A stretch of 64,000 nucleotides of DNA from Escherichia coli (GTDB lineage: Bacteria > Pseudomonadota > Gammaproteobacteria > Enterobacterales > Enterobacteriaceae): the NCBI RefSeq assembly GCF_003018115.1, contig NZ_CP027457.1, one strand, 5' to 3'. Numbering within the stretch: the first letter of the stretch is position 1; every line of letters starts with the position of its first letter. Positions 1 through 64,000 of this stretch are shown here, one piece after another. The position numbers were made by a program, and so were the translations under genes. The notes beneath the pieces are model-generated. The model made no database searches. It saw only the letters and a program-made list of their open reading frames with translations, and was not told where the DNA came from.

Positions 1-229
1 GGCTGCTAAAAACAGAAGTATTATTTTCATCTGTTTTTCACCTCTCCGTTGCGTTTATCCCGGATATAGATGAGTTGTTCTTTTAAGAGCTTCCGGCTCT
101 GCATGATGATGTCCTTATATTTGGCATTCCTGAACAAGGAAGAGTAACAACGGGCGGGACGCGAGGGGAATAAATGATTTCTGAAAAGTCCGGTAGCGGA
201 ACATTACCGCCACCGGGAGAATTTGCACG

Positions 230-1057
230 TTAGCCGCCGAACTGGTCAGGATCGGGACCGAGACGCTTGCCCTGATCGAGTTTTGCAATTTCGCCGAGTT
301 CGTCTTTGTCGAGACGGAAATCCCAGACATCAAAGTTTTCGGCAATACGTGAAGGTGTGACCGATTTCGGGATCACCACCAGGCCGCTATCCAGATGCCA
401 GCGGATAACAATTTGCGCCGGGGTTTTGCCGTATTTATCTGCCAGATCGCGAATGACTTTCTGATCGAAAACGCCTTTCCCTCCTTGCGCTAATGGGCTC
501 CAGGATTCGGTCTGGATTTTGTGTGTCGCGTTCCAGGCGTGTAGCTGGCGTTGTTGCATCAGCGGATGAAGTTCGATCTGGTTTATCACAGGCGTCACGC
601 CAGTTTCATCAATCAGGCGTTGCAGGTGATGGATCTGGAAGTTGCACACGCCGATGCTTTTGATTAATCCCTCTTTTTGCAATTCGATCATGCCTTTCCA
701 TGCTTCGACATAATGGTCGATAGCGGGAACGGGCCAGTGTATTAAGTAGAGGTCGATATAATCAAGCTGGAGTTTTTTCAGGCTGTCGAGCAGGGCTTCG
801 CGGGGGCGCTTGTGGTCGTCGTTCCACAGCTTAGTGGTGATGAACAGTTCTTCTCTGTTGACTGAGGCATTTTTCAGGGCTTTGCCGACACCTTCTTCGT
901 TCTTATAGGCCGCGGCGGTATCAATCGAGCGATAACCCACTTCTAACGCTTTTTGAATGGCGGTGATTACTTCCTCATTACTTGCTTGCCAGACGCCCAG
1001 TCCCAACTGGGGCATGACATTGCCATCCTGTAGCTTAATAACGGTTGGATTAGCCAT
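230..1057 (-). CDS. dkgA: 2,5-diketo-D-gluconate reductase A (aldo-keto reductase)
   Basis: 275-aa ORF recognised from memory as E. coli DkgA/YqhE; adjacent to yqhD and yqhC as on the E. coli chromosome. Confidence 0.92.
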   Translation of the reverse strand: MANPTVIKLQDGNVMPQLGLGVWQASNEEVITAIQKALEVGYRSIDTAAAYKNEEGVGKALKNASVNREELFITTKLWNDDHKRPREALLDSLKKLQLDYIDLYLIHWPVPAIDHYVEAWKGMIELQKEGLIKSIGVCNFQIHHLQRLIDETGVTPVINQIELHPLMQQRQLHAWNATHKIQTESWSPLAQGGKGVFDQKVIRDLADKYGKTPAQIVIRWHLDSGLVVIPKSVTPSRIAENFDVWDFRLDKDELGEIAKLDQGKRLGPDPDQFGG

Positions 1058-1161
1058 ACGTTCCTCCTTTATATGAACTCACCGGAGCAGGCTCCGGTGA
1101 GGTGTTGTGAACTTAAGTCTGGACGAAATGCCCGAAAACGAAAGTTTGAGGCGTAAAAAGC

Positions 1162-2325
1162 TTAGCGGGCGGCTTCGTATATACGGCGGCTGACATCCAG
1201 CGTAATGTCATGATTTTCGCCCAGTTGGGTCATGCCGTGCTCTTCCAGTTTTTTCAGCAAAGCCGGGATGGAGCTGCCGTCCAGACCGTAGTCGGAGAGG
1301 TGGGTCGGCACGCCTAATTGCTCAAAGAAATTGCGGGTTGCGGCAATCGCGGCGTCAATACGCTCATCGTCGGAACCTTCAGTGATGTTCCAGACGCGTT
1401 CAGCATATTGCAGCAGCTTAGCGCGCTTGGTATCGCGTTTTTCATTCCACAGTGCAGGCAGGACGATAGCCAGTGTTTGCGCGTGATCCAGACCGTGCAT
1501 CGCAGTCAGTTCGTGGCCCAGCATATGCGTTGCCCAGTCCTGCGGTACGCCAGCGCCAATCAAACCGTTCAGCGCCTGAGTCGCCGCCCACATGACGTTG
1601 GCGCGCACATCGTAGTTTTCTGGCTCTTTCAGGGCTTTCGGACCATCTTCGATTAGCGTCAGCAAAATGCCTTCTGCGAAACGGTCCTGAATTTTGGCAT
1701 CAACCGGTTTGGTAACATACTGTTCCACGGTGTGTACAAAGGCGTCCACTACGCCGTTAGCCACCTGACGCGGCGGCAGGGTGTAGGTATAAACCGGATC
1801 GAGCACGGCAAATACCGGCTGAACATGGGCAGAATGGAACGCCTGCTTGTCGCCTGTGGTTTTACGGGAGATCACCGCGCCTGCGTTGGATTCTGAACCG
1901 GTTGCTGGCAGCGTCAGCACACAGCCCATCGGGATGGCGCTTTTAATCTCTTTACCGCCCGTTTGCAGAATGTGCCACGGATCGATATTTTCCGGATAGT
2001 TAGCCGCTGCGGCGATAAATTTGGTGCCGTCCAGTACAGAACCGCCGCCAACCGCCAGCAGGAAAGTCACTTTCTGTTCGCGAACCAGTTTCACGGCGTT
2101 CATCAGCGTTTCATAAGCCGGGTTTGGCTCAATACCGCCAAATTCCAGCACGTCCATGCCTTTCAGGGCATCCAGAACTTGATCGAGAACGCCGGTTTTT
2201 TTCACGCTGCCGCCGCCGTAGGTAATCAATACGCGAGCATCGTGAGGAATTTGTTCGCGTAAACCAGCGATTGCGCCTTTACCAAACAGAATGCGGGTTG
2301 GGGTGTGCAGATTAAAGTTGTTCAT
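1162..2325 (-). CDS. yqhD: NADPH-dependent aldehyde reductase (iron-type alcohol dehydrogenase family)
   Basis: ORF trimmed to internal Met ([17 protein letters not shown]...) giving 387 aa; GGGS nucleotide-binding motifs; divergent from yqhC. Confidence 0.92.
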
Positions 2326-2461
2326 TACTTGCTCCCTTTGCTGGGCCAATATGAGGGCAGAGAACGATCTGCCTGATGTTTTTCATTGTGATCGCCAGCG
2401 CCCTGGCTCTCAATGCTCATTTCTGCCAATGTCTTGCCTATTTCTCCAGAGTGCTGGAGAA

Positions 2462-3418
2462 ATGCTACAAAATTGCGCACAATCAAATTGCCGCATTATT
2501 CCTAAGAAATTACGCGATATGAAACGTGAAGAGATTTGCCGCTTGCTGGCGGATAAAGTTAATAAACTGAAAAATAAAGAAAATAGTTTGTCAGAACTGT
2601 TGCCCGATGTGCGTTTGTTGTATGGCGAGACGCCTTTCGCACGTACACCGGTGATGTACGAGCCTGGCATCATAATTCTCTTTTCCGGGCATAAAATCGG
2701 TTATATCAATGAACGCGTGTTTCGTTATGATGCCAATGAATACCTGCTGCTGACGGTGCCGTTGCCGTTTGAGTGCGAAACCTATGCCACGTCAGAGGTG
2801 CCGCTGGCAGGGTTGCGTCTCAACGTCGATATTTTGCATTTACAGGAACTGTTGATGGACATTGGCGAAGATGAGCATTTCCAGCCGTCGATGGCAGCCA
2901 GCGGGATTAACTCCGCCACGTTATCAGAAGAGATTTTATGCGCGGCGGAGCGGTTACTCGACGTGATGGAGCGACCACTGGATGCGCGTATTCTCGGCAA
3001 ACAGATCATCCGCGAAATTCTGTACTACGTGCTGACCGGACCTTGCGGCGGTGCGTTACTGGCGCTGGTCAGTCGCCAGACTCACTTCAGCCTGATTAGC
3101 CGCGTGCTGAAACGGATTGAGAATAAATACACCGAAAACCTGAGCGTCGAGCAACTGGCGGCAGAAGCCAACATGAGCGTATCGGCGTTCCACCATAATT
3201 TTAAGTCTGTCACCAGCACCTCGCCGTTGCAGTATTTGAAGAATTACCGTCTGCATAAGGCGCGGATGATGATCATCCACGACGGCATGAAGGCCAGCGC
3301 GGCGGCGATGCGCGTCGGCTATGAAAGCGCATCGCAATTTAGCCGTGAGTTTAAACGTTACTTCGGTGTGACGCCGGGGGAAGATGCGGCAAGAATGCGG
3401 GCGATGCAGGGGAATTAA
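2462..3418 (+). CDS. yqhC: AraC-family transcriptional activator of yqhD-dkgA
   Basis: ORF trimmed to ATG at 2462 (MLQNCAQ...) giving 318 aa; C-terminal AraC-type HTH region; the upstream ORF extension overlaps yqhD and is rejected. Confidence 0.9.
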
Positions 3419-3422
3419 ATAC

Positions 3423-3446
3423 GTTCCCGGTACAGCAACCGGGAAC
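3423..3446. terminator. stem-loop between convergent yqhC and yghB
   Basis: inverted repeat gttcccgg-N8-ccgggaac; no strong U-tract immediately after, so weak. Confidence 0.3.
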
Positions 3447-3457
3447 GGGGAAAATCG

Positions 3458-4117
3458 TCAGGCGTTACAGTATTTTTTTTTAATCACCACAAACAGCGTG
3501 CCCAACAAGCCAGCGGTTAACAAGGCAATTGGCAGGATCATCAGGAACGTCATTACCTGATCTTCATGGCGTTTAACGAACGGAATCATACTTAAGGCAT
3601 AGCCGAAACTGGTTACCACGCTGACCCACAGCAATCCGCTTAACCAGTTGAAAAACTGGAAACGGCGGTTTGGCAGACCGGAAATTCCCGCCATGGTTGG
3701 CAGCAGCGTACGGACAAATGCAAGAAAACGTCCAGCCAGCAGCGCCAGCAGACCGTGGCGGTCAAACATGCAGGTGGCGCGCTGATGATATTTAGCAGGA
3801 AGCTGTGCCAGCCAGCCTTTCACCGTTTTGGTATTCCCTAACCAGCGCCCCTGAATATAACTTAGCCAGCAGCCCAGACTTGCTGCGGCGGTCAGAATCG
3901 CAATCGTAGGCAGAAAATCCATAACCCCCTGGGCAATCAATGCGCCTGCCAGTATCAACAAGCTGTCGCCTGGCAAAAATGAGGCGGGCAGCAGGCCGTT
4001 TTCTAAAAACAGCGTGGCAAACATGACAAAGTAAACAACGCTAACAATATGAGGATCCGCCAGCGCGGCAAAGTCGTGTTGCCAGAGCGCAGCGATGATA
4101 TCTTGAATAACAGCCAT
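3458..4117 (-). CDS. yghB: DedA-family inner membrane protein
   Basis: 219-aa hydrophobic ORF recognised as YghB; gene order. Confidence 0.9.
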
Positions 4118-4256
4118 GGACTTTCCTGTGGAACAGCGTTTAAGCCTTTATCTGCCTATTGTACTCCTGAATCGTCCGGGACGCCTTGATCCCGGACGCA
4201 ACAATTTAAGACTTTTCACAATAAAATGTCTGCAAAATTGTCCAAAAGTGGCAATG

Positions 4257-5444
4257 TTATACAATTCGCGCAAAACCGGCGTCCAGATCGGCAATCAGAT
4301 CGTCGACATCTTCCAGACCAATATGCAGGCGAATCAAGGTCCCGCTAAAATCGATCTCGCCTTGTGGGCGAATGGCGGCGATATGTTCTGGTTGATTTGC
4401 CAGGATCAACGATTCATACCCGCCCCACGAGTAGGCCATGCTGAATAAACTGAAGTTATCCAGATAGTTCGCCAGCTCTTCATCATTGAGTTTTTTCTTA
4501 AGCACAAAGGAAAATAGTCCGCTGCTGCCTGTAAAGTCTCGTTTCCAGAATTTGTGGCCTTTACTGCCAGGCAGAGCAGGGTGGTTAACTCGCGCTACTT
4601 GCGGATGTTCTGCTAGCCATTCAGCCACTTTCAGACTGCTTTCATGATGTTGACGCAAACGCACACCTAATGTGCGCAGGCCACGGCTGGTTATATAGGC
4701 GGTATCGGCATCGACCATCTGGCCCATCAGATAGGCATTTTCCCGTAGCTGCTCCCAGCAACGGGCATTGCACACGGCAGTGCCAATCATCGCATCTGAA
4801 TGCCCAACCAGATATTTGGTGGCGGCTTGAATAGAAACATCAATGCCAAAATCCAGCGCCTTAAACAGCACACCGGCTGCCCAGGTGTTGTCGATCATAA
4901 TGATGGCATCCGGCACCACACTGCGTACGGCGGCAACAATCGCCGGAACGTCGTGGACTTCCATGGTGATGGAGCCTGGCGATTCCAGAAACACGATTTT
5001 AGTGTTTGGCTGCAGATGCTTAACGATATCGGCACCAATCAGCGGATCAAACCACGATGTCGTTACGCCCAGTTTGCTGAGGATTTTGCTACAGAAATCC
5101 TGACTCGGTTCATAGGCGGTGTTGGTCATCAACACATGATCGCCCTGTTCGACAAAAGCAAGAATCGAATTAGCAACCGCTGCCGCCCCGCAGGGAAATA
5201 GCGCGCAGCCTGCGCCACCTTCCAGTTCACACATCGCTTGTTGTAAGGAAAAATGGGTTAACGTTCCGCGCCGTCCATAGAACAACTCGCCATTGGCGCG
5301 ATTGCGCGTCGCGTGCTTTTTGGCTTCCATACTCTCAAATACCAGCGAAGAAGCGCGCTGAATCACGCTATTTACCGCGCCGAGAGTGTATTTTTTGCTG
5401 CGTCCTGCATTCACCAGTTGAGTATCAAGCTTTTTGTCCGCCAT
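4257..5444 (-). CDS. metC: cystathionine beta-lyase (PLP-dependent)
   Basis: ORF trimmed to Met at 5444 ([15 protein letters not shown]...) giving 395 aa; Cys/Met-metabolism PLP enzyme family. Confidence 0.93.
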
Positions 5445-5608
5445 GTCGGGATTCCTGTTTTTATACGTCTGGATGTCTAAACTAGCATGAATATTCGCGG
5501 GCGCATCCTGAAGAATTGGCATAAAGCAGAAAATTTTCGCAAATGGCGTGCTGGTGACTTTTTTACTGCGTAAACGCAAGGAAAAGAAAGCAAAGGTACG
5601 GCAGTATG

Positions 5609-5662
5609 CAAATAGTAATGAGAACGACTATCAATTCGACGTCGTTTTGATATTATTATGCG
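5609..5662 (+). promoter_or_regulatory. putative Fur-box / promoter region upstream of exbB
   Basis: AT-rich segments aatagtaatgagaacgactatc and tgatattattatg resemble the Fur consensus GATAATGATAATCATTATC; exbBD is known to be iron-regulated. Confidence 0.3.
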
Positions 5663-5695
5663 CAGATTTTGTGACTTGCGTCCTGGAGATACACA

Positions 5696-6430
5696 GTGGG
5701 TAATAATTTAATGCAGACGGACCTTTCCGTCTGGGGTATGTATCAGCACGCCGATATTGTCGTTAAGTGCGTGATGATTGGGCTTATTTTGGCCTCCGTA
5801 GTCACCTGGGCAATCTTCTTCAGTAAGAGCGTAGAGTTCTTCAATCAGAAGCGTCGCCTTAAGCGCGAGCAGCAACTGCTGGCTGAAGCGCGTTCCTTAA
5901 ACCAGGCCAACGATATCGCCGCTGATTTTGGTAGCAAAAGCTTAAGCCTGCATTTGCTCAATGAAGCGCAGAATGAGCTGGAACTGTCAGAAGGCAGCGA
6001 CGATAACGAAGGTATTAAAGAACGTACCAGCTTCCGTCTGGAGCGTCGGGTCGCCGCAGTAGGTCGTCAAATGGGCCGCGGTAACGGCTATCTGGCAACC
6101 ATCGGCGCGATTTCGCCGTTCGTTGGTCTGTTTGGTACGGTCTGGGGCATCATGAACAGCTTTATTGGTATCGCGCAAACGCAGACTACTAACCTGGCAG
6201 TCGTTGCGCCGGGTATCGCAGAAGCTCTGTTAGCAACGGCAATCGGCCTCGTGGCAGCGATTCCTGCGGTCGTTATCTATAACGTATTCGCGCGTCAGAT
6301 TGGCGGCTTTAAAGCGATGCTGGGTGATGTCGCAGCGCAGGTATTGTTGCTGCAAAGCCGTGACCTGGATCTGGAAGCCAGCGCCGCTGCGCATCCGGTT
6401 CGTGTCGCACAAAAATTACGTGCAGGATAA
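5696..6430 (+). CDS. exbB: TonB-system energising protein ExbB
   Basis: 244-aa ORF recognised as ExbB; followed 6 nt later by exbD. Confidence 0.95.
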   Translation: MGNNLMQTDLSVWGMYQHADIVVKCVMIGLILASVVTWAIFFSKSVEFFNQKRRLKREQQLLAEARSLNQANDIAADFGSKSLSLHLLNEAQNELELSEGSDDNEGIKERTSFRLERRVAAVGRQMGRGNGYLATIGAISPFVGLFGTVWGIMNSFIGIAQTQTTNLAVVAPGIAEALLATAIGLVAAIPAVVIYNVFARQIGGFKAMLGDVAAQVLLLQSRDLDLEASAAAHPVRVAQKLRAG

Positions 6431-6436
6431 TGTCCG

Positions 6437-6862
6437 ATGGCAATGCATCTTAACGAAAACCTCGACGATAACGGCGAAATGCATGATATCAACGTGACGC
6501 CGTTTATCGACGTGATGTTGGTTCTGCTGATTATCTTTATGGTGGCGGCACCGTTAGCGACGGTAGATGTGAAGGTTAACTTGCCTGCTTCTACCAGCAC
6601 GCCGCAGCCGCGCCCGGAAAAACCGGTTTATCTGTCGGTGAAGGCAGACAACTCGATGTTTATCGGTAACGATCCGGTCACCGATGAAACAATGATTACG
6701 GCGTTGAATGCGTTAACCGAAGGCAAGAAAGACACCACCATCTTCTTCCGAGCGGATAAAACCGTCGATTACGAGACGTTGATGAAGGTAATGGATACGC
6801 TGCATCAGGCGGGTTACCTGAAGATAGGTCTGGTCGGCGAAGAAACCGCCAAAGCGAAGTAA
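6437..6862 (+). CDS. exbD: TonB-system protein ExbD
   Basis: 141-aa ORF recognised as ExbD; single N-terminal TM segment. Confidence 0.95.
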   Translation: MAMHLNENLDDNGEMHDINVTPFIDVMLVLLIIFMVAAPLATVDVKVNLPASTSTPQPRPEKPVYLSVKADNSMFIGNDPVTDETMITALNALTEGKKDTTIFFRADKTVDYETLMKVMDTLHQAGYLKIGLVGEETAKAK

Positions 6863-6871
6863 AGTAGAATT

Positions 6872-7080
6872 GCCTGATGCGCTACGCTCATCAGGCCTAC
6901 AAAATCTATTGCAACATGTTGAATCTTCGTGCGTTTGTAGGCCGGATAAGGCGTTCACGCCGCATCCGGCATTAGGTGCTCAATGCCTGATGCGCTACGC
7001 TTATCAGGCCTACAAAATCTATTGCAACATGTTGAATCTTCATGCGTTTGTAGGCGGATAAGGCGTTTTCGCCACATCAG
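6872..7080. repeat. tandem REP/BIME array (two ~110-bp units)
   Basis: gcctgatgcgctacgct(c/t)atcaggcctacaaaatctattgcaacatgttgaatcttc...gtaggc(c)ggataaggcg occurs twice in tandem; palindromic REP cores. Confidence 0.8.
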
Positions 7081-7100
7081 GTAAGAGTGAATTCACAATG

Positions 7101-7135
7101 ATGCCCGGTTGCTTTTCACAACCGGGCATTTTTTT
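7101..7135 (+). terminator. rho-independent terminator of exbBD
   Basis: hairpin atgcccggttg-cttttca-caaccgggcat followed by ttttttt; directly abuts yghA stop on the opposite strand. Confidence 0.6.
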
Positions 7136-8018
7136 AACCTAAATGCTCGCCGCCGCACACACCGTGCACTTCTGCGGTGACGTAGCTCGACTCCTGACTT
7201 GCCAGATAAACATATACAGGGGCCAGTTCCGCCGGTTGCCCCGCACGTTTCATCGGCGTTTGCTGACCAAACTGCGGGATCTTATCCTGCGTTTGTCCGC
7301 CGGAAATTTGCAGTGCTGTCCAGATCGGGCCTGGCGCGACAATATTTACCCGAATACCTTTCTCCGCGACCTGTTTTGCCAGGCCTCGGCTGTAGTTCAG
7401 AATCGCCGCCTTCGTAGCCGCATAGTCCAGTAAATGCGGACTTGGCTGGTATGCCTGGATTGACGAAGTGGTGATAATACTTGCACCTTTCGGTAGCATG
7501 GGGATCGCTTCCTGGGTTAGCCAGAACAGCGCGAAAACGTTAATGGCAAAGGTCTTTTGAAACTGTTCGCTGGTGAGGTCTGCAATATCCGGAATGGCAA
7601 CCTGTTTCCCGGCGACCAGCGCCATAATATCCAGCCCGCCTAAGGCCTTATGCGCTTCGTGAACTAGCGAACGGGCAAATTTCTCATCGCTTAAATCGCC
7701 TGGCAGCAGAACGGCTTTGCGTCCGCATTCTTCAATGATCTTTTTCACATCCTGAGCGTCTTCTTCTTCCACGGGAAGATAACTGATCGCCACGTCAGCC
7801 CCTTCACGCGCGTAAGCGATGGCGGCAGCGCGACCGATTCCGGAATCGCCCCCTGTCACCAGGGCTTTACGATCTTTCAGGCGACCGCTACCAACATAGG
7901 TTTTCTCGCCGCAATCCGGTACCGGTGTCATCTTCGCCTGGATGCCTGGCGTCGGTTGTTTCTGTTTGGGATATTCACCAGTGTAATACTGCGTGGTTGG
8001 GTCTTTTAAATGAGACAT
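7134..8018 (-). CDS. yghA: NADP-dependent short-chain dehydrogenase/reductase
   Basis: 294-aa ORF with SDR glycine-rich motif (VTGGDSGIG); recognised as YghA. Confidence 0.9.
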
Positions 8019-8139
8019 CGTTTTTCTCCCTTCAGGTTCAACGTCCTTTAAGGGTAGACGCTCTCGATGCGTTGATAAGGGAACCAGGAAGATCCCTAAC
8101 CCTCAGAATTATGCGACAAAGGTTTAACGGATATGTTGA

Positions 8140-8703
<564 letters not shown>

Positions 8704-8710
8704 TCTGATT

Positions 8711-8731
8711 CGGGCGCGGTTCTCGCGCCCG
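8711..8731 (+). terminator. candidate terminator after yqhA
   Basis: hairpin cgggcgcg-gttct-cgcgcccg followed by ttatt. Confidence 0.35.
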
Positions 8732-8742
8732 TTATTAACAGG

Positions 8743-9783
8743 TCATTTATCGGAAGACGCCTGCCACAGATTCAGCTCGCCATCGGCGATATGCTGATCA
8801 ATCTGCGCCAGCTCCTCGGTGCTAAACGTCAGATTATTCAGCGCCTGCACGTTCTCCTCAAGTTGCTCCGCGCGGCTGGCACCAATCAATACCGACGTCA
8901 CGCGATCATCTTTCAGCAACCAGCTTAACGCCATTTGCGCCATTGATTGTCCACGCTGCTGTGCCATTTCATTCAATAAGCGCAGGCTGTTGAGGTTGGC
9001 TTCGGTGAGCATTTTCGGCGACAGGCCACGAACTTTATTCCCTTCACGATGCATCCGTGAATCTTCAGGAATGCCGTTGAGATATTTTCCGGTCAGCAAT
9101 CCCTGAGCCAGAGGAGTAAAGGCAATGCAGCCCACGCCGTTATTTTGCAGGGTATCCAGCAGGCCGCTTTTATCCACCCAGCGGTTTAGTAAATTGTACG
9201 AAGGTTGATGAATTAACAGCGGAATTTTCCACTCGTGCAGCAACTCGACCATTTTTTGCGTCCGCTCTGGCGAGTAAGAGGATATCCCGACATACAGCGC
9301 CTTACCGCTTTGTACCGCATGAGCCAGCGCAGAGGCGGTTTCTTCCATCGGCGTATTTTCATCGACGCGATGAGAGTAAAAGATATCGACATACTCAAGC
9401 CCCATACGCTTCAGGCTTTGGTCGAGGCTGGCGAGCAGGTATTTACGTGAACCGCCAGAGCCGTAAGGGCCGGGCCACATATCGTAGCCAGCCTTGGTAG
9501 AGATAATCAGTTCATCGCGATAAGCGGCAAAATCCTCCCGCAGCAGGCGACCAAAGTTCTCTTCTGCGCTTCCTGGAGGCGGCCCGTAATTGTTGGCTAA
9601 ATCAAAGTGCGTAATGCCCAAATCAAACGCTTTACGCAGGATCGCACGCTGTGATTCCAGCGCGTTAACGTGACCGAAATTGTGCCATAAACCGAGCGAT
9701 AACGCGGGCAGGCGTAAACCGCTTTTTCCGCAATAGCGGTATTGCATCTGCCCGTAACGTTCGGGATTCGCTAACCAGACCAT
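8743..9783 (-). CDS. gpr: aldo-keto reductase (L-glyceraldehyde 3-phosphate reductase)
   Basis: 346-aa AKR-family ORF recognised as YghZ/Gpr. Confidence 0.9.
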   Translation of the reverse strand: MVWLANPERYGQMQYRYCGKSGLRLPALSLGLWHNFGHVNALESQRAILRKAFDLGITHFDLANNYGPPPGSAEENFGRLLREDFAAYRDELIISTKAGYDMWPGPYGSGGSRKYLLASLDQSLKRMGLEYVDIFYSHRVDENTPMEETASALAHAVQSGKALYVGISSYSPERTQKMVELLHEWKIPLLIHQPSYNLLNRWVDKSGLLDTLQNNGVGCIAFTPLAQGLLTGKYLNGIPEDSRMHREGNKVRGLSPKMLTEANLNSLRLLNEMAQQRGQSMAQMALSWLLKDDRVTSVLIGASRAEQLEENVQALNNLTFSTEELAQIDQHIADGELNLWQASSDK

Positions 9784-9939
9784 GACCTCTCCTTTCCACC
9801 GTTCAATTTCGAAACAATGTTTCTAGTTTAGCGATTCGCCAGCGCGTATCCCGTAGTCTGGCTCACAGAGTGACGAAAAACTGGGCAAAAACACGTGCTT
9901 ATGCTTTGCTTAAAAAAACACCAACTGAGGAGTGCAACG

Positions 9940-10827
9940 ATGCCGCGTTTAACCGCCAAAGATTTCCCACAAGAGTTGCTGGATTACTACGACTATTACG
10001 CTCACGGGAAAATCTCGAAACGTGAGTTCCTCAACCTTGCGGCGAAGTATGCGATAGGCGGGATGACGGCATTAGCGTTGTTTGATTTGCTCAAGCCAAA
10101 TTATGCGCTGGCGACTCAGGTAGAGTTTACCGACCCGGAGATTGTTGCTGAGTACATCACGTATCCTTCGCCAAATGGTCACGGTGACGTACGTGGTTAT
10201 CTGGTGAAGCCCGCGAAGATGAGCGGCAAAACGCCAGCCGTGGTGGTGGTGCATGAGAATCGTGGACTGAATCCGTATATCGAAGATGTGGCACGGCGAG
10301 TGGCGAAGGCGGGGTATATCGCCCTGGCACCTGACGGCTTAAGTTCCGTTGGCGGTTATCCGGGTAATGATGATAAAGGTCGTGAGCTGCAACAGCAGGT
10401 TGATCCAACCAAACTGATGAATGATTTCTTTGCCGCAATTGAGTTTATGCAACGCTATCCGCAAGCGACAGGCAAAGTGGGTATTACCGGATTTTGCTAT
10501 GGCGGTGGCGTATCGAACGCGGCGGCTGTCGCGTATCCGGAACTGGCCTGCGCGGTGCCGTTTTATGGTCGTCAGGCACCCACTGCCGATGTGGCGAAGA
10601 TTGAAGCGCCTTTACTACTCCACTTCGCGGAACTGGACACCCGAATCAACGAGGGCTGGCCTGCTTACGAGGCGGCGTTGAAAGCCAATAATAAGGTTTA
10701 TGAGGCGTATATCTATCCGGGGGTTAATCACGGATTCCATAATGATTCCACGCCCCGTTATGACAAATCTGCCGCCGATCTTGCCTGGCAAAGGACACTG
10801 AAATGGTTCGATAAATATCTCTCCTGA
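9940..10827 (+). CDS. yghX: dienelactone hydrolase-family protein (intact YghX)
   Basis: ORF trimmed to ATG at 9940, preceded by GAGGAG Shine-Dalgarno; 295 aa; uninterrupted reading frame here. Confidence 0.8.
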   Translation: MPRLTAKDFPQELLDYYDYYAHGKISKREFLNLAAKYAIGGMTALALFDLLKPNYALATQVEFTDPEIVAEYITYPSPNGHGDVRGYLVKPAKMSGKTPAVVVVHENRGLNPYIEDVARRVAKAGYIALAPDGLSSVGGYPGNDDKGRELQQQVDPTKLMNDFFAAIEFMQRYPQATGKVGITGFCYGGGVSNAAAVAYPELACAVPFYGRQAPTADVAKIEAPLLLHFAELDTRINEGWPAYEAALKANNKVYEAYIYPGVNHGFHNDSTPRYDKSAADLAWQRTLKWFDKYLS

Positions 10828-10945
10828 TAGGTTTATCTCTTACGGGATTACGTCTTAAACAAGCATGAAAAAATAGCGTGCGCAAAAGTCGTTCTTTGCC
10901 TAAAATATCGCTATATATGACAATATATAGCGAATGAGGTGAACG

Positions 10946-11233
10946 ATGAATAACCATTTTGGTAAAGGCTTAATGGCGGGATTAAAAGCAACGCATGCCG
11001 ACAGTGCGGTTAATGTGACAAAATTCTGTGCCGATTATAAACGCGGTTTTGTATTAGGCTACTCACATCGGATGTACGAAAAGACCGGAGATCGCCAGCT
11101 TAGCGCCTGGGAAGCGGGTATTCTGACGCGCCGCTATGGACTGGATAAAGAGATGGTAATGGATTTCTTTCGTGAGAATAATTCCTGTTCTACGTTGCGC
11201 TTTTTTATGGCCGGTTATCGCCTCGAAAATTGA
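10946..11233 (+). CDS. yghW: DUF2623-family small protein
   Basis: 95-aa ORF at the position expected for yghW upstream of hybO. Confidence 0.7.
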
Positions 11234-11421
11234 TCAAACATACGTATTATCTTGCTTTAATTAATTACACTAATGCTTCTTCCCTTCGTTTTAGCGCCCC
11301 GCCGCAGTATCATGATATCGATAACCATAATAAATGTGTGGTAAATGGCGCATCGATCGCATTATTGATTTTGCGATTGAGGCAAAATATATGCCAGGTC
11401 TTCGCAACGGAATAACTATAA
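11234..11421 (+). promoter_or_regulatory. hyb operon promoter/control region
   Basis: 188-bp AT-rich intergenic region upstream of hybO; hyb is known to be anaerobically regulated; individual sites not resolved. Confidence 0.4.
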
Positions 11422-12540
11422 ATGACTGGAGATAACACCCTCATCCATTCTCACGGCATTAACCGTCGTGATTTCATGAAGCTTTGTGCAGCATTAGCCG
11501 CCACCATGGGGTTAAGTAGCAAAGCCGCTGCAGAGATGGCCGAATCGGTTACTAACCCGCAGCGTCCGCCAGTTATCTGGATTGGCGCGCAGGAGTGCAC
11601 CGGTTGTACGGAATCTCTGCTTCGTGCAACGCATCCAACGGTAGAAAACCTCGTACTGGAGACTATCTCTCTGGAGTATCACGAAGTGCTTTCCGCCGCC
11701 TTCGGTCATCAGGTCGAAGAGAACAAACATAACGCTCTCGAGAAGTACAAAGGGCAGTATGTGTTAGTGGTGGATGGTTCCATCCCATTAAAAGATAACG
11801 GTATTTATTGCATGGTTGCCGGTGAGCCGATTGTGGATCACATCCGCAAAGCGGCGGAAGGCGCAGCAGCCATTATCGCTATCGGTTCCTGCTCTGCGTG
11901 GGGCGGTGTTGCCGCAGCTGGAGTTAACCCAACTGGCGCAGTCAGCCTGCAAGAAGTTCTGCCAGGCAAAACCGTTATCAATATTCCGGGCTGCCCGCCG
12001 AACCCGCACAACTTCCTCGCGACCGTTGCGCACATCATCACTTACGGCAAACCGCCGAAACTGGATGACAAAAACCGTCCGACCTTCGCCTATGGCCGTC
12101 TGATTCACGAACACTGCGAACGTCGCCCGCACTTCGATGCTGGTCGTTTTGCCAAAGAGTTCGGTGATGAAGGCCACCGCGAAGGCTGGTGCCTGTACCA
12201 CCTCGGCTGTAAAGGGCCAGAAACTTACGGCAATTGCTCAACGCTGCAATTCTGCGATGTTGGCGGTGTGTGGCCGGTGGCGATTGGTCACCCGTGCTAT
12301 GGCTGTAACGAAGAAGGTATCGGCTTCCATAAAGGCATCCATCAGCTTGCCAACGTCGAAAATCAGACTCCGCGTTCACAGAAACCGGATGTTAACGCTA
12401 AAGAGGGCGGCAACGTCTCTGCAGGCGCTATTGGTTTGCTCGGCGGTGTGGTTGGGCTGGTTGCCGGTGTCAGCGTGATGGCGGTGCGTGAACTGGGTCG
12501 TCAGCAAAAGAAAGATAACGCTGACTCACGGGGAGAATAA
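11422..12540 (+). CDS. hybO: hydrogenase 2 small subunit (Tat signal)
   Basis: 372 aa; twin-arginine motif RRDFMK near N-terminus; Cys-rich FeS ligand region. Confidence 0.95.
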
Positions 12541-12542
12541 CC

Positions 12543-13529
12543 GTGAACAGACGTAATTTTATTAAAGCAGCCTCCTGCGGGGCATTGCTGACGGGCGCGC
12601 TGCCGTCTGTCAGTCATGCGGCTGCTGAAAACCGCCCGCCAATTCCGGGATCGCTGGGGATGTTGTACGACTCGACCTTGTGCGTAGGCTGCCAGGCTTG
12701 CGTCACCAAGTGTCAGGATATCAACTTCCCTGAACGTAACCCGCAAGGGGAACAGACCTGGTCGAACAACGACAAACTGTCGCCGTATACCAATAACATC
12801 ATTCAGGTGTGGACCAGCGGCACAGGGGTCAACAAAGACCAGGAGGAGAACGGCTACGCGTACATTAAGAAACAGTGTATGCACTGCGTCGATCCGAACT
12901 GTGTCTCTGTGTGCCCGGTCTCTGCGCTGAAAAAAGATCCGAAAACCGGCATTGTCCATTACGACAAAGACGTGTGCACCGGTTGCCGTTACTGCATGGT
13001 CGCCTGTCCGTACAACGTGCCGAAGTACGACTACAACAACCCGTTTGGTGCGCTGCATAAGTGCGAGCTGTGCAACCAGAAAGGTGTGGAACGTCTCGAT
13101 AAAGGCGGTCTGCCTGGCTGCGTAGAAGTGTGCCCGGCGGGCGCGGTGATTTTCGGTACGCGTGAAGAGCTGATGGCGGAGGCGAAAAAACGTCTGGCGC
13201 TGAAGCCTGGCAGCGAATACCACTATCCGCGTCAGACGCTGAAATCTGGCGACACTTACCTGCATACGGTGCCGAAATATTATCCGCATCTGTACGGCGA
13301 GAAAGAGGGCGGCGGTACTCAGGTTCTGGTACTGACGGGTGTGCCTTATGAAAATCTCGACCTGCCGAAACTGGACGATCTTTCTACCGGTGCGCGTTCC
13401 GAAAATATTCAACACACCCTGTATAAAGGCATGATGCTACCACTGGCTGTGCTGGCGGGCTTAACCGTGCTGGTTCGTCGCAACACCAAAAACGACCATC
13501 ACGACGGAGGAGACGATCATGAGTCATGA
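12543..13529 (+). CDS. hybA: hydrogenase 2 ferredoxin-type 4Fe-4S subunit
   Basis: 328 aa; GTG start; Tat motif RRNFIK; multiple CxxCxxCxxxCP ferredoxin motifs. Confidence 0.95.
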
Positions 13530-14697
13530 TCCAAAACCGCTGGGCGGCAAAATCATCAGTAAACCGGTCATGATTTTTGGACCGTTAATCGTCATCTGTA
13601 TGCTCCTGATTGTGAAGCGTCTGGTGTTCGGTCTGGGCTCTGTCTCCGACCTGAACGGCGGCTTCCCGTGGGGCGTGTGGATCGCGTTTGACCTGCTGAT
13701 TGGCACCGGCTTTGCCTGTGGCGGCTGGGCGCTGGCGTGGGCGGTATACGTCTTTAACCGTGGGCAATACCATCCGCTGGTGCGTCCGGCGCTGTTGGCG
13801 AGTCTGTTTGGTTACTCACTGGGTGGTTTGTCGATCACTATCGACGTGGGTCGCTACTGGAACCTGCCGTACTTCTACATTCCGGGTCACTTCAACGTGA
13901 ACTCGGTACTGTTCGAGACGGCGGTCTGTATGACCATCTACATCGGCGTGATGGCTCTGGAGTTTGCTCCGGCACTGTTTGAACGTCTGGGCTGGAAGGT
14001 GTCGCTACAGCGTCTGAACAAGGTGATGTTCTTCATCATCGCGCTCGGTGCGCTGCTGCCGACCATGCACCAGTCTTCAATGGGGTCGCTGATGATCTCG
14101 GCGGGCTACAAGGTGCATCCGCTGTGGCAGAGCTATGAAATGTTGCCGCTGTTCTCGCTGCTGACGGCGTTCATCATGGGCTTCTCGATTGTCATCTTTG
14201 AAGGTTCGCTAGTGCAGGCGGGTCTGCGTGGCAACGGTCCGGATGAAAAGAGCCTGTTCGTCAAGCTGACCAACACCATCAGTGTGTTGCTGGCGATTTT
14301 CATCGTGCTGCGCTTTGGCGAGCTTATCTATCGCGACAAGCTGTCGTTAGCGTTTGCCGGTGACTTCTACTCCGTGATGTTCTGGATTGAAGTCCTGCTG
14401 ATGCTCTTCCCGCTGGTCGTTCTGCGTGTGGCGAAGCTGCGTAATGATTCCCGCATGCTGTTCCTGTCAGCACTGAGCGCACTGTTAGGTTGTGCAACCT
14501 GGCGTCTGACCTATTCGCTGGTGGCATTCAACCCGGGCGGCGGTTACGCCTACTTCCCGACCTGGGAAGAACTGTTGATTTCTATTGGTTTTGTGGCTAT
14601 TGAGATTTGCGCTTACATCGTACTCATTCGTCTACTGCCGATACTTCCTCCTTTAAAACAAAACGATCATAATCGTCATGAGGCGAGCAAAGCATGA
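13519..14697 (+). CDS. hybB: hydrogenase 2 integral membrane cytochrome-type subunit
   Basis: 392-aa polytopic membrane ORF; overlaps hybA by 11 nt. Confidence 0.95.
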
Positions 14698-16397
14698 GCC
14701 AGAGAATTACTATTGATCCGGTAACCCGTATTGAGGGGCATTTACGCATCGATTGCGAAATCGAAAATGGCGTCGTTTCGAAAGCATGGGCTTCCGGTAC
14801 CATGTGGCGCGGCATGGAAGAGATCGTGAAAAACCGCGATCCGCGCGATGCATGGATGATTGTGCAACGTATCTGTGGCGTATGTACTACCACTCACGCG
14901 CTGTCTTCCGTTCGTGCGGCAGAAAGTGCGCTGAATATCGACGTTCCGGTTAACGCGCAATACATCCGTAACATCATTCTGGCTGCGCACACCACGCATG
15001 ACCATATCGTTCATTTCTATCAGCTTTCGGCGCTGGACTGGGTGGACATCACTTCTGCACTGCAAGCTGACCCAACCAAAGCCTCCGAAATGCTGAAAGG
15101 CGTTTCGACCTGGCATCTGAACAGTCCGGAAGAGTTCACCAAAGTTCAGAACAAGATCAAAGATCTGGTTGCCAGCGGTCAGTTGGGCATTTTCGCCAAC
15201 GGCTACTGGGGTCATCCGGCGATGAAACTGCCGCCGGAAGTGAACCTGATTGCGGTAGCGCACTACCTGCAGGCGCTGGAGTGCCAGCGTGACGCTAACC
15301 GCGTCGTGGCACTGCTGGGCGGTAAAACGCCGCACATTCAGAACCTGGCGGTAGGTGGGGTCGCTAACCCGATCAACCTCGACGGTCTGGGCGTGCTGAA
15401 CCTTGAGCGCCTGATGTACATCAAGTCTTTCATCGACAAGCTGAGCGACTTTGTTGAACAGGTTTATAAGGTTGATACCGCGGTTATCGCCGCGTTCTAC
15501 CCGGAATGGCTGACGCGCGGTAAAGGTGCGGTGAACTACCTGAGCGTGCCGGAATTCCCGACCGACAGCAAAAACGGCAGCTTCCTGTTCCCGGGCGGCT
15601 ACATTGAGAATGCGGATCTGTCCTCGTATCGTCCGATCACTTCTCATTCCGATGAATACCTGATCAAAGGCATTCAGGAAAGCGCGAAGCACTCCTGGTA
15701 TAAAGACGAAGCGCCGCAGGCACCGTGGGAAGGTACCACCATTCCGGCTTACGACGGTTGGTCTGACGACGGTAAATATTCCTGGGTGAAATCGCCGACT
15801 TTCTACGGCAAAACGGTAGAAGTGGGTCCGCTGGCTAATATGCTGGTGAAACTGGCGGCAGGTCGCGAATCTACCCAGAACAAACTGAATGAAATCGTTG
15901 CGATTTATCAGAAACTGACTGGCAACACGCTGGAAGTGGCACAGCTGCACTCCACGCTGGGCCGTATTATTGGTCGTACCGTTCACTGCTGTGAATTGCA
16001 GGATATCCTGCAAAACCAATACAGTGCACTGATCACCAATATCGGCAAAGGCGATCACACCACCTTTGTGAAGCCGAACATTCCGGCAACGGGTGAGTTC
16101 AAAGGTGTTGGCTTCCTCGAAGCGCCGCGCGGTATGCTCTCTCACTGGATGGTTATTAAAGACGGTATCATCAGCAACTACCAGGCGGTTGTTCCATCAA
16201 CCTGGAACTCTGGTCCGCGTAACTTCAATGATGACGTCGGTCCTTACGAGCAGTCGCTGGTGGGTACACCGGTTGCCGATCCGAATAAACCGCTGGAAGT
16301 GGTGCGTACCATTCACTCCTTCGACCCGTGCATGGCCTGTGCGGTACACGTAGTGGATGCTGACGGCAACGAAGTGGTTTCAGTGAAGGTTCTGTAA
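14694..16397 (+). CDS. hybC: hydrogenase 2 large [NiFe] subunit
   Basis: 567 aa; N-terminal RICGVCTTTH and C-terminal DPCMACAVH Ni-Fe ligand motifs. Confidence 0.96.
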   Translation: MSQRITIDPVTRIEGHLRIDCEIENGVVSKAWASGTMWRGMEEIVKNRDPRDAWMIVQRICGVCTTTHALSSVRAAESALNIDVPVNAQYIRNIILAAHTTHDHIVHFYQLSALDWVDITSALQADPTKASEMLKGVSTWHLNSPEEFTKVQNKIKDLVASGQLGIFANGYWGHPAMKLPPEVNLIAVAHYLQALECQRDANRVVALLGGKTPHIQNLAVGGVANPINLDGLGVLNLERLMYIKSFIDKLSDFVEQVYKVDTAVIAAFYPEWLTRGKGAVNYLSVPEFPTDSKNGSFLFPGGYIENADLSSYRPITSHSDEYLIKGIQESAKHSWYKDEAPQAPWEGTTIPAYDGWSDDGKYSWVKSPTFYGKTVEVGPLANMLVKLAAGRESTQNKLNEIVAIYQKLTGNTLEVAQLHSTLGRIIGRTVHCCELQDILQNQYSALITNIGKGDHTTFVKPNIPATGEFKGVGFLEAPRGMLSHWMVIKDGIISNYQAVVPSTWNSGPRNFNDDVGPYEQSLVGTPVADPNKPLEVVRTIHSFDPCMACAVHVVDADGNEVVSVKVL

Positions 16398-16891
16398 TGC
16401 GTATTTTAGTCTTAGGGGTCGGCAATATTTTGCTGACCGATGAAGCCATCGGTGTGCGGATTGTCGAAGCGTTAGAGCAACGATACATTCTGCCGGATTA
16501 TGTTGAGATCCTCGATGGCGGCACGGCGGGAATGGAGCTGCTTGGCGACATGGCAAATCGCGATCATCTGATTATTGCGGATGCCATTGTGTCGAAGAAG
16601 AGCGCGCCGGGAACGATGATGATCCTGCGGGATGAAGAAGTTCCGGCGTTGTTTACCAACAAAATCTCTCCGCATCAGCTTGGCCTGGCCGACGTCTTGT
16701 CGGCCCTGCGCTTCACCGGCGAGTTTCCGAAAAAGCTGACCCTGGTCGGCGTAATTCCGGAATCACTGGAGCCGCACATCGGCTTGACGCCGACGGTCGA
16801 AGCGATGATTGAACCTGCGCTTGAGCAGGTTCTGGCTGCGCTGCGTGAATCTGGCGTGGAAGCTATCCCACGGGAGGCGATTCATGACTGA
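16397..16891 (+). CDS. hybD: hydrogenase 2 maturation endopeptidase
   Basis: 164 aa; start overlaps hybC stop. Confidence 0.94.
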   Translation: MRILVLGVGNILLTDEAIGVRIVEALEQRYILPDYVEILDGGTAGMELLGDMANRDHLIIADAIVSKKSAPGTMMILRDEEVPALFTNKISPHQLGLADVLSALRFTGEFPKKLTLVGVIPESLEPHIGLTPTVEAMIEPALEQVLAALRESGVEAIPREAIHD

Positions 16892-17372
16892 AGAGATAGC
16901 AGGTTTCCAGACCTCCCCGAAGGCGCAAGTACAGGCAGCGTTTGAAGAAATTGCCCGGCGTTCGATGCACGATCTCTCTTTTCTGCATCCTTCAATGCCG
17001 GTGTATGTTTCTGATTTTACGCTGTTCGAAGGTCAGTGGACGGGGTGTGTGATCACCCCGTGGATGCTGAGTGCAGTTATCTTCCCCGGCCCGGATCAAC
17101 TCTGGCCGCTGCGCAAAGTGAGTGAAAAAATTGGTCTGCAACTGCCGTATGGCACCATGACCTTTACCGTTGGCGAACTGGACGGTGTTTCGCAATACCT
17201 CTCCTGTTCGCTGATGTCACCGCTTTCGCACAGTATGTCGATTGAAGAGGGCCAACGCCTGACGGATGACTGCGCACGAATGATCCTTTCGCTGCCTGTC
17301 ACGAATCCGGATGTTCCACACGCAGGGCGTCGCGCCCTGCTGTTTGGTCGCAGGAGTGGCGAAAATGCATGA
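16884..17372 (+). CDS. hybE: hydrogenase 2-specific chaperone
   Basis: ORF trimmed to ATG at 16884 (MTEEIAGFQ...) giving 162 aa. Confidence 0.9.
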   Translation: MTEEIAGFQTSPKAQVQAAFEEIARRSMHDLSFLHPSMPVYVSDFTLFEGQWTGCVITPWMLSAVIFPGPDQLWPLRKVSEKIGLQLPYGTMTFTVGELDGVSQYLSCSLMSPLSHSMSIEEGQRLTDDCARMILSLPVTNPDVPHAGRRALLFGRRSGENA

Positions 17373-17706
17373 GTTGTCGCTTTGCCAGAGTGCCGTTGAA
17401 ATTATCCAACGGCAGGCGGAGCAGCACGATGTTAAGCGCGTCACCGCCGTGTGGCTGGAAATTGGCGCGCTCTCCTGCGTTGAGGAGAGCGCCGTCCGTT
17501 TTAGTTTTGAAATTGTCTGCCACGGAACGGTGGCGCAAGGGTGCGATTTACATATCGTCTATAAACCCGCCCAGGCCTGGTGCTGGGATTGCAGCCAGGT
17601 GGTGGAGATTCATCAGCACGATGCGCAGTGTCCGCTCTGTCACGGCGAGCGGTTGCGTGTCGATACCGGCGATTCGCTGATCGTCAAAAGTATTGAAGTT
17701 GAATAA
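17365..17706 (+). CDS. hybF: hydrogenase nickel-incorporation protein (HypA paralog)
   Basis: ORF trimmed to ATG at 17365 (MHELSLCQS...) giving 113 aa; CxxC...CxxC zinc motif. Confidence 0.92.
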   Translation: MHELSLCQSAVEIIQRQAEQHDVKRVTAVWLEIGALSCVEESAVRFSFEIVCHGTVAQGCDLHIVYKPAQAWCWDCSQVVEIHQHDAQCPLCHGERLRVDTGDSLIVKSIEVE

Positions 17707-17718
17707 CCGGAGTTAACA

Positions 17719-17967
17719 ATGTGTATTGGCGTTCCAGGCCAGGTGCTGGCTGTCGGTGAAGATATTCACCAGCTTGCGCAGGTTGAAGTATGTGGTATCA
17801 AGCGCGACGTGAATATCGCCCTGATTTGTGAAGGTAACCCTGCCGATCTGCTGGGCCAGTGGGTGCTGGTACACGTCGGATTTGCCATGAGCATCATCGA
17901 CGAAGATGAAGCCAAAGCCACATTAGACGCACTGCGCCAAATGGATTACGACATTACCAGCGCGTGA
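17719..17967 (+). CDS. hybG: hydrogenase maturation factor (HypC paralog)
   Basis: 82 aa beginning MCIGVPGQV (HypC-family N-terminal Cys). Confidence 0.93.
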
Positions 17968-17980
17968 TGATTAGCTTTCG

Positions 17981-18062
17981 TAGGTCTGATAAGACGCGGC
18001 AGCGTCGCATCAGGCATTGTGCTCGATTGCCGGATGCGGCGTGAACGCCTTATCCGGCCTGG
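17981..18062. repeat. REP element pair (BIME)
   Basis: taggtctgataagacgcggcagcgtcgcatcaggc and gccggatgcggcgtgaacgccttatccggcc palindromic units between hybG and yghU. Confidence 0.75.
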
Positions 18063-18082
18063 ATGGCTTGCTGCGACGAACG

Positions 18083-18955
18083 CTAACCCTTACCCCGACG
18101 TTTATCTTCCGTATTCGTCTCAAAATCACTGGCGTCATGGCGCTCATGCAACTGCTCGTTCAGCGGCCCGTTGGTGCGGTTAACAATACGCCCACGTTTC
18201 ACCGCCGGACGTTCGCCCACTTCTTTTGCCCAGCGTTGCACATGCTTATAACTGCCCGCATCAAGAAACTCTGCGGCATCATATACGCCGCCTAATACCA
18301 CGTTGCCAAACCACGGCCAAATCGCCATATCCGCAATGGTGTACTCATCGCCTGCAACAAACTTATGCTGCGCCAGTTGCTTATCCAGCACGTCGAGAAG
18401 GCGCTTGGCTTCCATGGTAAAGCGATTGATGGCGTACTCAATTTTCACCGGCGCGTAATGGTAAAAGTGACCAAAACCACCGCCGAGGAACGGTGCCGCG
18501 CCCTGTAACCAGAACAGCCAGTTCATCGTTTCAGTACGTTTTGCCAGATCCTGCGGCAGGAAGTAGCCAAATTTCTTCGCCAGATAAAGCAGAATCGATC
18601 CTGACTCAAACACGCGGATCGGCGGATTATGGGTATGATCGCGCAGCGCCGGGATCTTCGAATTTGGGTTCACTTCGACAAAGCCGCTGGAGAATTGATC
18701 GCCATCGCCTATGCGTATCAGCCAGGCATCGTACTCTGCACCAGTAACGCCCAGCGCCAGCAGCTCCTCAAGCATAATCGTTACTTTCTGACCGTTCGGC
18801 GTTCCCAGCGAATAAAGTTGCAATGGATGTTTGCCAACGGGCAGCGTTTTTTCATGCGTCGGACCAGAAACCGGGCGATTGATATTGGCGAACGCGCCGC
18901 CAGCGGATTTATCCCACGTCCAGACTTTCGCGGGCTGATAAGTATTGTCTGTCAT
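18083..18955 (-). CDS. yghU: glutathione S-transferase-like protein (Nu class)
   Basis: ORF trimmed to Met at 18955 (MTDNTYQPAKVWTWDK...), ~290 aa. Confidence 0.9.
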   Translation of the reverse strand: MTDNTYQPAKVWTWDKSAGGAFANINRPVSGPTHEKTLPVGKHPLQLYSLGTPNGQKVTIMLEELLALGVTGAEYDAWLIRIGDGDQFSSGFVEVNPNSKIPALRDHTHNPPIRVFESGSILLYLAKKFGYFLPQDLAKRTETMNWLFWLQGAAPFLGGGFGHFYHYAPVKIEYAINRFTMEAKRLLDVLDKQLAQHKFVAGDEYTIADMAIWPWFGNVVLGGVYDAAEFLDAGSYKHVQRWAKEVGERPAVKRGRIVNRTNGPLNEQLHERHDASDFETNTEDKRRGKG

Positions 18956-19159
18956 AGTGAGTTGCCTTCTGAGTGGTAGTGTTGAAGCAGTGTAGCAGGT
19001 CACTTGCTGTACAGAATGTGAATTTTTTAACCCTTTGCGCCAGCCGCTGCGATGAGGTGTATGATTAGTCTGACCTCTGTCCGGTTAATGTCGCTGAGCA
19101 GGTAATCAGAGCACAACAATTACGCCAACTGCTTAGGTTGTATTGTTAAAGGTAAAGTG

Positions 19160-21019
19160 ATGAGCAAAGGAACGACCAGCCAGGATGCCCCGTTCGGGAC
19201 ATTATTGGGCTACGCCCCAGGTGGGGTAGCAATCTACTCTTCAGATTACAGTTCTCTCGATCCGCAGGAATACGAAGATGACGCCGTATTCCGTAGCTAT
19301 ATCGACGACGAATATATGGGCCACAAATGGCAATGCGTTGAATTTGCTCGCCGTTTTCTCTTTCTGAACTACGGTGTGGTCTTTACTGACGTGGGTATGG
19401 CGTGGGAGATTTTCTCGCTGCGCTTCCTGCGTGAAGTGGTTAATGACAACATCCTGCCATTGCAGGCATTTCCTAACGGCTCGCCGCGTGCGCCGGTCGC
19501 GGGTGCGCTTCTTATCTGGGATAAAGGCGGTGAATTTAAAGACACCGGCCATGTCGCCATCATTACCCAATTGCATGGCAACAAAGTCCGTATTGCGGAA
19601 CAGAACGTGATTCATTCCCCGTTGCCGCAAGGGCAACAGTGGACGCGCGAACTGGAGATGGTGGTCGAAAACGGCTGCTATACCCTTAAAGACACTTTTG
19701 ATGACACCACCATTCTGGGCTGGATGATCCAGACGGAAGATACTGAATACAGCTTACCGCAGCCGGAAATTGCAGGCGAGCTGCTGAAAATCAGCGGAGC
19801 GCGTCTGGAAAACAAAGGCCAGTTTGACGGTAAATGGCTGGATGAAAAAGATCCGCTGCAAAACGCCTATGTGCAGGCCAACGGTCAGGTGATCAATCAG
19901 GATCCGTATCATTACTACACCATTACCGAGAGCGCCGAGCAGGAGCTGATTAAAGCCACCAACGAGCTGCACCTGATGTATCTTCACGCAACCGACAAGG
20001 TGCTGAAAGATGACAACCTGCTGGCGCTGTTCGACATTCCGAAAATCCTCTGGCCACGTTTGCGTCTCTCCTGGCAGCGTCGCCGTCACCATATGATCAC
20101 CGGTCGTATGGATTTCTGCATGGATGAGCGTGGTCTGAAGGTTTACGAGTACAACGCCGACTCCGCCTCATGTCATACCGAAGCGGGCTTGATCCTCGAA
20201 CGTTGGGCGGAGCAGGGCTATAAAGGCAACGGCTTCAATCCGGCGGAAGGGCTGATTAACGAACTGGCTGGTGCCTGGAAACACAGTCGTGCACGTCCGT
20301 TTGTCCATATCATGCAGGACAAAGATATCGAGGAAAACTATCACGCGCAGTTTATGGAGCAGGCGCTGCACCAGGCGGGCTTTGAAACGCGTATCTTGCG
20401 CGGGCTGGATGAACTGGGCTGGGATGCTGCCGGGCAACTGATTGATGGGGAAGGGCGACTGGTTAACTGCGTGTGGAAAACCTGGGCGTGGGAAACCGCG
20501 TTTGATCAGATTCGTGAAGTTAGCGACCGTGAGTTTGCTGCGGTGCCGATCCGTACCGGTCATCCGCAAAATGAAGTGCGTCTTATCGACGTATTGCTGC
20601 GCCCGGAAGTGCTGGTCTTTGAGCCGCTGTGGACGGTGATCCCCGGCAACAAAGCGATTCTGCCGATCCTCTGGTCGCTGTTCCCGCACCATCGTTACCT
20701 GCTGGATACCGATTTCACTGTTAATGATGAATTGGTGAAAACAGGTTACGCAGTGAAACCGATCGCCGGTCGCTGTGGCAGTAACATCGACCTCGTCAGC
20801 CATCATGAAGAGGTGCTGGACAAAACCAGTGGTAAATTTGCCGAGCAGAAAAACATCTATCAGCAACTGTGGTGTTTGCCGAAAGTGGACGGTAAATACA
20901 TTCAGGTATGTACCTTCACCGTTGGCGGCAACTACGGTGGGACGTGTTTGCGCGGTGATGAATCACTGGTTATTAAAAAAGAGAGTGATATTGAACCGTT
21001 AATTGTGGTGAAAGAGTAA
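19160..21019 (+). CDS. gss: bifunctional glutathionylspermidine synthetase/amidase
   Basis: 619 aa from ATG at 19160 (MSKGTTSQDAPFG...); N-terminal CHAP-like amidase region and C-terminal synthetase region. Confidence 0.95.
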   Translation: MSKGTTSQDAPFGTLLGYAPGGVAIYSSDYSSLDPQEYEDDAVFRSYIDDEYMGHKWQCVEFARRFLFLNYGVVFTDVGMAWEIFSLRFLREVVNDNILPLQAFPNGSPRAPVAGALLIWDKGGEFKDTGHVAIITQLHGNKVRIAEQNVIHSPLPQGQQWTRELEMVVENGCYTLKDTFDDTTILGWMIQTEDTEYSLPQPEIAGELLKISGARLENKGQFDGKWLDEKDPLQNAYVQANGQVINQDPYHYYTITESAEQELIKATNELHLMYLHATDKVLKDDNLLALFDIPKILWPRLRLSWQRRRHHMITGRMDFCMDERGLKVYEYNADSASCHTEAGLILERWAEQGYKGNGFNPAEGLINELAGAWKHSRARPFVHIMQDKDIEENYHAQFMEQALHQAGFETRILRGLDELGWDAAGQLIDGEGRLVNCVWKTWAWETAFDQIREVSDREFAAVPIRTGHPQNEVRLIDVLLRPEVLVFEPLWTVIPGNKAILPILWSLFPHHRYLLDTDFTVNDELVKTGYAVKPIAGRCGSNIDLVSHHEEVLDKTSGKFAEQKNIYQQLWCLPKVDGKYIQVCTFTVGGNYGGTCLRGDESLVIKKESDIEPLIVVKE

Positions 21020-21035
21020 TACATGTTGTAGCAAT

Positions 21036-21068
21036 CCCGTACTGATTATGAAGAATAGTCAGTACGGG
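21036..21068 (+). terminator. candidate terminator after gss
   Basis: perfect 10-bp inverted repeat cccgtactga ... tcagtacggg with 13-nt loop; weak U-tract. Confidence 0.35.
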
Positions 21069-21310
21069 GATTAATCAAAATATTCAATATTTATATATTC
21101 AAATATTTATTCATTTCATATGTGAATACATTAACCAGCAGAATGCCTGTGTTCTAATTATTTCTAAAGATTTTTAATGAATGCTTATTGTCTGATACAC
21201 AAGAAATAACACTCTTTTTATCGTTAAAAAATGATATTTCACTTTGCCCACACCGTTAAAGTCACTGATAATGCGTCCGTTCGTAAATTCAAAATGGCGT
21301 AATCTAATAT

Positions 21311-22810
21311 ATGCTAAATTTATTTGTTGGCCTTGATATATACACAGGGCTTTTGTTATTACTTGCTCTGGCATTTGTGTTGTTCTACGAAGCAATCAAT
21401 GGTTTTCATGACACGGCGAATGCGGTGGCAACCGTTATTTATACTCGTGCCATGCAACCACAACTTGCTGTGGTGATGGCGGCATTTTTTAACTTTTTTG
21501 GCGTGTTATTGGGCGGACTTAGCGTTGCCTATGCCATTGTCCATATGTTACCAACCGATTTGTTGCTGAATATGGGGTCAACCCACGGCCTGGCGATGGT
21601 CTTTTCCATGCTGCTGGCGGCGATTATCTGGAACCTGGGAACGTGGTTCTTCGGTTTACCGGCCTCCAGTTCGCACACCTTGATTGGTGCGATTATCGGC
21701 ATCGGTTTAACCAACGCGCTGTTAACCGGCTCATCGGTGATGGATGCGTTAAACCTGCGTGAAGTGACCAAAATTTTCTCCTCGCTGATTGTTTCCCCTA
21801 TCGTCGGCCTGGTCATTGCGGGAGGCCTGATATTCCTGCTGCGACGCTACTGGAGCGGAACGAAAAAGCGTGACCGTATTCACCGCATTCCGGAAGATCG
21901 CAAAAAGAAAAAAGGCAAACGTAAGCCGCCATTCTGGACGCGTATTGCGCTGATTGTTTCCGCTGCGGGCGTGGCGTTTTCACACGGCGCTAACGACGGG
22001 CAGAAAGGGATCGGCCTGGTGATGCTGGTACTGGTGGGGATTGCCCCTGCTGGCTTCGTCGTCAATATGAACGCGTCCGGCTATGAAATTACCCGTACCC
22101 GCGATGCCGTCACCAACTTCGAACACTACCTGCAACAGCATCCTGAACTGCCGCAGAAGTTGATTACGATGGAACCTCCATTGCCTGCGGCATCTACTGA
22201 TAGCGCGCAAGTGACGGAGTTTCACTGTCATCCGGCAAATACCTTTGATGCGATTGCGCGCGTTAAAACGATGCTGCCAGGCAATATGGAAAGTTACGAG
22301 CCGTTAAGCGTAAGTCAGCGCAGCCAGCTGCGCCGCATTATGCTGTGCATCTCTGATACCTCCGCGAAGCTGGCGAAACTGCCAGACGTCAGTAAAGAAG
22401 ACCAGAACCTGCTGAAAAAACTGCGCAGCGATATGTTAAGCACCATTGAGTACGCTCCGGTGTGGATCATCATGGCGGTAGCACTGGCGCTCGGCATTGG
22501 CACCATGATTGGCTGGCGTCGTGTTGCGATGACCATCGGTGAGAAGATTGGTAAGCGCGGCATGACGTATGCGCAAGGCATGGCGGCACAAATGACGGCG
22601 GCAGTGTCTATCGGTCTTGCCAGTTATATTGGGATGCCCGTCTCTACAACACACGTACTCTCATCTGCAGTTGCAGGGACGATGGTGGTGGACGGCGGTG
22701 GGTTACAGCGTAAAACGGTAACCAGCATCCTGATGGCGTGGGTATTTACTTTACCGGCGGCGATTTTTCTTTCTGGTGGGCTGTACTGGATAGCATTGCA
22801 GTTGATTTAA
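21311..22810 (+). CDS. pitB: low-affinity inorganic phosphate transporter
   Basis: 499-aa polytopic membrane ORF with PiT-family [10 protein letters not shown] motif. Confidence 0.93.
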
Positions 22811-22819
22811 CCTTCCTGA

Positions 22820-22856
22820 AAATGCCCGGTCCTGGCGATCGGGCATTTCCATTTTT
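22820..22856. terminator. terminator between convergent pitB and yghT
   Basis: hairpin aaatgcccg-N11-cgggcattt followed by ccattttt. Confidence 0.5.
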
Positions 22857-22858
22857 GG

Positions 22859-23551
22859 CTAGTGATAACCACGCGCGGTCATAAAATCCGTAATCGCTTT
22901 TTCTGCATCAACCAACACCTGTTCCAGTGGCTGATTGGCATCGATATCAACCAGTTGTGCACCACCAAAGGTTAACTGTGGCGTTATGGCAATCTTCCTC
23001 GCCAGCGATTCCCGTTTATGGTCGGGTTTACGCGCGCAGGCCACGTCTAGATCGACATTGAGTTTGATGACCAGATCAGGCTTATGGCTCGCCATCCAGT
23101 GAAACGCTTTACGTTCCTGGCTTGCCAGCCATGAGACAAAACGACCACCTTCAACGTTAGGTGGGAACACCGTACCATCGTAAGCGCCAGGAATTTGGTC
23201 CTGAGGATAACGGTCGGTTAGAACAATTAACCCGCGACGACGACAGGCAAGCATATGACGAAAGCGCAGTAAGCGACGGGCGACAAACGCTGTAATTACC
23301 AGCGCCGGAACTGGTCCTGGCAATTTTTTTGCTGTTTTCACCTGATTTCGTTCAATTGTTTTATGTAAGGATTTTCCCATCAACGGTAATTTTGTCACTG
23401 CACGACCGACATTTCCGGCTTGTTTTCCTAAATGAACTCTTTCGGCAGCACCATATTTTTCGACAACGGTAATGAGATGTTCACACACCGTTGACTTGCC
23501 AGAACCATCGCTACCAATAACGGCAATTAATGGAGGTGTTATTGACTGCAT
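22859..23551 (-). CDS. yghT: P-loop NTPase/kinase-like protein (YghR/S/T paralog family)
   Basis: 230 aa; Walker [10 protein letters not shown]; DRYPQ motif; paralogous to the two downstream ORFs. Confidence 0.85.
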
Positions 23552-23724
23552 GAATATATCCTTAAATTTAAATATCCATCCAAAATATTTATTTGGTTAA
23601 TATGTTTTTATGAAAGCGTAATTCAGGTCAATGTCACAATTAACCATTGTCACAATAAGGTTGAACGGATATTCTGAGCACGGACCACGTAATATTCAAT
23701 ACATTATTTACTGCCGGGTTTTTC

Positions 23725-24438
23725 GTGAATCAACGTAATATGTCAATAATTAATTCCACGCCAGTGCGTGTTATTGCCATTGTAGGATGTGATGGTTCAG
23801 GTAAATCGACCCTCACGGCAAGCCTGGTAAATGAACTGGCAGCAAGAATGCCAACAGAACGCATTTATCTCGGGCAATCGTCCGGGCGAATTGGCGAATG
23901 GATTTCACAGCTCCCTGTTATTGGCGCACCTTTTGGGCGTTATCTGCGAAGTAAAGCGGCACATGTGCACGAAAAGCCCTCAACACCGCCTGGCAATATT
24001 ACTGCGCTGGTTATCTATCTGCTTTTCTGCTGGCGGGCGTACAAGTTTCGCAAAATGTTGTGTAGAAGCCAGCAAGGCCATCTGCTCATCACCGACCGCT
24101 ACCCGCAGGTTGAAGTGCCGGGTTTTCGCTTTGATGGCCCGCAATTGGCAAAAACCACGGGCGGTAACGGTTGGATAAAAATGTTAAGGCAGCGCGAGTT
24201 GAAGCTGTACCAATGGATGGCGTCTTATTTACCCGTATTGTTGATTCGTCTTGGCATTGATGAACAAACCGCGTTTGCGCGTAAACCTGACCACCAACTG
24301 GCAGCGTTACAGGAAAAAATCGCCGTTACGCCGCAATTGACATTCAATGGCGCAAAGATCCTTGAACTGGATGGTCGGCAACCAGCCGATGAAATTCTGC
24401 AAGCGTCACTACGCGCAATTCACGCCGCGCTTTCCTGA
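23725..24438 (+). CDS. yghS: P-loop NTPase/kinase-like protein (YghR/S/T paralog family)
   Basis: 237 aa from GTG start (alternative ATG at 23740); Walker A GCDGSGKST; DRYPQ; ARKPDH motif shared with paralogs. Confidence 0.85.
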   Translation: MNQRNMSIINSTPVRVIAIVGCDGSGKSTLTASLVNELAARMPTERIYLGQSSGRIGEWISQLPVIGAPFGRYLRSKAAHVHEKPSTPPGNITALVIYLLFCWRAYKFRKMLCRSQQGHLLITDRYPQVEVPGFRFDGPQLAKTTGGNGWIKMLRQRELKLYQWMASYLPVLLIRLGIDEQTAFARKPDHQLAALQEKIAVTPQLTFNGAKILELDGRQPADEILQASLRAIHAALS

Positions 24439-24469
24439 TCACCAAAATGGATAGGGGATGATTTAACGA

Positions 24470-25228
24470 ATGGATGCACTACAAACACAAACTGTTATTA
24501 GTACAACCGCGCCACAGCCCAACTACATTCCGGGGCTGATTGCGGTGGTCGGGTGTGATGGCACCGGTAAATCCACACTGACCACCGACCTAGTGAAATC
24601 GCTGCAACAACACTGGCAAACCGAGCGGCGCTATCTGGGGCTGCTCTCCGGCGAAGACGGCGACAAAATCAAACGATTGCCGTTGGTTGGCGTCTGGCTG
24701 GAACGGCGACTGGCGGCCAAATCCTCGAAAACCCAAAGCATGAAAACCAAATCTCCGGCGCTATGGGCGGCGGTGATTATGTACTGCTTCTCGCTGCGAA
24801 GAATGGCGAATCTACGCAAGGTTCAGCGACTGGCGCAAAGTGGCGTTCTGGTGGTCAGCGATCGCTTCCCGCAGGCTGAAATTTCGGGCTTTTATTATGA
24901 CGGACCGGGGATTGGCGTCGAACGTGCGACCGGGAAAATCAGCATGTTTCTGGCGCAGCGCGAACGGCGTTTATACCAACAAATGGCGCAATATCGCCCG
25001 GAATTAATTATTCGCCTGGGCATTGATATTGAGACTGCCATCTCCCGCAAGCCTGACCATGACTATGCCGAGCTGCAGGACAAAATCGGCGTCATGTCGA
25101 CGATTGGCTATAACGGCACAAAAATTCTTGAGATTGATTCCAGAGCGCCCTACAGCGAAGTGCTGGAACAGGCACAGAAGGCGGTTTCTCTGGTTGCCAT
25201 CGCTTCTGACCGCCGAAGTTTAACTTAA
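24470..25228 (+). CDS. yghR: P-loop NTPase/kinase-like protein (YghR/S/T paralog family)
   Basis: 252 aa; Walker A GCDGTGKST; DRFPQ; SRKPDH. Confidence 0.85.
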   Translation: MDALQTQTVISTTAPQPNYIPGLIAVVGCDGTGKSTLTTDLVKSLQQHWQTERRYLGLLSGEDGDKIKRLPLVGVWLERRLAAKSSKTQSMKTKSPALWAAVIMYCFSLRRMANLRKVQRLAQSGVLVVSDRFPQAEISGFYYDGPGIGVERATGKISMFLAQRERRLYQQMAQYRPELIIRLGIDIETAISRKPDHDYAELQDKIGVMSTIGYNGTKILEIDSRAPYSEVLEQAQKAVSLVAIASDRRSLT

Positions 25229-25273
25229 GGCTGGCGGGATACTTTTTACTATCAACGATAAGGTCAGGCTGAA

Positions 25274-26623
25274 TTGGCGGGTTTTAACATCAAACATTGG
25301 TTTGCAGATGGCGCGTTTCGCACCATTATTCGCAATAGCGCCTGGTTAGGCTCCAGTAATGTCGTGAGCGCCTTGCTGGGGCTGTTGGCGCTCTCGTGTG
25401 CCGGTAAAGGGATGACGCCCGCCATGTTTGGCGTACTGGTGATTGTGCAATCGTACGCCAAGTCGATCAGCGATTTTATTAAGTTTCAGACATGGCAGCT
25501 GGTGGTTCAGTACGGAACGCCAGCCTTGACCAACAATAATCCGCAGCAATTTCGCAATGTCGTCTCATTTTCCTTCTCGCTGGATATCGTCAGCGGCGCG
25601 GTGGCGATTGTCGGCGGCATTGCCTTACTGCCATTCCTTTCCCATTCATTAGGTCTGGATGACCAAAGCTTTTGGCTGGCGGCGCTGTATTGCACGCTCA
25701 TTCCTTCAATGGCTTCCTCCACGCCGACCGGCATTCTGCGTGCGGTAGATCGCTTTGATTTGATTGCTGTACAGCAGGCGACGAAACCTTTTCTGCGCGC
25801 AGCGGGGAGCGTCGCAGCCTGGTATTTTGACTTTGGTTTTGCGGGTTTTGTTATTGCCTGGTACGTGTCGAATCTGGTTGGCGGCACCATGTACTGGTGG
25901 TTTGCCGCGCGCGAATTACGCCGCAGAAATATCCATAACGCCTTCAAATTGAATCTGTTTGAGTCTGCCCGACACATTAAAGGCGCGTGGAGTTTTGTCT
26001 GGTCAACCAACATTGCCCACTCCATCTGGTCGGCGCGTAACTCGTGCAGCACAGTGTTGGTGGGGATCGTGTTAGGACCCGCTGCCGCCGGGTTATTTAA
26101 AATCGCCATGACATTCTTCGACGCCGCCGGAACGCCAGCGGGTTTGCTGGGTAAAAGTTTTTACCCAGAGGTGATGCGTTTAGATCCGCGCACCACCAGA
26201 CCGTGGTTGTTAGGCGTGAAGTCCGGTTTACTGGCGGGCGGAATCGGTATTCTGGTGGCGCTCGCGGTGTTGATCGTCGGCAAGCCGCTCATTTCGCTGG
26301 TATTTGGCGTTAAGTATCTCGAAGCGTATGACCTGATTCAGGTGATGCTGGGCGCAATTGTGATCTCGATGCTGGGCTTCCCGCAGGAGTCATTGCTATT
26401 GATGGCGGGAAAACAGCGCGCTTTTCTCGTGGCGCAAACCATCGCCTCAATCGGCTACATCGTATTGCTGTTCATGTTCTGTCATCTGTTTGGCGTGCTG
26501 GGGGCTGCATTTGCTTACTTCGTTGGGCAATGTCTGGATGTGGTGCTCTCGTTAATTCCAACCTTAAAGGCATTTTTTCAGCGCCATTCCTTGCTTTATA
26601 ACGCAGCCGGAGAGAAATCCTGA
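25274..26623 (+). CDS. yghQ: MOP/Wzx-like polytopic membrane flippase-family protein
   Basis: 449-codon hydrophobic ORF from TTG at 25274 (true start may be the internal Met at about 25412); recognised as YghQ-like; stop overlaps the next ORF start (ATGA). Confidence 0.8.
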   Translation: MAGFNIKHWFADGAFRTIIRNSAWLGSSNVVSALLGLLALSCAGKGMTPAMFGVLVIVQSYAKSISDFIKFQTWQLVVQYGTPALTNNNPQQFRNVVSFSFSLDIVSGAVAIVGGIALLPFLSHSLGLDDQSFWLAALYCTLIPSMASSTPTGILRAVDRFDLIAVQQATKPFLRAAGSVAAWYFDFGFAGFVIAWYVSNLVGGTMYWWFAARELRRRNIHNAFKLNLFESARHIKGAWSFVWSTNIAHSIWSARNSCSTVLVGIVLGPAAAGLFKIAMTFFDAAGTPAGLLGKSFYPEVMRLDPRTTRPWLLGVKSGLLAGGIGILVALAVLIVGKPLISLVFGVKYLEAYDLIQVMLGAIVISMLGFPQESLLLMAGKQRAFLVAQTIASIGYIVLLFMFCHLFGVLGAAFAYFVGQCLDVVLSLIPTLKAFFQRHSLLYNAAGEKS

Positions 26624-27447
26624 TGATGAGAAAATATTTCCCGCTTGAGGCGAGCGAGCGTCTATTTGTTGCGATTGAAGAAGATGATGTCGTTGATGCA
26701 CAGGTTAGTTTGCCGCCGACTATTGCACTAAGTTGTACCACCGAAATCATTCATGATAATTACGCGTTATGCCTGCAATTCTGGCTCAATGGCGTTAATC
26801 GTCAGGAATTACTGCGTTTAGTTCGCAAACAAGCCAAAGGCGATGAGCTGACTGCTGATGAGCGCAAACAATTTAAATACATGCGAGCGCGCTACAAGCA
26901 CCTGCGTTTTGCGCAACGGCTGTATTTAAAGAAGCATCAGGCCGGATTTTTATTCGGCAAAACGACCGTTTTTCTGGGACGTTTTCAGGACGGATTTCGT
27001 AACGGTAAGAAAAATATTGTGTCGTATTACGGCAACCTGTTACGAATTTATTTAAGCTCTCCGGTCTGGTCGTTGGTGAACTATTCATTACGCCATAGCC
27101 AGTTAGAAAGCGTAAGCGGTTTTATTGCCTATCGGCAAAAGCAAATGCATACCCTGAAAGAGATTATTGCCAAACCGCGACTAACCGGCAGGGAATTTCA
27201 TGATGTGCGAAAAATCATCAGCCAGCAGGTTTCTTATTACGACACCTTAAGATCGCTTGATCCTGAAAATAAAGAGGCGTTACAGATTTCCCGTTTCCTC
27301 GCCGCCATTAATGGCCTGATGGGGGATAAACACGACGACATGGTAGCGGATGATATGGAAAACCGCCAGTCGTATGATGCACCGGTGGCGCTGGATAGCG
27401 ATATTCGCCAGCGCTTAGAGCTGCTGATTTCGCGTTTTCCGCTATAA
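26623..27447 (+). CDS. hypothetical protein, basic, no recognisable motif
   Basis: 274-aa ORF translationally coupled to yghQ (ATGA overlap); no signal peptide or TM segment apparent. Confidence 0.6.
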   Translation: MMRKYFPLEASERLFVAIEEDDVVDAQVSLPPTIALSCTTEIIHDNYALCLQFWLNGVNRQELLRLVRKQAKGDELTADERKQFKYMRARYKHLRFAQRLYLKKHQAGFLFGKTTVFLGRFQDGFRNGKKNIVSYYGNLLRIYLSSPVWSLVNYSLRHSQLESVSGFIAYRQKQMHTLKEIIAKPRLTGREFHDVRKIISQQVSYYDTLRSLDPENKEALQISRFLAAINGLMGDKHDDMVADDMENRQSYDAPVALDSDIRQRLELLISRFPL

Positions 27448-27455
27448 CCGGAGCA

Positions 27456-28019
27456 ATGATGTCATCTCGTTTGATTATTGCGCTGATTATCATGCTCTTA
27501 GCCCCGGGTGTGCAGGCACACAATTTCGTCACTGGCAAAACGGTTACCCCTGTTTATATTCAGGAAGGCGGCGAGCTGCTTCTGAATAGCGACGACGAAA
27601 TTCACTACCAAAAGTGGAACAGCACACAATTGGCGGGAAAAGTCCGCATTATCCAGTATATCGCCGGGCGTAAGTCGGCGAAGAAAAAGAACTCACTGTT
27701 AATTAAAGCGGTTGAAGCGGCAAACTTTCCGCAGGATCGTTTTCAGCCCACCACCATTGTGAACACCGATGATGCCATCTTTGGTACTGGCTATTTTGTT
27801 GTTGGCAAAATCGAAAAAAATAAACGCCGCTATCCGTGGGCGCAATTCGTTATCGACGGCAATGGACAGGGACGCGTTGCCTGGCGCTTGCCGGAGCAGA
27901 GTTCAACCATTCTGGTGCTGGATAAAGCCGGGCAAATTCAGTGGGCAAAGGACGGCAGCCTGACGCCGGAAGAGGTAGATCATGTCATTGCGCTGGCGCA
28001 GAAACTGATCAATGAATAA
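27456..28019 (+). CDS. secreted/periplasmic protein, YtfJ-family-like
   Basis: 187 aa; N-terminal signal peptide (MMSSRLIIALIIMLLAPGVQA/HN); resembles E. coli YtfJ as recalled (TTIVNTDDAI...YPW..F..D.NG, QWAKDG.LTPEEV). Confidence 0.6.
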   Translation: MMSSRLIIALIIMLLAPGVQAHNFVTGKTVTPVYIQEGGELLLNSDDEIHYQKWNSTQLAGKVRIIQYIAGRKSAKKKNSLLIKAVEAANFPQDRFQPTTIVNTDDAIFGTGYFVVGKIEKNKRRYPWAQFVIDGNGQGRVAWRLPEQSSTILVLDKAGQIQWAKDGSLTPEEVDHVIALAQKLINE

Positions 28020-28049
28020 AAAATTCAAAGGATTGAGGGCGTTAGTGAG

Positions 28050-29120
28050 ATGAAGCTGGTTGAACACTACATCATGCGTGGTACGCGCCGTCTGGTGCTG
28101 ATTATCGTCGGTTTTCTGATCTTTATTTTCGCCAGCTACTCCGCACAGCGTTATCTGACCGAAGCGGCAAATGGGACATTAGCTCTTGATGTTGTGCTGG
28201 ATATCGTTTTCTACAAAGTGCTGATTGCACTGGAGATGTTGTTACCTGTTGGTCTGTATGTGTCAGTTGGCGTGACGCTAGGGCAGATGTATACCGACTC
28301 GGAAATTACCGCTATCTCTGCGGCGGGGGGCAGTCCGGGACGCTTGTACAAAGCCGTTCTTTATCTGGCGATACCGCTAAGTATTTTTGTCACCCTTCTG
28401 TCGATGTATGGTCGTCCGTGGGCTTATGCGCAGATTTATCAACTGGAGCAGCAGTCGCAGTCGGAGCTGGATGTTCGCCAGTTGCGGGCAAAGAAATTTA
28501 ACACTAACGATAACGGACGAATGATCCTTTCGCAGACGGTTGATCAGGATAATAATCGCCTGACTGACGCGCTGATTTATACTTCTACTGCCAATCGAAC
28601 CCGCATTTTCCGCGCCCGTTCGGTTGATGTGGTTGACCCATCACCCGAGAAACCGACCGTTATGTTGCACAACGGCACTGCCTATCTTCTCGATCATCAG
28701 GGTCGTGACGACAACGAACAGATCTACCGTAATCTGCAATTACATCTGAATCCGCTGGATCAAAGCCCTAACGTCAAACGCAAAGCAAAATCGGTCACGG
28801 AGCTGGCGCGCTCCGCCTTTCCTGCCGATCATGCCGAACTGCAATGGCGACAAAGCCGTGGCCTGACAGCATTGTTGATGGCGCTGCTGGCCATTTCATT
28901 AAGTCGGGTAAAACCGCGGCAGGGGCGATTTTCAACGTTATTGCCACTGACGTTGCTGTTTATTGCCATTTTTTATGGCGGCGACGTCTGCCGTACGCTG
29001 GTGGCTAACGGCGCGATTCCTCTCATTCCTGGTTTGTGGTTAGTGCCCGGACTCATGCTAATGGGCCTGCTGATGCTGGTTGCACGCGACTTCACTTTGC
29101 TGCAGAAATTTTCCCGATGA
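28050..29120 (+). CDS. LptF-like permease (YjgP/YjgQ family)
   Basis: 356 aa; N-terminal TM bundle then soluble domain then C-terminal TMs; LGQMYTDSEITAISAAG matches the LptF signature region as recalled (LGKLYTESEITVMHACG). Confidence 0.75.
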   Translation: MKLVEHYIMRGTRRLVLIIVGFLIFIFASYSAQRYLTEAANGTLALDVVLDIVFYKVLIALEMLLPVGLYVSVGVTLGQMYTDSEITAISAAGGSPGRLYKAVLYLAIPLSIFVTLLSMYGRPWAYAQIYQLEQQSQSELDVRQLRAKKFNTNDNGRMILSQTVDQDNNRLTDALIYTSTANRTRIFRARSVDVVDPSPEKPTVMLHNGTAYLLDHQGRDDNEQIYRNLQLHLNPLDQSPNVKRKAKSVTELARSAFPADHAELQWRQSRGLTALLMALLAISLSRVKPRQGRFSTLLPLTLLFIAIFYGGDVCRTLVANGAIPLIPGLWLVPGLMLMGLLMLVARDFTLLQKFSR

Positions 29121-30196
29121 ATGTTTTCAGTCGCTATTTAATCCGTCATCTCTTTCTCGGTTTTGCCGCCGCCGCAGGGCTATTGCTGCCGCTTTTTACC
29201 ACCTTCAACCTGATTAACGAACTGGATGATGTCAGCCCGGGCGGTTATCGCTGGACTCAGGCGGTGCTGGTGGTGCTAATGACCTTACCGCGCACACTGG
29301 TCGAACTTTCGCCGTTTATCGCCTTATTGGGAGGGATTGTCGGCCTGGGGCAGTTATCGAAAAACAGTGAGCTTACCGCCATTCGCAGCATGGGGTTTTC
29401 TATCTTCCGTATTGCACTGGTGGCGCTGGTTGCCGGGATATTGTGGACTGTTTCGTTAGGCGCGATAGATGAGTGGGTAGCGTCGCCGTTGCAGCAACAG
29501 GCGCTGCAAATCAAATCGACCGCCACTGCGTTGGGGGAGGACGATGATATTACCGGCAATATGCTTTGGGCCAGGCGCGGTAATGAATTTGTAACGGTGA
29601 AATCGCTGAACGAGCAGGGCCAGCCGGTGGGCGTGGAGATATTTCATTATCGCGACGATCTCTCGCTCGAATCCTACATTTATGCACGCAGTGCCACCAT
29701 TGAAGACGACAAAACGTGGATCCTGCATGGTGTGAATCATAAAAAATGGCTGAATGGCAAAGAAACGCTGGAAACATTAGATAATCTTGCCTGGCAATCG
29801 GCCTTCACCAGTATGGATCTTGAAGAGTTATCAATGCCGGGCAATACTTTTTCTGTCCGTCAGCTTAATCATTACATCCATTATTTGCAGGAAACCGGGC
29901 AACCCAGCAGCGAATACCGCCTTGCACTGTGGGAAAAACTGGGGCAACCCATCCTGACCCTGGCGATGATTTTGCTGGCTGTGCCGTTTACCTTTAGTGC
30001 CCCGCGCTCGCCAGGGATGGGTAGCCGTCTCGCTGTAGGTGTCATCGTTGGCTTACTCACCTGGATCAGCTATCAAATCATGGTCAATCTGGGATTGCTA
30101 TTTGCGTTGAGCGCACCTGTTACCGCGCTCGGTTTACCGATAGCGTTTGTGCTGGTGGCGTTGAGCCTGGTGTATTGGTATGACAGACAACATTAA
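29117..30196 (+). CDS. LptG-like permease (YjgP/YjgQ family)
   Basis: 359 aa from ATG at 29117 (MNVFSRYLIRH...), overlapping upstream stop by 4 nt; NSELTAIRSMGFS resembles LptG RSELVVMQASGF. Confidence 0.75.
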   Translation: MNVFSRYLIRHLFLGFAAAAGLLLPLFTTFNLINELDDVSPGGYRWTQAVLVVLMTLPRTLVELSPFIALLGGIVGLGQLSKNSELTAIRSMGFSIFRIALVALVAGILWTVSLGAIDEWVASPLQQQALQIKSTATALGEDDDITGNMLWARRGNEFVTVKSLNEQGQPVGVEIFHYRDDLSLESYIYARSATIEDDKTWILHGVNHKKWLNGKETLETLDNLAWQSAFTSMDLEELSMPGNTFSVRQLNHYIHYLQETGQPSSEYRLALWEKLGQPILTLAMILLAVPFTFSAPRSPGMGSRLAVGVIVGLLTWISYQIMVNLGLLFALSAPVTALGLPIAFVLVALSLVYWYDRQH

Positions 30197-30230
30197 ACCC
30201 GCCGTGGCGCAACACCACAGCGGGCTCACA

Positions 30231-31403
30231 TTACTGCTTCAGAGTAGCGAACGCTTGAATGATGGCATCAATTTGCTCACGACTGTGGGCAGCGTTTACG
30301 CTACAGCGCAGCAGCGTGATGCCTGCAGGCGCGGCAGGTGGCAGGATAAGATTCACATAAACGCCCAGCGAAATAAGCTCGCGCCAGATGCGTAAACCTT
30401 CCTCTTTCGAACCGATTATTACCGGCACTACCGGGCTAATATGTGAACTTAACTCATAACCCAGTTTTTGCAGACCGTCATACAGATGGTTGGCGTTATC
30501 CATCAGCTTTTGCCGCAGCTCTGGTTGTGTGGCAATGGTTCTTAACGACGAGCGCACGGTCGCAATGCAGGACGGAGAAGGAGAGGCGGTAAAAATATAC
30601 GGGCGGCTGCCGTAGCGCAGCACTTCCATCGCTTCCGAACCGACAGCAAAACCGCCAATCGAGGCCAGACTTTTACTGAAGGTACCAACGATAATATCCA
30701 CATCATCTTCAACGCCAACGGCTTCAGCCAGTCCGCGCCCCGTTGCGCCTAACACGCCAAACGAATGCGCTTCATCGACAATCAAATAACCACCGAGACG
30801 ACGTTTGATATCAACAATTTCCGCCAGCGGCGCAACGTCACCGAGCATGCTGTAGATGCCCTCAACGATGATAATCGCCTCTTTCGCCCGTTCACCGAGG
30901 CGAACCATGCGCCGTTCCAGATCTTTAGCATCGTTATGGCGGAAACGAATAATTTCCGCGCCACCGAGAGAACAGGCGTCATAAATACTGGCGTGGCTGT
31001 CGGCATCCAGTAACACCACGGCGTTATGGTCGGCAAGTGCGCTGATGACGCCTAAATTAGCGGTATAACCGGTTGAAAAAACGATAGCGGTAGGGCGATT
31101 GAAAAACTCGGCAATCTCTTTCTCTAACGCCAGGTGCGGCGCATAACTGCCGTTTGCCATACGAGAACCGGTGGTGCCGGTGCCTTGGGCCGCTAACGCT
31201 GTCTGACCTTCGGCGATGGCATCATGATTAAAGGTTAAACCGAGGTAATTATTGGTCCCGGCCAGAATCACTTTTTTATTGCCGATCCGGCCTTCGGTGG
31301 CGGAATACACTTCATCAATACAGGTGCCAAACGGTGTTAACCCATTGTCACTAAATTGCAGTCGCTCGCCAGCAAGGCGCGCATATTTATCATATAGCCC
31401 CAT
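30231..31403 (-). CDS. alpha-oxoamine synthase family PLP enzyme, serine palmitoyltransferase-like
   Basis: 390 aa; class-II aminotransferase fold with PLP-lysine motif GTFSKSLASIGGF; encoded immediately downstream of a dedicated ACP. Confidence 0.8.
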   Translation of the reverse strand: MGLYDKYARLAGERLQFSDNGLTPFGTCIDEVYSATEGRIGNKKVILAGTNNYLGLTFNHDAIAEGQTALAAQGTGTTGSRMANGSYAPHLALEKEIAEFFNRPTAIVFSTGYTANLGVISALADHNAVVLLDADSHASIYDACSLGGAEIIRFRHNDAKDLERRMVRLGERAKEAIIIVEGIYSMLGDVAPLAEIVDIKRRLGGYLIVDEAHSFGVLGATGRGLAEAVGVEDDVDIIVGTFSKSLASIGGFAVGSEAMEVLRYGSRPYIFTASPSPSCIATVRSSLRTIATQPELRQKLMDNANHLYDGLQKLGYELSSHISPVVPVIIGSKEEGLRIWRELISLGVYVNLILPPAAPAGITLLRCSVNAAHSREQIDAIIQAFATLKQ

Positions 31404-31651
31404 TATTTATTCTCCAGCCATGGAAGTAGAGTTTCCATTAATTGCGCAGGGGTTTTGACATCCAGCAGAATATTAATAGGAATGGAAATATCGAATCTGT
31501 CTTCCAGCATCATTAAGAGATCCATCACTTTGATCGACTCCAGGCCAAGATCGTTGACGAGATCGCTGTCGGGCTTAATTTCCACACCGTTTTCGACCAA
31601 ATCCTGTAAACAGGAAAGGATGTAATCCATTACTATTTCACGATTTACCAT
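31403..31651 (-). CDS. acyl carrier protein
   Basis: 82 aa, acidic; phosphopantetheine-site motif DLGLESI; shares a boundary nucleotide with the downstream synthase gene. Confidence 0.75.
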   Translation of the reverse strand: MVNREIVMDYILSCLQDLVENGVEIKPDSDLVNDLGLESIKVMDLLMMLEDRFDISIPINILLDVKTPAQLMETLLPWLENK

Positions 31652-31682
31652 AGAAACGTTAACACACCTTTAAACAAGACAA

Positions 31683-32597
31683 TCAAAATAGCCCGTTGCG
31701 TAATGCGTGTTCCAGGCTAATCCCGGGAAACCAATTAATATCTTCAGAAATACGGTTATTACTTGCCGACCAGTCGGCGTGGGTTAATTCACGAATTTTC
31801 GAGCGGGTCAGCATAGGTTCTTTACCTGCCAGGCGGCTCAACGCGGTACTGATATCCGCAAGGCAGGTGAGTACCGGCAGAGGAATGCCAACCATTCGCA
31901 CGGAACCACAACGGGCGTCGGCGGCAAGTTGCTGTACGCGTTGCCAGTCATAGCCGCCAGCGACGCCATCGCATAATTCATAGGTTTGCGTCTGTACAGT
32001 TTCGGCGCTTAACCACTGACCCACTGCTTGCGCGAAATCGGTGACGTGCAGGAAAGAGAGCTGTGTATCTGGCGCACCAAGTCGTGGCAGCAGGCCGCGC
32101 AGCATCCAGTCAAACAGCGGTTTTAACTCTTTATCGCCGGGGCCATACACGGCTGTCGGGCGAAAAACGCCCAGCGTAATTTTGTCAGCCATTGCAGTCA
32201 GCCGTTGTTCGGCGACGTATTTGGAATTTGCGTACCAGGAGAGTTCGGGATGGCGCGCCGCCAGCGAAGAGATAAACAGAAAACGTTGGCAAAAACCGCT
32301 CTCTTTTGCCGCCTGCATCAGGCGCAGACTGCCGTCAACGTTACAGCGGGTGAAAATCTCTTCTTTGTGCCCGCGCACTTGTCCGGCGCAATGAACCACC
32401 GCGCTGGCTCCGGCAACCAGTTCGCTAAGCGAATGTGTATCTTCCAGCGAACCGCGCACCCAGGTGAGATTATCATTGACGTGAGCGCGGGCAGTACGCG
32501 TCAATGCGCGAACGTGAAAGCCGCGGGCGAGCAGGTTATTGATAATATATTTACCGATAAACCCGGTAGCGCCCGTCACCGCGACAGTTTGATTCAT
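31683..32597 (-). CDS. NAD(P)-dependent epimerase/dehydratase-family SDR (candidate keto-reductase)
   Basis: 304 aa; N-terminal Rossmann motif VTGATGFIGK; start overlaps stop of upstream acyl-ACP synthetase (ATGA). Confidence 0.8.
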   Translation of the reverse strand: MNQTVAVTGATGFIGKYIINNLLARGFHVRALTRTARAHVNDNLTWVRGSLEDTHSLSELVAGASAVVHCAGQVRGHKEEIFTRCNVDGSLRLMQAAKESGFCQRFLFISSLAARHPELSWYANSKYVAEQRLTAMADKITLGVFRPTAVYGPGDKELKPLFDWMLRGLLPRLGAPDTQLSFLHVTDFAQAVGQWLSAETVQTQTYELCDGVAGGYDWQRVQQLAADARCGSVRMVGIPLPVLTCLADISTALSRLAGKEPMLTRSKIRELTHADWSASNNRISEDINWFPGISLEHALRNGLF

Positions 32598-34327
32598 GCC
32601 AGGGATTCCTGCACATGAAGGCTTGCAGCATAAGCCTTCTGATAACGTTTTTTCGCTTCCGCACGGGCAGGCTTGCCGGAGGACGTTCGGGGAATGCTGT
32701 GGGGCGGCAACAGATCGATAGCCGCGGTCACGCCAAATTCGCTTTGGATCCGTGCTGCCAGCGCGTGGATAAGCTGCCCGCGACGTTCTTCATCGCTGAT
32801 CCGACACTGGATCTGCAAAATGATTTTTTCCTGGGCGGTAACAAAAGCAATCGCATCGCCAGAATGAATTTCCGGTTCCTGTTCCGCTATATATTCAATA
32901 TCCTGCGGCCAGATATTACGGCCACGAATAATAATCAGATCTTTAATGCGTCCGGTGACATACAGATAACCGTCCAGCAGATAACCGAGGTCGCCAGTGT
33001 CTAACCAGCCCGTCGCGGCAATCTCGTCTTGCGAAGCCTGGTCGCCAAAGTAACCGCTCATCAGACTGGGACCGGAGATGCAAATATGGCCTACCACACG
33101 TTCCGCGACCGGCATACCTGCTTCATTGCGGATTTCAATACCATGTTCCGGCAACGCTTTGCCGCAGTTGACGAAAGTCGATACGGCGCGTGTCTCTGCA
33201 CCCGGCGCGACGGCTTTACCCTGATATTCGAGGATGTCGCGATCCACTTCGTTAACCACAACCCCGGAGGCTTCATCAGAGAAGCTGACAGCCAGCGCAT
33301 TTTCTGCCAGTCCGTAGCACGGCATGAAAGTTTTATTGTCAAAGTTAACCTGACGGAAACATTCAGCGAATTGATGGAGTTGTTCTGCGGAGATGGGTTC
33401 TGCACCAATACCAGCGACGCGCCAGCAGGAAAGATCCAGTTCAGCGAGATCTTTTTCATTCACGCGGCGCTGGCACAATTCATAGCCAAACGGCGGCGCA
33501 ACGGAAACGGTGCCGCGATTTTTACTGATCAATTTAAGCCATTGCAGAGGACGCATGGCAAAATCCTGAGTGCGCAAATAATCTACTGAAAGTTGCGTGG
33601 CGACGGGGGTCAGGAGAAAGCCGACCAGTCCCATATCATGGTAGAAAGGCAGCCAGGAGACGCAGCGGTCGCCAGGGCGTAATTTAATGCCATCGTGGCT
33701 TATGGCGCGTAGATTAGCCATCACTTCGCGGTGAGTGATAATGACGCCACGGGGAAAACGGGTGCTGCCGGAGGTGTACTGGAGGTAGGCGATATCGTTC
33801 GGAACTGGACGCTGGAGCGCAACATCGGCTTCCGGTAATGCCTTAAACCAGGCGTGGCTTAAAACATGTAATTCGGGGTTGTTGTTATGCGTCGCGGCAT
33901 TGACCAGCGGTAACCACTCATCACCAGTGATAATGGCTGCGGGCTGGCAACTTGCCAGTAAACCCTGCAGTTTGGCGCTCCAGGAATCCCGCTGACCGAC
34001 GCCCATTGGAATCGCCAATGGTACGGCAACTAATCCAGCATACTGACAGGCAAAAAATGCCTCGACAAACCCGCTACTGGTTTCGGCAATCAGCGCCACG
34101 CGATCGCCTTTTTTCAGGTTTAGCGATAACAACCGCTTCGCACCAGCTTCGGCACGCGCTTTTAACGTCTGATATTCCAGTTGATCTTCAAGTTGGCAAC
34201 GTCTGTCATAAAAATTCATTCCAGCGCTACTCAGAGCGGCGTAGTCCAAAGCATCAACCAGCGTTGGAAAATCGGCATAGCGCATAGGTAGGGAATGCGT
34301 AAAGATTTTATTAGACATATACACCAC
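32594..34327 (-). CDS. fatty acyl-AMP ligase / acyl-ACP synthetase (adenylate-forming enzyme)
   Basis: 577 aa; AMP-binding core motif YTSGSTRFPRGV and downstream GYG/TGD adenylation motifs; first gene of a 4-gene minus-strand operon. Confidence 0.8.
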   Translation of the reverse strand: MVYMSNKIFTHSLPMRYADFPTLVDALDYAALSSAGMNFYDRRCQLEDQLEYQTLKARAEAGAKRLLSLNLKKGDRVALIAETSSGFVEAFFACQYAGLVAVPLAIPMGVGQRDSWSAKLQGLLASCQPAAIITGDEWLPLVNAATHNNNPELHVLSHAWFKALPEADVALQRPVPNDIAYLQYTSGSTRFPRGVIITHREVMANLRAISHDGIKLRPGDRCVSWLPFYHDMGLVGFLLTPVATQLSVDYLRTQDFAMRPLQWLKLISKNRGTVSVAPPFGYELCQRRVNEKDLAELDLSCWRVAGIGAEPISAEQLHQFAECFRQVNFDNKTFMPCYGLAENALAVSFSDEASGVVVNEVDRDILEYQGKAVAPGAETRAVSTFVNCGKALPEHGIEIRNEAGMPVAERVVGHICISGPSLMSGYFGDQASQDEIAATGWLDTGDLGYLLDGYLYVTGRIKDLIIIRGRNIWPQDIEYIAEQEPEIHSGDAIAFVTAQEKIILQIQCRISDEERRGQLIHALAARIQSEFGVTAAIDLLPPHSIPRTSSGKPARAEAKKRYQKAYAASLHVQESLA

Positions 34328-34689
34328 GAAAAAATTGGATATCCAAAATAAAATGACAATAATGCGGTGGATTATATAGGCATAAAAGATAAATGAGATA
34401 GTATTTTCATCAGTGTGAAAATGAACATTGATTTAAATAATGAGTTTAAGTTTTTTTGTTTTTATTGTGAATGATATTTAATTTATGAATATATTAAGAA
34501 GAAGCCTTGTCCGGTCGCCTTAAATCGACAAAAGGCATTGTGGCGCTTCTGTGTAGTCGCTGACCTTATCGTAATCATTAATAAATACTATTTATTCGTC
34601 GTTTGTATTCATTGGGTTGATTATTAAGGTGCCGTTCGTTGCTGTTGCAACCTGTTTGTCACCGTTAATTATTTGTTACCCACAGAACT
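34328..34689. promoter_or_regulatory. AT-rich divergent control region (lipid operon / yghO)
   Basis: 362-bp intergenic region of markedly low GC between divergently oriented genes. Confidence 0.45.
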
Positions 34690-35832
34690 ATGGAATGCGA
34701 TCTGCTGATGATTAAAATTGAAAAAGTAATAAATAAAAACGACTTAAAGGCATTTATCGCTTTTCCGTCATCACTTTATCCCGACGATCCAAACTGGATA
34801 CCCCCTTTATTCATTGAACGCAACGAGCATTTGTCTGCGAAAAATCCGGGGACGGACCATATCATCTGGCAGGCGTGGGTGGCAAAAAAAGCGGGGCAGA
34901 TAGTTGGGCGTATTACCGCGCAAATAGATACCTTGCACCGCGAGCGTTACGGCAAAGATACCGGTCATTTCGGCATGATTGACGCCATTGATGATCCGCA
35001 GGTTTTTGCCGCGTTGTTTGGCGCAGCGGAAGCGTGGTTGAAGTCCCAAGGTGCAAGTAAGATCAGCGGTCCTTTCAGCCTGAATATCAATCAGGAAAGC
35101 GGATTACTGATTGAAGGTTTTGACACACCACCCTGTGCGATGATGCCACACGGCAAACCGTGGTATGCCGCGCATATTGAACAACTGGGTTATCACAAAG
35201 GCATTGATTTACTGGCGTGGTGGATGCAGCGAACCGATCTCACTTTCTCTCCGGCGCTAAAAAAACTGATGGATCAGGTGCGCAAAAAGGTGACCATTCG
35301 CTGCATCAATCGCCAGCGGTTTGCCGAAGAGATGCAGATCCTGCGTGAGATTTTCAACTCTGGCTGGCAACACAACTGGGGATTTGTGCCGTTTACCGAA
35401 CATGAATTCGCGACCATGGGCGATCAACTTAAATATCTGGTGCCGGACGATATGATCTACATCGCTGAGATTGATTCTGCACCCTGCGCGTTTATTGTCG
35501 GCTTGCCGAACATCAACGAGGCGATTGCCGATCTGAACGGATCGCTCTTTCCCTTCGGCTGGGCAAAATTGCTGTGGCGTTTGAAAGTCAGCGGTGTGCG
35601 AACTGCGCGAGTACCGCTGATGGGCGTGCGCGACGAGTATCAGTTCAGCCGCATCGGCCCGGTGATTGCGCTGTTATTGATTGAAGCCTTACGCGATCCG
35701 TTTGCCCGCCGGAAGATCGATGCGCTGGAGATGTCATGGATCCTCGAAACCAATACAGGCATGAATAACATGCTGGAACGCATTGGGGCGGAGCCGTACA
35801 AGCGTTACCGATTGTATGAAAAGCAGATTTAA
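34690..35832 (+). CDS. yghO: GNAT-superfamily-like acyltransferase (full-length YghO)
   Basis: 380-codon ORF (start possibly at internal Met, 34708); position corresponds to yghO next to glcC; acyltransferase assignment is tentative. Confidence 0.65.
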   Translation: MECDLLMIKIEKVINKNDLKAFIAFPSSLYPDDPNWIPPLFIERNEHLSAKNPGTDHIIWQAWVAKKAGQIVGRITAQIDTLHRERYGKDTGHFGMIDAIDDPQVFAALFGAAEAWLKSQGASKISGPFSLNINQESGLLIEGFDTPPCAMMPHGKPWYAAHIEQLGYHKGIDLLAWWMQRTDLTFSPALKKLMDQVRKKVTIRCINRQRFAEEMQILREIFNSGWQHNWGFVPFTEHEFATMGDQLKYLVPDDMIYIAEIDSAPCAFIVGLPNINEAIADLNGSLFPFGWAKLLWRLKVSGVRTARVPLMGVRDEYQFSRIGPVIALLLIEALRDPFARRKIDALEMSWILETNTGMNNMLERIGAEPYKRYRLYEKQI

Positions 35833-35838
35833 TACCAG

Positions 35839-36603
35839 CTAACTCAGGTTCATCTCCAGCGGCACCGCCGAGCGAATCAAATGGTGGCCTTCCAGCTCGA
35901 TATCGTGGAGATTCTTTTTCACGGTCCGCACATGATCGCGTGCTGCGCGCTGGGCGACGTGCGGCAGCCGCTGCAACACCGCGTTGTAGATCCGCGCATG
36001 CTGGCGATCGATCTGCTTTTTTTGCTGTGGTCGATGGTAGAGATTATTTACGCTGGCAAACACTGAATTAAACATCAGGTCGGTCAATGATTGCAGCGTA
36101 AACACCAGCACCTGATTGTGAGAAGCCTGACAAATGGCGAGATGGAAAGCGTGATCCAACTGCGCATGTTCGATCAGCGAAATCTCTTTGTTGTTCTCAC
36201 TGGCGGCGAGCATTTTTTCATAACAGCGGGTTATCACAACAAAATCAGCCTGCGTTCCCAGCGTTGCCGCCAGCCTTGCCGATTCGCCCTCCAGCAATGC
36301 GCGAACGTCGAGCAGATCGTACAGCGTTCGCGGCTGCGTGCTGAACAGATGAATTAGCGGGCTGGTGTCCTGCACCCGATTAAGCCGTGCGACACGAGAA
36401 TCGCGACCCTGCGCCGTTTCAATAATCCCGCGCCCGCGCAGCACGGTCAGCCCTTCACGCAGTGCGGAGCGTGAGAAGCCGAGCTTTTCACACAGTCGAC
36501 GTTCCGAGGGAAGCGGCTGACCGACCTTCAGTACGCCGTCGATAATTAACCGTTCGATACTCTCTGCAACCACTTCGCAAATAGGGCGACGTTCATCTTT
36601 CAT
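35839..36603 (-). CDS. glcC: GntR/FadR-family transcriptional activator of the glc operon
   Basis: ORF trimmed to Met at 36603 (MKDERRPICEV...) giving 254 aa; divergent from glcD. Confidence 0.9.
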   Translation of the reverse strand: MKDERRPICEVVAESIERLIIDGVLKVGQPLPSERRLCEKLGFSRSALREGLTVLRGRGIIETAQGRDSRVARLNRVQDTSPLIHLFSTQPRTLYDLLDVRALLEGESARLAATLGTQADFVVITRCYEKMLAASENNKEISLIEHAQLDHAFHLAICQASHNQVLVFTLQSLTDLMFNSVFASVNNLYHRPQQKKQIDRQHARIYNAVLQRLPHVAQRAARDHVRTVKKNLHDIELEGHHLIRSAVPLEMNLS

Positions 36604-36853
36604 TCCCGGACCTCGTGCACAGGTAGGACCAATTTTTCTGTACTTAACTCGCAAAACACGCACATCACGTAAGTGATTATGTTACATCAATTTAACATTG
36701 AGTTAACCAAGGCAAGGTCACAGAGCTGGAAAAAAAATGGTCTGACCGGTAGCTAAAGAGATAGACGAAAACGAAAAGCCCGCTTAATAACTGTTCACAG
36801 AAGCAGCGCGCAAAAATCAGCTGCCACACAACACAACTAAGCGAAGCCTACTC
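36604..36853. promoter_or_regulatory. glcC / glcDEFGBA divergent promoter region
   Basis: 250-bp intergenic region between divergent regulator and operon; sites not resolved. Confidence 0.45.
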
Positions 36854-38353
36854 ATGAGCATCTTGTACGAAGAGCGTCTTGATGGCGCTTTACCCGATGT
36901 CGACCGCACATCGGTACTGATGGCACTGCGTGAGCATGTCCCTGGACTGGAGATCCTGCATACCGATGAGGAGATCATTCCTTACGAGTGTGACGGGTTG
37001 AGCGCGTATCGCACGCGTCCATTACTGGTTGTTCTGCCTAAGCAAATGGAACAGGTGACAGCGATTCTGGCTGTCTGCCATCGCCTGCGTGTACCGGTGG
37101 TGACCCGTGGTGCAGGCACCGGGCTTTCTGGTGGCGCGCTGCCGCTGGAAAAAGGTGTGTTGTTGGTGATGGCGCGCTTTAAAGAGATCCTCGACATTAA
37201 CCCCGTTGGTCGCCGCGCGCGCGTGCAGCCGGGCGTGCGTAACTTGGCGATCTCCCAGGCCGTTGCACCGCATAATCTCTACTACGCACCGGACCCTTCC
37301 TCACAAATCGCCTGTTCCATTGGCGGCAACGTGGCAGAAAATGCCGGCGGCGTCCACTGCCTGAAATATGGTCTGACCGTACATAACCTGCTGAAAATTG
37401 AAGTGCAAACGCTGGACGGCGAGGCACTGACGCTGGGATCGGATGCGCTGGATTCGCCTGGTTTTGACCTGCTGGCGTTGTTCACCGGATCGGAAGGTAT
37501 GCTCGGCGTGACCACCGAAGTGACGGTAAAACTGCTGCCGAAGCCGCCCGTGGCGCGGGTTCTGTTAGCAAGCTTTGACTCGGTAGAAAAAGCCGGACTT
37601 GCGGTTGGTGACATCATCGCCAATGGCATTATCCCCGGCGGGCTGGAGATGATGGATAACCTGTCGATCCGCGCGGCGGAAGATTTTATTCATGCCGGTT
37701 ATCCCGTCGACGCCAAAGCGATTTTGTTATGCGAGCTGGACGGCGTGGAGTCTGACGTACAGGAAGACTGCGAGCGGGTTAACGACATCTTGTTGAAAGC
37801 GGGCGCGACTGACGTCCGTCTGGCACAGGACGAAGCAGAGCGCGTACGTTTCTGGGCCGGTCGCAAAAATGCGTTCCCGGCGGTAGGACGTATCTCCCCG
37901 GATTACTACTGCATGGATGGCACCATCCCGCGTCGCGCCCTGCCTGGCGTACTGGAAGGCATTGCCCGTTTATCGCAGCAATATGATTTACGTGTTGCCA
38001 ACGTCTTTCATGCCGGAGATGGCAACATGCACCCGTTAATCCTTTTCGATGCCAACGAACCCGGTGAATTTGCCCGCGCGGAAGAGTTGGGCGGGAAGAT
38101 TCTCGAACTCTGCGTTGAAGTTGGCGGCAGCATCAGTGGGGAACATGGCATCGGGCGAGAAAAAATCAATCAAATGTGCGCCCAGTTCAATAGCGATGAA
38201 ATCACGACCTTCCATGCGGTCAAGGCGGCGTTTGACCCCGATGGTTTGCTGAACCCTGGGAAAAACATTCCCACGCTACACCGCTGTGCTGAATTTGGTG
38301 CCATGCATGTGCATCACGGTCATTTACCTTTTCCTGAACTGGAGCGCTTCTGA
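36854..38353 (+). CDS. glcD: glycolate oxidase FAD-binding subunit
   Basis: 499 aa; FAD-linked oxidase family. Confidence 0.94.
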   Translation: MSILYEERLDGALPDVDRTSVLMALREHVPGLEILHTDEEIIPYECDGLSAYRTRPLLVVLPKQMEQVTAILAVCHRLRVPVVTRGAGTGLSGGALPLEKGVLLVMARFKEILDINPVGRRARVQPGVRNLAISQAVAPHNLYYAPDPSSQIACSIGGNVAENAGGVHCLKYGLTVHNLLKIEVQTLDGEALTLGSDALDSPGFDLLALFTGSEGMLGVTTEVTVKLLPKPPVARVLLASFDSVEKAGLAVGDIIANGIIPGGLEMMDNLSIRAAEDFIHAGYPVDAKAILLCELDGVESDVQEDCERVNDILLKAGATDVRLAQDEAERVRFWAGRKNAFPAVGRISPDYYCMDGTIPRRALPGVLEGIARLSQQYDLRVANVFHAGDGNMHPLILFDANEPGEFARAEELGGKILELCVEVGGSISGEHGIGREKINQMCAQFNSDEITTFHAVKAAFDPDGLLNPGKNIPTLHRCAEFGAMHVHHGHLPFPELERF

Positions 38354-39405
38354 TGCTACGCGAGTGTGATTACAGTCAGGCGCTGCTGGAGCAGGTGAAT
38401 CAGGCAATTAGCGATAAAACGCCGCTGGTGATTCAGGGCAGCAATAGCAAAGCCTTTTTAGGTCGCCCAGTCACCGGGCAAACGCTGGATGTGCGTTGTC
38501 ATCGCGGCATTGTTAATTACGACCCGACCGAGCTGGTGATAACCGCTCGTGCCGGAACGCCGCTGGTGGCGATTGAAGCGGCGCTGGAGAGCGCAGGGCA
38601 AATGCTTCCCTGCGAGCCGCCGCATTATGGTGAAGAAGCCACCTGGGGCGGGATGGTCGCCTGCGGGCTGGCGGGGCCGCGTCGCCCGTGGAGCGGTTCG
38701 GTCCGCGATTTTGTCCTCGGCACGCGCATCATTACCGGCACTGGAAAACATCTGCGTTTTGGTGGCGAAGTGATGAAAAACGTTGCCGGATACGATCTCT
38801 CACGGTTAATGGCCGGAAGCTACGGTTGTCTTGGCGTGCTCACTGAAATCTCAATGAAAGTGTTACCGCGACCGCGCGCCTCCCTGAGCCTGCGTCGGGA
38901 AATCAGCCTGCAAGAAGCCATGAGTGAAATCGCCGAGTGGCAACTCCAGCCATTACCCATTAGTGGCTTATGTTACTTCGACAATGCGTTGTGGATCCGC
39001 CTTGAGGGCGGCGAAGGATCGGTAAAAGCAGCGCGTGAACTGCTGGGTGGCGAAGAGGTGGCGGGTCAGTTCTGGCAGCAATTGCGTGAACAACAACTGC
39101 CGTTCTTCTCGTTACCAGGTACCTTATGGCGCATTTCATTACCCAGCGATGCGCCGATGATGGATTTACCCGGCGAGCAACTGATCGACTGGGGCGGGGC
39201 GTTACGCTGGCTGAAATCGACAGCCGAGGACAATCAAATCCATCGCATCGCCCGCAACGCTGGCGGTCATGCGACCCGCTTTAGTGCCGGAGATGGTGGC
39301 TTTGCCCCGCTATCGGCTCCTTTATTCCGCTATCACCAGCAGCTTAAACAGCAGCTCGACCCTTGCGGCGTGTTTAACCCCGGTCGCATGTACGCGGAAC
39401 TTTGA
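38353..39405 (+). CDS. glcE: glycolate oxidase FAD-binding subunit
   Basis: 350 aa; start overlaps glcD stop. Confidence 0.93.
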   Translation: MLRECDYSQALLEQVNQAISDKTPLVIQGSNSKAFLGRPVTGQTLDVRCHRGIVNYDPTELVITARAGTPLVAIEAALESAGQMLPCEPPHYGEEATWGGMVACGLAGPRRPWSGSVRDFVLGTRIITGTGKHLRFGGEVMKNVAGYDLSRLMAGSYGCLGVLTEISMKVLPRPRASLSLRREISLQEAMSEIAEWQLQPLPISGLCYFDNALWIRLEGGEGSVKAARELLGGEEVAGQFWQQLREQQLPFFSLPGTLWRISLPSDAPMMDLPGEQLIDWGGALRWLKSTAEDNQIHRIARNAGGHATRFSAGDGGFAPLSAPLFRYHQQLKQQLDPCGVFNPGRMYAEL

Positions 39406-39415
39406 GGAGCAGGCT

Positions 39416-40639
39416 ATGCAAACCCAATTAACTGAAGAGATGCGGCAGAACGCGCGCGCGCTGGAAGCCGACAGCATCCTGCGCGCCTGTGTTCACTGCG
39501 GATTTTGTACCGCAACCTGCCCAACCTATCAGCTTCTGGGCGATGAACTGGACGGGCCGCGCGGGCGCATCTATCTGATTAAACAGGTGCTGGAAGGCAA
39601 CGAAGTCACGCTTAAAACACAGGAGCATCTCGATCGCTGCCTCACTTGCCGCAATTGTGAAACCACCTGTCCTTCTGGTGTGCGCTATCACAATTTGCTG
39701 GATATCGGGCGTGATATTGTCGAGCAGAAAGTGAAACGCCCACTGCCGGAGCGAATACTGCGCGAAGGATTGCGCCAGGTAGTGCCGCGTCCGGCGGTCT
39801 TCCGTGCGCTGACGCAGGTAGGGCTGGTGCTGCGACCGTTTTTACCGGAACAGGTCAGAGCAAAACTGCCTGCTGAAACGGTGAAAGCTAAACCGCGTCC
39901 GCCGCTGCGCCATAAGCGTCGGGTTTTAATGCTGGAAGGCTGCGCCCAGCCTACGCTTTCGCCCAACACCAACGCGGCAACTGCGCGAGTGCTGGATCGT
40001 CTGGGGATCAGCGTCATGCCAGCTAACGAAGCAGGCTGTTGTGGCGCGGTGGACTATCATCTTAATGCGCAGGAGAAAGGGCTGGCACGGGCGCGCAATA
40101 ATATTGATGCCTGGTGGCCCGCGATTGAAGCAGGTGCCGAGGCAATTTTGCAAACCGCCAGCGGTTGTGGCGCGTTCGTCAAAGAGTATGGGCAGATGCT
40201 GAAAAACGATGCGTTGTATGCCGATAAAGCGCGTCAGGTCAGTGAGCTGGCGGTCGATTTAGTCGAACTTCTGCGCGAGGAACCGCTGGAAAAACTGGCA
40301 ATTCGCGGCGATAAAAAACTGGCCTTCCACTGCCCGTGTACCCTACAACATGCGCAAAAGCTGAACGGCGAAGTGGAAAAAGTGTTGCTTCGTCTTGGAT
40401 TTACCTTAACGGACGTTCCCGACAGCCATCTGTGCTGCGGTTCAGCGGGAACATATGCGTTAACGCATCCCGATCTGGCACGCCAGCTGCGGGATAACAA
40501 AATGAATGCGCTGGAAAGCGGCAAACCGGAAATGATCGTCACCGCCAACATTGGTTGCCAGACGCATCTGGCGAGCGCCGGTCGTACCTCTGTGCGCCAC
40601 TGGATTGAAATTGTAGAACAAGCCCTTGAAAAGGAATAA
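39416..40639 (+). CDS. glcF: glycolate oxidase iron-sulfur subunit
   Basis: ORF trimmed to ATG at 39416 (MQTQLTEEMRQ...) giving 407 aa; two CxxCxxCxxxCP 4Fe-4S motifs. Confidence 0.93.
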   Translation: MQTQLTEEMRQNARALEADSILRACVHCGFCTATCPTYQLLGDELDGPRGRIYLIKQVLEGNEVTLKTQEHLDRCLTCRNCETTCPSGVRYHNLLDIGRDIVEQKVKRPLPERILREGLRQVVPRPAVFRALTQVGLVLRPFLPEQVRAKLPAETVKAKPRPPLRHKRRVLMLEGCAQPTLSPNTNAATARVLDRLGISVMPANEAGCCGAVDYHLNAQEKGLARARNNIDAWWPAIEAGAEAILQTASGCGAFVKEYGQMLKNDALYADKARQVSELAVDLVELLREEPLEKLAIRGDKKLAFHCPCTLQHAQKLNGEVEKVLLRLGFTLTDVPDSHLCCGSAGTYALTHPDLARQLRDNKMNALESGKPEMIVTANIGCQTHLASAGRTSVRHWIEIVEQALEKE

Positions 40640-40643
40640 CAAA

Positions 40644-41048
40644 ATGAAAACTAAAGTCATTCTTAGCCAGCAAATGGCGAGTGCAATTATTGCCGCAGGT
40701 CAGGAAGAGGCGCAGAAAAATAACTGGTCTGTTTCCATTGCTGTTGCCGATGACGGCGGTCATCTGCTGGCGTTAAGTCGCATGGACGATTGCGCGCCGA
40801 TTGCGGCTTACATCTCCCAGGAGAAAGCGCGTACCGCCGCGCTGGGGCGTCGTGAAACTAAGGGCTATGAAGAGATGGTGAACAACGGACGTACCGCGTT
40901 CGTGACTGCGCCGTTATTAACGTCGCTGGAAGGCGGCGTACCGGTTGTTGTTGATGGGCAAATTATTGGTGCCGTGGGCGTTTCTGGTTTAACCGGAGCA
41001 CAGGATGCGCAGGTCGCGAAAGCGGCAGCAGCGGTGTTGGCGAAATAA
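40644..41048 (+). CDS. glcG: GlcG (DUF336/heme-binding-like) protein
   Basis: 134 aa from ATG at 40644. Confidence 0.88.
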   Translation: MKTKVILSQQMASAIIAAGQEEAQKNNWSVSIAVADDGGHLLALSRMDDCAPIAAYISQEKARTAALGRRETKGYEEMVNNGRTAFVTAPLLTSLEGGVPVVVDGQIIGAVGVSGLTGAQDAQVAKAAAAVLAK

Positions 41049-41069
41049 GCGAAAACGAGGAGATAAACA

Positions 41070-64000: not shown

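What the first reader, a model, noticed from the sequence alone, without database searches (positions are those of the whole stretch)
28050..30196. Second LptF/LptG-like permease pair with no ABC ATPase in the locus
Two adjacent ORFs overlapping by 4 nt have the N-terminal TM bundle, central soluble domain and C-terminal TM architecture of LptF and LptG, with signature stretches (LGQMYTDSEITAISAAG; NSELTAIRSMGFS) close to the housekeeping LptF/LptG as I recall them. No gene with an ABC signature (LSGGQ) is visible anywhere in the window. The pair sits between a periplasmic protein gene and the lipid-biosynthesis operon, which suggests a dedicated extractor for a non-LPS lipid that either borrows LptB or works without an ATPase.
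Basis: partly seen in the sequence, partly recalled or inferred. Interest (0 to 1): 0.8.

Follow-up and report, generated by a model that had tools for sequence, protein, structure and literature searches.

The report
Sphingolipid-locus LptF/LptG paralogue pair

Summary
ORFs 28050-29120 and 29117-30196 overlap by ATGA. Both are full-length PF03739 proteins and pass the NCBIfam LptF and LptG equivalog cut-offs. They are only 26-29% identical to E. coli's own LptF/LptG, which sit next to pepA in the nearest genome and in 5425 of 5426 complete E. coli genomes. The 64-kb window holds no ABC ATPase, LptC or LptA homologue.

The pair ends a seven-gene operon (yghS-yghR-yghQ-CHAD-like-ytfJ-like-lptF2-lptG2). 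That operon converges on aasR-cerR-acpR-spt and lies beside yghO, which together form the E. coli ceramide-synthesis cluster. The nearest relatives of LptG2 are in Serratia, Hafnia, Pantoea, Pseudomonas, Methyloversatilis and metagenomes. Eight of the nine further relatives whose neighbourhoods I read are in sphingolipid-type loci, even where the gene order or head-group genes differ.

All four residues that couple LptFG to LptB and its nucleotide are conserved (LptF E84 and R292; LptG E88 and R301). The best reading is a sphingolipid extractor that borrows LptB. This matches Uchendu, Isom and Klein (bioRxiv 2026), whose Figure 2B includes the E. coli UTI89 locus. Function in E. coli is untested.

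Novelty: already known. Interest is low to moderate.

The parts
28050..29120 (+). lptF2: LptF-type permease paralogue (356 aa)
   Evidence: PF03739 E 4.7e-54. TIGR04407 319 bits against a cut-off of 230. E 1e-25 to E. coli LptF 6mhu_F and 4e-32 to Vibrio LptF 6mjp_F. 29% identity to the strain's own LptF. dN/dS 0.064 against strain SF-468.
28281..28328 (+). LptF2 coupling helix GQMYTDSEITAISAAG (aa 78-93), with E85 equivalent to LptF E84
   Evidence: 9 of 16 residues identical to LptF 77-92, against 26% overall. Y80, E84 and A90 equivalents are identical. The role of these residues is from PMC5082905.
28911..28928 (+). LptF2 cytoplasmic loop 2, KPRQGR; its first Arg is equivalent to LptF R292, which contacts the nucleotide bound to LptB
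   Evidence: The Arg is invariant in all ten F2 sequences. The role of R292 is from PMC6744409.
29117..30196 (+). lptG2: LptG-type permease paralogue (359 aa), translationally coupled to lptF2 through ATGA
   Evidence: PF03739 E 1.1e-69. TIGR04408 308 bits against a cut-off of 240. E 2.6e-41 to E. coli LptG 6mhu_G. 28% identity to the strain's own LptG. dN/dS 0.082. Start codon.
29348..29395 (+). LptG2 coupling helix GQLSKNSELTAIRSMG (aa 78-93), with E85 equivalent to LptG E88
   Evidence: L83, E88, L89 and G96 equivalents are identical (PMC5082905).
29999..30016 (+). LptG2 cytoplasmic loop 2, APRSPG; its Arg is equivalent to LptG R301
   Evidence: The Arg is invariant in all ten G2 sequences (PMC6744409).
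30194..30228 (.). 16-bp-stem GC-rich hairpin filling the 34-nt gap between the convergent lptG2 and spt stop codons; a likely bidirectional terminator
   Evidence: Top terminator-like hit; sequence. Function is inferred, and the overall hit counts in that scan were not above the shuffled controls.
27456..28019 (+). ytfJ-like gene: secreted, cysteine-free thioredoxin-fold protein, immediately upstream in the same operon
26623..27447 (+). Unannotated 274-aa cytoplasmic all-alpha protein with a CHAD-like fold
25274..26623 (+). yghQ, full length (449 aa): MOP/Wzx-type flippase-like membrane protein and candidate inner-membrane flippase for the lipid
   Evidence: Weak NF007773 MOP flippase match. 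PF01943/PF13440 on orthologues. The flippase role is inferred; Caulobacter has a candidate flippase, CC_1166, in its locus (PMC11324152).
23725..25228 (+). yghS (23725-24438) and yghR (24470-25228): Walker-A, dTMP-kinase-like paralogues, the first genes of the operon
   Evidence: Walker A motifs. Sub-threshold TIGR00041 matches. Conserved order. A head-group role is inferred.
22859..23551 (-). yghT: third Walker-A, dTMP-kinase-like paralogue, transcribed divergently
30231..31403 (-). spt, serine palmitoyltransferase
   Evidence: RefSeq annotation. E. coli B SPT was shown to use acyl-AcpR (PMC9386255).
31403..31651 (-). acpR, specialised acyl carrier protein
   Evidence: PMC9386255.
31683..32597 (-). 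cerR/epi, NAD-dependent epimerase-family reductase
   Evidence: PMC9386255.
32594..34327 (-). aasR, acyl-AcpR synthetase. It is intact in the window; the ORF as listed starts at a GTG, and the true start is probably the ATG about 4 codons downstream.
   Evidence: Open 577-codon frame. The 'internal stop' annotated in NZ_CP024269.1 is due to one of the 15 differences from the window.
34690..35832 (+). yghO, homologue of the Caulobacter ceramide-synthesis N-acyltransferase (aca/bCerS)
   Evidence: PMC9386255 names yghO (ECD_02850) as the aca homologue.

Best explanation
lptF2-lptG2 encode the two transmembrane halves of a second LptB2FG-type lipid extractor. It serves the sphingolipid made by the surrounding strain-variable E. 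coli cluster.

The proposed sequence of events is as follows. AasR loads a fatty acid on AcpR. Spt condenses it with serine. YghO and CerR complete ceramide. The YghR/S/T P-loop proteins, perhaps with the CHAD-like protein, build a head group. YghQ flips the lipid to the periplasmic leaflet. The LptF2-LptG2 heterodimer docks on a dimer of the single housekeeping LptB through its coupling helices, takes the lipid laterally into its cavity, and expels it on ATP binding into its beta-jellyroll domains. Onward passage to the outer membrane is through the housekeeping LptC/LptA/LptDE bridge or an unidentified acceptor.

Shown here: family membership, status as an extra copy, absence of an NBD, LptC or LptA gene in the locus, conserved linkage to spt, conservation of the LptB-coupling residues, and purifying selection.

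Taken from the literature: the E. coli B Spt/AcpR/AasR biochemistry, and the Caulobacter LptF2G2-LptB interaction and sphingolipid-dependent essentiality.

Inferred: every transport step in E. coli, the identity of the lipid, and the roles of YghQ, YghR/S/T, the CHAD-like protein and the YtfJ-like protein.
For: Family and architecture.

Extra copy: housekeeping pepA-lptF-lptG and lptC-lptA-lptB are elsewhere in the nearest genome. Housekeeping lptFG is in 5425 of 5426 genomes, and the second pair is in 4086-4177 of 5426. K-12 lost the second pair through an IS5-bounded deletion and is viable.

Operon structure: seven same-strand genes with gaps of -4 to 45 nt.

Linkage: the yghT | yghS-yghR-yghQ-CHAD-ytfJ-lptF2-lptG2 block is kept in Serratia, Hafnia and Pantoea. 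The aasR-cerR-acpR-spt operon lies either downstream and convergent (E. coli, Hafnia) or upstream (Serratia, Pantoea). The closest relatives outside the Enterobacterales are Pseudomonas umsongensis (50%), a metagenome sequence (45%) and Methyloversatilis (44%). All three lie beside aasR-cerR-acpR-spt with quite different head-group genes. The 37% and 36% relatives are in CDP-OH_P_transf/DAGK_cat-type loci whose spt was not in the stretch read. In an NJ tree these form a 12-tip clade, and E. coli's own LptG ranks 130th of 139 by distance.

Coupling to an NBD: F2 E85 and G2 E85 (equivalent to E84 and E88) and the loop-2 arginines (equivalent to R292 and R301) are invariant in ten pairs. 7 of the 10 functionally important coupling-helix positions are identical. 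The F2 helix is 56% identical against 26% overall (PMC5082905, PMC6744409).

No LptB, LptC or LptA homologue in the window or nine related loci.

dN/dS is 0.06-0.08.

Literature.
Against: No experiment exists for the E. coli pair. No sphingolipid from E. coli is reported in the library I searched.

The Caulobacter pair on which the model rests is not detectably orthologous. Its OCR-rebuilt LptG2 and LptF2 score 45 and 24 bits against E. coli G2 and F2, but 53 and 37 bits against E. coli LptG and LptF. The analogy therefore rests on context and architecture.

The coupling residues are conserved throughout the LptFG family, so they show dependence on an NBD but not which NBD. I could not search the genome for a second LptB-like ATPase.

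23% of complete E. coli genomes lack the pair, and at least one carrier has a nonsense mutation in aasR. The system is therefore dispensable and may be silent in the laboratory.

One 34% relative (P0132) is not in an obvious sphingolipid locus.
Confidence: 0.7

Rival explanations
1. An alternative or back-up LPS extractor. On this reading LptF2G2 handles LPS, or a modified lipid A variant, under particular conditions, as the RefSeq gene names imply, and its position next to spt is incidental.
For: Both proteins exceed the NCBIfam 'equivalog' cut-offs for LptF and LptG, and RefSeq names them accordingly. Several LPS-contact positions are kept as basic or hydrophobic residues: F2 I25/F26/R33 equivalents, K317 to R, G2 K62 to R, R136 to K.
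Against: Identity to the housekeeping pair is only 26-29%. Linkage to sphingolipid-type genes survives rearrangement and head-group gene replacement across beta- and gammaproteobacteria. The housekeeping pair is retained in 5425 of 5426 genomes irrespective of the second pair. K-12 lacks the second pair. In Caulobacter the paralogues become dispensable once sphingolipid synthesis is removed.
Confidence: 0.07
2. The pair works with a different energy source. Either LptF2G2 binds some other ABC ATPase encoded elsewhere in the genome, or it acts as an ATP-independent scramblase or holder.
For: No NBD gene lies within the window or within 10 kb in nine related loci. The Pseudomonas and Methyloversatilis loci carry an MsbA-like fused ABC exporter.
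Against: The coupling-helix glutamates and the nucleotide-contacting loop-2 arginines are invariant in all ten pairs, which is hard to explain without an NBD partner. The MsbA-like proteins carry their own transmembrane domain, and the enterobacterial loci have none. Caulobacter LptF2 and LptG2 pull down LptB reciprocally.
Confidence: 0.08
3. A maintained but functionally cryptic module in E. coli. The genes are intact, yet the pathway is not expressed or yields no envelope lipid, and the pair has no transport role in practice. It would be a horizontally acquired island in slow decay.
For: It is absent from about 23% of complete genomes. K-12 lost it by an IS5 deletion. There is a nonsense mutation in aasR in NZ_CP024269.1. 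The searched literature reports no E. coli sphingolipid.
Against: dN/dS is 0.06-0.08 between divergent E. coli lineages. Orthologues at 65-75% identity are full length in many enterobacterial genera. All thirteen genes are intact in the window. E. coli B Spt/AcpR/AasR are active when expressed (PMC9386255).
Confidence: 0.1
4. A regulatory decoy. On this reading LptF2G2 mainly titrates LptB, and perhaps LptC, away from LptFG to modulate LPS flux, rather than moving a lipid of its own.
For: It would share one LptB pool with the essential LPS machine. The coupling elements are conserved.
Against: The full transmembrane cavity and periplasmic domain are conserved under purifying selection, which a decoy would not need. 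There is consistent co-inheritance with lipid-synthesis genes.
Confidence: 0.03

Closest known systems
E. coli LptB2FG(C) lipopolysaccharide extractor (structures 6MHU, 6MI7, 6S8H and others)
   Same: Same Pfam family over the full length, and the same split into an F-type and a G-type subunit. The genes are adjacent and translationally coupled. The layout is 3 TM + periplasmic domain + 3 TM. The coupling-helix Glu and loop-2 Arg are conserved.
   Different: Identity is only 26-29%. The pair is not next to pepA and is not universal in the species (75% against 99.98% of genomes). It sits in a sphingolipid locus, and the predicted substrate is a two-chain sphingolipid rather than hexa-acylated lipid A. 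The LptG K34/K40/K41 lysines are N/D/D here, but those lysines are not general to LptG either.
Caulobacter crescentus LptF2/LptG2 (CCNA_01214/CCNA_01213), sphingolipid-locus Lpt paralogues (Olea-Ozuna et al. 2024, PMC11324152; Uchendu, Isom and Klein 2026, bioRxiv 10.64898/2026.04.12.717747)
   Same: An extra LptF/LptG pair inside the spt cluster, with no lptB in the locus. The proposed role is export of the locus sphingolipid using the single housekeeping LptB. The preprint itself shows the E. coli UTI89 locus in Figure 2B and says that lptF2/lptG2 occur in many alpha- and gammaproteobacterial sphingolipid loci.
   Different: There is no detectable specific sequence relationship: 45 and 24 bits against E. 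coli G2 and F2, versus 53 and 37 bits against E. coli LptG and LptF, using OCR-rebuilt sequences. E. coli has no LptC2; the preprint says LptC2 is confined to Caulobacter. The head-group genes differ completely: CpgABC with a DAGK-like kinase in Caulobacter, against YghR/S/T, a CHAD-like protein and a YtfJ-like protein here. The E. coli pair is experimentally untested.
Sphingomonas wittichii LptFG (the sole copy in an LPS-free sphingolipid producer)
   Same: LptFG-type genes adjacent to sphingolipid biosynthesis genes, presumed to export sphingolipid.
   Different: There it is the only LptFG pair in the genome. Here it is an accessory second pair alongside a working LPS system.
Beta/gammaproteobacterial spt-locus LptFG pairs (Pseudomonas umsongensis group, Methyloversatilis, metagenomic relatives)
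   Same: These are the true closest relatives (37-50% identity, one NJ clade). They share the same F-G order with overlapping or abutting genes, and the three closest sit next to aasR-cerR-acpR-spt and a YghO-like gene.
   Different: Their loci use CDP-alcohol phosphatidyltransferase, nucleotidyltransferase, metallophosphoesterase and DAGK/Tam41-like genes, and an MsbA-like exporter. The enterobacterial loci use YghR/S/T, YghQ, the CHAD-like protein and the YtfJ-like protein instead.

Membership tests
LptF/LptG permease family (Pfam PF03739; NCBIfam TIGR04407 / TIGR04408) | Full-length profile match above the curated threshold, with F-type versus G-type discrimination | tested here: met
   PF03739 E 4.7e-54 and 1.1e-69 over model positions 1-352 of 353. 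TIGR04407 scores 319 bits (cut-off 230) for ORF1, against 67 bits on the LptG model. TIGR04408 scores 308 bits (cut-off 240) for ORF2, against 87 bits on the LptF model.
LptF/LptG permease family (Pfam PF03739; NCBIfam TIGR04407 / TIGR04408) | Six transmembrane helices (3+3) flanking a periplasmic beta-jellyroll domain | tested here: met
   Hydropathy peaks at ~10-120 and ~275-355 with a polar ~150-residue centre. End-to-end alignment to solved LptF/LptG chains. I did not model the jellyroll fold itself; it is inferred from the alignment.
LptF/LptG permease family (Pfam PF03739; NCBIfam TIGR04407 / TIGR04408) | Coupling-helix glutamate (LptF E84, LptG E88) and loop-2 arginine (LptF R292, LptG R301) that link the permease to LptB | tested here: met
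   All four are conserved in the window pair and in nine further F2/G2 pairs. Their roles are from PMC5082905 and PMC6744409.
LptF/LptG permease family (Pfam PF03739; NCBIfam TIGR04407 / TIGR04408) | Function as the LPS exporter (what the 'equivalog' name asserts) | not testable with these tools
   Indirect evidence argues against it. A separate housekeeping pair is present in 5425 of 5426 genomes, K-12 lacks this pair, and linkage is to spt rather than to LPS genes.
Sphingolipid-locus LptF2/LptG2 transporters (Olea-Ozuna 2024; Uchendu et al. 2026) | A second LptF/LptG pair in addition to the housekeeping one | tested here: met
Sphingolipid-locus LptF2/LptG2 transporters (Olea-Ozuna 2024; Uchendu et al. 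2026) | Encoded within the spt / acpR / cerR / aasR / bCerS cluster, with that linkage conserved in relatives | tested here: met
   Window genes at 30231-35832. Spt or other sphingolipid-type genes are adjacent in 8 of 9 further loci.
Sphingolipid-locus LptF2/LptG2 transporters (Olea-Ozuna 2024; Uchendu et al. 2026) | No cognate lptB in the locus | tested here: met
   The single annotated lptB lies 213 kb away with lptC and lptA. I could not search the whole genome for a second LptB.
Sphingolipid-locus LptF2/LptG2 transporters (Olea-Ozuna 2024; Uchendu et al. 2026) | Specific sequence relationship (orthology) to CCNA_01213 / CCNA_01214 | tested here: not met
   The Caulobacter sequences were rebuilt from the OCR text of the preprint's Supplemental Figure 1, with a few residues missing. 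Cc LptG2 scores 45.3 bits against Ec LptG2 and 52.6 against Ec LptG. Cc LptF2 scores 23.9 against Ec LptF2 and 37.3 against Ec LptF. Common origin is neither shown nor excluded.
Sphingolipid-locus LptF2/LptG2 transporters (Olea-Ozuna 2024; Uchendu et al. 2026) | Physical complex of F2 and G2 with LptB | not testable with these tools
   Only single-chain structure prediction was available. It is shown for Caulobacter by reciprocal pull-downs.
Sphingolipid-locus LptF2/LptG2 transporters (Olea-Ozuna 2024; Uchendu et al. 2026) | Deletion tolerated only when (anionic) sphingolipid synthesis is abolished | not testable with these tools
   A genetic experiment, shown for Caulobacter.
Sphingolipid-locus LptF2/LptG2 transporters (Olea-Ozuna 2024; Uchendu et al. 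2026) | Accompanying LptC2 | tested here: not met
   No LptC or LptA homologue at tblastn E<=1 in the window or nine related loci. The two unassigned operon proteins have CHAD-like and thioredoxin-like folds, not a beta-jellyroll. The preprint says LptC2 is restricted to Caulobacter, so this feature is not defining.
Self-contained ABC transporter operon (TMD and NBD co-encoded) | A gene with Walker A, an ABC signature and Walker B next to the permease genes | tested here: not met

The most novel reading that the evidence does not exclude
On this reading, the enterobacterial module is an LptFG lineage recruited to sphingolipid export independently of the Caulobacter one. It exports a still-undetected, heavily phosphorylated sphingolipid, built by the three P-loop YghR/S/T proteins and the CHAD-like protein. 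It hands that lipid not to LptC/LptA but to the co-transcribed cysteine-free, thioredoxin-fold YtfJ-like periplasmic protein. That would be a new periplasmic leg for an Lpt-type extractor, present in three quarters of E. coli strains.
Probability: 0.1. Interest if true: 0.7.

Novelty: already known. Interest (0 to 1): 0.3.

Why it matters
The locus shows that about 75% of complete E. coli genomes, though not K-12, carry an intact, selectively maintained ceramide-synthesis cluster with its own Lpt-type extractor genes. If it is expressed, these strains would put a sphingolipid in their outer membrane through a machine that competes with LPS export for the single essential ATPase LptB. That bears on envelope permeability, on polymyxin-type drug targets, and on LptB-directed antibiotics.

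The general principle, that sphingolipid loci encode LptFG paralogues which share LptB, is already published for Caulobacter, with the E. coli locus illustrated. What remains open is narrower. Does E. coli make the lipid, and what is its head group? What receives it in the periplasm, given that there is no LptC2? Did the alpha- and beta/gammaproteobacterial pairs arise once or twice?

There is also a practical annotation point. RefSeq gives both pairs the same gene names, lptF and lptG.

Tried and rejected
(1) LPS-phosphate-binding residues as a substrate discriminator. LptG K34/K40/K41 are N/D/D in LptG2, which looked like a loss of lipid-A binding. The control showed the same positions are A/D/E, D and D in most of the 130 other LptG representatives, and A/N/D in the solved P. 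aeruginosa LptG. I dropped the argument.

(3) YghR/S/T as homologues of the Caulobacter ceramide kinase CpgB. CpgB is a DAGK/LCB5-type kinase, whereas YghR/S/T are dTMP-kinase-like P-loop proteins. They are unrelated.

(4) Orthology to the Caulobacter LptF2/G2. OCR-rebuilt sequences gave no specific affinity.

(5) The GTG start at 29036 for ORF2. I rejected it in favour of the ATG at 29117.

(6) The 'internal stop' in aasR. It is present only in NZ_CP024269.1, not in the window.

(7) Promoter and terminator consensus scans gave counts no higher than the shuffles. Only the 16-bp hairpin at 30194-30228 stands out.

(8) Literature searches for any experimental work on the E. coli pair or on an E. 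coli sphingolipid found none in the library.

Ten locus contexts already answered the linkage question.


Full report
**What the window is.** Bases 27400-31500 are 100% identical to E. coli strain F8111-1SC3 (NZ_CP024269.1). Over 28.1 kb the window differs from that record at 15 positions. The region lies between pitB and glcC. The gene order is yghT(-), yghS, yghR, yghQ, a 274-aa hypothetical gene, a YtfJ-family gene, 'lptF' and 'lptG' (+), then spt, an ACP gene, an epimerase-family gene and a fatty-acyl-AMP ligase gene (-), then yghO (+).

**Checking the observation.** All parts hold.
- The two ORFs are 28050-29120 and 29117-30196 and overlap by ATGA.
- Both are full-length PF03739 proteins.
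- ORF1 passes the NCBIfam LptF equivalog model (319 bits against 230). ORF2 passes the LptG model (308 bits against 240). Each scores much lower on the other model.
- phmmer against PDB sequences gives the same assignment. ORF1 hits LptF chains (E 1e-25 for E. coli 6mhu_F, 4e-32 for Vibrio). ORF2 hits LptG chains (E 2.6e-41 for E. coli 6mhu_G). Alignments are end to end.
- Hydropathy shows hydrophobic segments at both ends and a polar ~150-residue centre.
They are the coupling helices that sit in the LptB groove.
- A six-frame motif scan finds Walker A only in YghR/S/T and GspE, and no protein with both Walker A and an ABC signature.
- tblastn with E. coli LptB, LptC and LptA finds nothing in the window except a 12-residue P-loop match in gspE.

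**Is it a second copy?** Yes. The nearest genome has pepA-lptF-lptG at 3,368,331-3,370,513 and lptC-lptA-lptB at 2,145,382-2,147,215. The housekeeping lptFG DNA is found in 5425 of 5426 complete E. coli genomes. The window pair is found at >=80% coverage in 4086. The two pairs are old paralogues. LptF2 is 29% identical to LptF over 268 residues, and LptG2 is 28% identical to LptG over 350. K-12 MG1655 has an IS5 element between yghO and a truncated yghQ in place of the eight genes from the 274-aa gene to aasR. The pair is therefore dispensable.

**What the neighbourhood is.** The convergent operon and yghO are the E. coli ceramide-synthesis genes. These were characterised biochemically for E. 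coli B/BL21 as aasR, epi, acpR, spt and aca = yghO (PMC9386255). In the window all are intact. The aasR 'internal stop' belongs only to NZ_CP024269.1.

lptF2 and lptG2 are the last genes of a tightly packed seven-gene operon starting at yghS, with gaps of -4 to 45 nt. A 16-bp-stem hairpin fills the 34 nt between the convergent stop codons.

**Comparative evidence.**
- LptG2 orthologues at 65-75% identity occur in E. albertii, Shimwellia, Hafnia, Citrobacter, Pseudocitrobacter, Serratia, Pantoea, Erwinia, Sodalis and Klebsiella indica.
- In Serratia, Hafnia and Pantoea the block yghT | yghS-yghR-yghQ-27x-aa-ytfJ-lptF2-lptG2 is unchanged. The aasR-cerR-acpR-spt operon is downstream and convergent in Hafnia (as in E. 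coli) but upstream in Serratia and Pantoea. Linkage survived a rearrangement.
- A search of 1.84 billion cluster representatives shows a steep score drop after the enterobacterial group: 389 bits (Pseudomonas umsongensis group, 50%), 304 (a metagenome, 45%), 290 (Methyloversatilis, 44%), 210 (37%), then a continuum. E. coli's own LptG scores about 145 bits.
- The three closest relatives outside the Enterobacterales (the Pseudomonas, metagenome and Methyloversatilis pairs) sit next to aasR-cerR-acpR-spt and a YghO-sized gene. Their head-group genes are entirely different: nucleotidyltransferases, CDP-alcohol phosphatidyltransferase, metallophosphoesterase, and DAGK- or Tam41-like genes. The 37% and 36% relatives lie among the same kinds of head-group genes, but spt was not in the stretch read.
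- In an NJ tree of 140 LptG sequences, all relatives with sphingolipid-type contexts form one 12-tip clade with the window protein. E. coli LptG ranks 130th of 139 by distance.
- One 34% relative is not in such a locus.
- None of the nine related loci has an LptB, LptC or LptA homologue. Two have an MsbA-like fused exporter.

**Mechanistic residues.** The reference data come from two papers. Simpson et al. (PMC5082905) defined the LptF coupling helix (residues 77-92). They found the essential glutamates LptF E84 and LptG E88, and functional positions F80/84/90/91 and G83/84/88/89/95/96. Tang et al. [quoted passage not shown]

In the window pair and nine further F2/G2 pairs, both glutamates and both arginines are invariant. 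7 of the 10 functional helix positions are identical to E. coli LptFG. The F2 coupling helix is 9/16 identical, against 26% overall. These proteins therefore still depend on an NBD. With none in the locus and a single annotated lptB, sharing LptB is the economical reading.

dN/dS between the window and strain SF-468 is 0.064 for lptF2 and 0.082 for lptG2. The genes are maintained by selection.

**A control that removed an argument.** LptG K34/K40/K41, which bind the lipid A phosphates and core in E. coli/Shigella, are N/D/D in LptG2. However, the same columns are mostly A/D/E, D and D in the other representatives, and A/N/D in the solved P. aeruginosa LptG. This does not discriminate substrates. 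Other contact positions are kept: F2 I/F/R at 25/26/33, K317 to R, G2 K62 to R, R136 to K.

**Is there a private periplasmic leg?**
- Neither is a beta-jellyroll. E. coli therefore has no LptC2 or LptA2. This agrees with the preprint's remark that LptC2 is restricted to Caulobacter.

**Comparison with the literature.** Olea-Ozuna et al. 2024 (PMC11324152) named LptC2/F2/G2 and a putative flippase in the Caulobacter cluster. Uchendu, Isom and Klein (bioRxiv, April 2026) reported the following:
- lptF2, lptG2 and lptC2 can be deleted only when spt or cpgB is absent.
- F2 and G2 co-purify with each other.
- Both co-purify reciprocally with the sole LptB.

Their Figure 2B shows the E. coli UTI89 locus. 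Their Discussion says that lptF2/lptG2 occur in many alpha- and gammaproteobacterial sphingolipid loci.

I found no paper in the library that tests the E. coli pair or reports an E. coli sphingolipid.

**One difference worth recording.** I rebuilt the Caulobacter sequences from the OCR text of the preprint's Supplemental Figure 1. Caulobacter LptG2 and LptF2 score no better against the E. coli second pair (45 and 24 bits) than against the E. coli housekeeping pair (53 and 37 bits). They show no affinity for the beta/gamma clade. The E. coli pair works like the Caulobacter pair by context and architecture. A common origin of the two sphingolipid-associated lineages is not demonstrated.

**Verdict.** This is a real feature, correctly read by the first stage, and explained by a known kind of system that has already been pointed out for E. 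coli. Confidence that it is the sphingolipid extractor using LptB is about 0.7. The remainder is spread over four rivals: a cryptic module, another energy source, an LPS back-up, or an LptB decoy. Novelty: already known. Interest: 0.3.

Noticed in passing
[not shown]
   Followed up: partly
[not shown]
   Followed up: partly
window 22859-23551 (-), 23725-24438 (+), 24470-25228 (+): yghT, yghS and yghR are three paralogous Walker-A proteins that are only weakly dTMP-kinase-like (20-32 bits against NCBIfam cut-offs of 83 and 193). RefSeq nevertheless names two of them 'dTMP kinase'. They are unrelated to the DAGK-type ceramide kinase CpgB of Caulobacter. In this locus they are the only candidate head-group kinases.
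   Followed up: partly
L012 (NC_000913.3 3129043-3132408), compared with window 25274-35832: K-12 MG1655 has IS5 (insH9) between yghO and a 3'-truncated yghQ. The eight genes from the CHAD-like gene to aasR, including lptF2, lptG2 and spt, are missing. K-12 yghO is annotated as a 'putative DNA-binding transcriptional regulator', although it is the homologue of the ceramide N-acyltransferase.
   Followed up: yes
window ~33980 (aasR, 32594-34327, -), compared with L001 position 18581: The closest RefSeq genome (NZ_CP024269.1) annotates aasR as a pseudogene with an internal stop. The window differs at that base and has an open 577-codon frame. The pathway is therefore intact here but broken in a near-identical strain.
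   Followed up: yes
window 28050-30196 and L002 28332-30514: RefSeq/PGAP gives both the housekeeping pair and the sphingolipid-locus pair the same gene symbols and product names (lptF, lptG, 'LPS export ABC transporter permease'). This is because both exceed the equivalog cut-offs, and it is an annotation over-call that hides the paralogy.
   Followed up: yes
window 30194-30228: A 16-bp-stem, GC-rich hairpin occupies almost the whole 34-nt gap between the convergent lptG2 and spt stop codons. It is probably a bidirectional terminator.
   Followed up: no
proteins P0019 and P0330; the gsp cluster is at window ~50-62 kb: Database proteins named GspC and GspM carry 100%- and 84%-identical portions of LptG2 and of the CHAD-like protein; P0019 has PF11356 plus PF03739. 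This suggests deletion or fusion variants in some E. coli genomes between this locus and the type II secretion cluster ~20 kb downstream, or gene-calling artefacts.
   Followed up: no
L006, L007, L008, L009 (Pseudomonas umsongensis, Methyloversatilis, metagenomes): The sister loci pair LptF2G2 and a YghO-like gene with a different head-group tool kit: NTP_transf_3, CDP-OH_P_transf, Metallophos, and DAGK_cat or Tam41-like genes. L006-L008 also carry the aasR-cerR-acpR-spt operon. L006 and L007 also have an MsbA-like fused ABC exporter, which would fill the flippase role assigned to YghQ in Enterobacterales.
   Followed up: partly
window 7307 (- strand, ORF 7134-8018): The only ABC-signature-like pentapeptide in the window (ISGGQ) lies in a 294-aa ORF with no Walker A motif. 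It is a chance match, not an ABC ATPase.
   Followed up: partly

Follow-up and report, generated by a model that had tools for sequence, protein, structure and literature searches.

The window analysed here is a stretch of 64 kb of E. coli DNA, in which positions 30231-35832 hold spt, acpR, cerR, aasR and yghO. A previous sequence-only reading of this DNA had placed five genes in this region, and all of them were found there with open and intact reading frames. The features of the locus and of its surroundings are the following:

22859-23551, minus strand: yghT, P-loop kinase-like paralog
23725-24438, plus strand: yghS, P-loop kinase-like paralog
24470-25228, plus strand: yghR, P-loop kinase-like protein
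25274-26623, plus strand: yghQ, MOP/Polysacc_synt-type flippase-like membrane protein
26623-27447, plus strand: gene for an Enterobacterales-restricted orphan protein of 274 aa
27459-28019, plus strand: gene for a paralog of the YtfJ family with an apparent N-terminal signal peptide
28050-29120, plus strand: lptF2, LptF paralog, candidate sphingolipid exporter permease
29117-30196, plus strand: lptG2, LptG paralog, partner of lptF2
30231-31403, minus strand: spt, 390 aa, serine palmitoyltransferase, a PLP-dependent alpha-oxoamine synthase
31403-31651, minus strand: acpR, 82 aa, dedicated acyl carrier protein
31683-32597, minus strand: cerR, 304 aa, predicted from its sequence to be an extended-SDR keto-reductase of the epimerase/dehydratase family
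32594-34285, minus strand: aasR, fatty acyl-AMP ligase-type acyl-AcpR synthetase (alternative GTG start at 34327)
34328-34689, no strand: divergent intergenic region between aasR and yghO, 362 bp, 31.5% G+C
34690-35832, plus strand: yghO, 380 aa, bCerS/Aca homolog with a modelled tandem-GNAT fold

The upstream end of aasR had been set at the GTG at 34327, but the RefSeq annotation begins this gene at the ATG at 34285. ATGA overlaps had also been described for the operon. Such an overlap exists only at the aasR/cerR junction; the stop codon of acpR and the start codon of spt form a TAATG with an overlap of 1 nt, and 31 nt lie between cerR and acpR. On the other side of spt, the lptF2 and lptG2 reading frames overlap, and lptG2 runs convergently towards spt. 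The G+C content of the locus (49-55%) is the usual one for E. coli. The intergenic region between aasR and yghO may function as a control region with a regulatory role; a scan of this region for the sigma-70 consensus yielded 2 sites, versus a mean of 3.0 in shuffled sequences, and hence no excess.

Correspondence to published ceramide loci

The ceramide-synthesis locus of E. coli is not new, as it has already been published, with biochemical tests of part of it. It was described in BL21(DE3) by Padilla-Gómez et al. (2022) as ECD_02850-ECD_02854, and the publication covers both E. coli B and ETEC (PMC9386255). The locus of E. coli UTI89 is also drawn in a 2026 preprint on Caulobacter LptF2/G2. 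The genetic potential of E. coli for ceramide is already in the literature, and the novelty implied by the sequence-only reading is not supported. In BL21(DE3), the five genes (named yghO/aca, aasR, epi, acpR, and spt) occupy the same chromosomal site, flanked by glcC and yghQ, and neither their order nor their orientation differs. Their products are 97.7-100% identical to those of the window, and the differences are only allelic, with 3 to 8 amino acid changes per enzyme and an aasR that differs in length by one codon.

The same five ceramide genes are found in Caulobacter crescentus (CC_1152-CC_1168, ccna_01212-01226; published identity of bCerS 44%), a bacterium that makes ceramide, glycosphingolipids, and ceramide phosphoglycerates. 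The Caulobacter-like set proposed from the sequence (Spt, ACP, acyl-ACP synthetase, reductase, and a GNAT protein) is supported by the comparisons: against a contig of Caulobacter vibrioides, Spt is 53.7% identical to Caulobacter Spt, AcpR is 41% identical to its counterpart, and CerR is 33.3% identical over 288 aa (E 4e-35, reciprocal best match within the window); AasR reaches 868 bits against the fatty acyl-AMP ligase model NF006624 (cut-off 600), and YghO, the candidate GNAT member, is predicted to have a tandem-GNAT fold. The Caulobacter locus also includes lptF2/lptG2 paralogs and a putative flippase, CC_1166, while LptC2 is restricted to Caulobacter according to the 2026 preprint. Instead of a CpgB-type ceramide kinase gene and a CC_1161 homolog, E. 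coli has yghQ, the gene for the 274-aa orphan, the YtfJ paralog, and the P-loop trio yghRST.

The synthase and its acyl carrier system

The sequence-only reading had left several families open for the 390-aa alpha-oxoamine synthase, and the profile searches place it with the serine palmitoyltransferases. Spt holds the motifs DSHASI (residue 135), DEAHS (210), GTFSKS (240), and LLRCS (364), and scores 600 bits against the curated SPT equivalog NF047599, whose cut-off is 500. The RefSeq annotation already names this gene spt. BioF, Kbl, CqsA, and ALAS share with Spt the fold and the PLP chemistry and give significant profile matches, each of them below its own cut-off; Spt was consequently rejected as a BioF (334 bits versus 426), a Kbl (297 versus 460), a CqsA-type enzyme (220 versus 428), and an ALAS (220 versus 339).

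The closest solved structure is the SPT from Sphingomonas paucimobilis (2JG2, E 8e-112; 1e-59 for Kbl), which aligns over residues 3-385 with conservation of the PLP lysine, the His and Asp of DEAHS, the His of DSHAS, and the Arg of LLRCS. Unlike the eukaryotic enzyme, both proteins lack a membrane anchor. The gene arrangement of the two bacteria differs, as aasR is remote in the genome and not beside acpR-spt in Sphingomonadaceae (PMC9386255).

AcpR matches the ACP profile and carries at residue 34, within DLGLESI, the modifiable serine that the sequence-only reading had pointed to. It is 100% identical to ECD_02853 from BL21, which has been shown to bear 4'-phosphopantetheine (PMC9386255). 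AasR, with a YTSGST motif at residue 170 (numbering of the 563-aa form), is 98.6% identical to ECD_02851, for which it has been demonstrated that it acylates E. coli AcpR (PMC9386255). The comparison of AasR with its Caulobacter counterpart gives 42% identity, over the last 36 residues only. With respect to the synthase, Spt is 99.2% identical to ECD_02854, and this BL21 enzyme converts L-[14C]serine and palmitoyl-AcpR in vitro into a product that co-migrates with 3-oxo-sphinganine (PMC9386255).

In such a promiscuous family, it would be conceivable that the product is not a sphingoid base derived from serine but another amino-ketone lipid, for instance a signal like that of CqsA, a cysteate-derived sulfonolipid precursor, or a 1-deoxy base made from glycine or alanine. 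The solved relatives of Spt include the cysteate-C-fatty acyltransferase 28EH (E 2e-59), and SPTs are reported to accept alanine and glycine at low efficiency (PMC10196870). Nevertheless, this alternative is extremely improbable in view of the SPT equivalog that was passed and the four cut-offs that were failed, the identity to Caulobacter Spt, and the use of serine and palmitoyl-AcpR by the nearly identical BL21 enzyme.

YghO, CerR, and the proposed route to dihydroceramide

The profile searches returned no Pfam or NCBIfam match for YghO. Its AlphaFold2 model, with a pLDDT of 96.4, matched tandem-GNAT proteins in Foldseek, among them 2WPW (5e-16), 5KF1, 7Q3A, and MshD. The RefSeq protein WP_001300526.1 is annotated for yghO in both BL21 and an isolate nearly identical to the window strain, and the sequence of this isolate shows zero differences from the window throughout the gene. 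The names given to YghO in databases clash with each other, since it appears as a 'DNA-binding transcriptional regulator', a 'dATP pyrophosphohydrolase', and an 'N-acetyltransferase'.

These conflicting names and the lack of a family match would fit a protein outside the pathway, either an N-acetyltransferase acting on a protein or a small molecule or a regulator located next to the operon, in which case the E. coli pathway would end with the long-chain base. The same could be said of the separate transcription of yghO from the opposite strand, and of its fate in K-12, which keeps most of yghO and loses the operon. Several data make this reading very unlikely, however. First, the published comparison of ECD_02850 with Caulobacter CC_1154 gives 44% identity with 98% coverage and an E value of 1e-107 (PMC9386255), and Caulobacter needs CC_1154 to make dihydroceramide. 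Second, yghO and aasR remain a divergent pair in six genera of Enterobacterales; the complete order, yghO divergent from aasR-cerR-acpR-spt, is kept in Serratia, Pluralibacter, Hafnia, Sodalis, and Rouxiella, as well as in a distant relative with about 50% identity in YghO. Third, on a deltaproteobacterial contig the YghO homolog adjoins lptF/G paralogs and a DAGK_cat kinase gene, and one source annotation reads 'associated with Serine palmitoyltransferase'. Finally, BL21 expressing the three upstream genes yielded spots that migrate like sphinganine and ceramide (PMC9386255). YghO can thus be regarded as the candidate ceramide synthase (bCerS) for the N-acylating step, by analogy with Caulobacter.

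CerR exhibits the motifs GATGFIG (residue 9) and YANSK (residue 122), of the GxxGxxG and YxxxK types, respectively. The published comparison between the Caulobacter and E. coli proteins gives 34% identity and 7e-38 (PMC9386255), and the sequence suggests that E. coli CerR reduces a 3-keto lipid.

The locus very probably encodes, in its E. coli version, the dihydroceramide pathway known from proteobacteria, and is intact in this strain. According to this proposal, AasR would adenylate a free long-chain fatty acid and transfer it to the phosphopantetheine arm of AcpR, its dedicated carrier, and Spt would join the acyl-AcpR and L-serine, with loss of CO2, to form 3-oxo-sphinganine. The AasR, AcpR, and Spt steps have been demonstrated with BL21 proteins 98.6-100% identical to those of the window, both in vitro and after expression in E. 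coli hosts (PMC9386255). YghO would add the N-acyl chain and CerR would reduce the 3-keto group, giving dihydroceramide, as suggested by the homology with the Caulobacter genes, which have been defined by genetics and biochemistry. Published work disagrees on whether acylation or reduction comes first.

Candidate export genes, conservation, and loss of the locus

LptF2 and LptG2 passed the models TIGR04407 (319 bits) and TIGR04408 (308 bits), respectively. Compared with the LptB2FG extractor (6MHU, 6S8G, 6MIT), they align over their full length to the solved LptF and LptG. They are, however, distant paralogs of the E. coli/Shigella proteins (E 1e-25 to 1e-41, with about 1e-25 for LptF2 versus housekeeping LptF and about 3e-41 for the match of LptG2 to a solved LptG), and their genes are not accompanied by an ATPase gene. 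Both genes are missing from K-12, which is viable, and are therefore dispensable. For these two proteins, the name 'LPS export permease' used in RefSeq is probably incorrect. In Caulobacter, LptF2/G2 are needed when sphingolipid is made and bind LptB (2026 preprint). By analogy, LptF2 and LptG2 are candidate sphingolipid exporter permeases in E. coli, where, together with the housekeeping LptB and perhaps the flippase YghQ, they may carry the lipid towards the outer membrane, as the Caulobacter data and the synteny suggest; lptG2 is kept beside the locus both in Enterobacterales and in distant taxa.

The remaining neighbours also travel with the ceramide genes. YghQ has a weak match to MOP flippases (PF01943 is recorded on its orthologs), and its gene is clustered with spt in every genus examined; in K-12, the 3' end of yghQ is deleted. 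The 274-aa orphan has no match in Pfam, NCBIfam, or PADLOC, but about 344 homologs, nearly all of them in Enterobacterales, and it is encoded directly after yghQ in six genera. Its model is all-alpha (pLDDT 91.8), with a weak CHAD-like match (6QV5, TM 0.50, E 0.15). In Pluralibacter, Hafnia, and Sodalis, the cluster also keeps the YtfJ paralog (215 bits against TIGR01626, cut-off 151), which is partial in Rouxiella. Regarding the P-loop trio, YghR holds Walker A and DRF motifs in its sequence and reaches 32 bits against the dTMP-kinase model, whose cut-off is 83, and its gene accompanies the locus through rearrangements. Homologs of yghS occur in the same genera, and often on the same contigs or with neighbouring locus tags, as the matches of YghO and the 274-aa protein, and the three genes of the trio form a cluster in Escherichia, Hafnia, Serratia, and Rouxiella. 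In fact, all thirteen genes between 22859 and 35832 stay clustered across rearranged Enterobacterales genomes, and the functional unit is probably these thirteen genes, larger than the five ceramide genes.

Among 5426 complete E. coli genomes, spt is present in 4092 (75%), and the 5.6-kb stretch is covered over at least 80% of its length in 4068, so that the label 'accessory locus' used in the sequence-only reading exaggerates its rarity. The nearest relatives of the window strain are ETEC O169:H41 isolates. When two E. coli lineages are compared, aasR, cerR, spt, yghO, lptF2, lptG2, and yghQ show dN/dS values of 0.05-0.09, which indicate purifying selection and lie below the 0.17 of glcC, the neighbouring regulator gene.

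These values bear on whether the locus could be an evolutionary remnant, whose enzymes work in vitro but whose genes are permanently silent and slowly being lost, with no natural lipid as a product. Extracts of BL21 with an empty vector formed no 3-oxo-sphinganine (PMC9386255), and no report of a sphingolipid from unmodified E. coli was found in the literature searched. Moreover, K-12 has lost 8.4 kb of the locus through an IS5-associated deletion without any known cost, about a quarter of the complete genomes lack spt, aasR, intact here, carries a nonsense change in the near-identical ETEC isolate, and the control region is AT-rich, as in silenced loci. A remnant is nonetheless unlikely: the dN/dS of seven genes between divergent lineages is at or below that of glcC, the detailed comparison of three E. 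coli strains shows each of the thirteen genes with an intact frame, and neutral decay is not expected to hold thirteen genes together across genera despite rearrangement. The locus appears to be silent when the bacteria grow in standard laboratory culture, and its expression is probably limited to particular conditions.

The E. coli membrane of textbooks consists of three phospholipids plus LPS, a picture drawn from K-12, precisely a strain that has deleted the ceramide locus. In contrast, three quarters of the complete E. coli genomes, among them those of ETEC, UPEC, and BL21, hold an intact and selectively constrained ceramide pathway with what may be an Lpt-like exporter of its own. Should the lipid be produced in the gut or in the course of an infection, a host-active lipid class would be added to a major commensal and pathogen, and it could alter the outer-membrane barrier and the sensitivity to polymyxin, as in Caulobacter. 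More tentatively, as a possibility to which we give somewhat less than even weight, most E. coli and many Enterobacterales might make a conditional outer-membrane sphingolipid, overlooked in K-12 owing to the IS5 deletion. Its maturation and export would involve, besides LptF2/G2, components that the Caulobacter locus lacks, namely YghR/S/T, the helical 274-aa protein, a periplasmic YtfJ paralog, and the flippase YghQ, joined by a DgkA paralog encoded next to yghO in the case of Serratia, Sodalis, and Rouxiella; its head group would therefore be unlike ceramide phosphoglycerate. A tblastn search of the whole 64-kb window with Caulobacter CpgB (a DAGK_cat ceramide kinase) and the CC_1161-like ORF found neither of them (best E 1.4); genes for a DAGK_cat kinase and a CC_1161-like protein are present in two distant contexts of YghO (L009 and L010).

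Identity of the ceramide genes

The five reading frames listed by the sequence-only reading between window positions 30231 and 35832 (spt, acpR, cerR and aasR on the minus strand, and the divergent yghO on the plus strand) are all present and open, and their coordinates agree. The motifs that it had read, GTFSKS in Spt and DLGLESI in the carrier protein, were also confirmed. Spt additionally holds the motifs DEAHS, DSHASI and LLRCS, the reductase CerR holds GATGFIG and YANSK, and the ligase AasR holds YTSGST. Two details needed correction. The ATGA-type overlaps ascribed to the operon occur at aasR/cerR, whereas acpR and spt share a single base (TAATG) and 31 nt separate cerR from acpR. In addition, the start of aasR had been placed at a GTG at 34327, while RefSeq uses an ATG at 34285.

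The 390-aa synthase reaches 600 bits on NF047599, the NCBI curated equivalog for serine palmitoyltransferase (SPT; cut-off 500), and as a BioF, Kbl, CqsA-type synthase or ALAS it scores under the cut-off of each family. Its nearest solved structure is the SPT from Sphingomonas paucimobilis (E 8e-112), in which the catalytic residues align; Kbl (1e-59) and BioF (1e-50) follow at a large distance. The earlier reading of the synthase as a candidate Spt is thereby supported. That its product is a different amino-ketone is unlikely, because the curated family cut-offs favour SPT and because a serine assay has been published. AasR, in turn, reaches 868 bits on the fatty acyl-AMP ligase model (cut-off 600).

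These proteins were compared with a 4.7-kb piece of the Caulobacter vibrioides sphingolipid locus, located in genome contigs by means of the published cpgB primer, which takes in CerR, AcpR, Spt, a CC_1161-like ORF and CpgB, and leaves out bCerS, most of AasR and LptF2/G2. The identities to the Caulobacter proteins are 53.7% for Spt (389 aa), 33.3% for CerR (288 aa, E 4e-35) and 41% for AcpR (51 aa), and when the Caulobacter Spt and CerR were searched against the window, spt and cerR were the sole significant matches. The value for CerR agrees with that published for CC_1164 and ECD_02852 (34% identity, 7e-38; Table S2, PMC9386255).

YghO gave no Pfam or NCBIfam match in the profile search, and its assignment to the GNAT acyltransferases needed a structure model, built with AlphaFold2 on 80 diverse homologs. 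This model (pLDDT 96.4) matches tandem-GNAT acyltransferases in the PDB with E-values down to 5e-16, so that the term "GNAT-like" is borne out at the fold level. It is unlikely that YghO is unrelated to the pathway, given its published orthology with CC_1154 (44% identity to ECD_02850, 1e-107; Table S2, PMC9386255) and its conserved pairing with the operon. Homologs of YghO elsewhere carry the names "DNA-binding transcriptional regulator" or "dATP pyrophosphohydrolase".

Exactly this locus has been described in E. coli BL21(DE3), and noted also in ETEC B7A, by Padilla-Gómez et al. 2022 (PMC9386255), with the genes ECD_02850 (yghO/aca), 02851 (aasR), 02852 (epi), 02853 (acpR) and 02854 (spt). 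In that study, E. coli AcpR was shown to bear 4'-phosphopantetheine and to be acylated by E. coli AasR, and E. coli Spt formed 3-oxo-sphinganine, preferring acyl-AcpR over acyl-CoA. Identity between the window proteins and their BL21 counterparts is 97.7-100%. Moreover, the RefSeq label "spt: serine palmitoyltransferase" is already present in thousands of genomes, and the sphingolipid operons of E. coli UTI89 are drawn in Figure 2B of a 2026 preprint on Caulobacter LptF2/G2. The observation is therefore real and its earlier interpretation correct, yet the novelty that had been implied falls away, since the locus was already described and named.

In the pathway proposed for this locus, a fatty acid is activated by AasR and loaded onto AcpR, and Spt then condenses acyl-AcpR with serine to give 3-oxo-sphinganine, two steps demonstrated with near-identical proteins (PMC9386255). 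N-acylation by YghO and reduction by CerR, both predicted by homology, would lead to dihydroceramide. The order of these two reactions is disputed, as one group has cytoplasmic acylation before periplasmic reduction, while the other holds to the eukaryotic order. Finally, judging from Caulobacter and from synteny, LptF2/G2 together with LptB may extract the lipid toward the outer membrane.

Distribution, loss and expression in E. coli

Of the 5426 complete E. coli genomes, 4068 cover at least 80% of the 5.6-kb stretch and 4092 contain spt. The G+C content of the ceramide locus is ordinary for E. coli, and this composition, together with a fixed site between glcC and pitB and the synteny in Hafnia, led to the rejection of a recent horizontal acquisition.

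In K-12 MG1655, an IS5 copy (IS5LO) stands in place of window positions 26343-34731 (8389 bp). The genes aasR, cerR, acpR, spt, lptG2, lptF2, the ytfJ paralog and the 274-aa gene have been lost, and yghQ and yghO are truncated as well, the former at its 3' end and the latter by its first 42 nt. This IS5-associated loss is the reason why the textbook strain K-12 shows no trace of the pathway. Furthermore, the annotated N-terminus of K-12 yghO is translated from IS5 sequence, and consequently the "YghO" used in screens (e.g., the ASKA clone) is not the native protein.

In a comparison of the window with a divergent E. coli strain, dN/dS ranges from 0.047 to 0.095 for aasR, cerR, spt, yghO, lptF2, lptG2 and yghQ, and is 0.17 for the neighbouring glcC. 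These seven genes are under purifying selection rather than decay. The reading of the locus as a silent remnant is weakened by these values and by conservation across genera. Individual losses do happen, since in the near-identical ETEC isolate L7_E1373 a single-base nonsense change (window 33980, position 15750 in the isolate's sequence, L001) has turned aasR, intact in the window, into a RefSeq pseudogene with an internal stop.

The intergenic region between yghO and aasR (34328-34689, 362 bp) has a G+C content of 31.5%, compared with ~51% in the flanking genes, and long A/T runs at 34330-34500; a promoter and terminator scan of this region performed no better than on shuffled sequence. Its low G+C would fit silencing by nucleoid proteins. 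Empty-vector extracts of BL21 formed no product (PMC9386255), and on the basis of these extracts and of the composition of the control region, laboratory cultures probably do not express the locus. The literature searched, which was incomplete, gave no report of a sphingolipid made natively by E. coli, so that this is absence of evidence only.

A larger cluster across Enterobacterales

Convergent with spt lie paralogs of lptF and lptG, which both pass the TIGRFAM models and are distant from the housekeeping proteins. The RefSeq name "LPS export ABC transporter permease LptF/LptG" looks over-specific for these paralogs. Upstream of lptF2/lptG2 come a ytfJ paralog, the gene for a 274-aa orphan protein, and yghQ, which encodes a MOP-type flippase-like protein, with yghR, yghS and yghT beyond yghQ. 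Unlike the Caulobacter locus, that of E. coli has no LptC2.

Neighbourhoods were read in Serratia, Pluralibacter, Hafnia, Sodalis and Rouxiella, with YghO and orphan homologs as starting points, and all 13 window proteins of the cluster were mapped onto them. All 13 genes were found in the stretch read for Hafnia and Rouxiella, and some of them lie outside the stretch read for Serratia, Pluralibacter and Sodalis; identities across genera are 60-84%. The gene order varies: Sodalis and Rouxiella have lptG2-lptF2 inverted upstream of yghQ and yghRST beyond yghO, and Serratia has yghRST between yghQ and spt. The persistence of the clustering through rearrangement is good evidence that the 13 genes are functionally linked, and the functional unit probably exceeds the five-gene ceramide set. 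No paper tying the accessory genes confined to the Enterobacterales version to sphingolipids was found in the literature searched.

Accessory and head-group candidates

The paralogous genes yghR, yghS and yghT have matches in NCBIfam, Pfam, PDB and PADLOC that reach the P-loop level only. The RefSeq name "dTMP kinase" is unsupported for their products, which score 22-32 bits on TIGR00041 (22-25 bits for yghS and yghT, which bear that name) against a cut-off of 83, and a defence system was rejected after the PADLOC search. YghS homologs occur in the same genera as those of YghO and the orphan, frequently on the same contigs. The N-terminus of the YtfJ paralog (window 27456-27530) is a hydrophobic stretch ending in VQA/HN (the slash marking the putative cleavage point) that resembles a cleavable signal peptide; if this putative peptide is cleaved, the protein would be periplasmic.

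The orphan (window 26623-27447) has no match in Pfam, NCBIfam or PADLOC and belongs to a family of ~344 members, nearly all from Enterobacterales. Its confident model is all-helical, and numerous His, Arg and Lys residues of the protein are invariant. The fold search gave no match at E <0.1, and the sole structured resemblance in the PDB is to CHAD domains (6QV5, TM 0.50; 3E0S, TM 0.43), with non-significant E-values for both. CHAD domains bind polyphosphate, and the modelled likeness may serve as a lead only. One homolog of the orphan bears the UniRef name "CHAD domain-containing protein".

The two Caulobacter head-group genes tested, CpgB and the CC_1161-like gene, have no homolog within the 64-kb window, and the Enterobacterales locus is thus a distinct variant. 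Distant YghO contexts, in contrast, share the Caulobacter-type head-group set, with a DAGK_cat kinase, a Tam41-like protein and a CDP-alcohol phosphatidyltransferase adjoining lptF/G paralogs. Other candidates stand next to yghO in related genera:

Serratia (L004), 11354-11716: DgkA-family gene (PF01219, 119-120 aa), directly downstream of yghO
Sodalis (L013), 19667-20026: DgkA-family gene of the same kind, directly downstream of yghO
Rouxiella (L014), 17950-18309: DgkA-family gene of the same kind, directly downstream of yghO
Hafnia paralvei (L012), 19785-20513: phosphopantetheinyl transferase gene (PF01648 with 4PPT_N), immediately after yghO

Ceramide is a substrate of E. coli DgkA in vitro, which makes the DgkA paralog of Serratia, Sodalis and Rouxiella a candidate ceramide kinase. 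E. coli differs from these three genera in that yghO is followed by glcC and not by a DgkA gene. The phosphopantetheinyl transferase of Hafnia may serve specifically to activate AcpR, and in Pluralibacter (L006, 19819-20400) a similar gene is located at a distance of ~9 kb.

Follow-up and report, generated by a model that had tools for sequence, protein, structure and literature searches.

The AT-rich stretch between aasR and yghO is the shared divergent regulatory region of a five-gene (dihydro)ceramide set in which yghO is the fifth gene of the pathway. It is a real and functional conserved control region, an ordinary kind of element in an under-studied pathway. The stretch lies in a 64-kb window (the whole 64,000 nucleotides of E. 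coli DNA analysed herein) with the gene order hyb - gss - pitB - yghT/S/R/Q ... glc - sslE - gsp, and its features are collected in Table 1. As to its architecture, we lean modestly towards a predicted arrangement of a weak aasR promoter, an operator, a yghO promoter and an H-NS-held tract, a reading drawn from sequence comparison.

Several lines of evidence identify the flanking genes as parts of one pathway. First, spt matches the NCBIfam equivalog NF047599 (600 bits against a cut-off of 500) and aasR matches NF006624 (FAAL; 874 bits against a cut-off of 600), and PP-binding and Epimerase domains, corresponding to the acyl carrier protein and the SDR reductase, were detected in the cluster. 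Second, the same genes of BL21(DE3) were studied as aasR, epi, acpR and spt by Padilla-Gomez et al. (2022), who reported that over-expressed E. coli SPT, AcpR and AasR together make 3-oxo-sphinganine (PMC9386255). Third, yghO, which has no match in Pfam or NCBIfam, was listed in the same report as a homologue of Caulobacter CC_1154, an N-acyltransferase needed for dihydroceramide synthesis (PMC9386255), and its AlphaFold model (pLDDT 73.5) resembles tandem-GNAT N-acyltransferases (E=4e-15). The homology to CC_1154, the GNAT fold and the kept synteny of yghO indicate that the region parts two halves of one pathway; yghO is thus the fifth ceramide-pathway gene and not a mere neighbour of the lipid operon, as the sequence-only reading had treated it. 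In other words, spt is preceded by acpR, aasR and the SDR reductase gene lie nearby, and the N-acyltransferase is supplied by yghO. The ceramide cluster of Caulobacter crescentus (CC_1154 bCerS/aca ... CC_1162 spt, CC_1163 acpR, CC_1164 epi/CerR, CC_1165 aasR) has these five enzyme types in common with the present one, whereas in Enterobacterales the N-acyltransferase gene stands head-to-head with aasR and one control region is common to both.

Some further observations concern the surrounding genes. The acpR gene (31403-31651) is markedly AT-richer than its operon neighbours (40.6% against 52-55% GC). In strain F9792, the closest complete genome (99.9% identical here), a C>T change at 33981 produces aasR W113*, which is a natural loss-of-function allele; the window copy is intact. 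Converging on spt is a plus-strand operon (23725-30196) that encodes the P-loop kinase-like YghS and YghR, the Wzx-type flippase YghQ, an unknown protein, a member of the YtfJ family, and proteins paralogous to LptF and LptG, the permeases of LPS export (Pfam PF03739, E=4e-54 and 1e-69). We hypothesize that this operon might be a dedicated sphingolipid export or modification system.

Table 1. Features of the aasR-yghO control region and its surroundings. Positions are those of the window, except where an L number denotes an orthologous locus in another genome.
Feature	Position	Strand	Basis or remark
Operon of aasR (fatty acyl-AMP/ACP ligase), epi (SDR reductase), acpR (acyl carrier protein) and spt (serine palmitoyltransferase)	30231..34318	-	Pfam and NCBIfam; PMC9386255
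Non-coding gap, with aasR reading leftwards and yghO rightwards from it	34319..34689	.	ORFs, and RefSeq annotation of genomes nearly identical to the window
Conserved block A, predicted to hold the 5' leader of aasR, its core promoter and, upstream, an operator region	34319..34440	-	122 bp, 92-95% identical to cryptic-clade Escherichia
Shine-Dalgarno-like GGTG, 5' of the aasR start codon (ATG 34318-34316)	34322..34325	-	Sequence reading; cross-genus conservation
AT-rich core, 21% GC, with abundant TpA-containing A/T 8-mers; predicted H-NS nucleation zone	34328..34500	.	
Candidate aasR promoter ATCTCA-17-TATAAT	34399-34371	-	Predicted start ~34364, leader ~46 nt; invariant in Escherichia
Perfect -10 hexamer TATAAT, aasR strand	34371..34376	-	PWM 10.7; invariant in 7 Escherichia sequences
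Weak -35-like hexamer ATCTCA (3/6), 17 bp 5' of TATAAT	34394..34399	-	Invariant
Second aasR-strand promoter-like site TTCACA-17-TAAACT	34443..34471	-	Predicted start ~34436; -10 not conserved
Conserved block B with candidate yghO promoter	34464..34499	+	86-100% identical across Escherichia
Candidate yghO promoter GTGAAT (34467-34472)-17-TATATT (34490-34495)	34467-34495	+	PWM 10.0; in block B; predicted start ~34502
GC-richer centre (~47% GC), fastest-evolving part	34500..34564	.	Two most divergent Escherichia sequences 43-58% identical here
Moderately conserved yghO-proximal blocks	34565..34645	+	
Weak hairpin followed by T-rich tail	34638-34651	+	Partly deleted in two cryptic-clade sequences
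yghO, tandem-GNAT N-acyltransferase, homologue of Caulobacter CC_1154 ('aca')	34690..35832	+	PMC9386255; AlphaFold model
Right-hand junction of the K-12 IS5-linked deletion (yghQ 3' end to yghO 5' end, whole control region gone)	34727..34732	.	
PhoP-box-like repeats	L017:3602-3618, L024:3609-3625, L026:3625-3641, L042:3603-3619, L043:3607-3623, L048:3601-3617, L051:3621-3637	-	
GCATTAAGTGGTAAAA, examples	L013:3885-3900, L024:3680-3695, L026:3698-3713, L016:3510-3525	+	

The limits of the gap depend on the start codons of the two genes. The left gene, aasR, most likely starts at ATG 34318 and not at GTG 34327; the ATG is preceded by the GGTG Shine-Dalgarno, is conserved across genera and is the PGAP start in some genomes, and tblastn alignments in other genera begin at residue 1 of the ORF from this codon. 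Similarly, the probable start of yghO is ATG 34708, conserved across genera and preceded by an AAGG Shine-Dalgarno, rather than the annotated 34690. With these corrections the gap extends over 34319-34689 or, if yghO begins at ATG 34708, over 34319-34707. The RefSeq start calls for the ligase disagree, being equivalent to 34318 or 34285 (window 34285-34327). Just 5' of the annotated yghO ATG, at 34681-34689, there is a copy-number polymorphism of the 5-bp unit ACAGA, of which BL21(DE3) and strain YL3 have two copies and the window one.

The compositional claims of the sequence-only reading were borne out. The stretch 34328-34689, described there as conspicuously AT-rich with many A/T runs, has 31.5% GC against a window mean of 52.2% (31.8% for the whole gap), and it contains nine runs of at least four A or four T and eleven all-A/T runs of at least 8 nt. 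The windowed-GC check that had been suggested was performed: 362-bp windows have a standard deviation of 5.0, only 0.75% of them are equally AT-rich, and the stretch ranks third among the distinct AT-rich regions of the 64 kb. The GC content is uneven within the stretch, at 21% in 34328-34500, 47% in the centre (34500-34580) and 36% in 34580-34689, and low GC (below 40% in 100-bp windows) reaches into both coding 5' ends, from about 34247 to 34827. Equally AT-rich promoter-bearing intergenic regions (29-31% GC) are present elsewhere in the window, namely gss-pitB (21020-21310), yghT-yghS (23552-23724) and glcA-sslE (45278-45761).

Conservation within the genus was assessed in seven Escherichia sequences, including the cryptic clades and E. 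whittamii, with the window as the reference for identities. These alignments show blocks A and B (Table 1) to be under purifying selection within Escherichia. In the comparisons in which block A is so well kept, identity at the four-fold degenerate sites of aasR is only 65-81%. Over the 60 codons that begin aasR, beside the block, the identity at such sites is 68-71% in three of the four comparisons (93% in the fourth, locus L009), and the low values argue against recent import of the block by recombination. The centre, 34500-34564, is likely a spacer or a leader free of sequence constraint. Two symmetrical elements were considered and set aside as not conserved between strains, namely a 7-6-7 inverted repeat at 34403-34422 and the 12-bp palindrome TTGGATATCCAA at 34335-34346.

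The proposal of a divergent control region is supported, in that the genes on either side are transcribed away from each other and the gap contains the best sigma-70-like matches of both strands. A sigma-70 PWM scan of the window, with matrix values from the literature, gave 21 matches of at least 10 bits in the whole 64 kb, three of which (10.0-11.8 bits) fall in these 371 bp. The number of promoter-like sites in the region is no higher than in dinucleotide-preserving shuffles (2 found, 3.0 expected), so the promoter calls rest on conservation and not on statistics. A -10-like element is found at the position of the aasR-strand TATAAT in Hafnia, C. amalonaticus and Pseudocitrobacter as well, and the poor -35 beside a perfect -10 suggests that the aasR promoter depends on an activator. 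The second aasR-strand site has a -35 that overlaps the -35 of the plus-strand candidate and a -10 that varies by strain (CAAACT in BL21(DE3)). The arrangement resembles that of bidirectional bacterial promoter regions, with two divergent candidates about 140 bp apart and a third candidate whose -35 overlaps that of the opposite strand; it differs from them in that the overlapping pair is not conserved here and the starts are predicted from sequence.

The distribution of the locus does not agree with that of an accessory AT-rich island. About 4,139 of the 5,426 complete E. coli genomes (~76%) carry the intergenic region, and in a scan of one genome per species the layout, with spt, acpR, epi and aasR reading leftwards and yghO rightwards, was found in one Pseudomonas and about 40 species of Enterobacterales. 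Across 46 loci the intergenic length is 270-1,095 bp, and the intergenic GC is below that of the flanking genes in every case (46 of 46, median difference 17 points). The cluster genes themselves have 50-55% GC, acpR (41%) excepted. Ordinary gene GC together with wide distribution indicates that the locus is not an AT-rich accessory island; nor are the genes AT-rich, horizontally acquired bodies of the kind subject to xenogeneic silencing, since their GC is 50-55% and they occur in many genera. Two further yghO sequences were also seen. In Shimwellia pseudoproteus a second contig (L035) carries another yghO paralogue (74% identity), whose 4-kb flanks contain no match to spt, acpR, epi or aasR, and a 430-bp Macrococcus sp. 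contig (L050), 99% identical to E. coli yghO, is probably contamination.

The region is absent from K-12 through an IS5-linked deletion that runs from yghQ to about 34729. In DH10B, IS5 lies between a truncated yghQ and a 5'-truncated yghO (L002:4800-4812, 5995-6005), and the 4-mers flanking it differ (TTAG versus TTAA). The mismatch indicates the loss of about 8.9 kb in an IS5-associated deletion and not a simple insertion. The deletion removed the 23725-30196 operon from the yghQ 3' end onwards, plus the ceramide genes, and the first codons of the K-12 'YghO' derive from IS5 sequence. Circumstantially in favour of H-NS, the AT-rich zone has the K-12 IS5 at its edge, and IS5-family insertion hotspots have been found to coincide with H-NS-bound DNA (PMC11335895).

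H-NS silencing, as suggested by the sequence-only reading, is plausible and remains our best single guess for the region, one that we think somewhat probable on compositional grounds. First, the lowest-GC 150 bp in all 64 kb (34345-34494, 20.7% GC) lies here, and high AT content thus extends over at least 150 bp, as is looked for in H-NS targets. Second, A/T-rich 8-mers with TpA number 108 in the 371 bp of 34364-34734, against a window mean of 11.6 (sd 14.4), which is the top rank in the window. The TpA-rich A/T tracts of the region are on par with those of gss-pitB and glcA-sslE, and yghT-yghS (23552-23724) also ranks with the stretch in this respect, making all three, from their composition, further candidate H-NS targets. 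The H-NS nucleation 10-mer TCGATAAATT (consensus tCGATAAATT) has one match in the region, with two mismatches (34480-34489), and is not enriched window-wide (64 matches against 60 expected). The curvature predicted by a wedge model has a mean of 3.05 deg/turn, equal to background, and its peak of 8.3 at about 34397 is matched by 55% of composition-matched shuffles. Moreover, long H-NS filaments are not expected on so short an AT tract (~0.2-0.6 kb) between genes of 50-55% GC, and the nucleotide-level conservation of 122 bp exceeds the needs of H-NS, which points to sequence-specific factors as well.

The bgl and proU promoter regions are H-NS-repressed AT-rich regions of E. coli, and the yghJ/sslE-T2SS-beta promoter, within the same window, is presumably another. 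The present region resembles them in having a short AT- and TpA-rich tract over the promoters of conditional envelope-related genes, and its composition is on par with the glcA-sslE region. It differs from them in that the flanking ceramide genes are neither AT-rich nor recently acquired, no distinctive signal is seen in the predicted curvature or the nucleation motif, and conservation goes beyond what H-NS requires. A literature search found no H-NS, transcription start or expression data for the locus; the H-NS ChIP-seq dataset of ETEC H10407 (E-MTAB-2917) consists of raw reads only.

The suggestion that the operon may be silent in laboratory culture has indirect published support. Between BL21(DE3) and the window, the intergenic region shows two substitutions and a difference of one 5-bp repeat. 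Empty-vector extracts of BL21(DE3) have no SPT activity, with no 3-oxo-sphinganine being formed even with acyl-AcpR as the substrate; over-expression of SPT alone or of AcpR/AasR alone leaves the lipid profile unchanged, and cells without the plasmid-borne genes yield no sphingoid products (PMC9386255). With so similar a control region and no SPT activity, these results suggest that the native chromosomal operon has no detectable activity in LB at 30 C. The same authors speculated about a possible action of chromosomal epi and yghO on over-produced intermediates in BL21 (PMC9386255); if so, the region would not be fully silent.

Low activity in rich medium might instead arise if the region were an ordinary AT-rich promoter region in which H-NS has no meaningful role and aasR is low because the activator that binds block A is absent or inactive in that medium. 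We regard this as possible rather than probable. The weak -35 (3/6) beside a perfect -10 would be expected of such a promoter, as would conservation of 122 bp at the nucleotide level, which composition-driven H-NS binding does not require; the nearby promoter-bearing intergenic regions are equally AT-rich (29-31% GC), and the orthologous regions of other genera hold specific motifs, the PhoP box and GCATTAAGTGGTAAAA. However, no recognisable binding site was found in block A, and the 21%-GC, TpA-rich tract is the type of DNA that H-NS prefers. Candidate regulators were examined individually. For CRP only a TGTGA half-site was seen by eye, and the CRP ChIP tables of ETEC H10407 have no entry matching ygh, glc, pitB or gss. 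For Fur there is no match within three mismatches in the region; the only match in the window, 16/19 to the consensus, lies within the gspG coding sequence (58055-58073, minus strand) and is probably due to chance.

Comparison with other genera reveals a different set of elements. The E. coli region has no homology to the longer ones of other genera past the first ~60 nt beside aasR, which hold the ~40-nt leader and the -10-like element. In seven orthologous regions a perfect TGTTTA-N5-TGTTTA repeat is found on the aasR strand at homologous positions, with invariant hexamers and varying N5 spacers, against a chance expectation of about 0.03 per region. The bearers are Serratia (three species), Tatumella (two), Klebsiella indica and Pantoea brenneri, and Pantoea A4 has an 11/12 match there. 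These regions are like the PhoP-box promoters of outer-membrane remodelling genes in Enterobacteriaceae, (T/G)GTTTA-N5-(T/G)GTTTA, and differ from them in that no consistent -10 lies at the canonical distance, even in the box-bearing genera. From these repeats, the ceramide genes of Serratia, Pantoea and Tatumella are predicted to be PhoP-controlled; a literature search found no link between PhoP and serine palmitoyltransferase in bacteria. In addition, the 16-nt motif GCATTAAGTGGTAAAA, on the plus strand in the direction of yghO, occurs with at most two mismatches in 17 orthologous regions of many genera, and was not found in Escherichia, Pseudocitrobacter, C. youngae, Rosenbergiella or Pseudomonas. 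The RNA consensus structure for this cross-genus motif block has zero pairs, so GCATTAAGTGGTAAAA is probably a DNA site bound by protein.

The perfect boxes on the aasR strand in seven orthologous regions, with 11/12 in Pantoea A4, raise the question of whether the E. coli operon is also PhoP-activated, through a degenerate box hidden in the AT-rich region. This is very unlikely, as the box is absent from the E. coli region (best match 9/12), the region is not homologous to the box-bearing blocks, and the box is also missing from the orthologous regions of Citrobacter, Pseudocitrobacter, Hafnia and Erwinia. We find it similarly hard to accept that the conserved part is a cis-regulatory RNA (riboswitch, thermometer or leader), a small RNA or a peptide. 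Such an element might require a long leader, as predicted for yghO (~190 nt), or one kept across genera, like the 46-nt leader of aasR, but the folding z-scores of the putative leaders (+0.36 and -0.80) show them to be no more stable than shuffles, and evolution is fastest in the centre of the putative yghO leader. Moreover, an Rfam scan of the stretch gave no match at E<=1, no conserved ORF of at least 20 aa was found, and the repeats are limited to short pairs at chance level, so none of these accounts for the stretch. Finally, it is scarcely credible that the stretch is a spacer with no function, AT-rich only through the mutational bias of non-coding DNA: the centre at 34500-34564 does evolve at or above the synonymous rate and the region has no sequence similarity to other genera, but conservation in blocks A and B far exceeds that of adjacent synonymous sites, and both flanking genes need promoters for which no other space is available.

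Herein, we propose a mechanism in which promoters, operator and H-NS act together in the divergent region. First, the aasR operon would be transcribed from the invariant TATAAT (34376-34371), starting at about 34364, and with its poor -35 this promoter would be weak unless an activator assisted it. Upstream of it, the conserved 60-70 bp would serve as the operator for one or more factors. Second, yghO would be transcribed from GTGAAT-17-TATATT, starting at about 34502, with a leader of about 190-205 nt. The two promoters would thus stand back to back, about 140 bp apart, both inside the 21%-GC TpA-rich tract. Third, H-NS (and StpA) probably coat this tract, and both units would be kept very low in laboratory culture until a signal relieves the repression. 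A bolder version, which we put forward as speculation and think unlikely, is that Escherichia swapped an ancestral 600-800-bp module, with the PhoP box and GCATTAAGTGGTAAAA, for a lineage-specific conserved 122-bp AT-rich operator, which together with H-NS would keep ceramide off in culture, both units being switched on by a possibly host-associated signal.

E. coli is the textbook bacterium without sphingolipids. About three-quarters of the complete E. coli genomes hold an intact, purifying-selected ceramide gene set that K-12 has lost, and if the operator swap were true, most natural E. coli could make sphingolipids conditionally, in a way never visible in laboratory K-12. Knowledge of the positions of the promoters and the operator, and of whether H-NS represses them, would make the timing of ceramide synthesis in E. 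coli testable. In the wider family, the predicted PhoP boxes of Serratia, Pantoea and Tatumella suggest that sphingolipid synthesis may be tied to envelope-stress remodelling.
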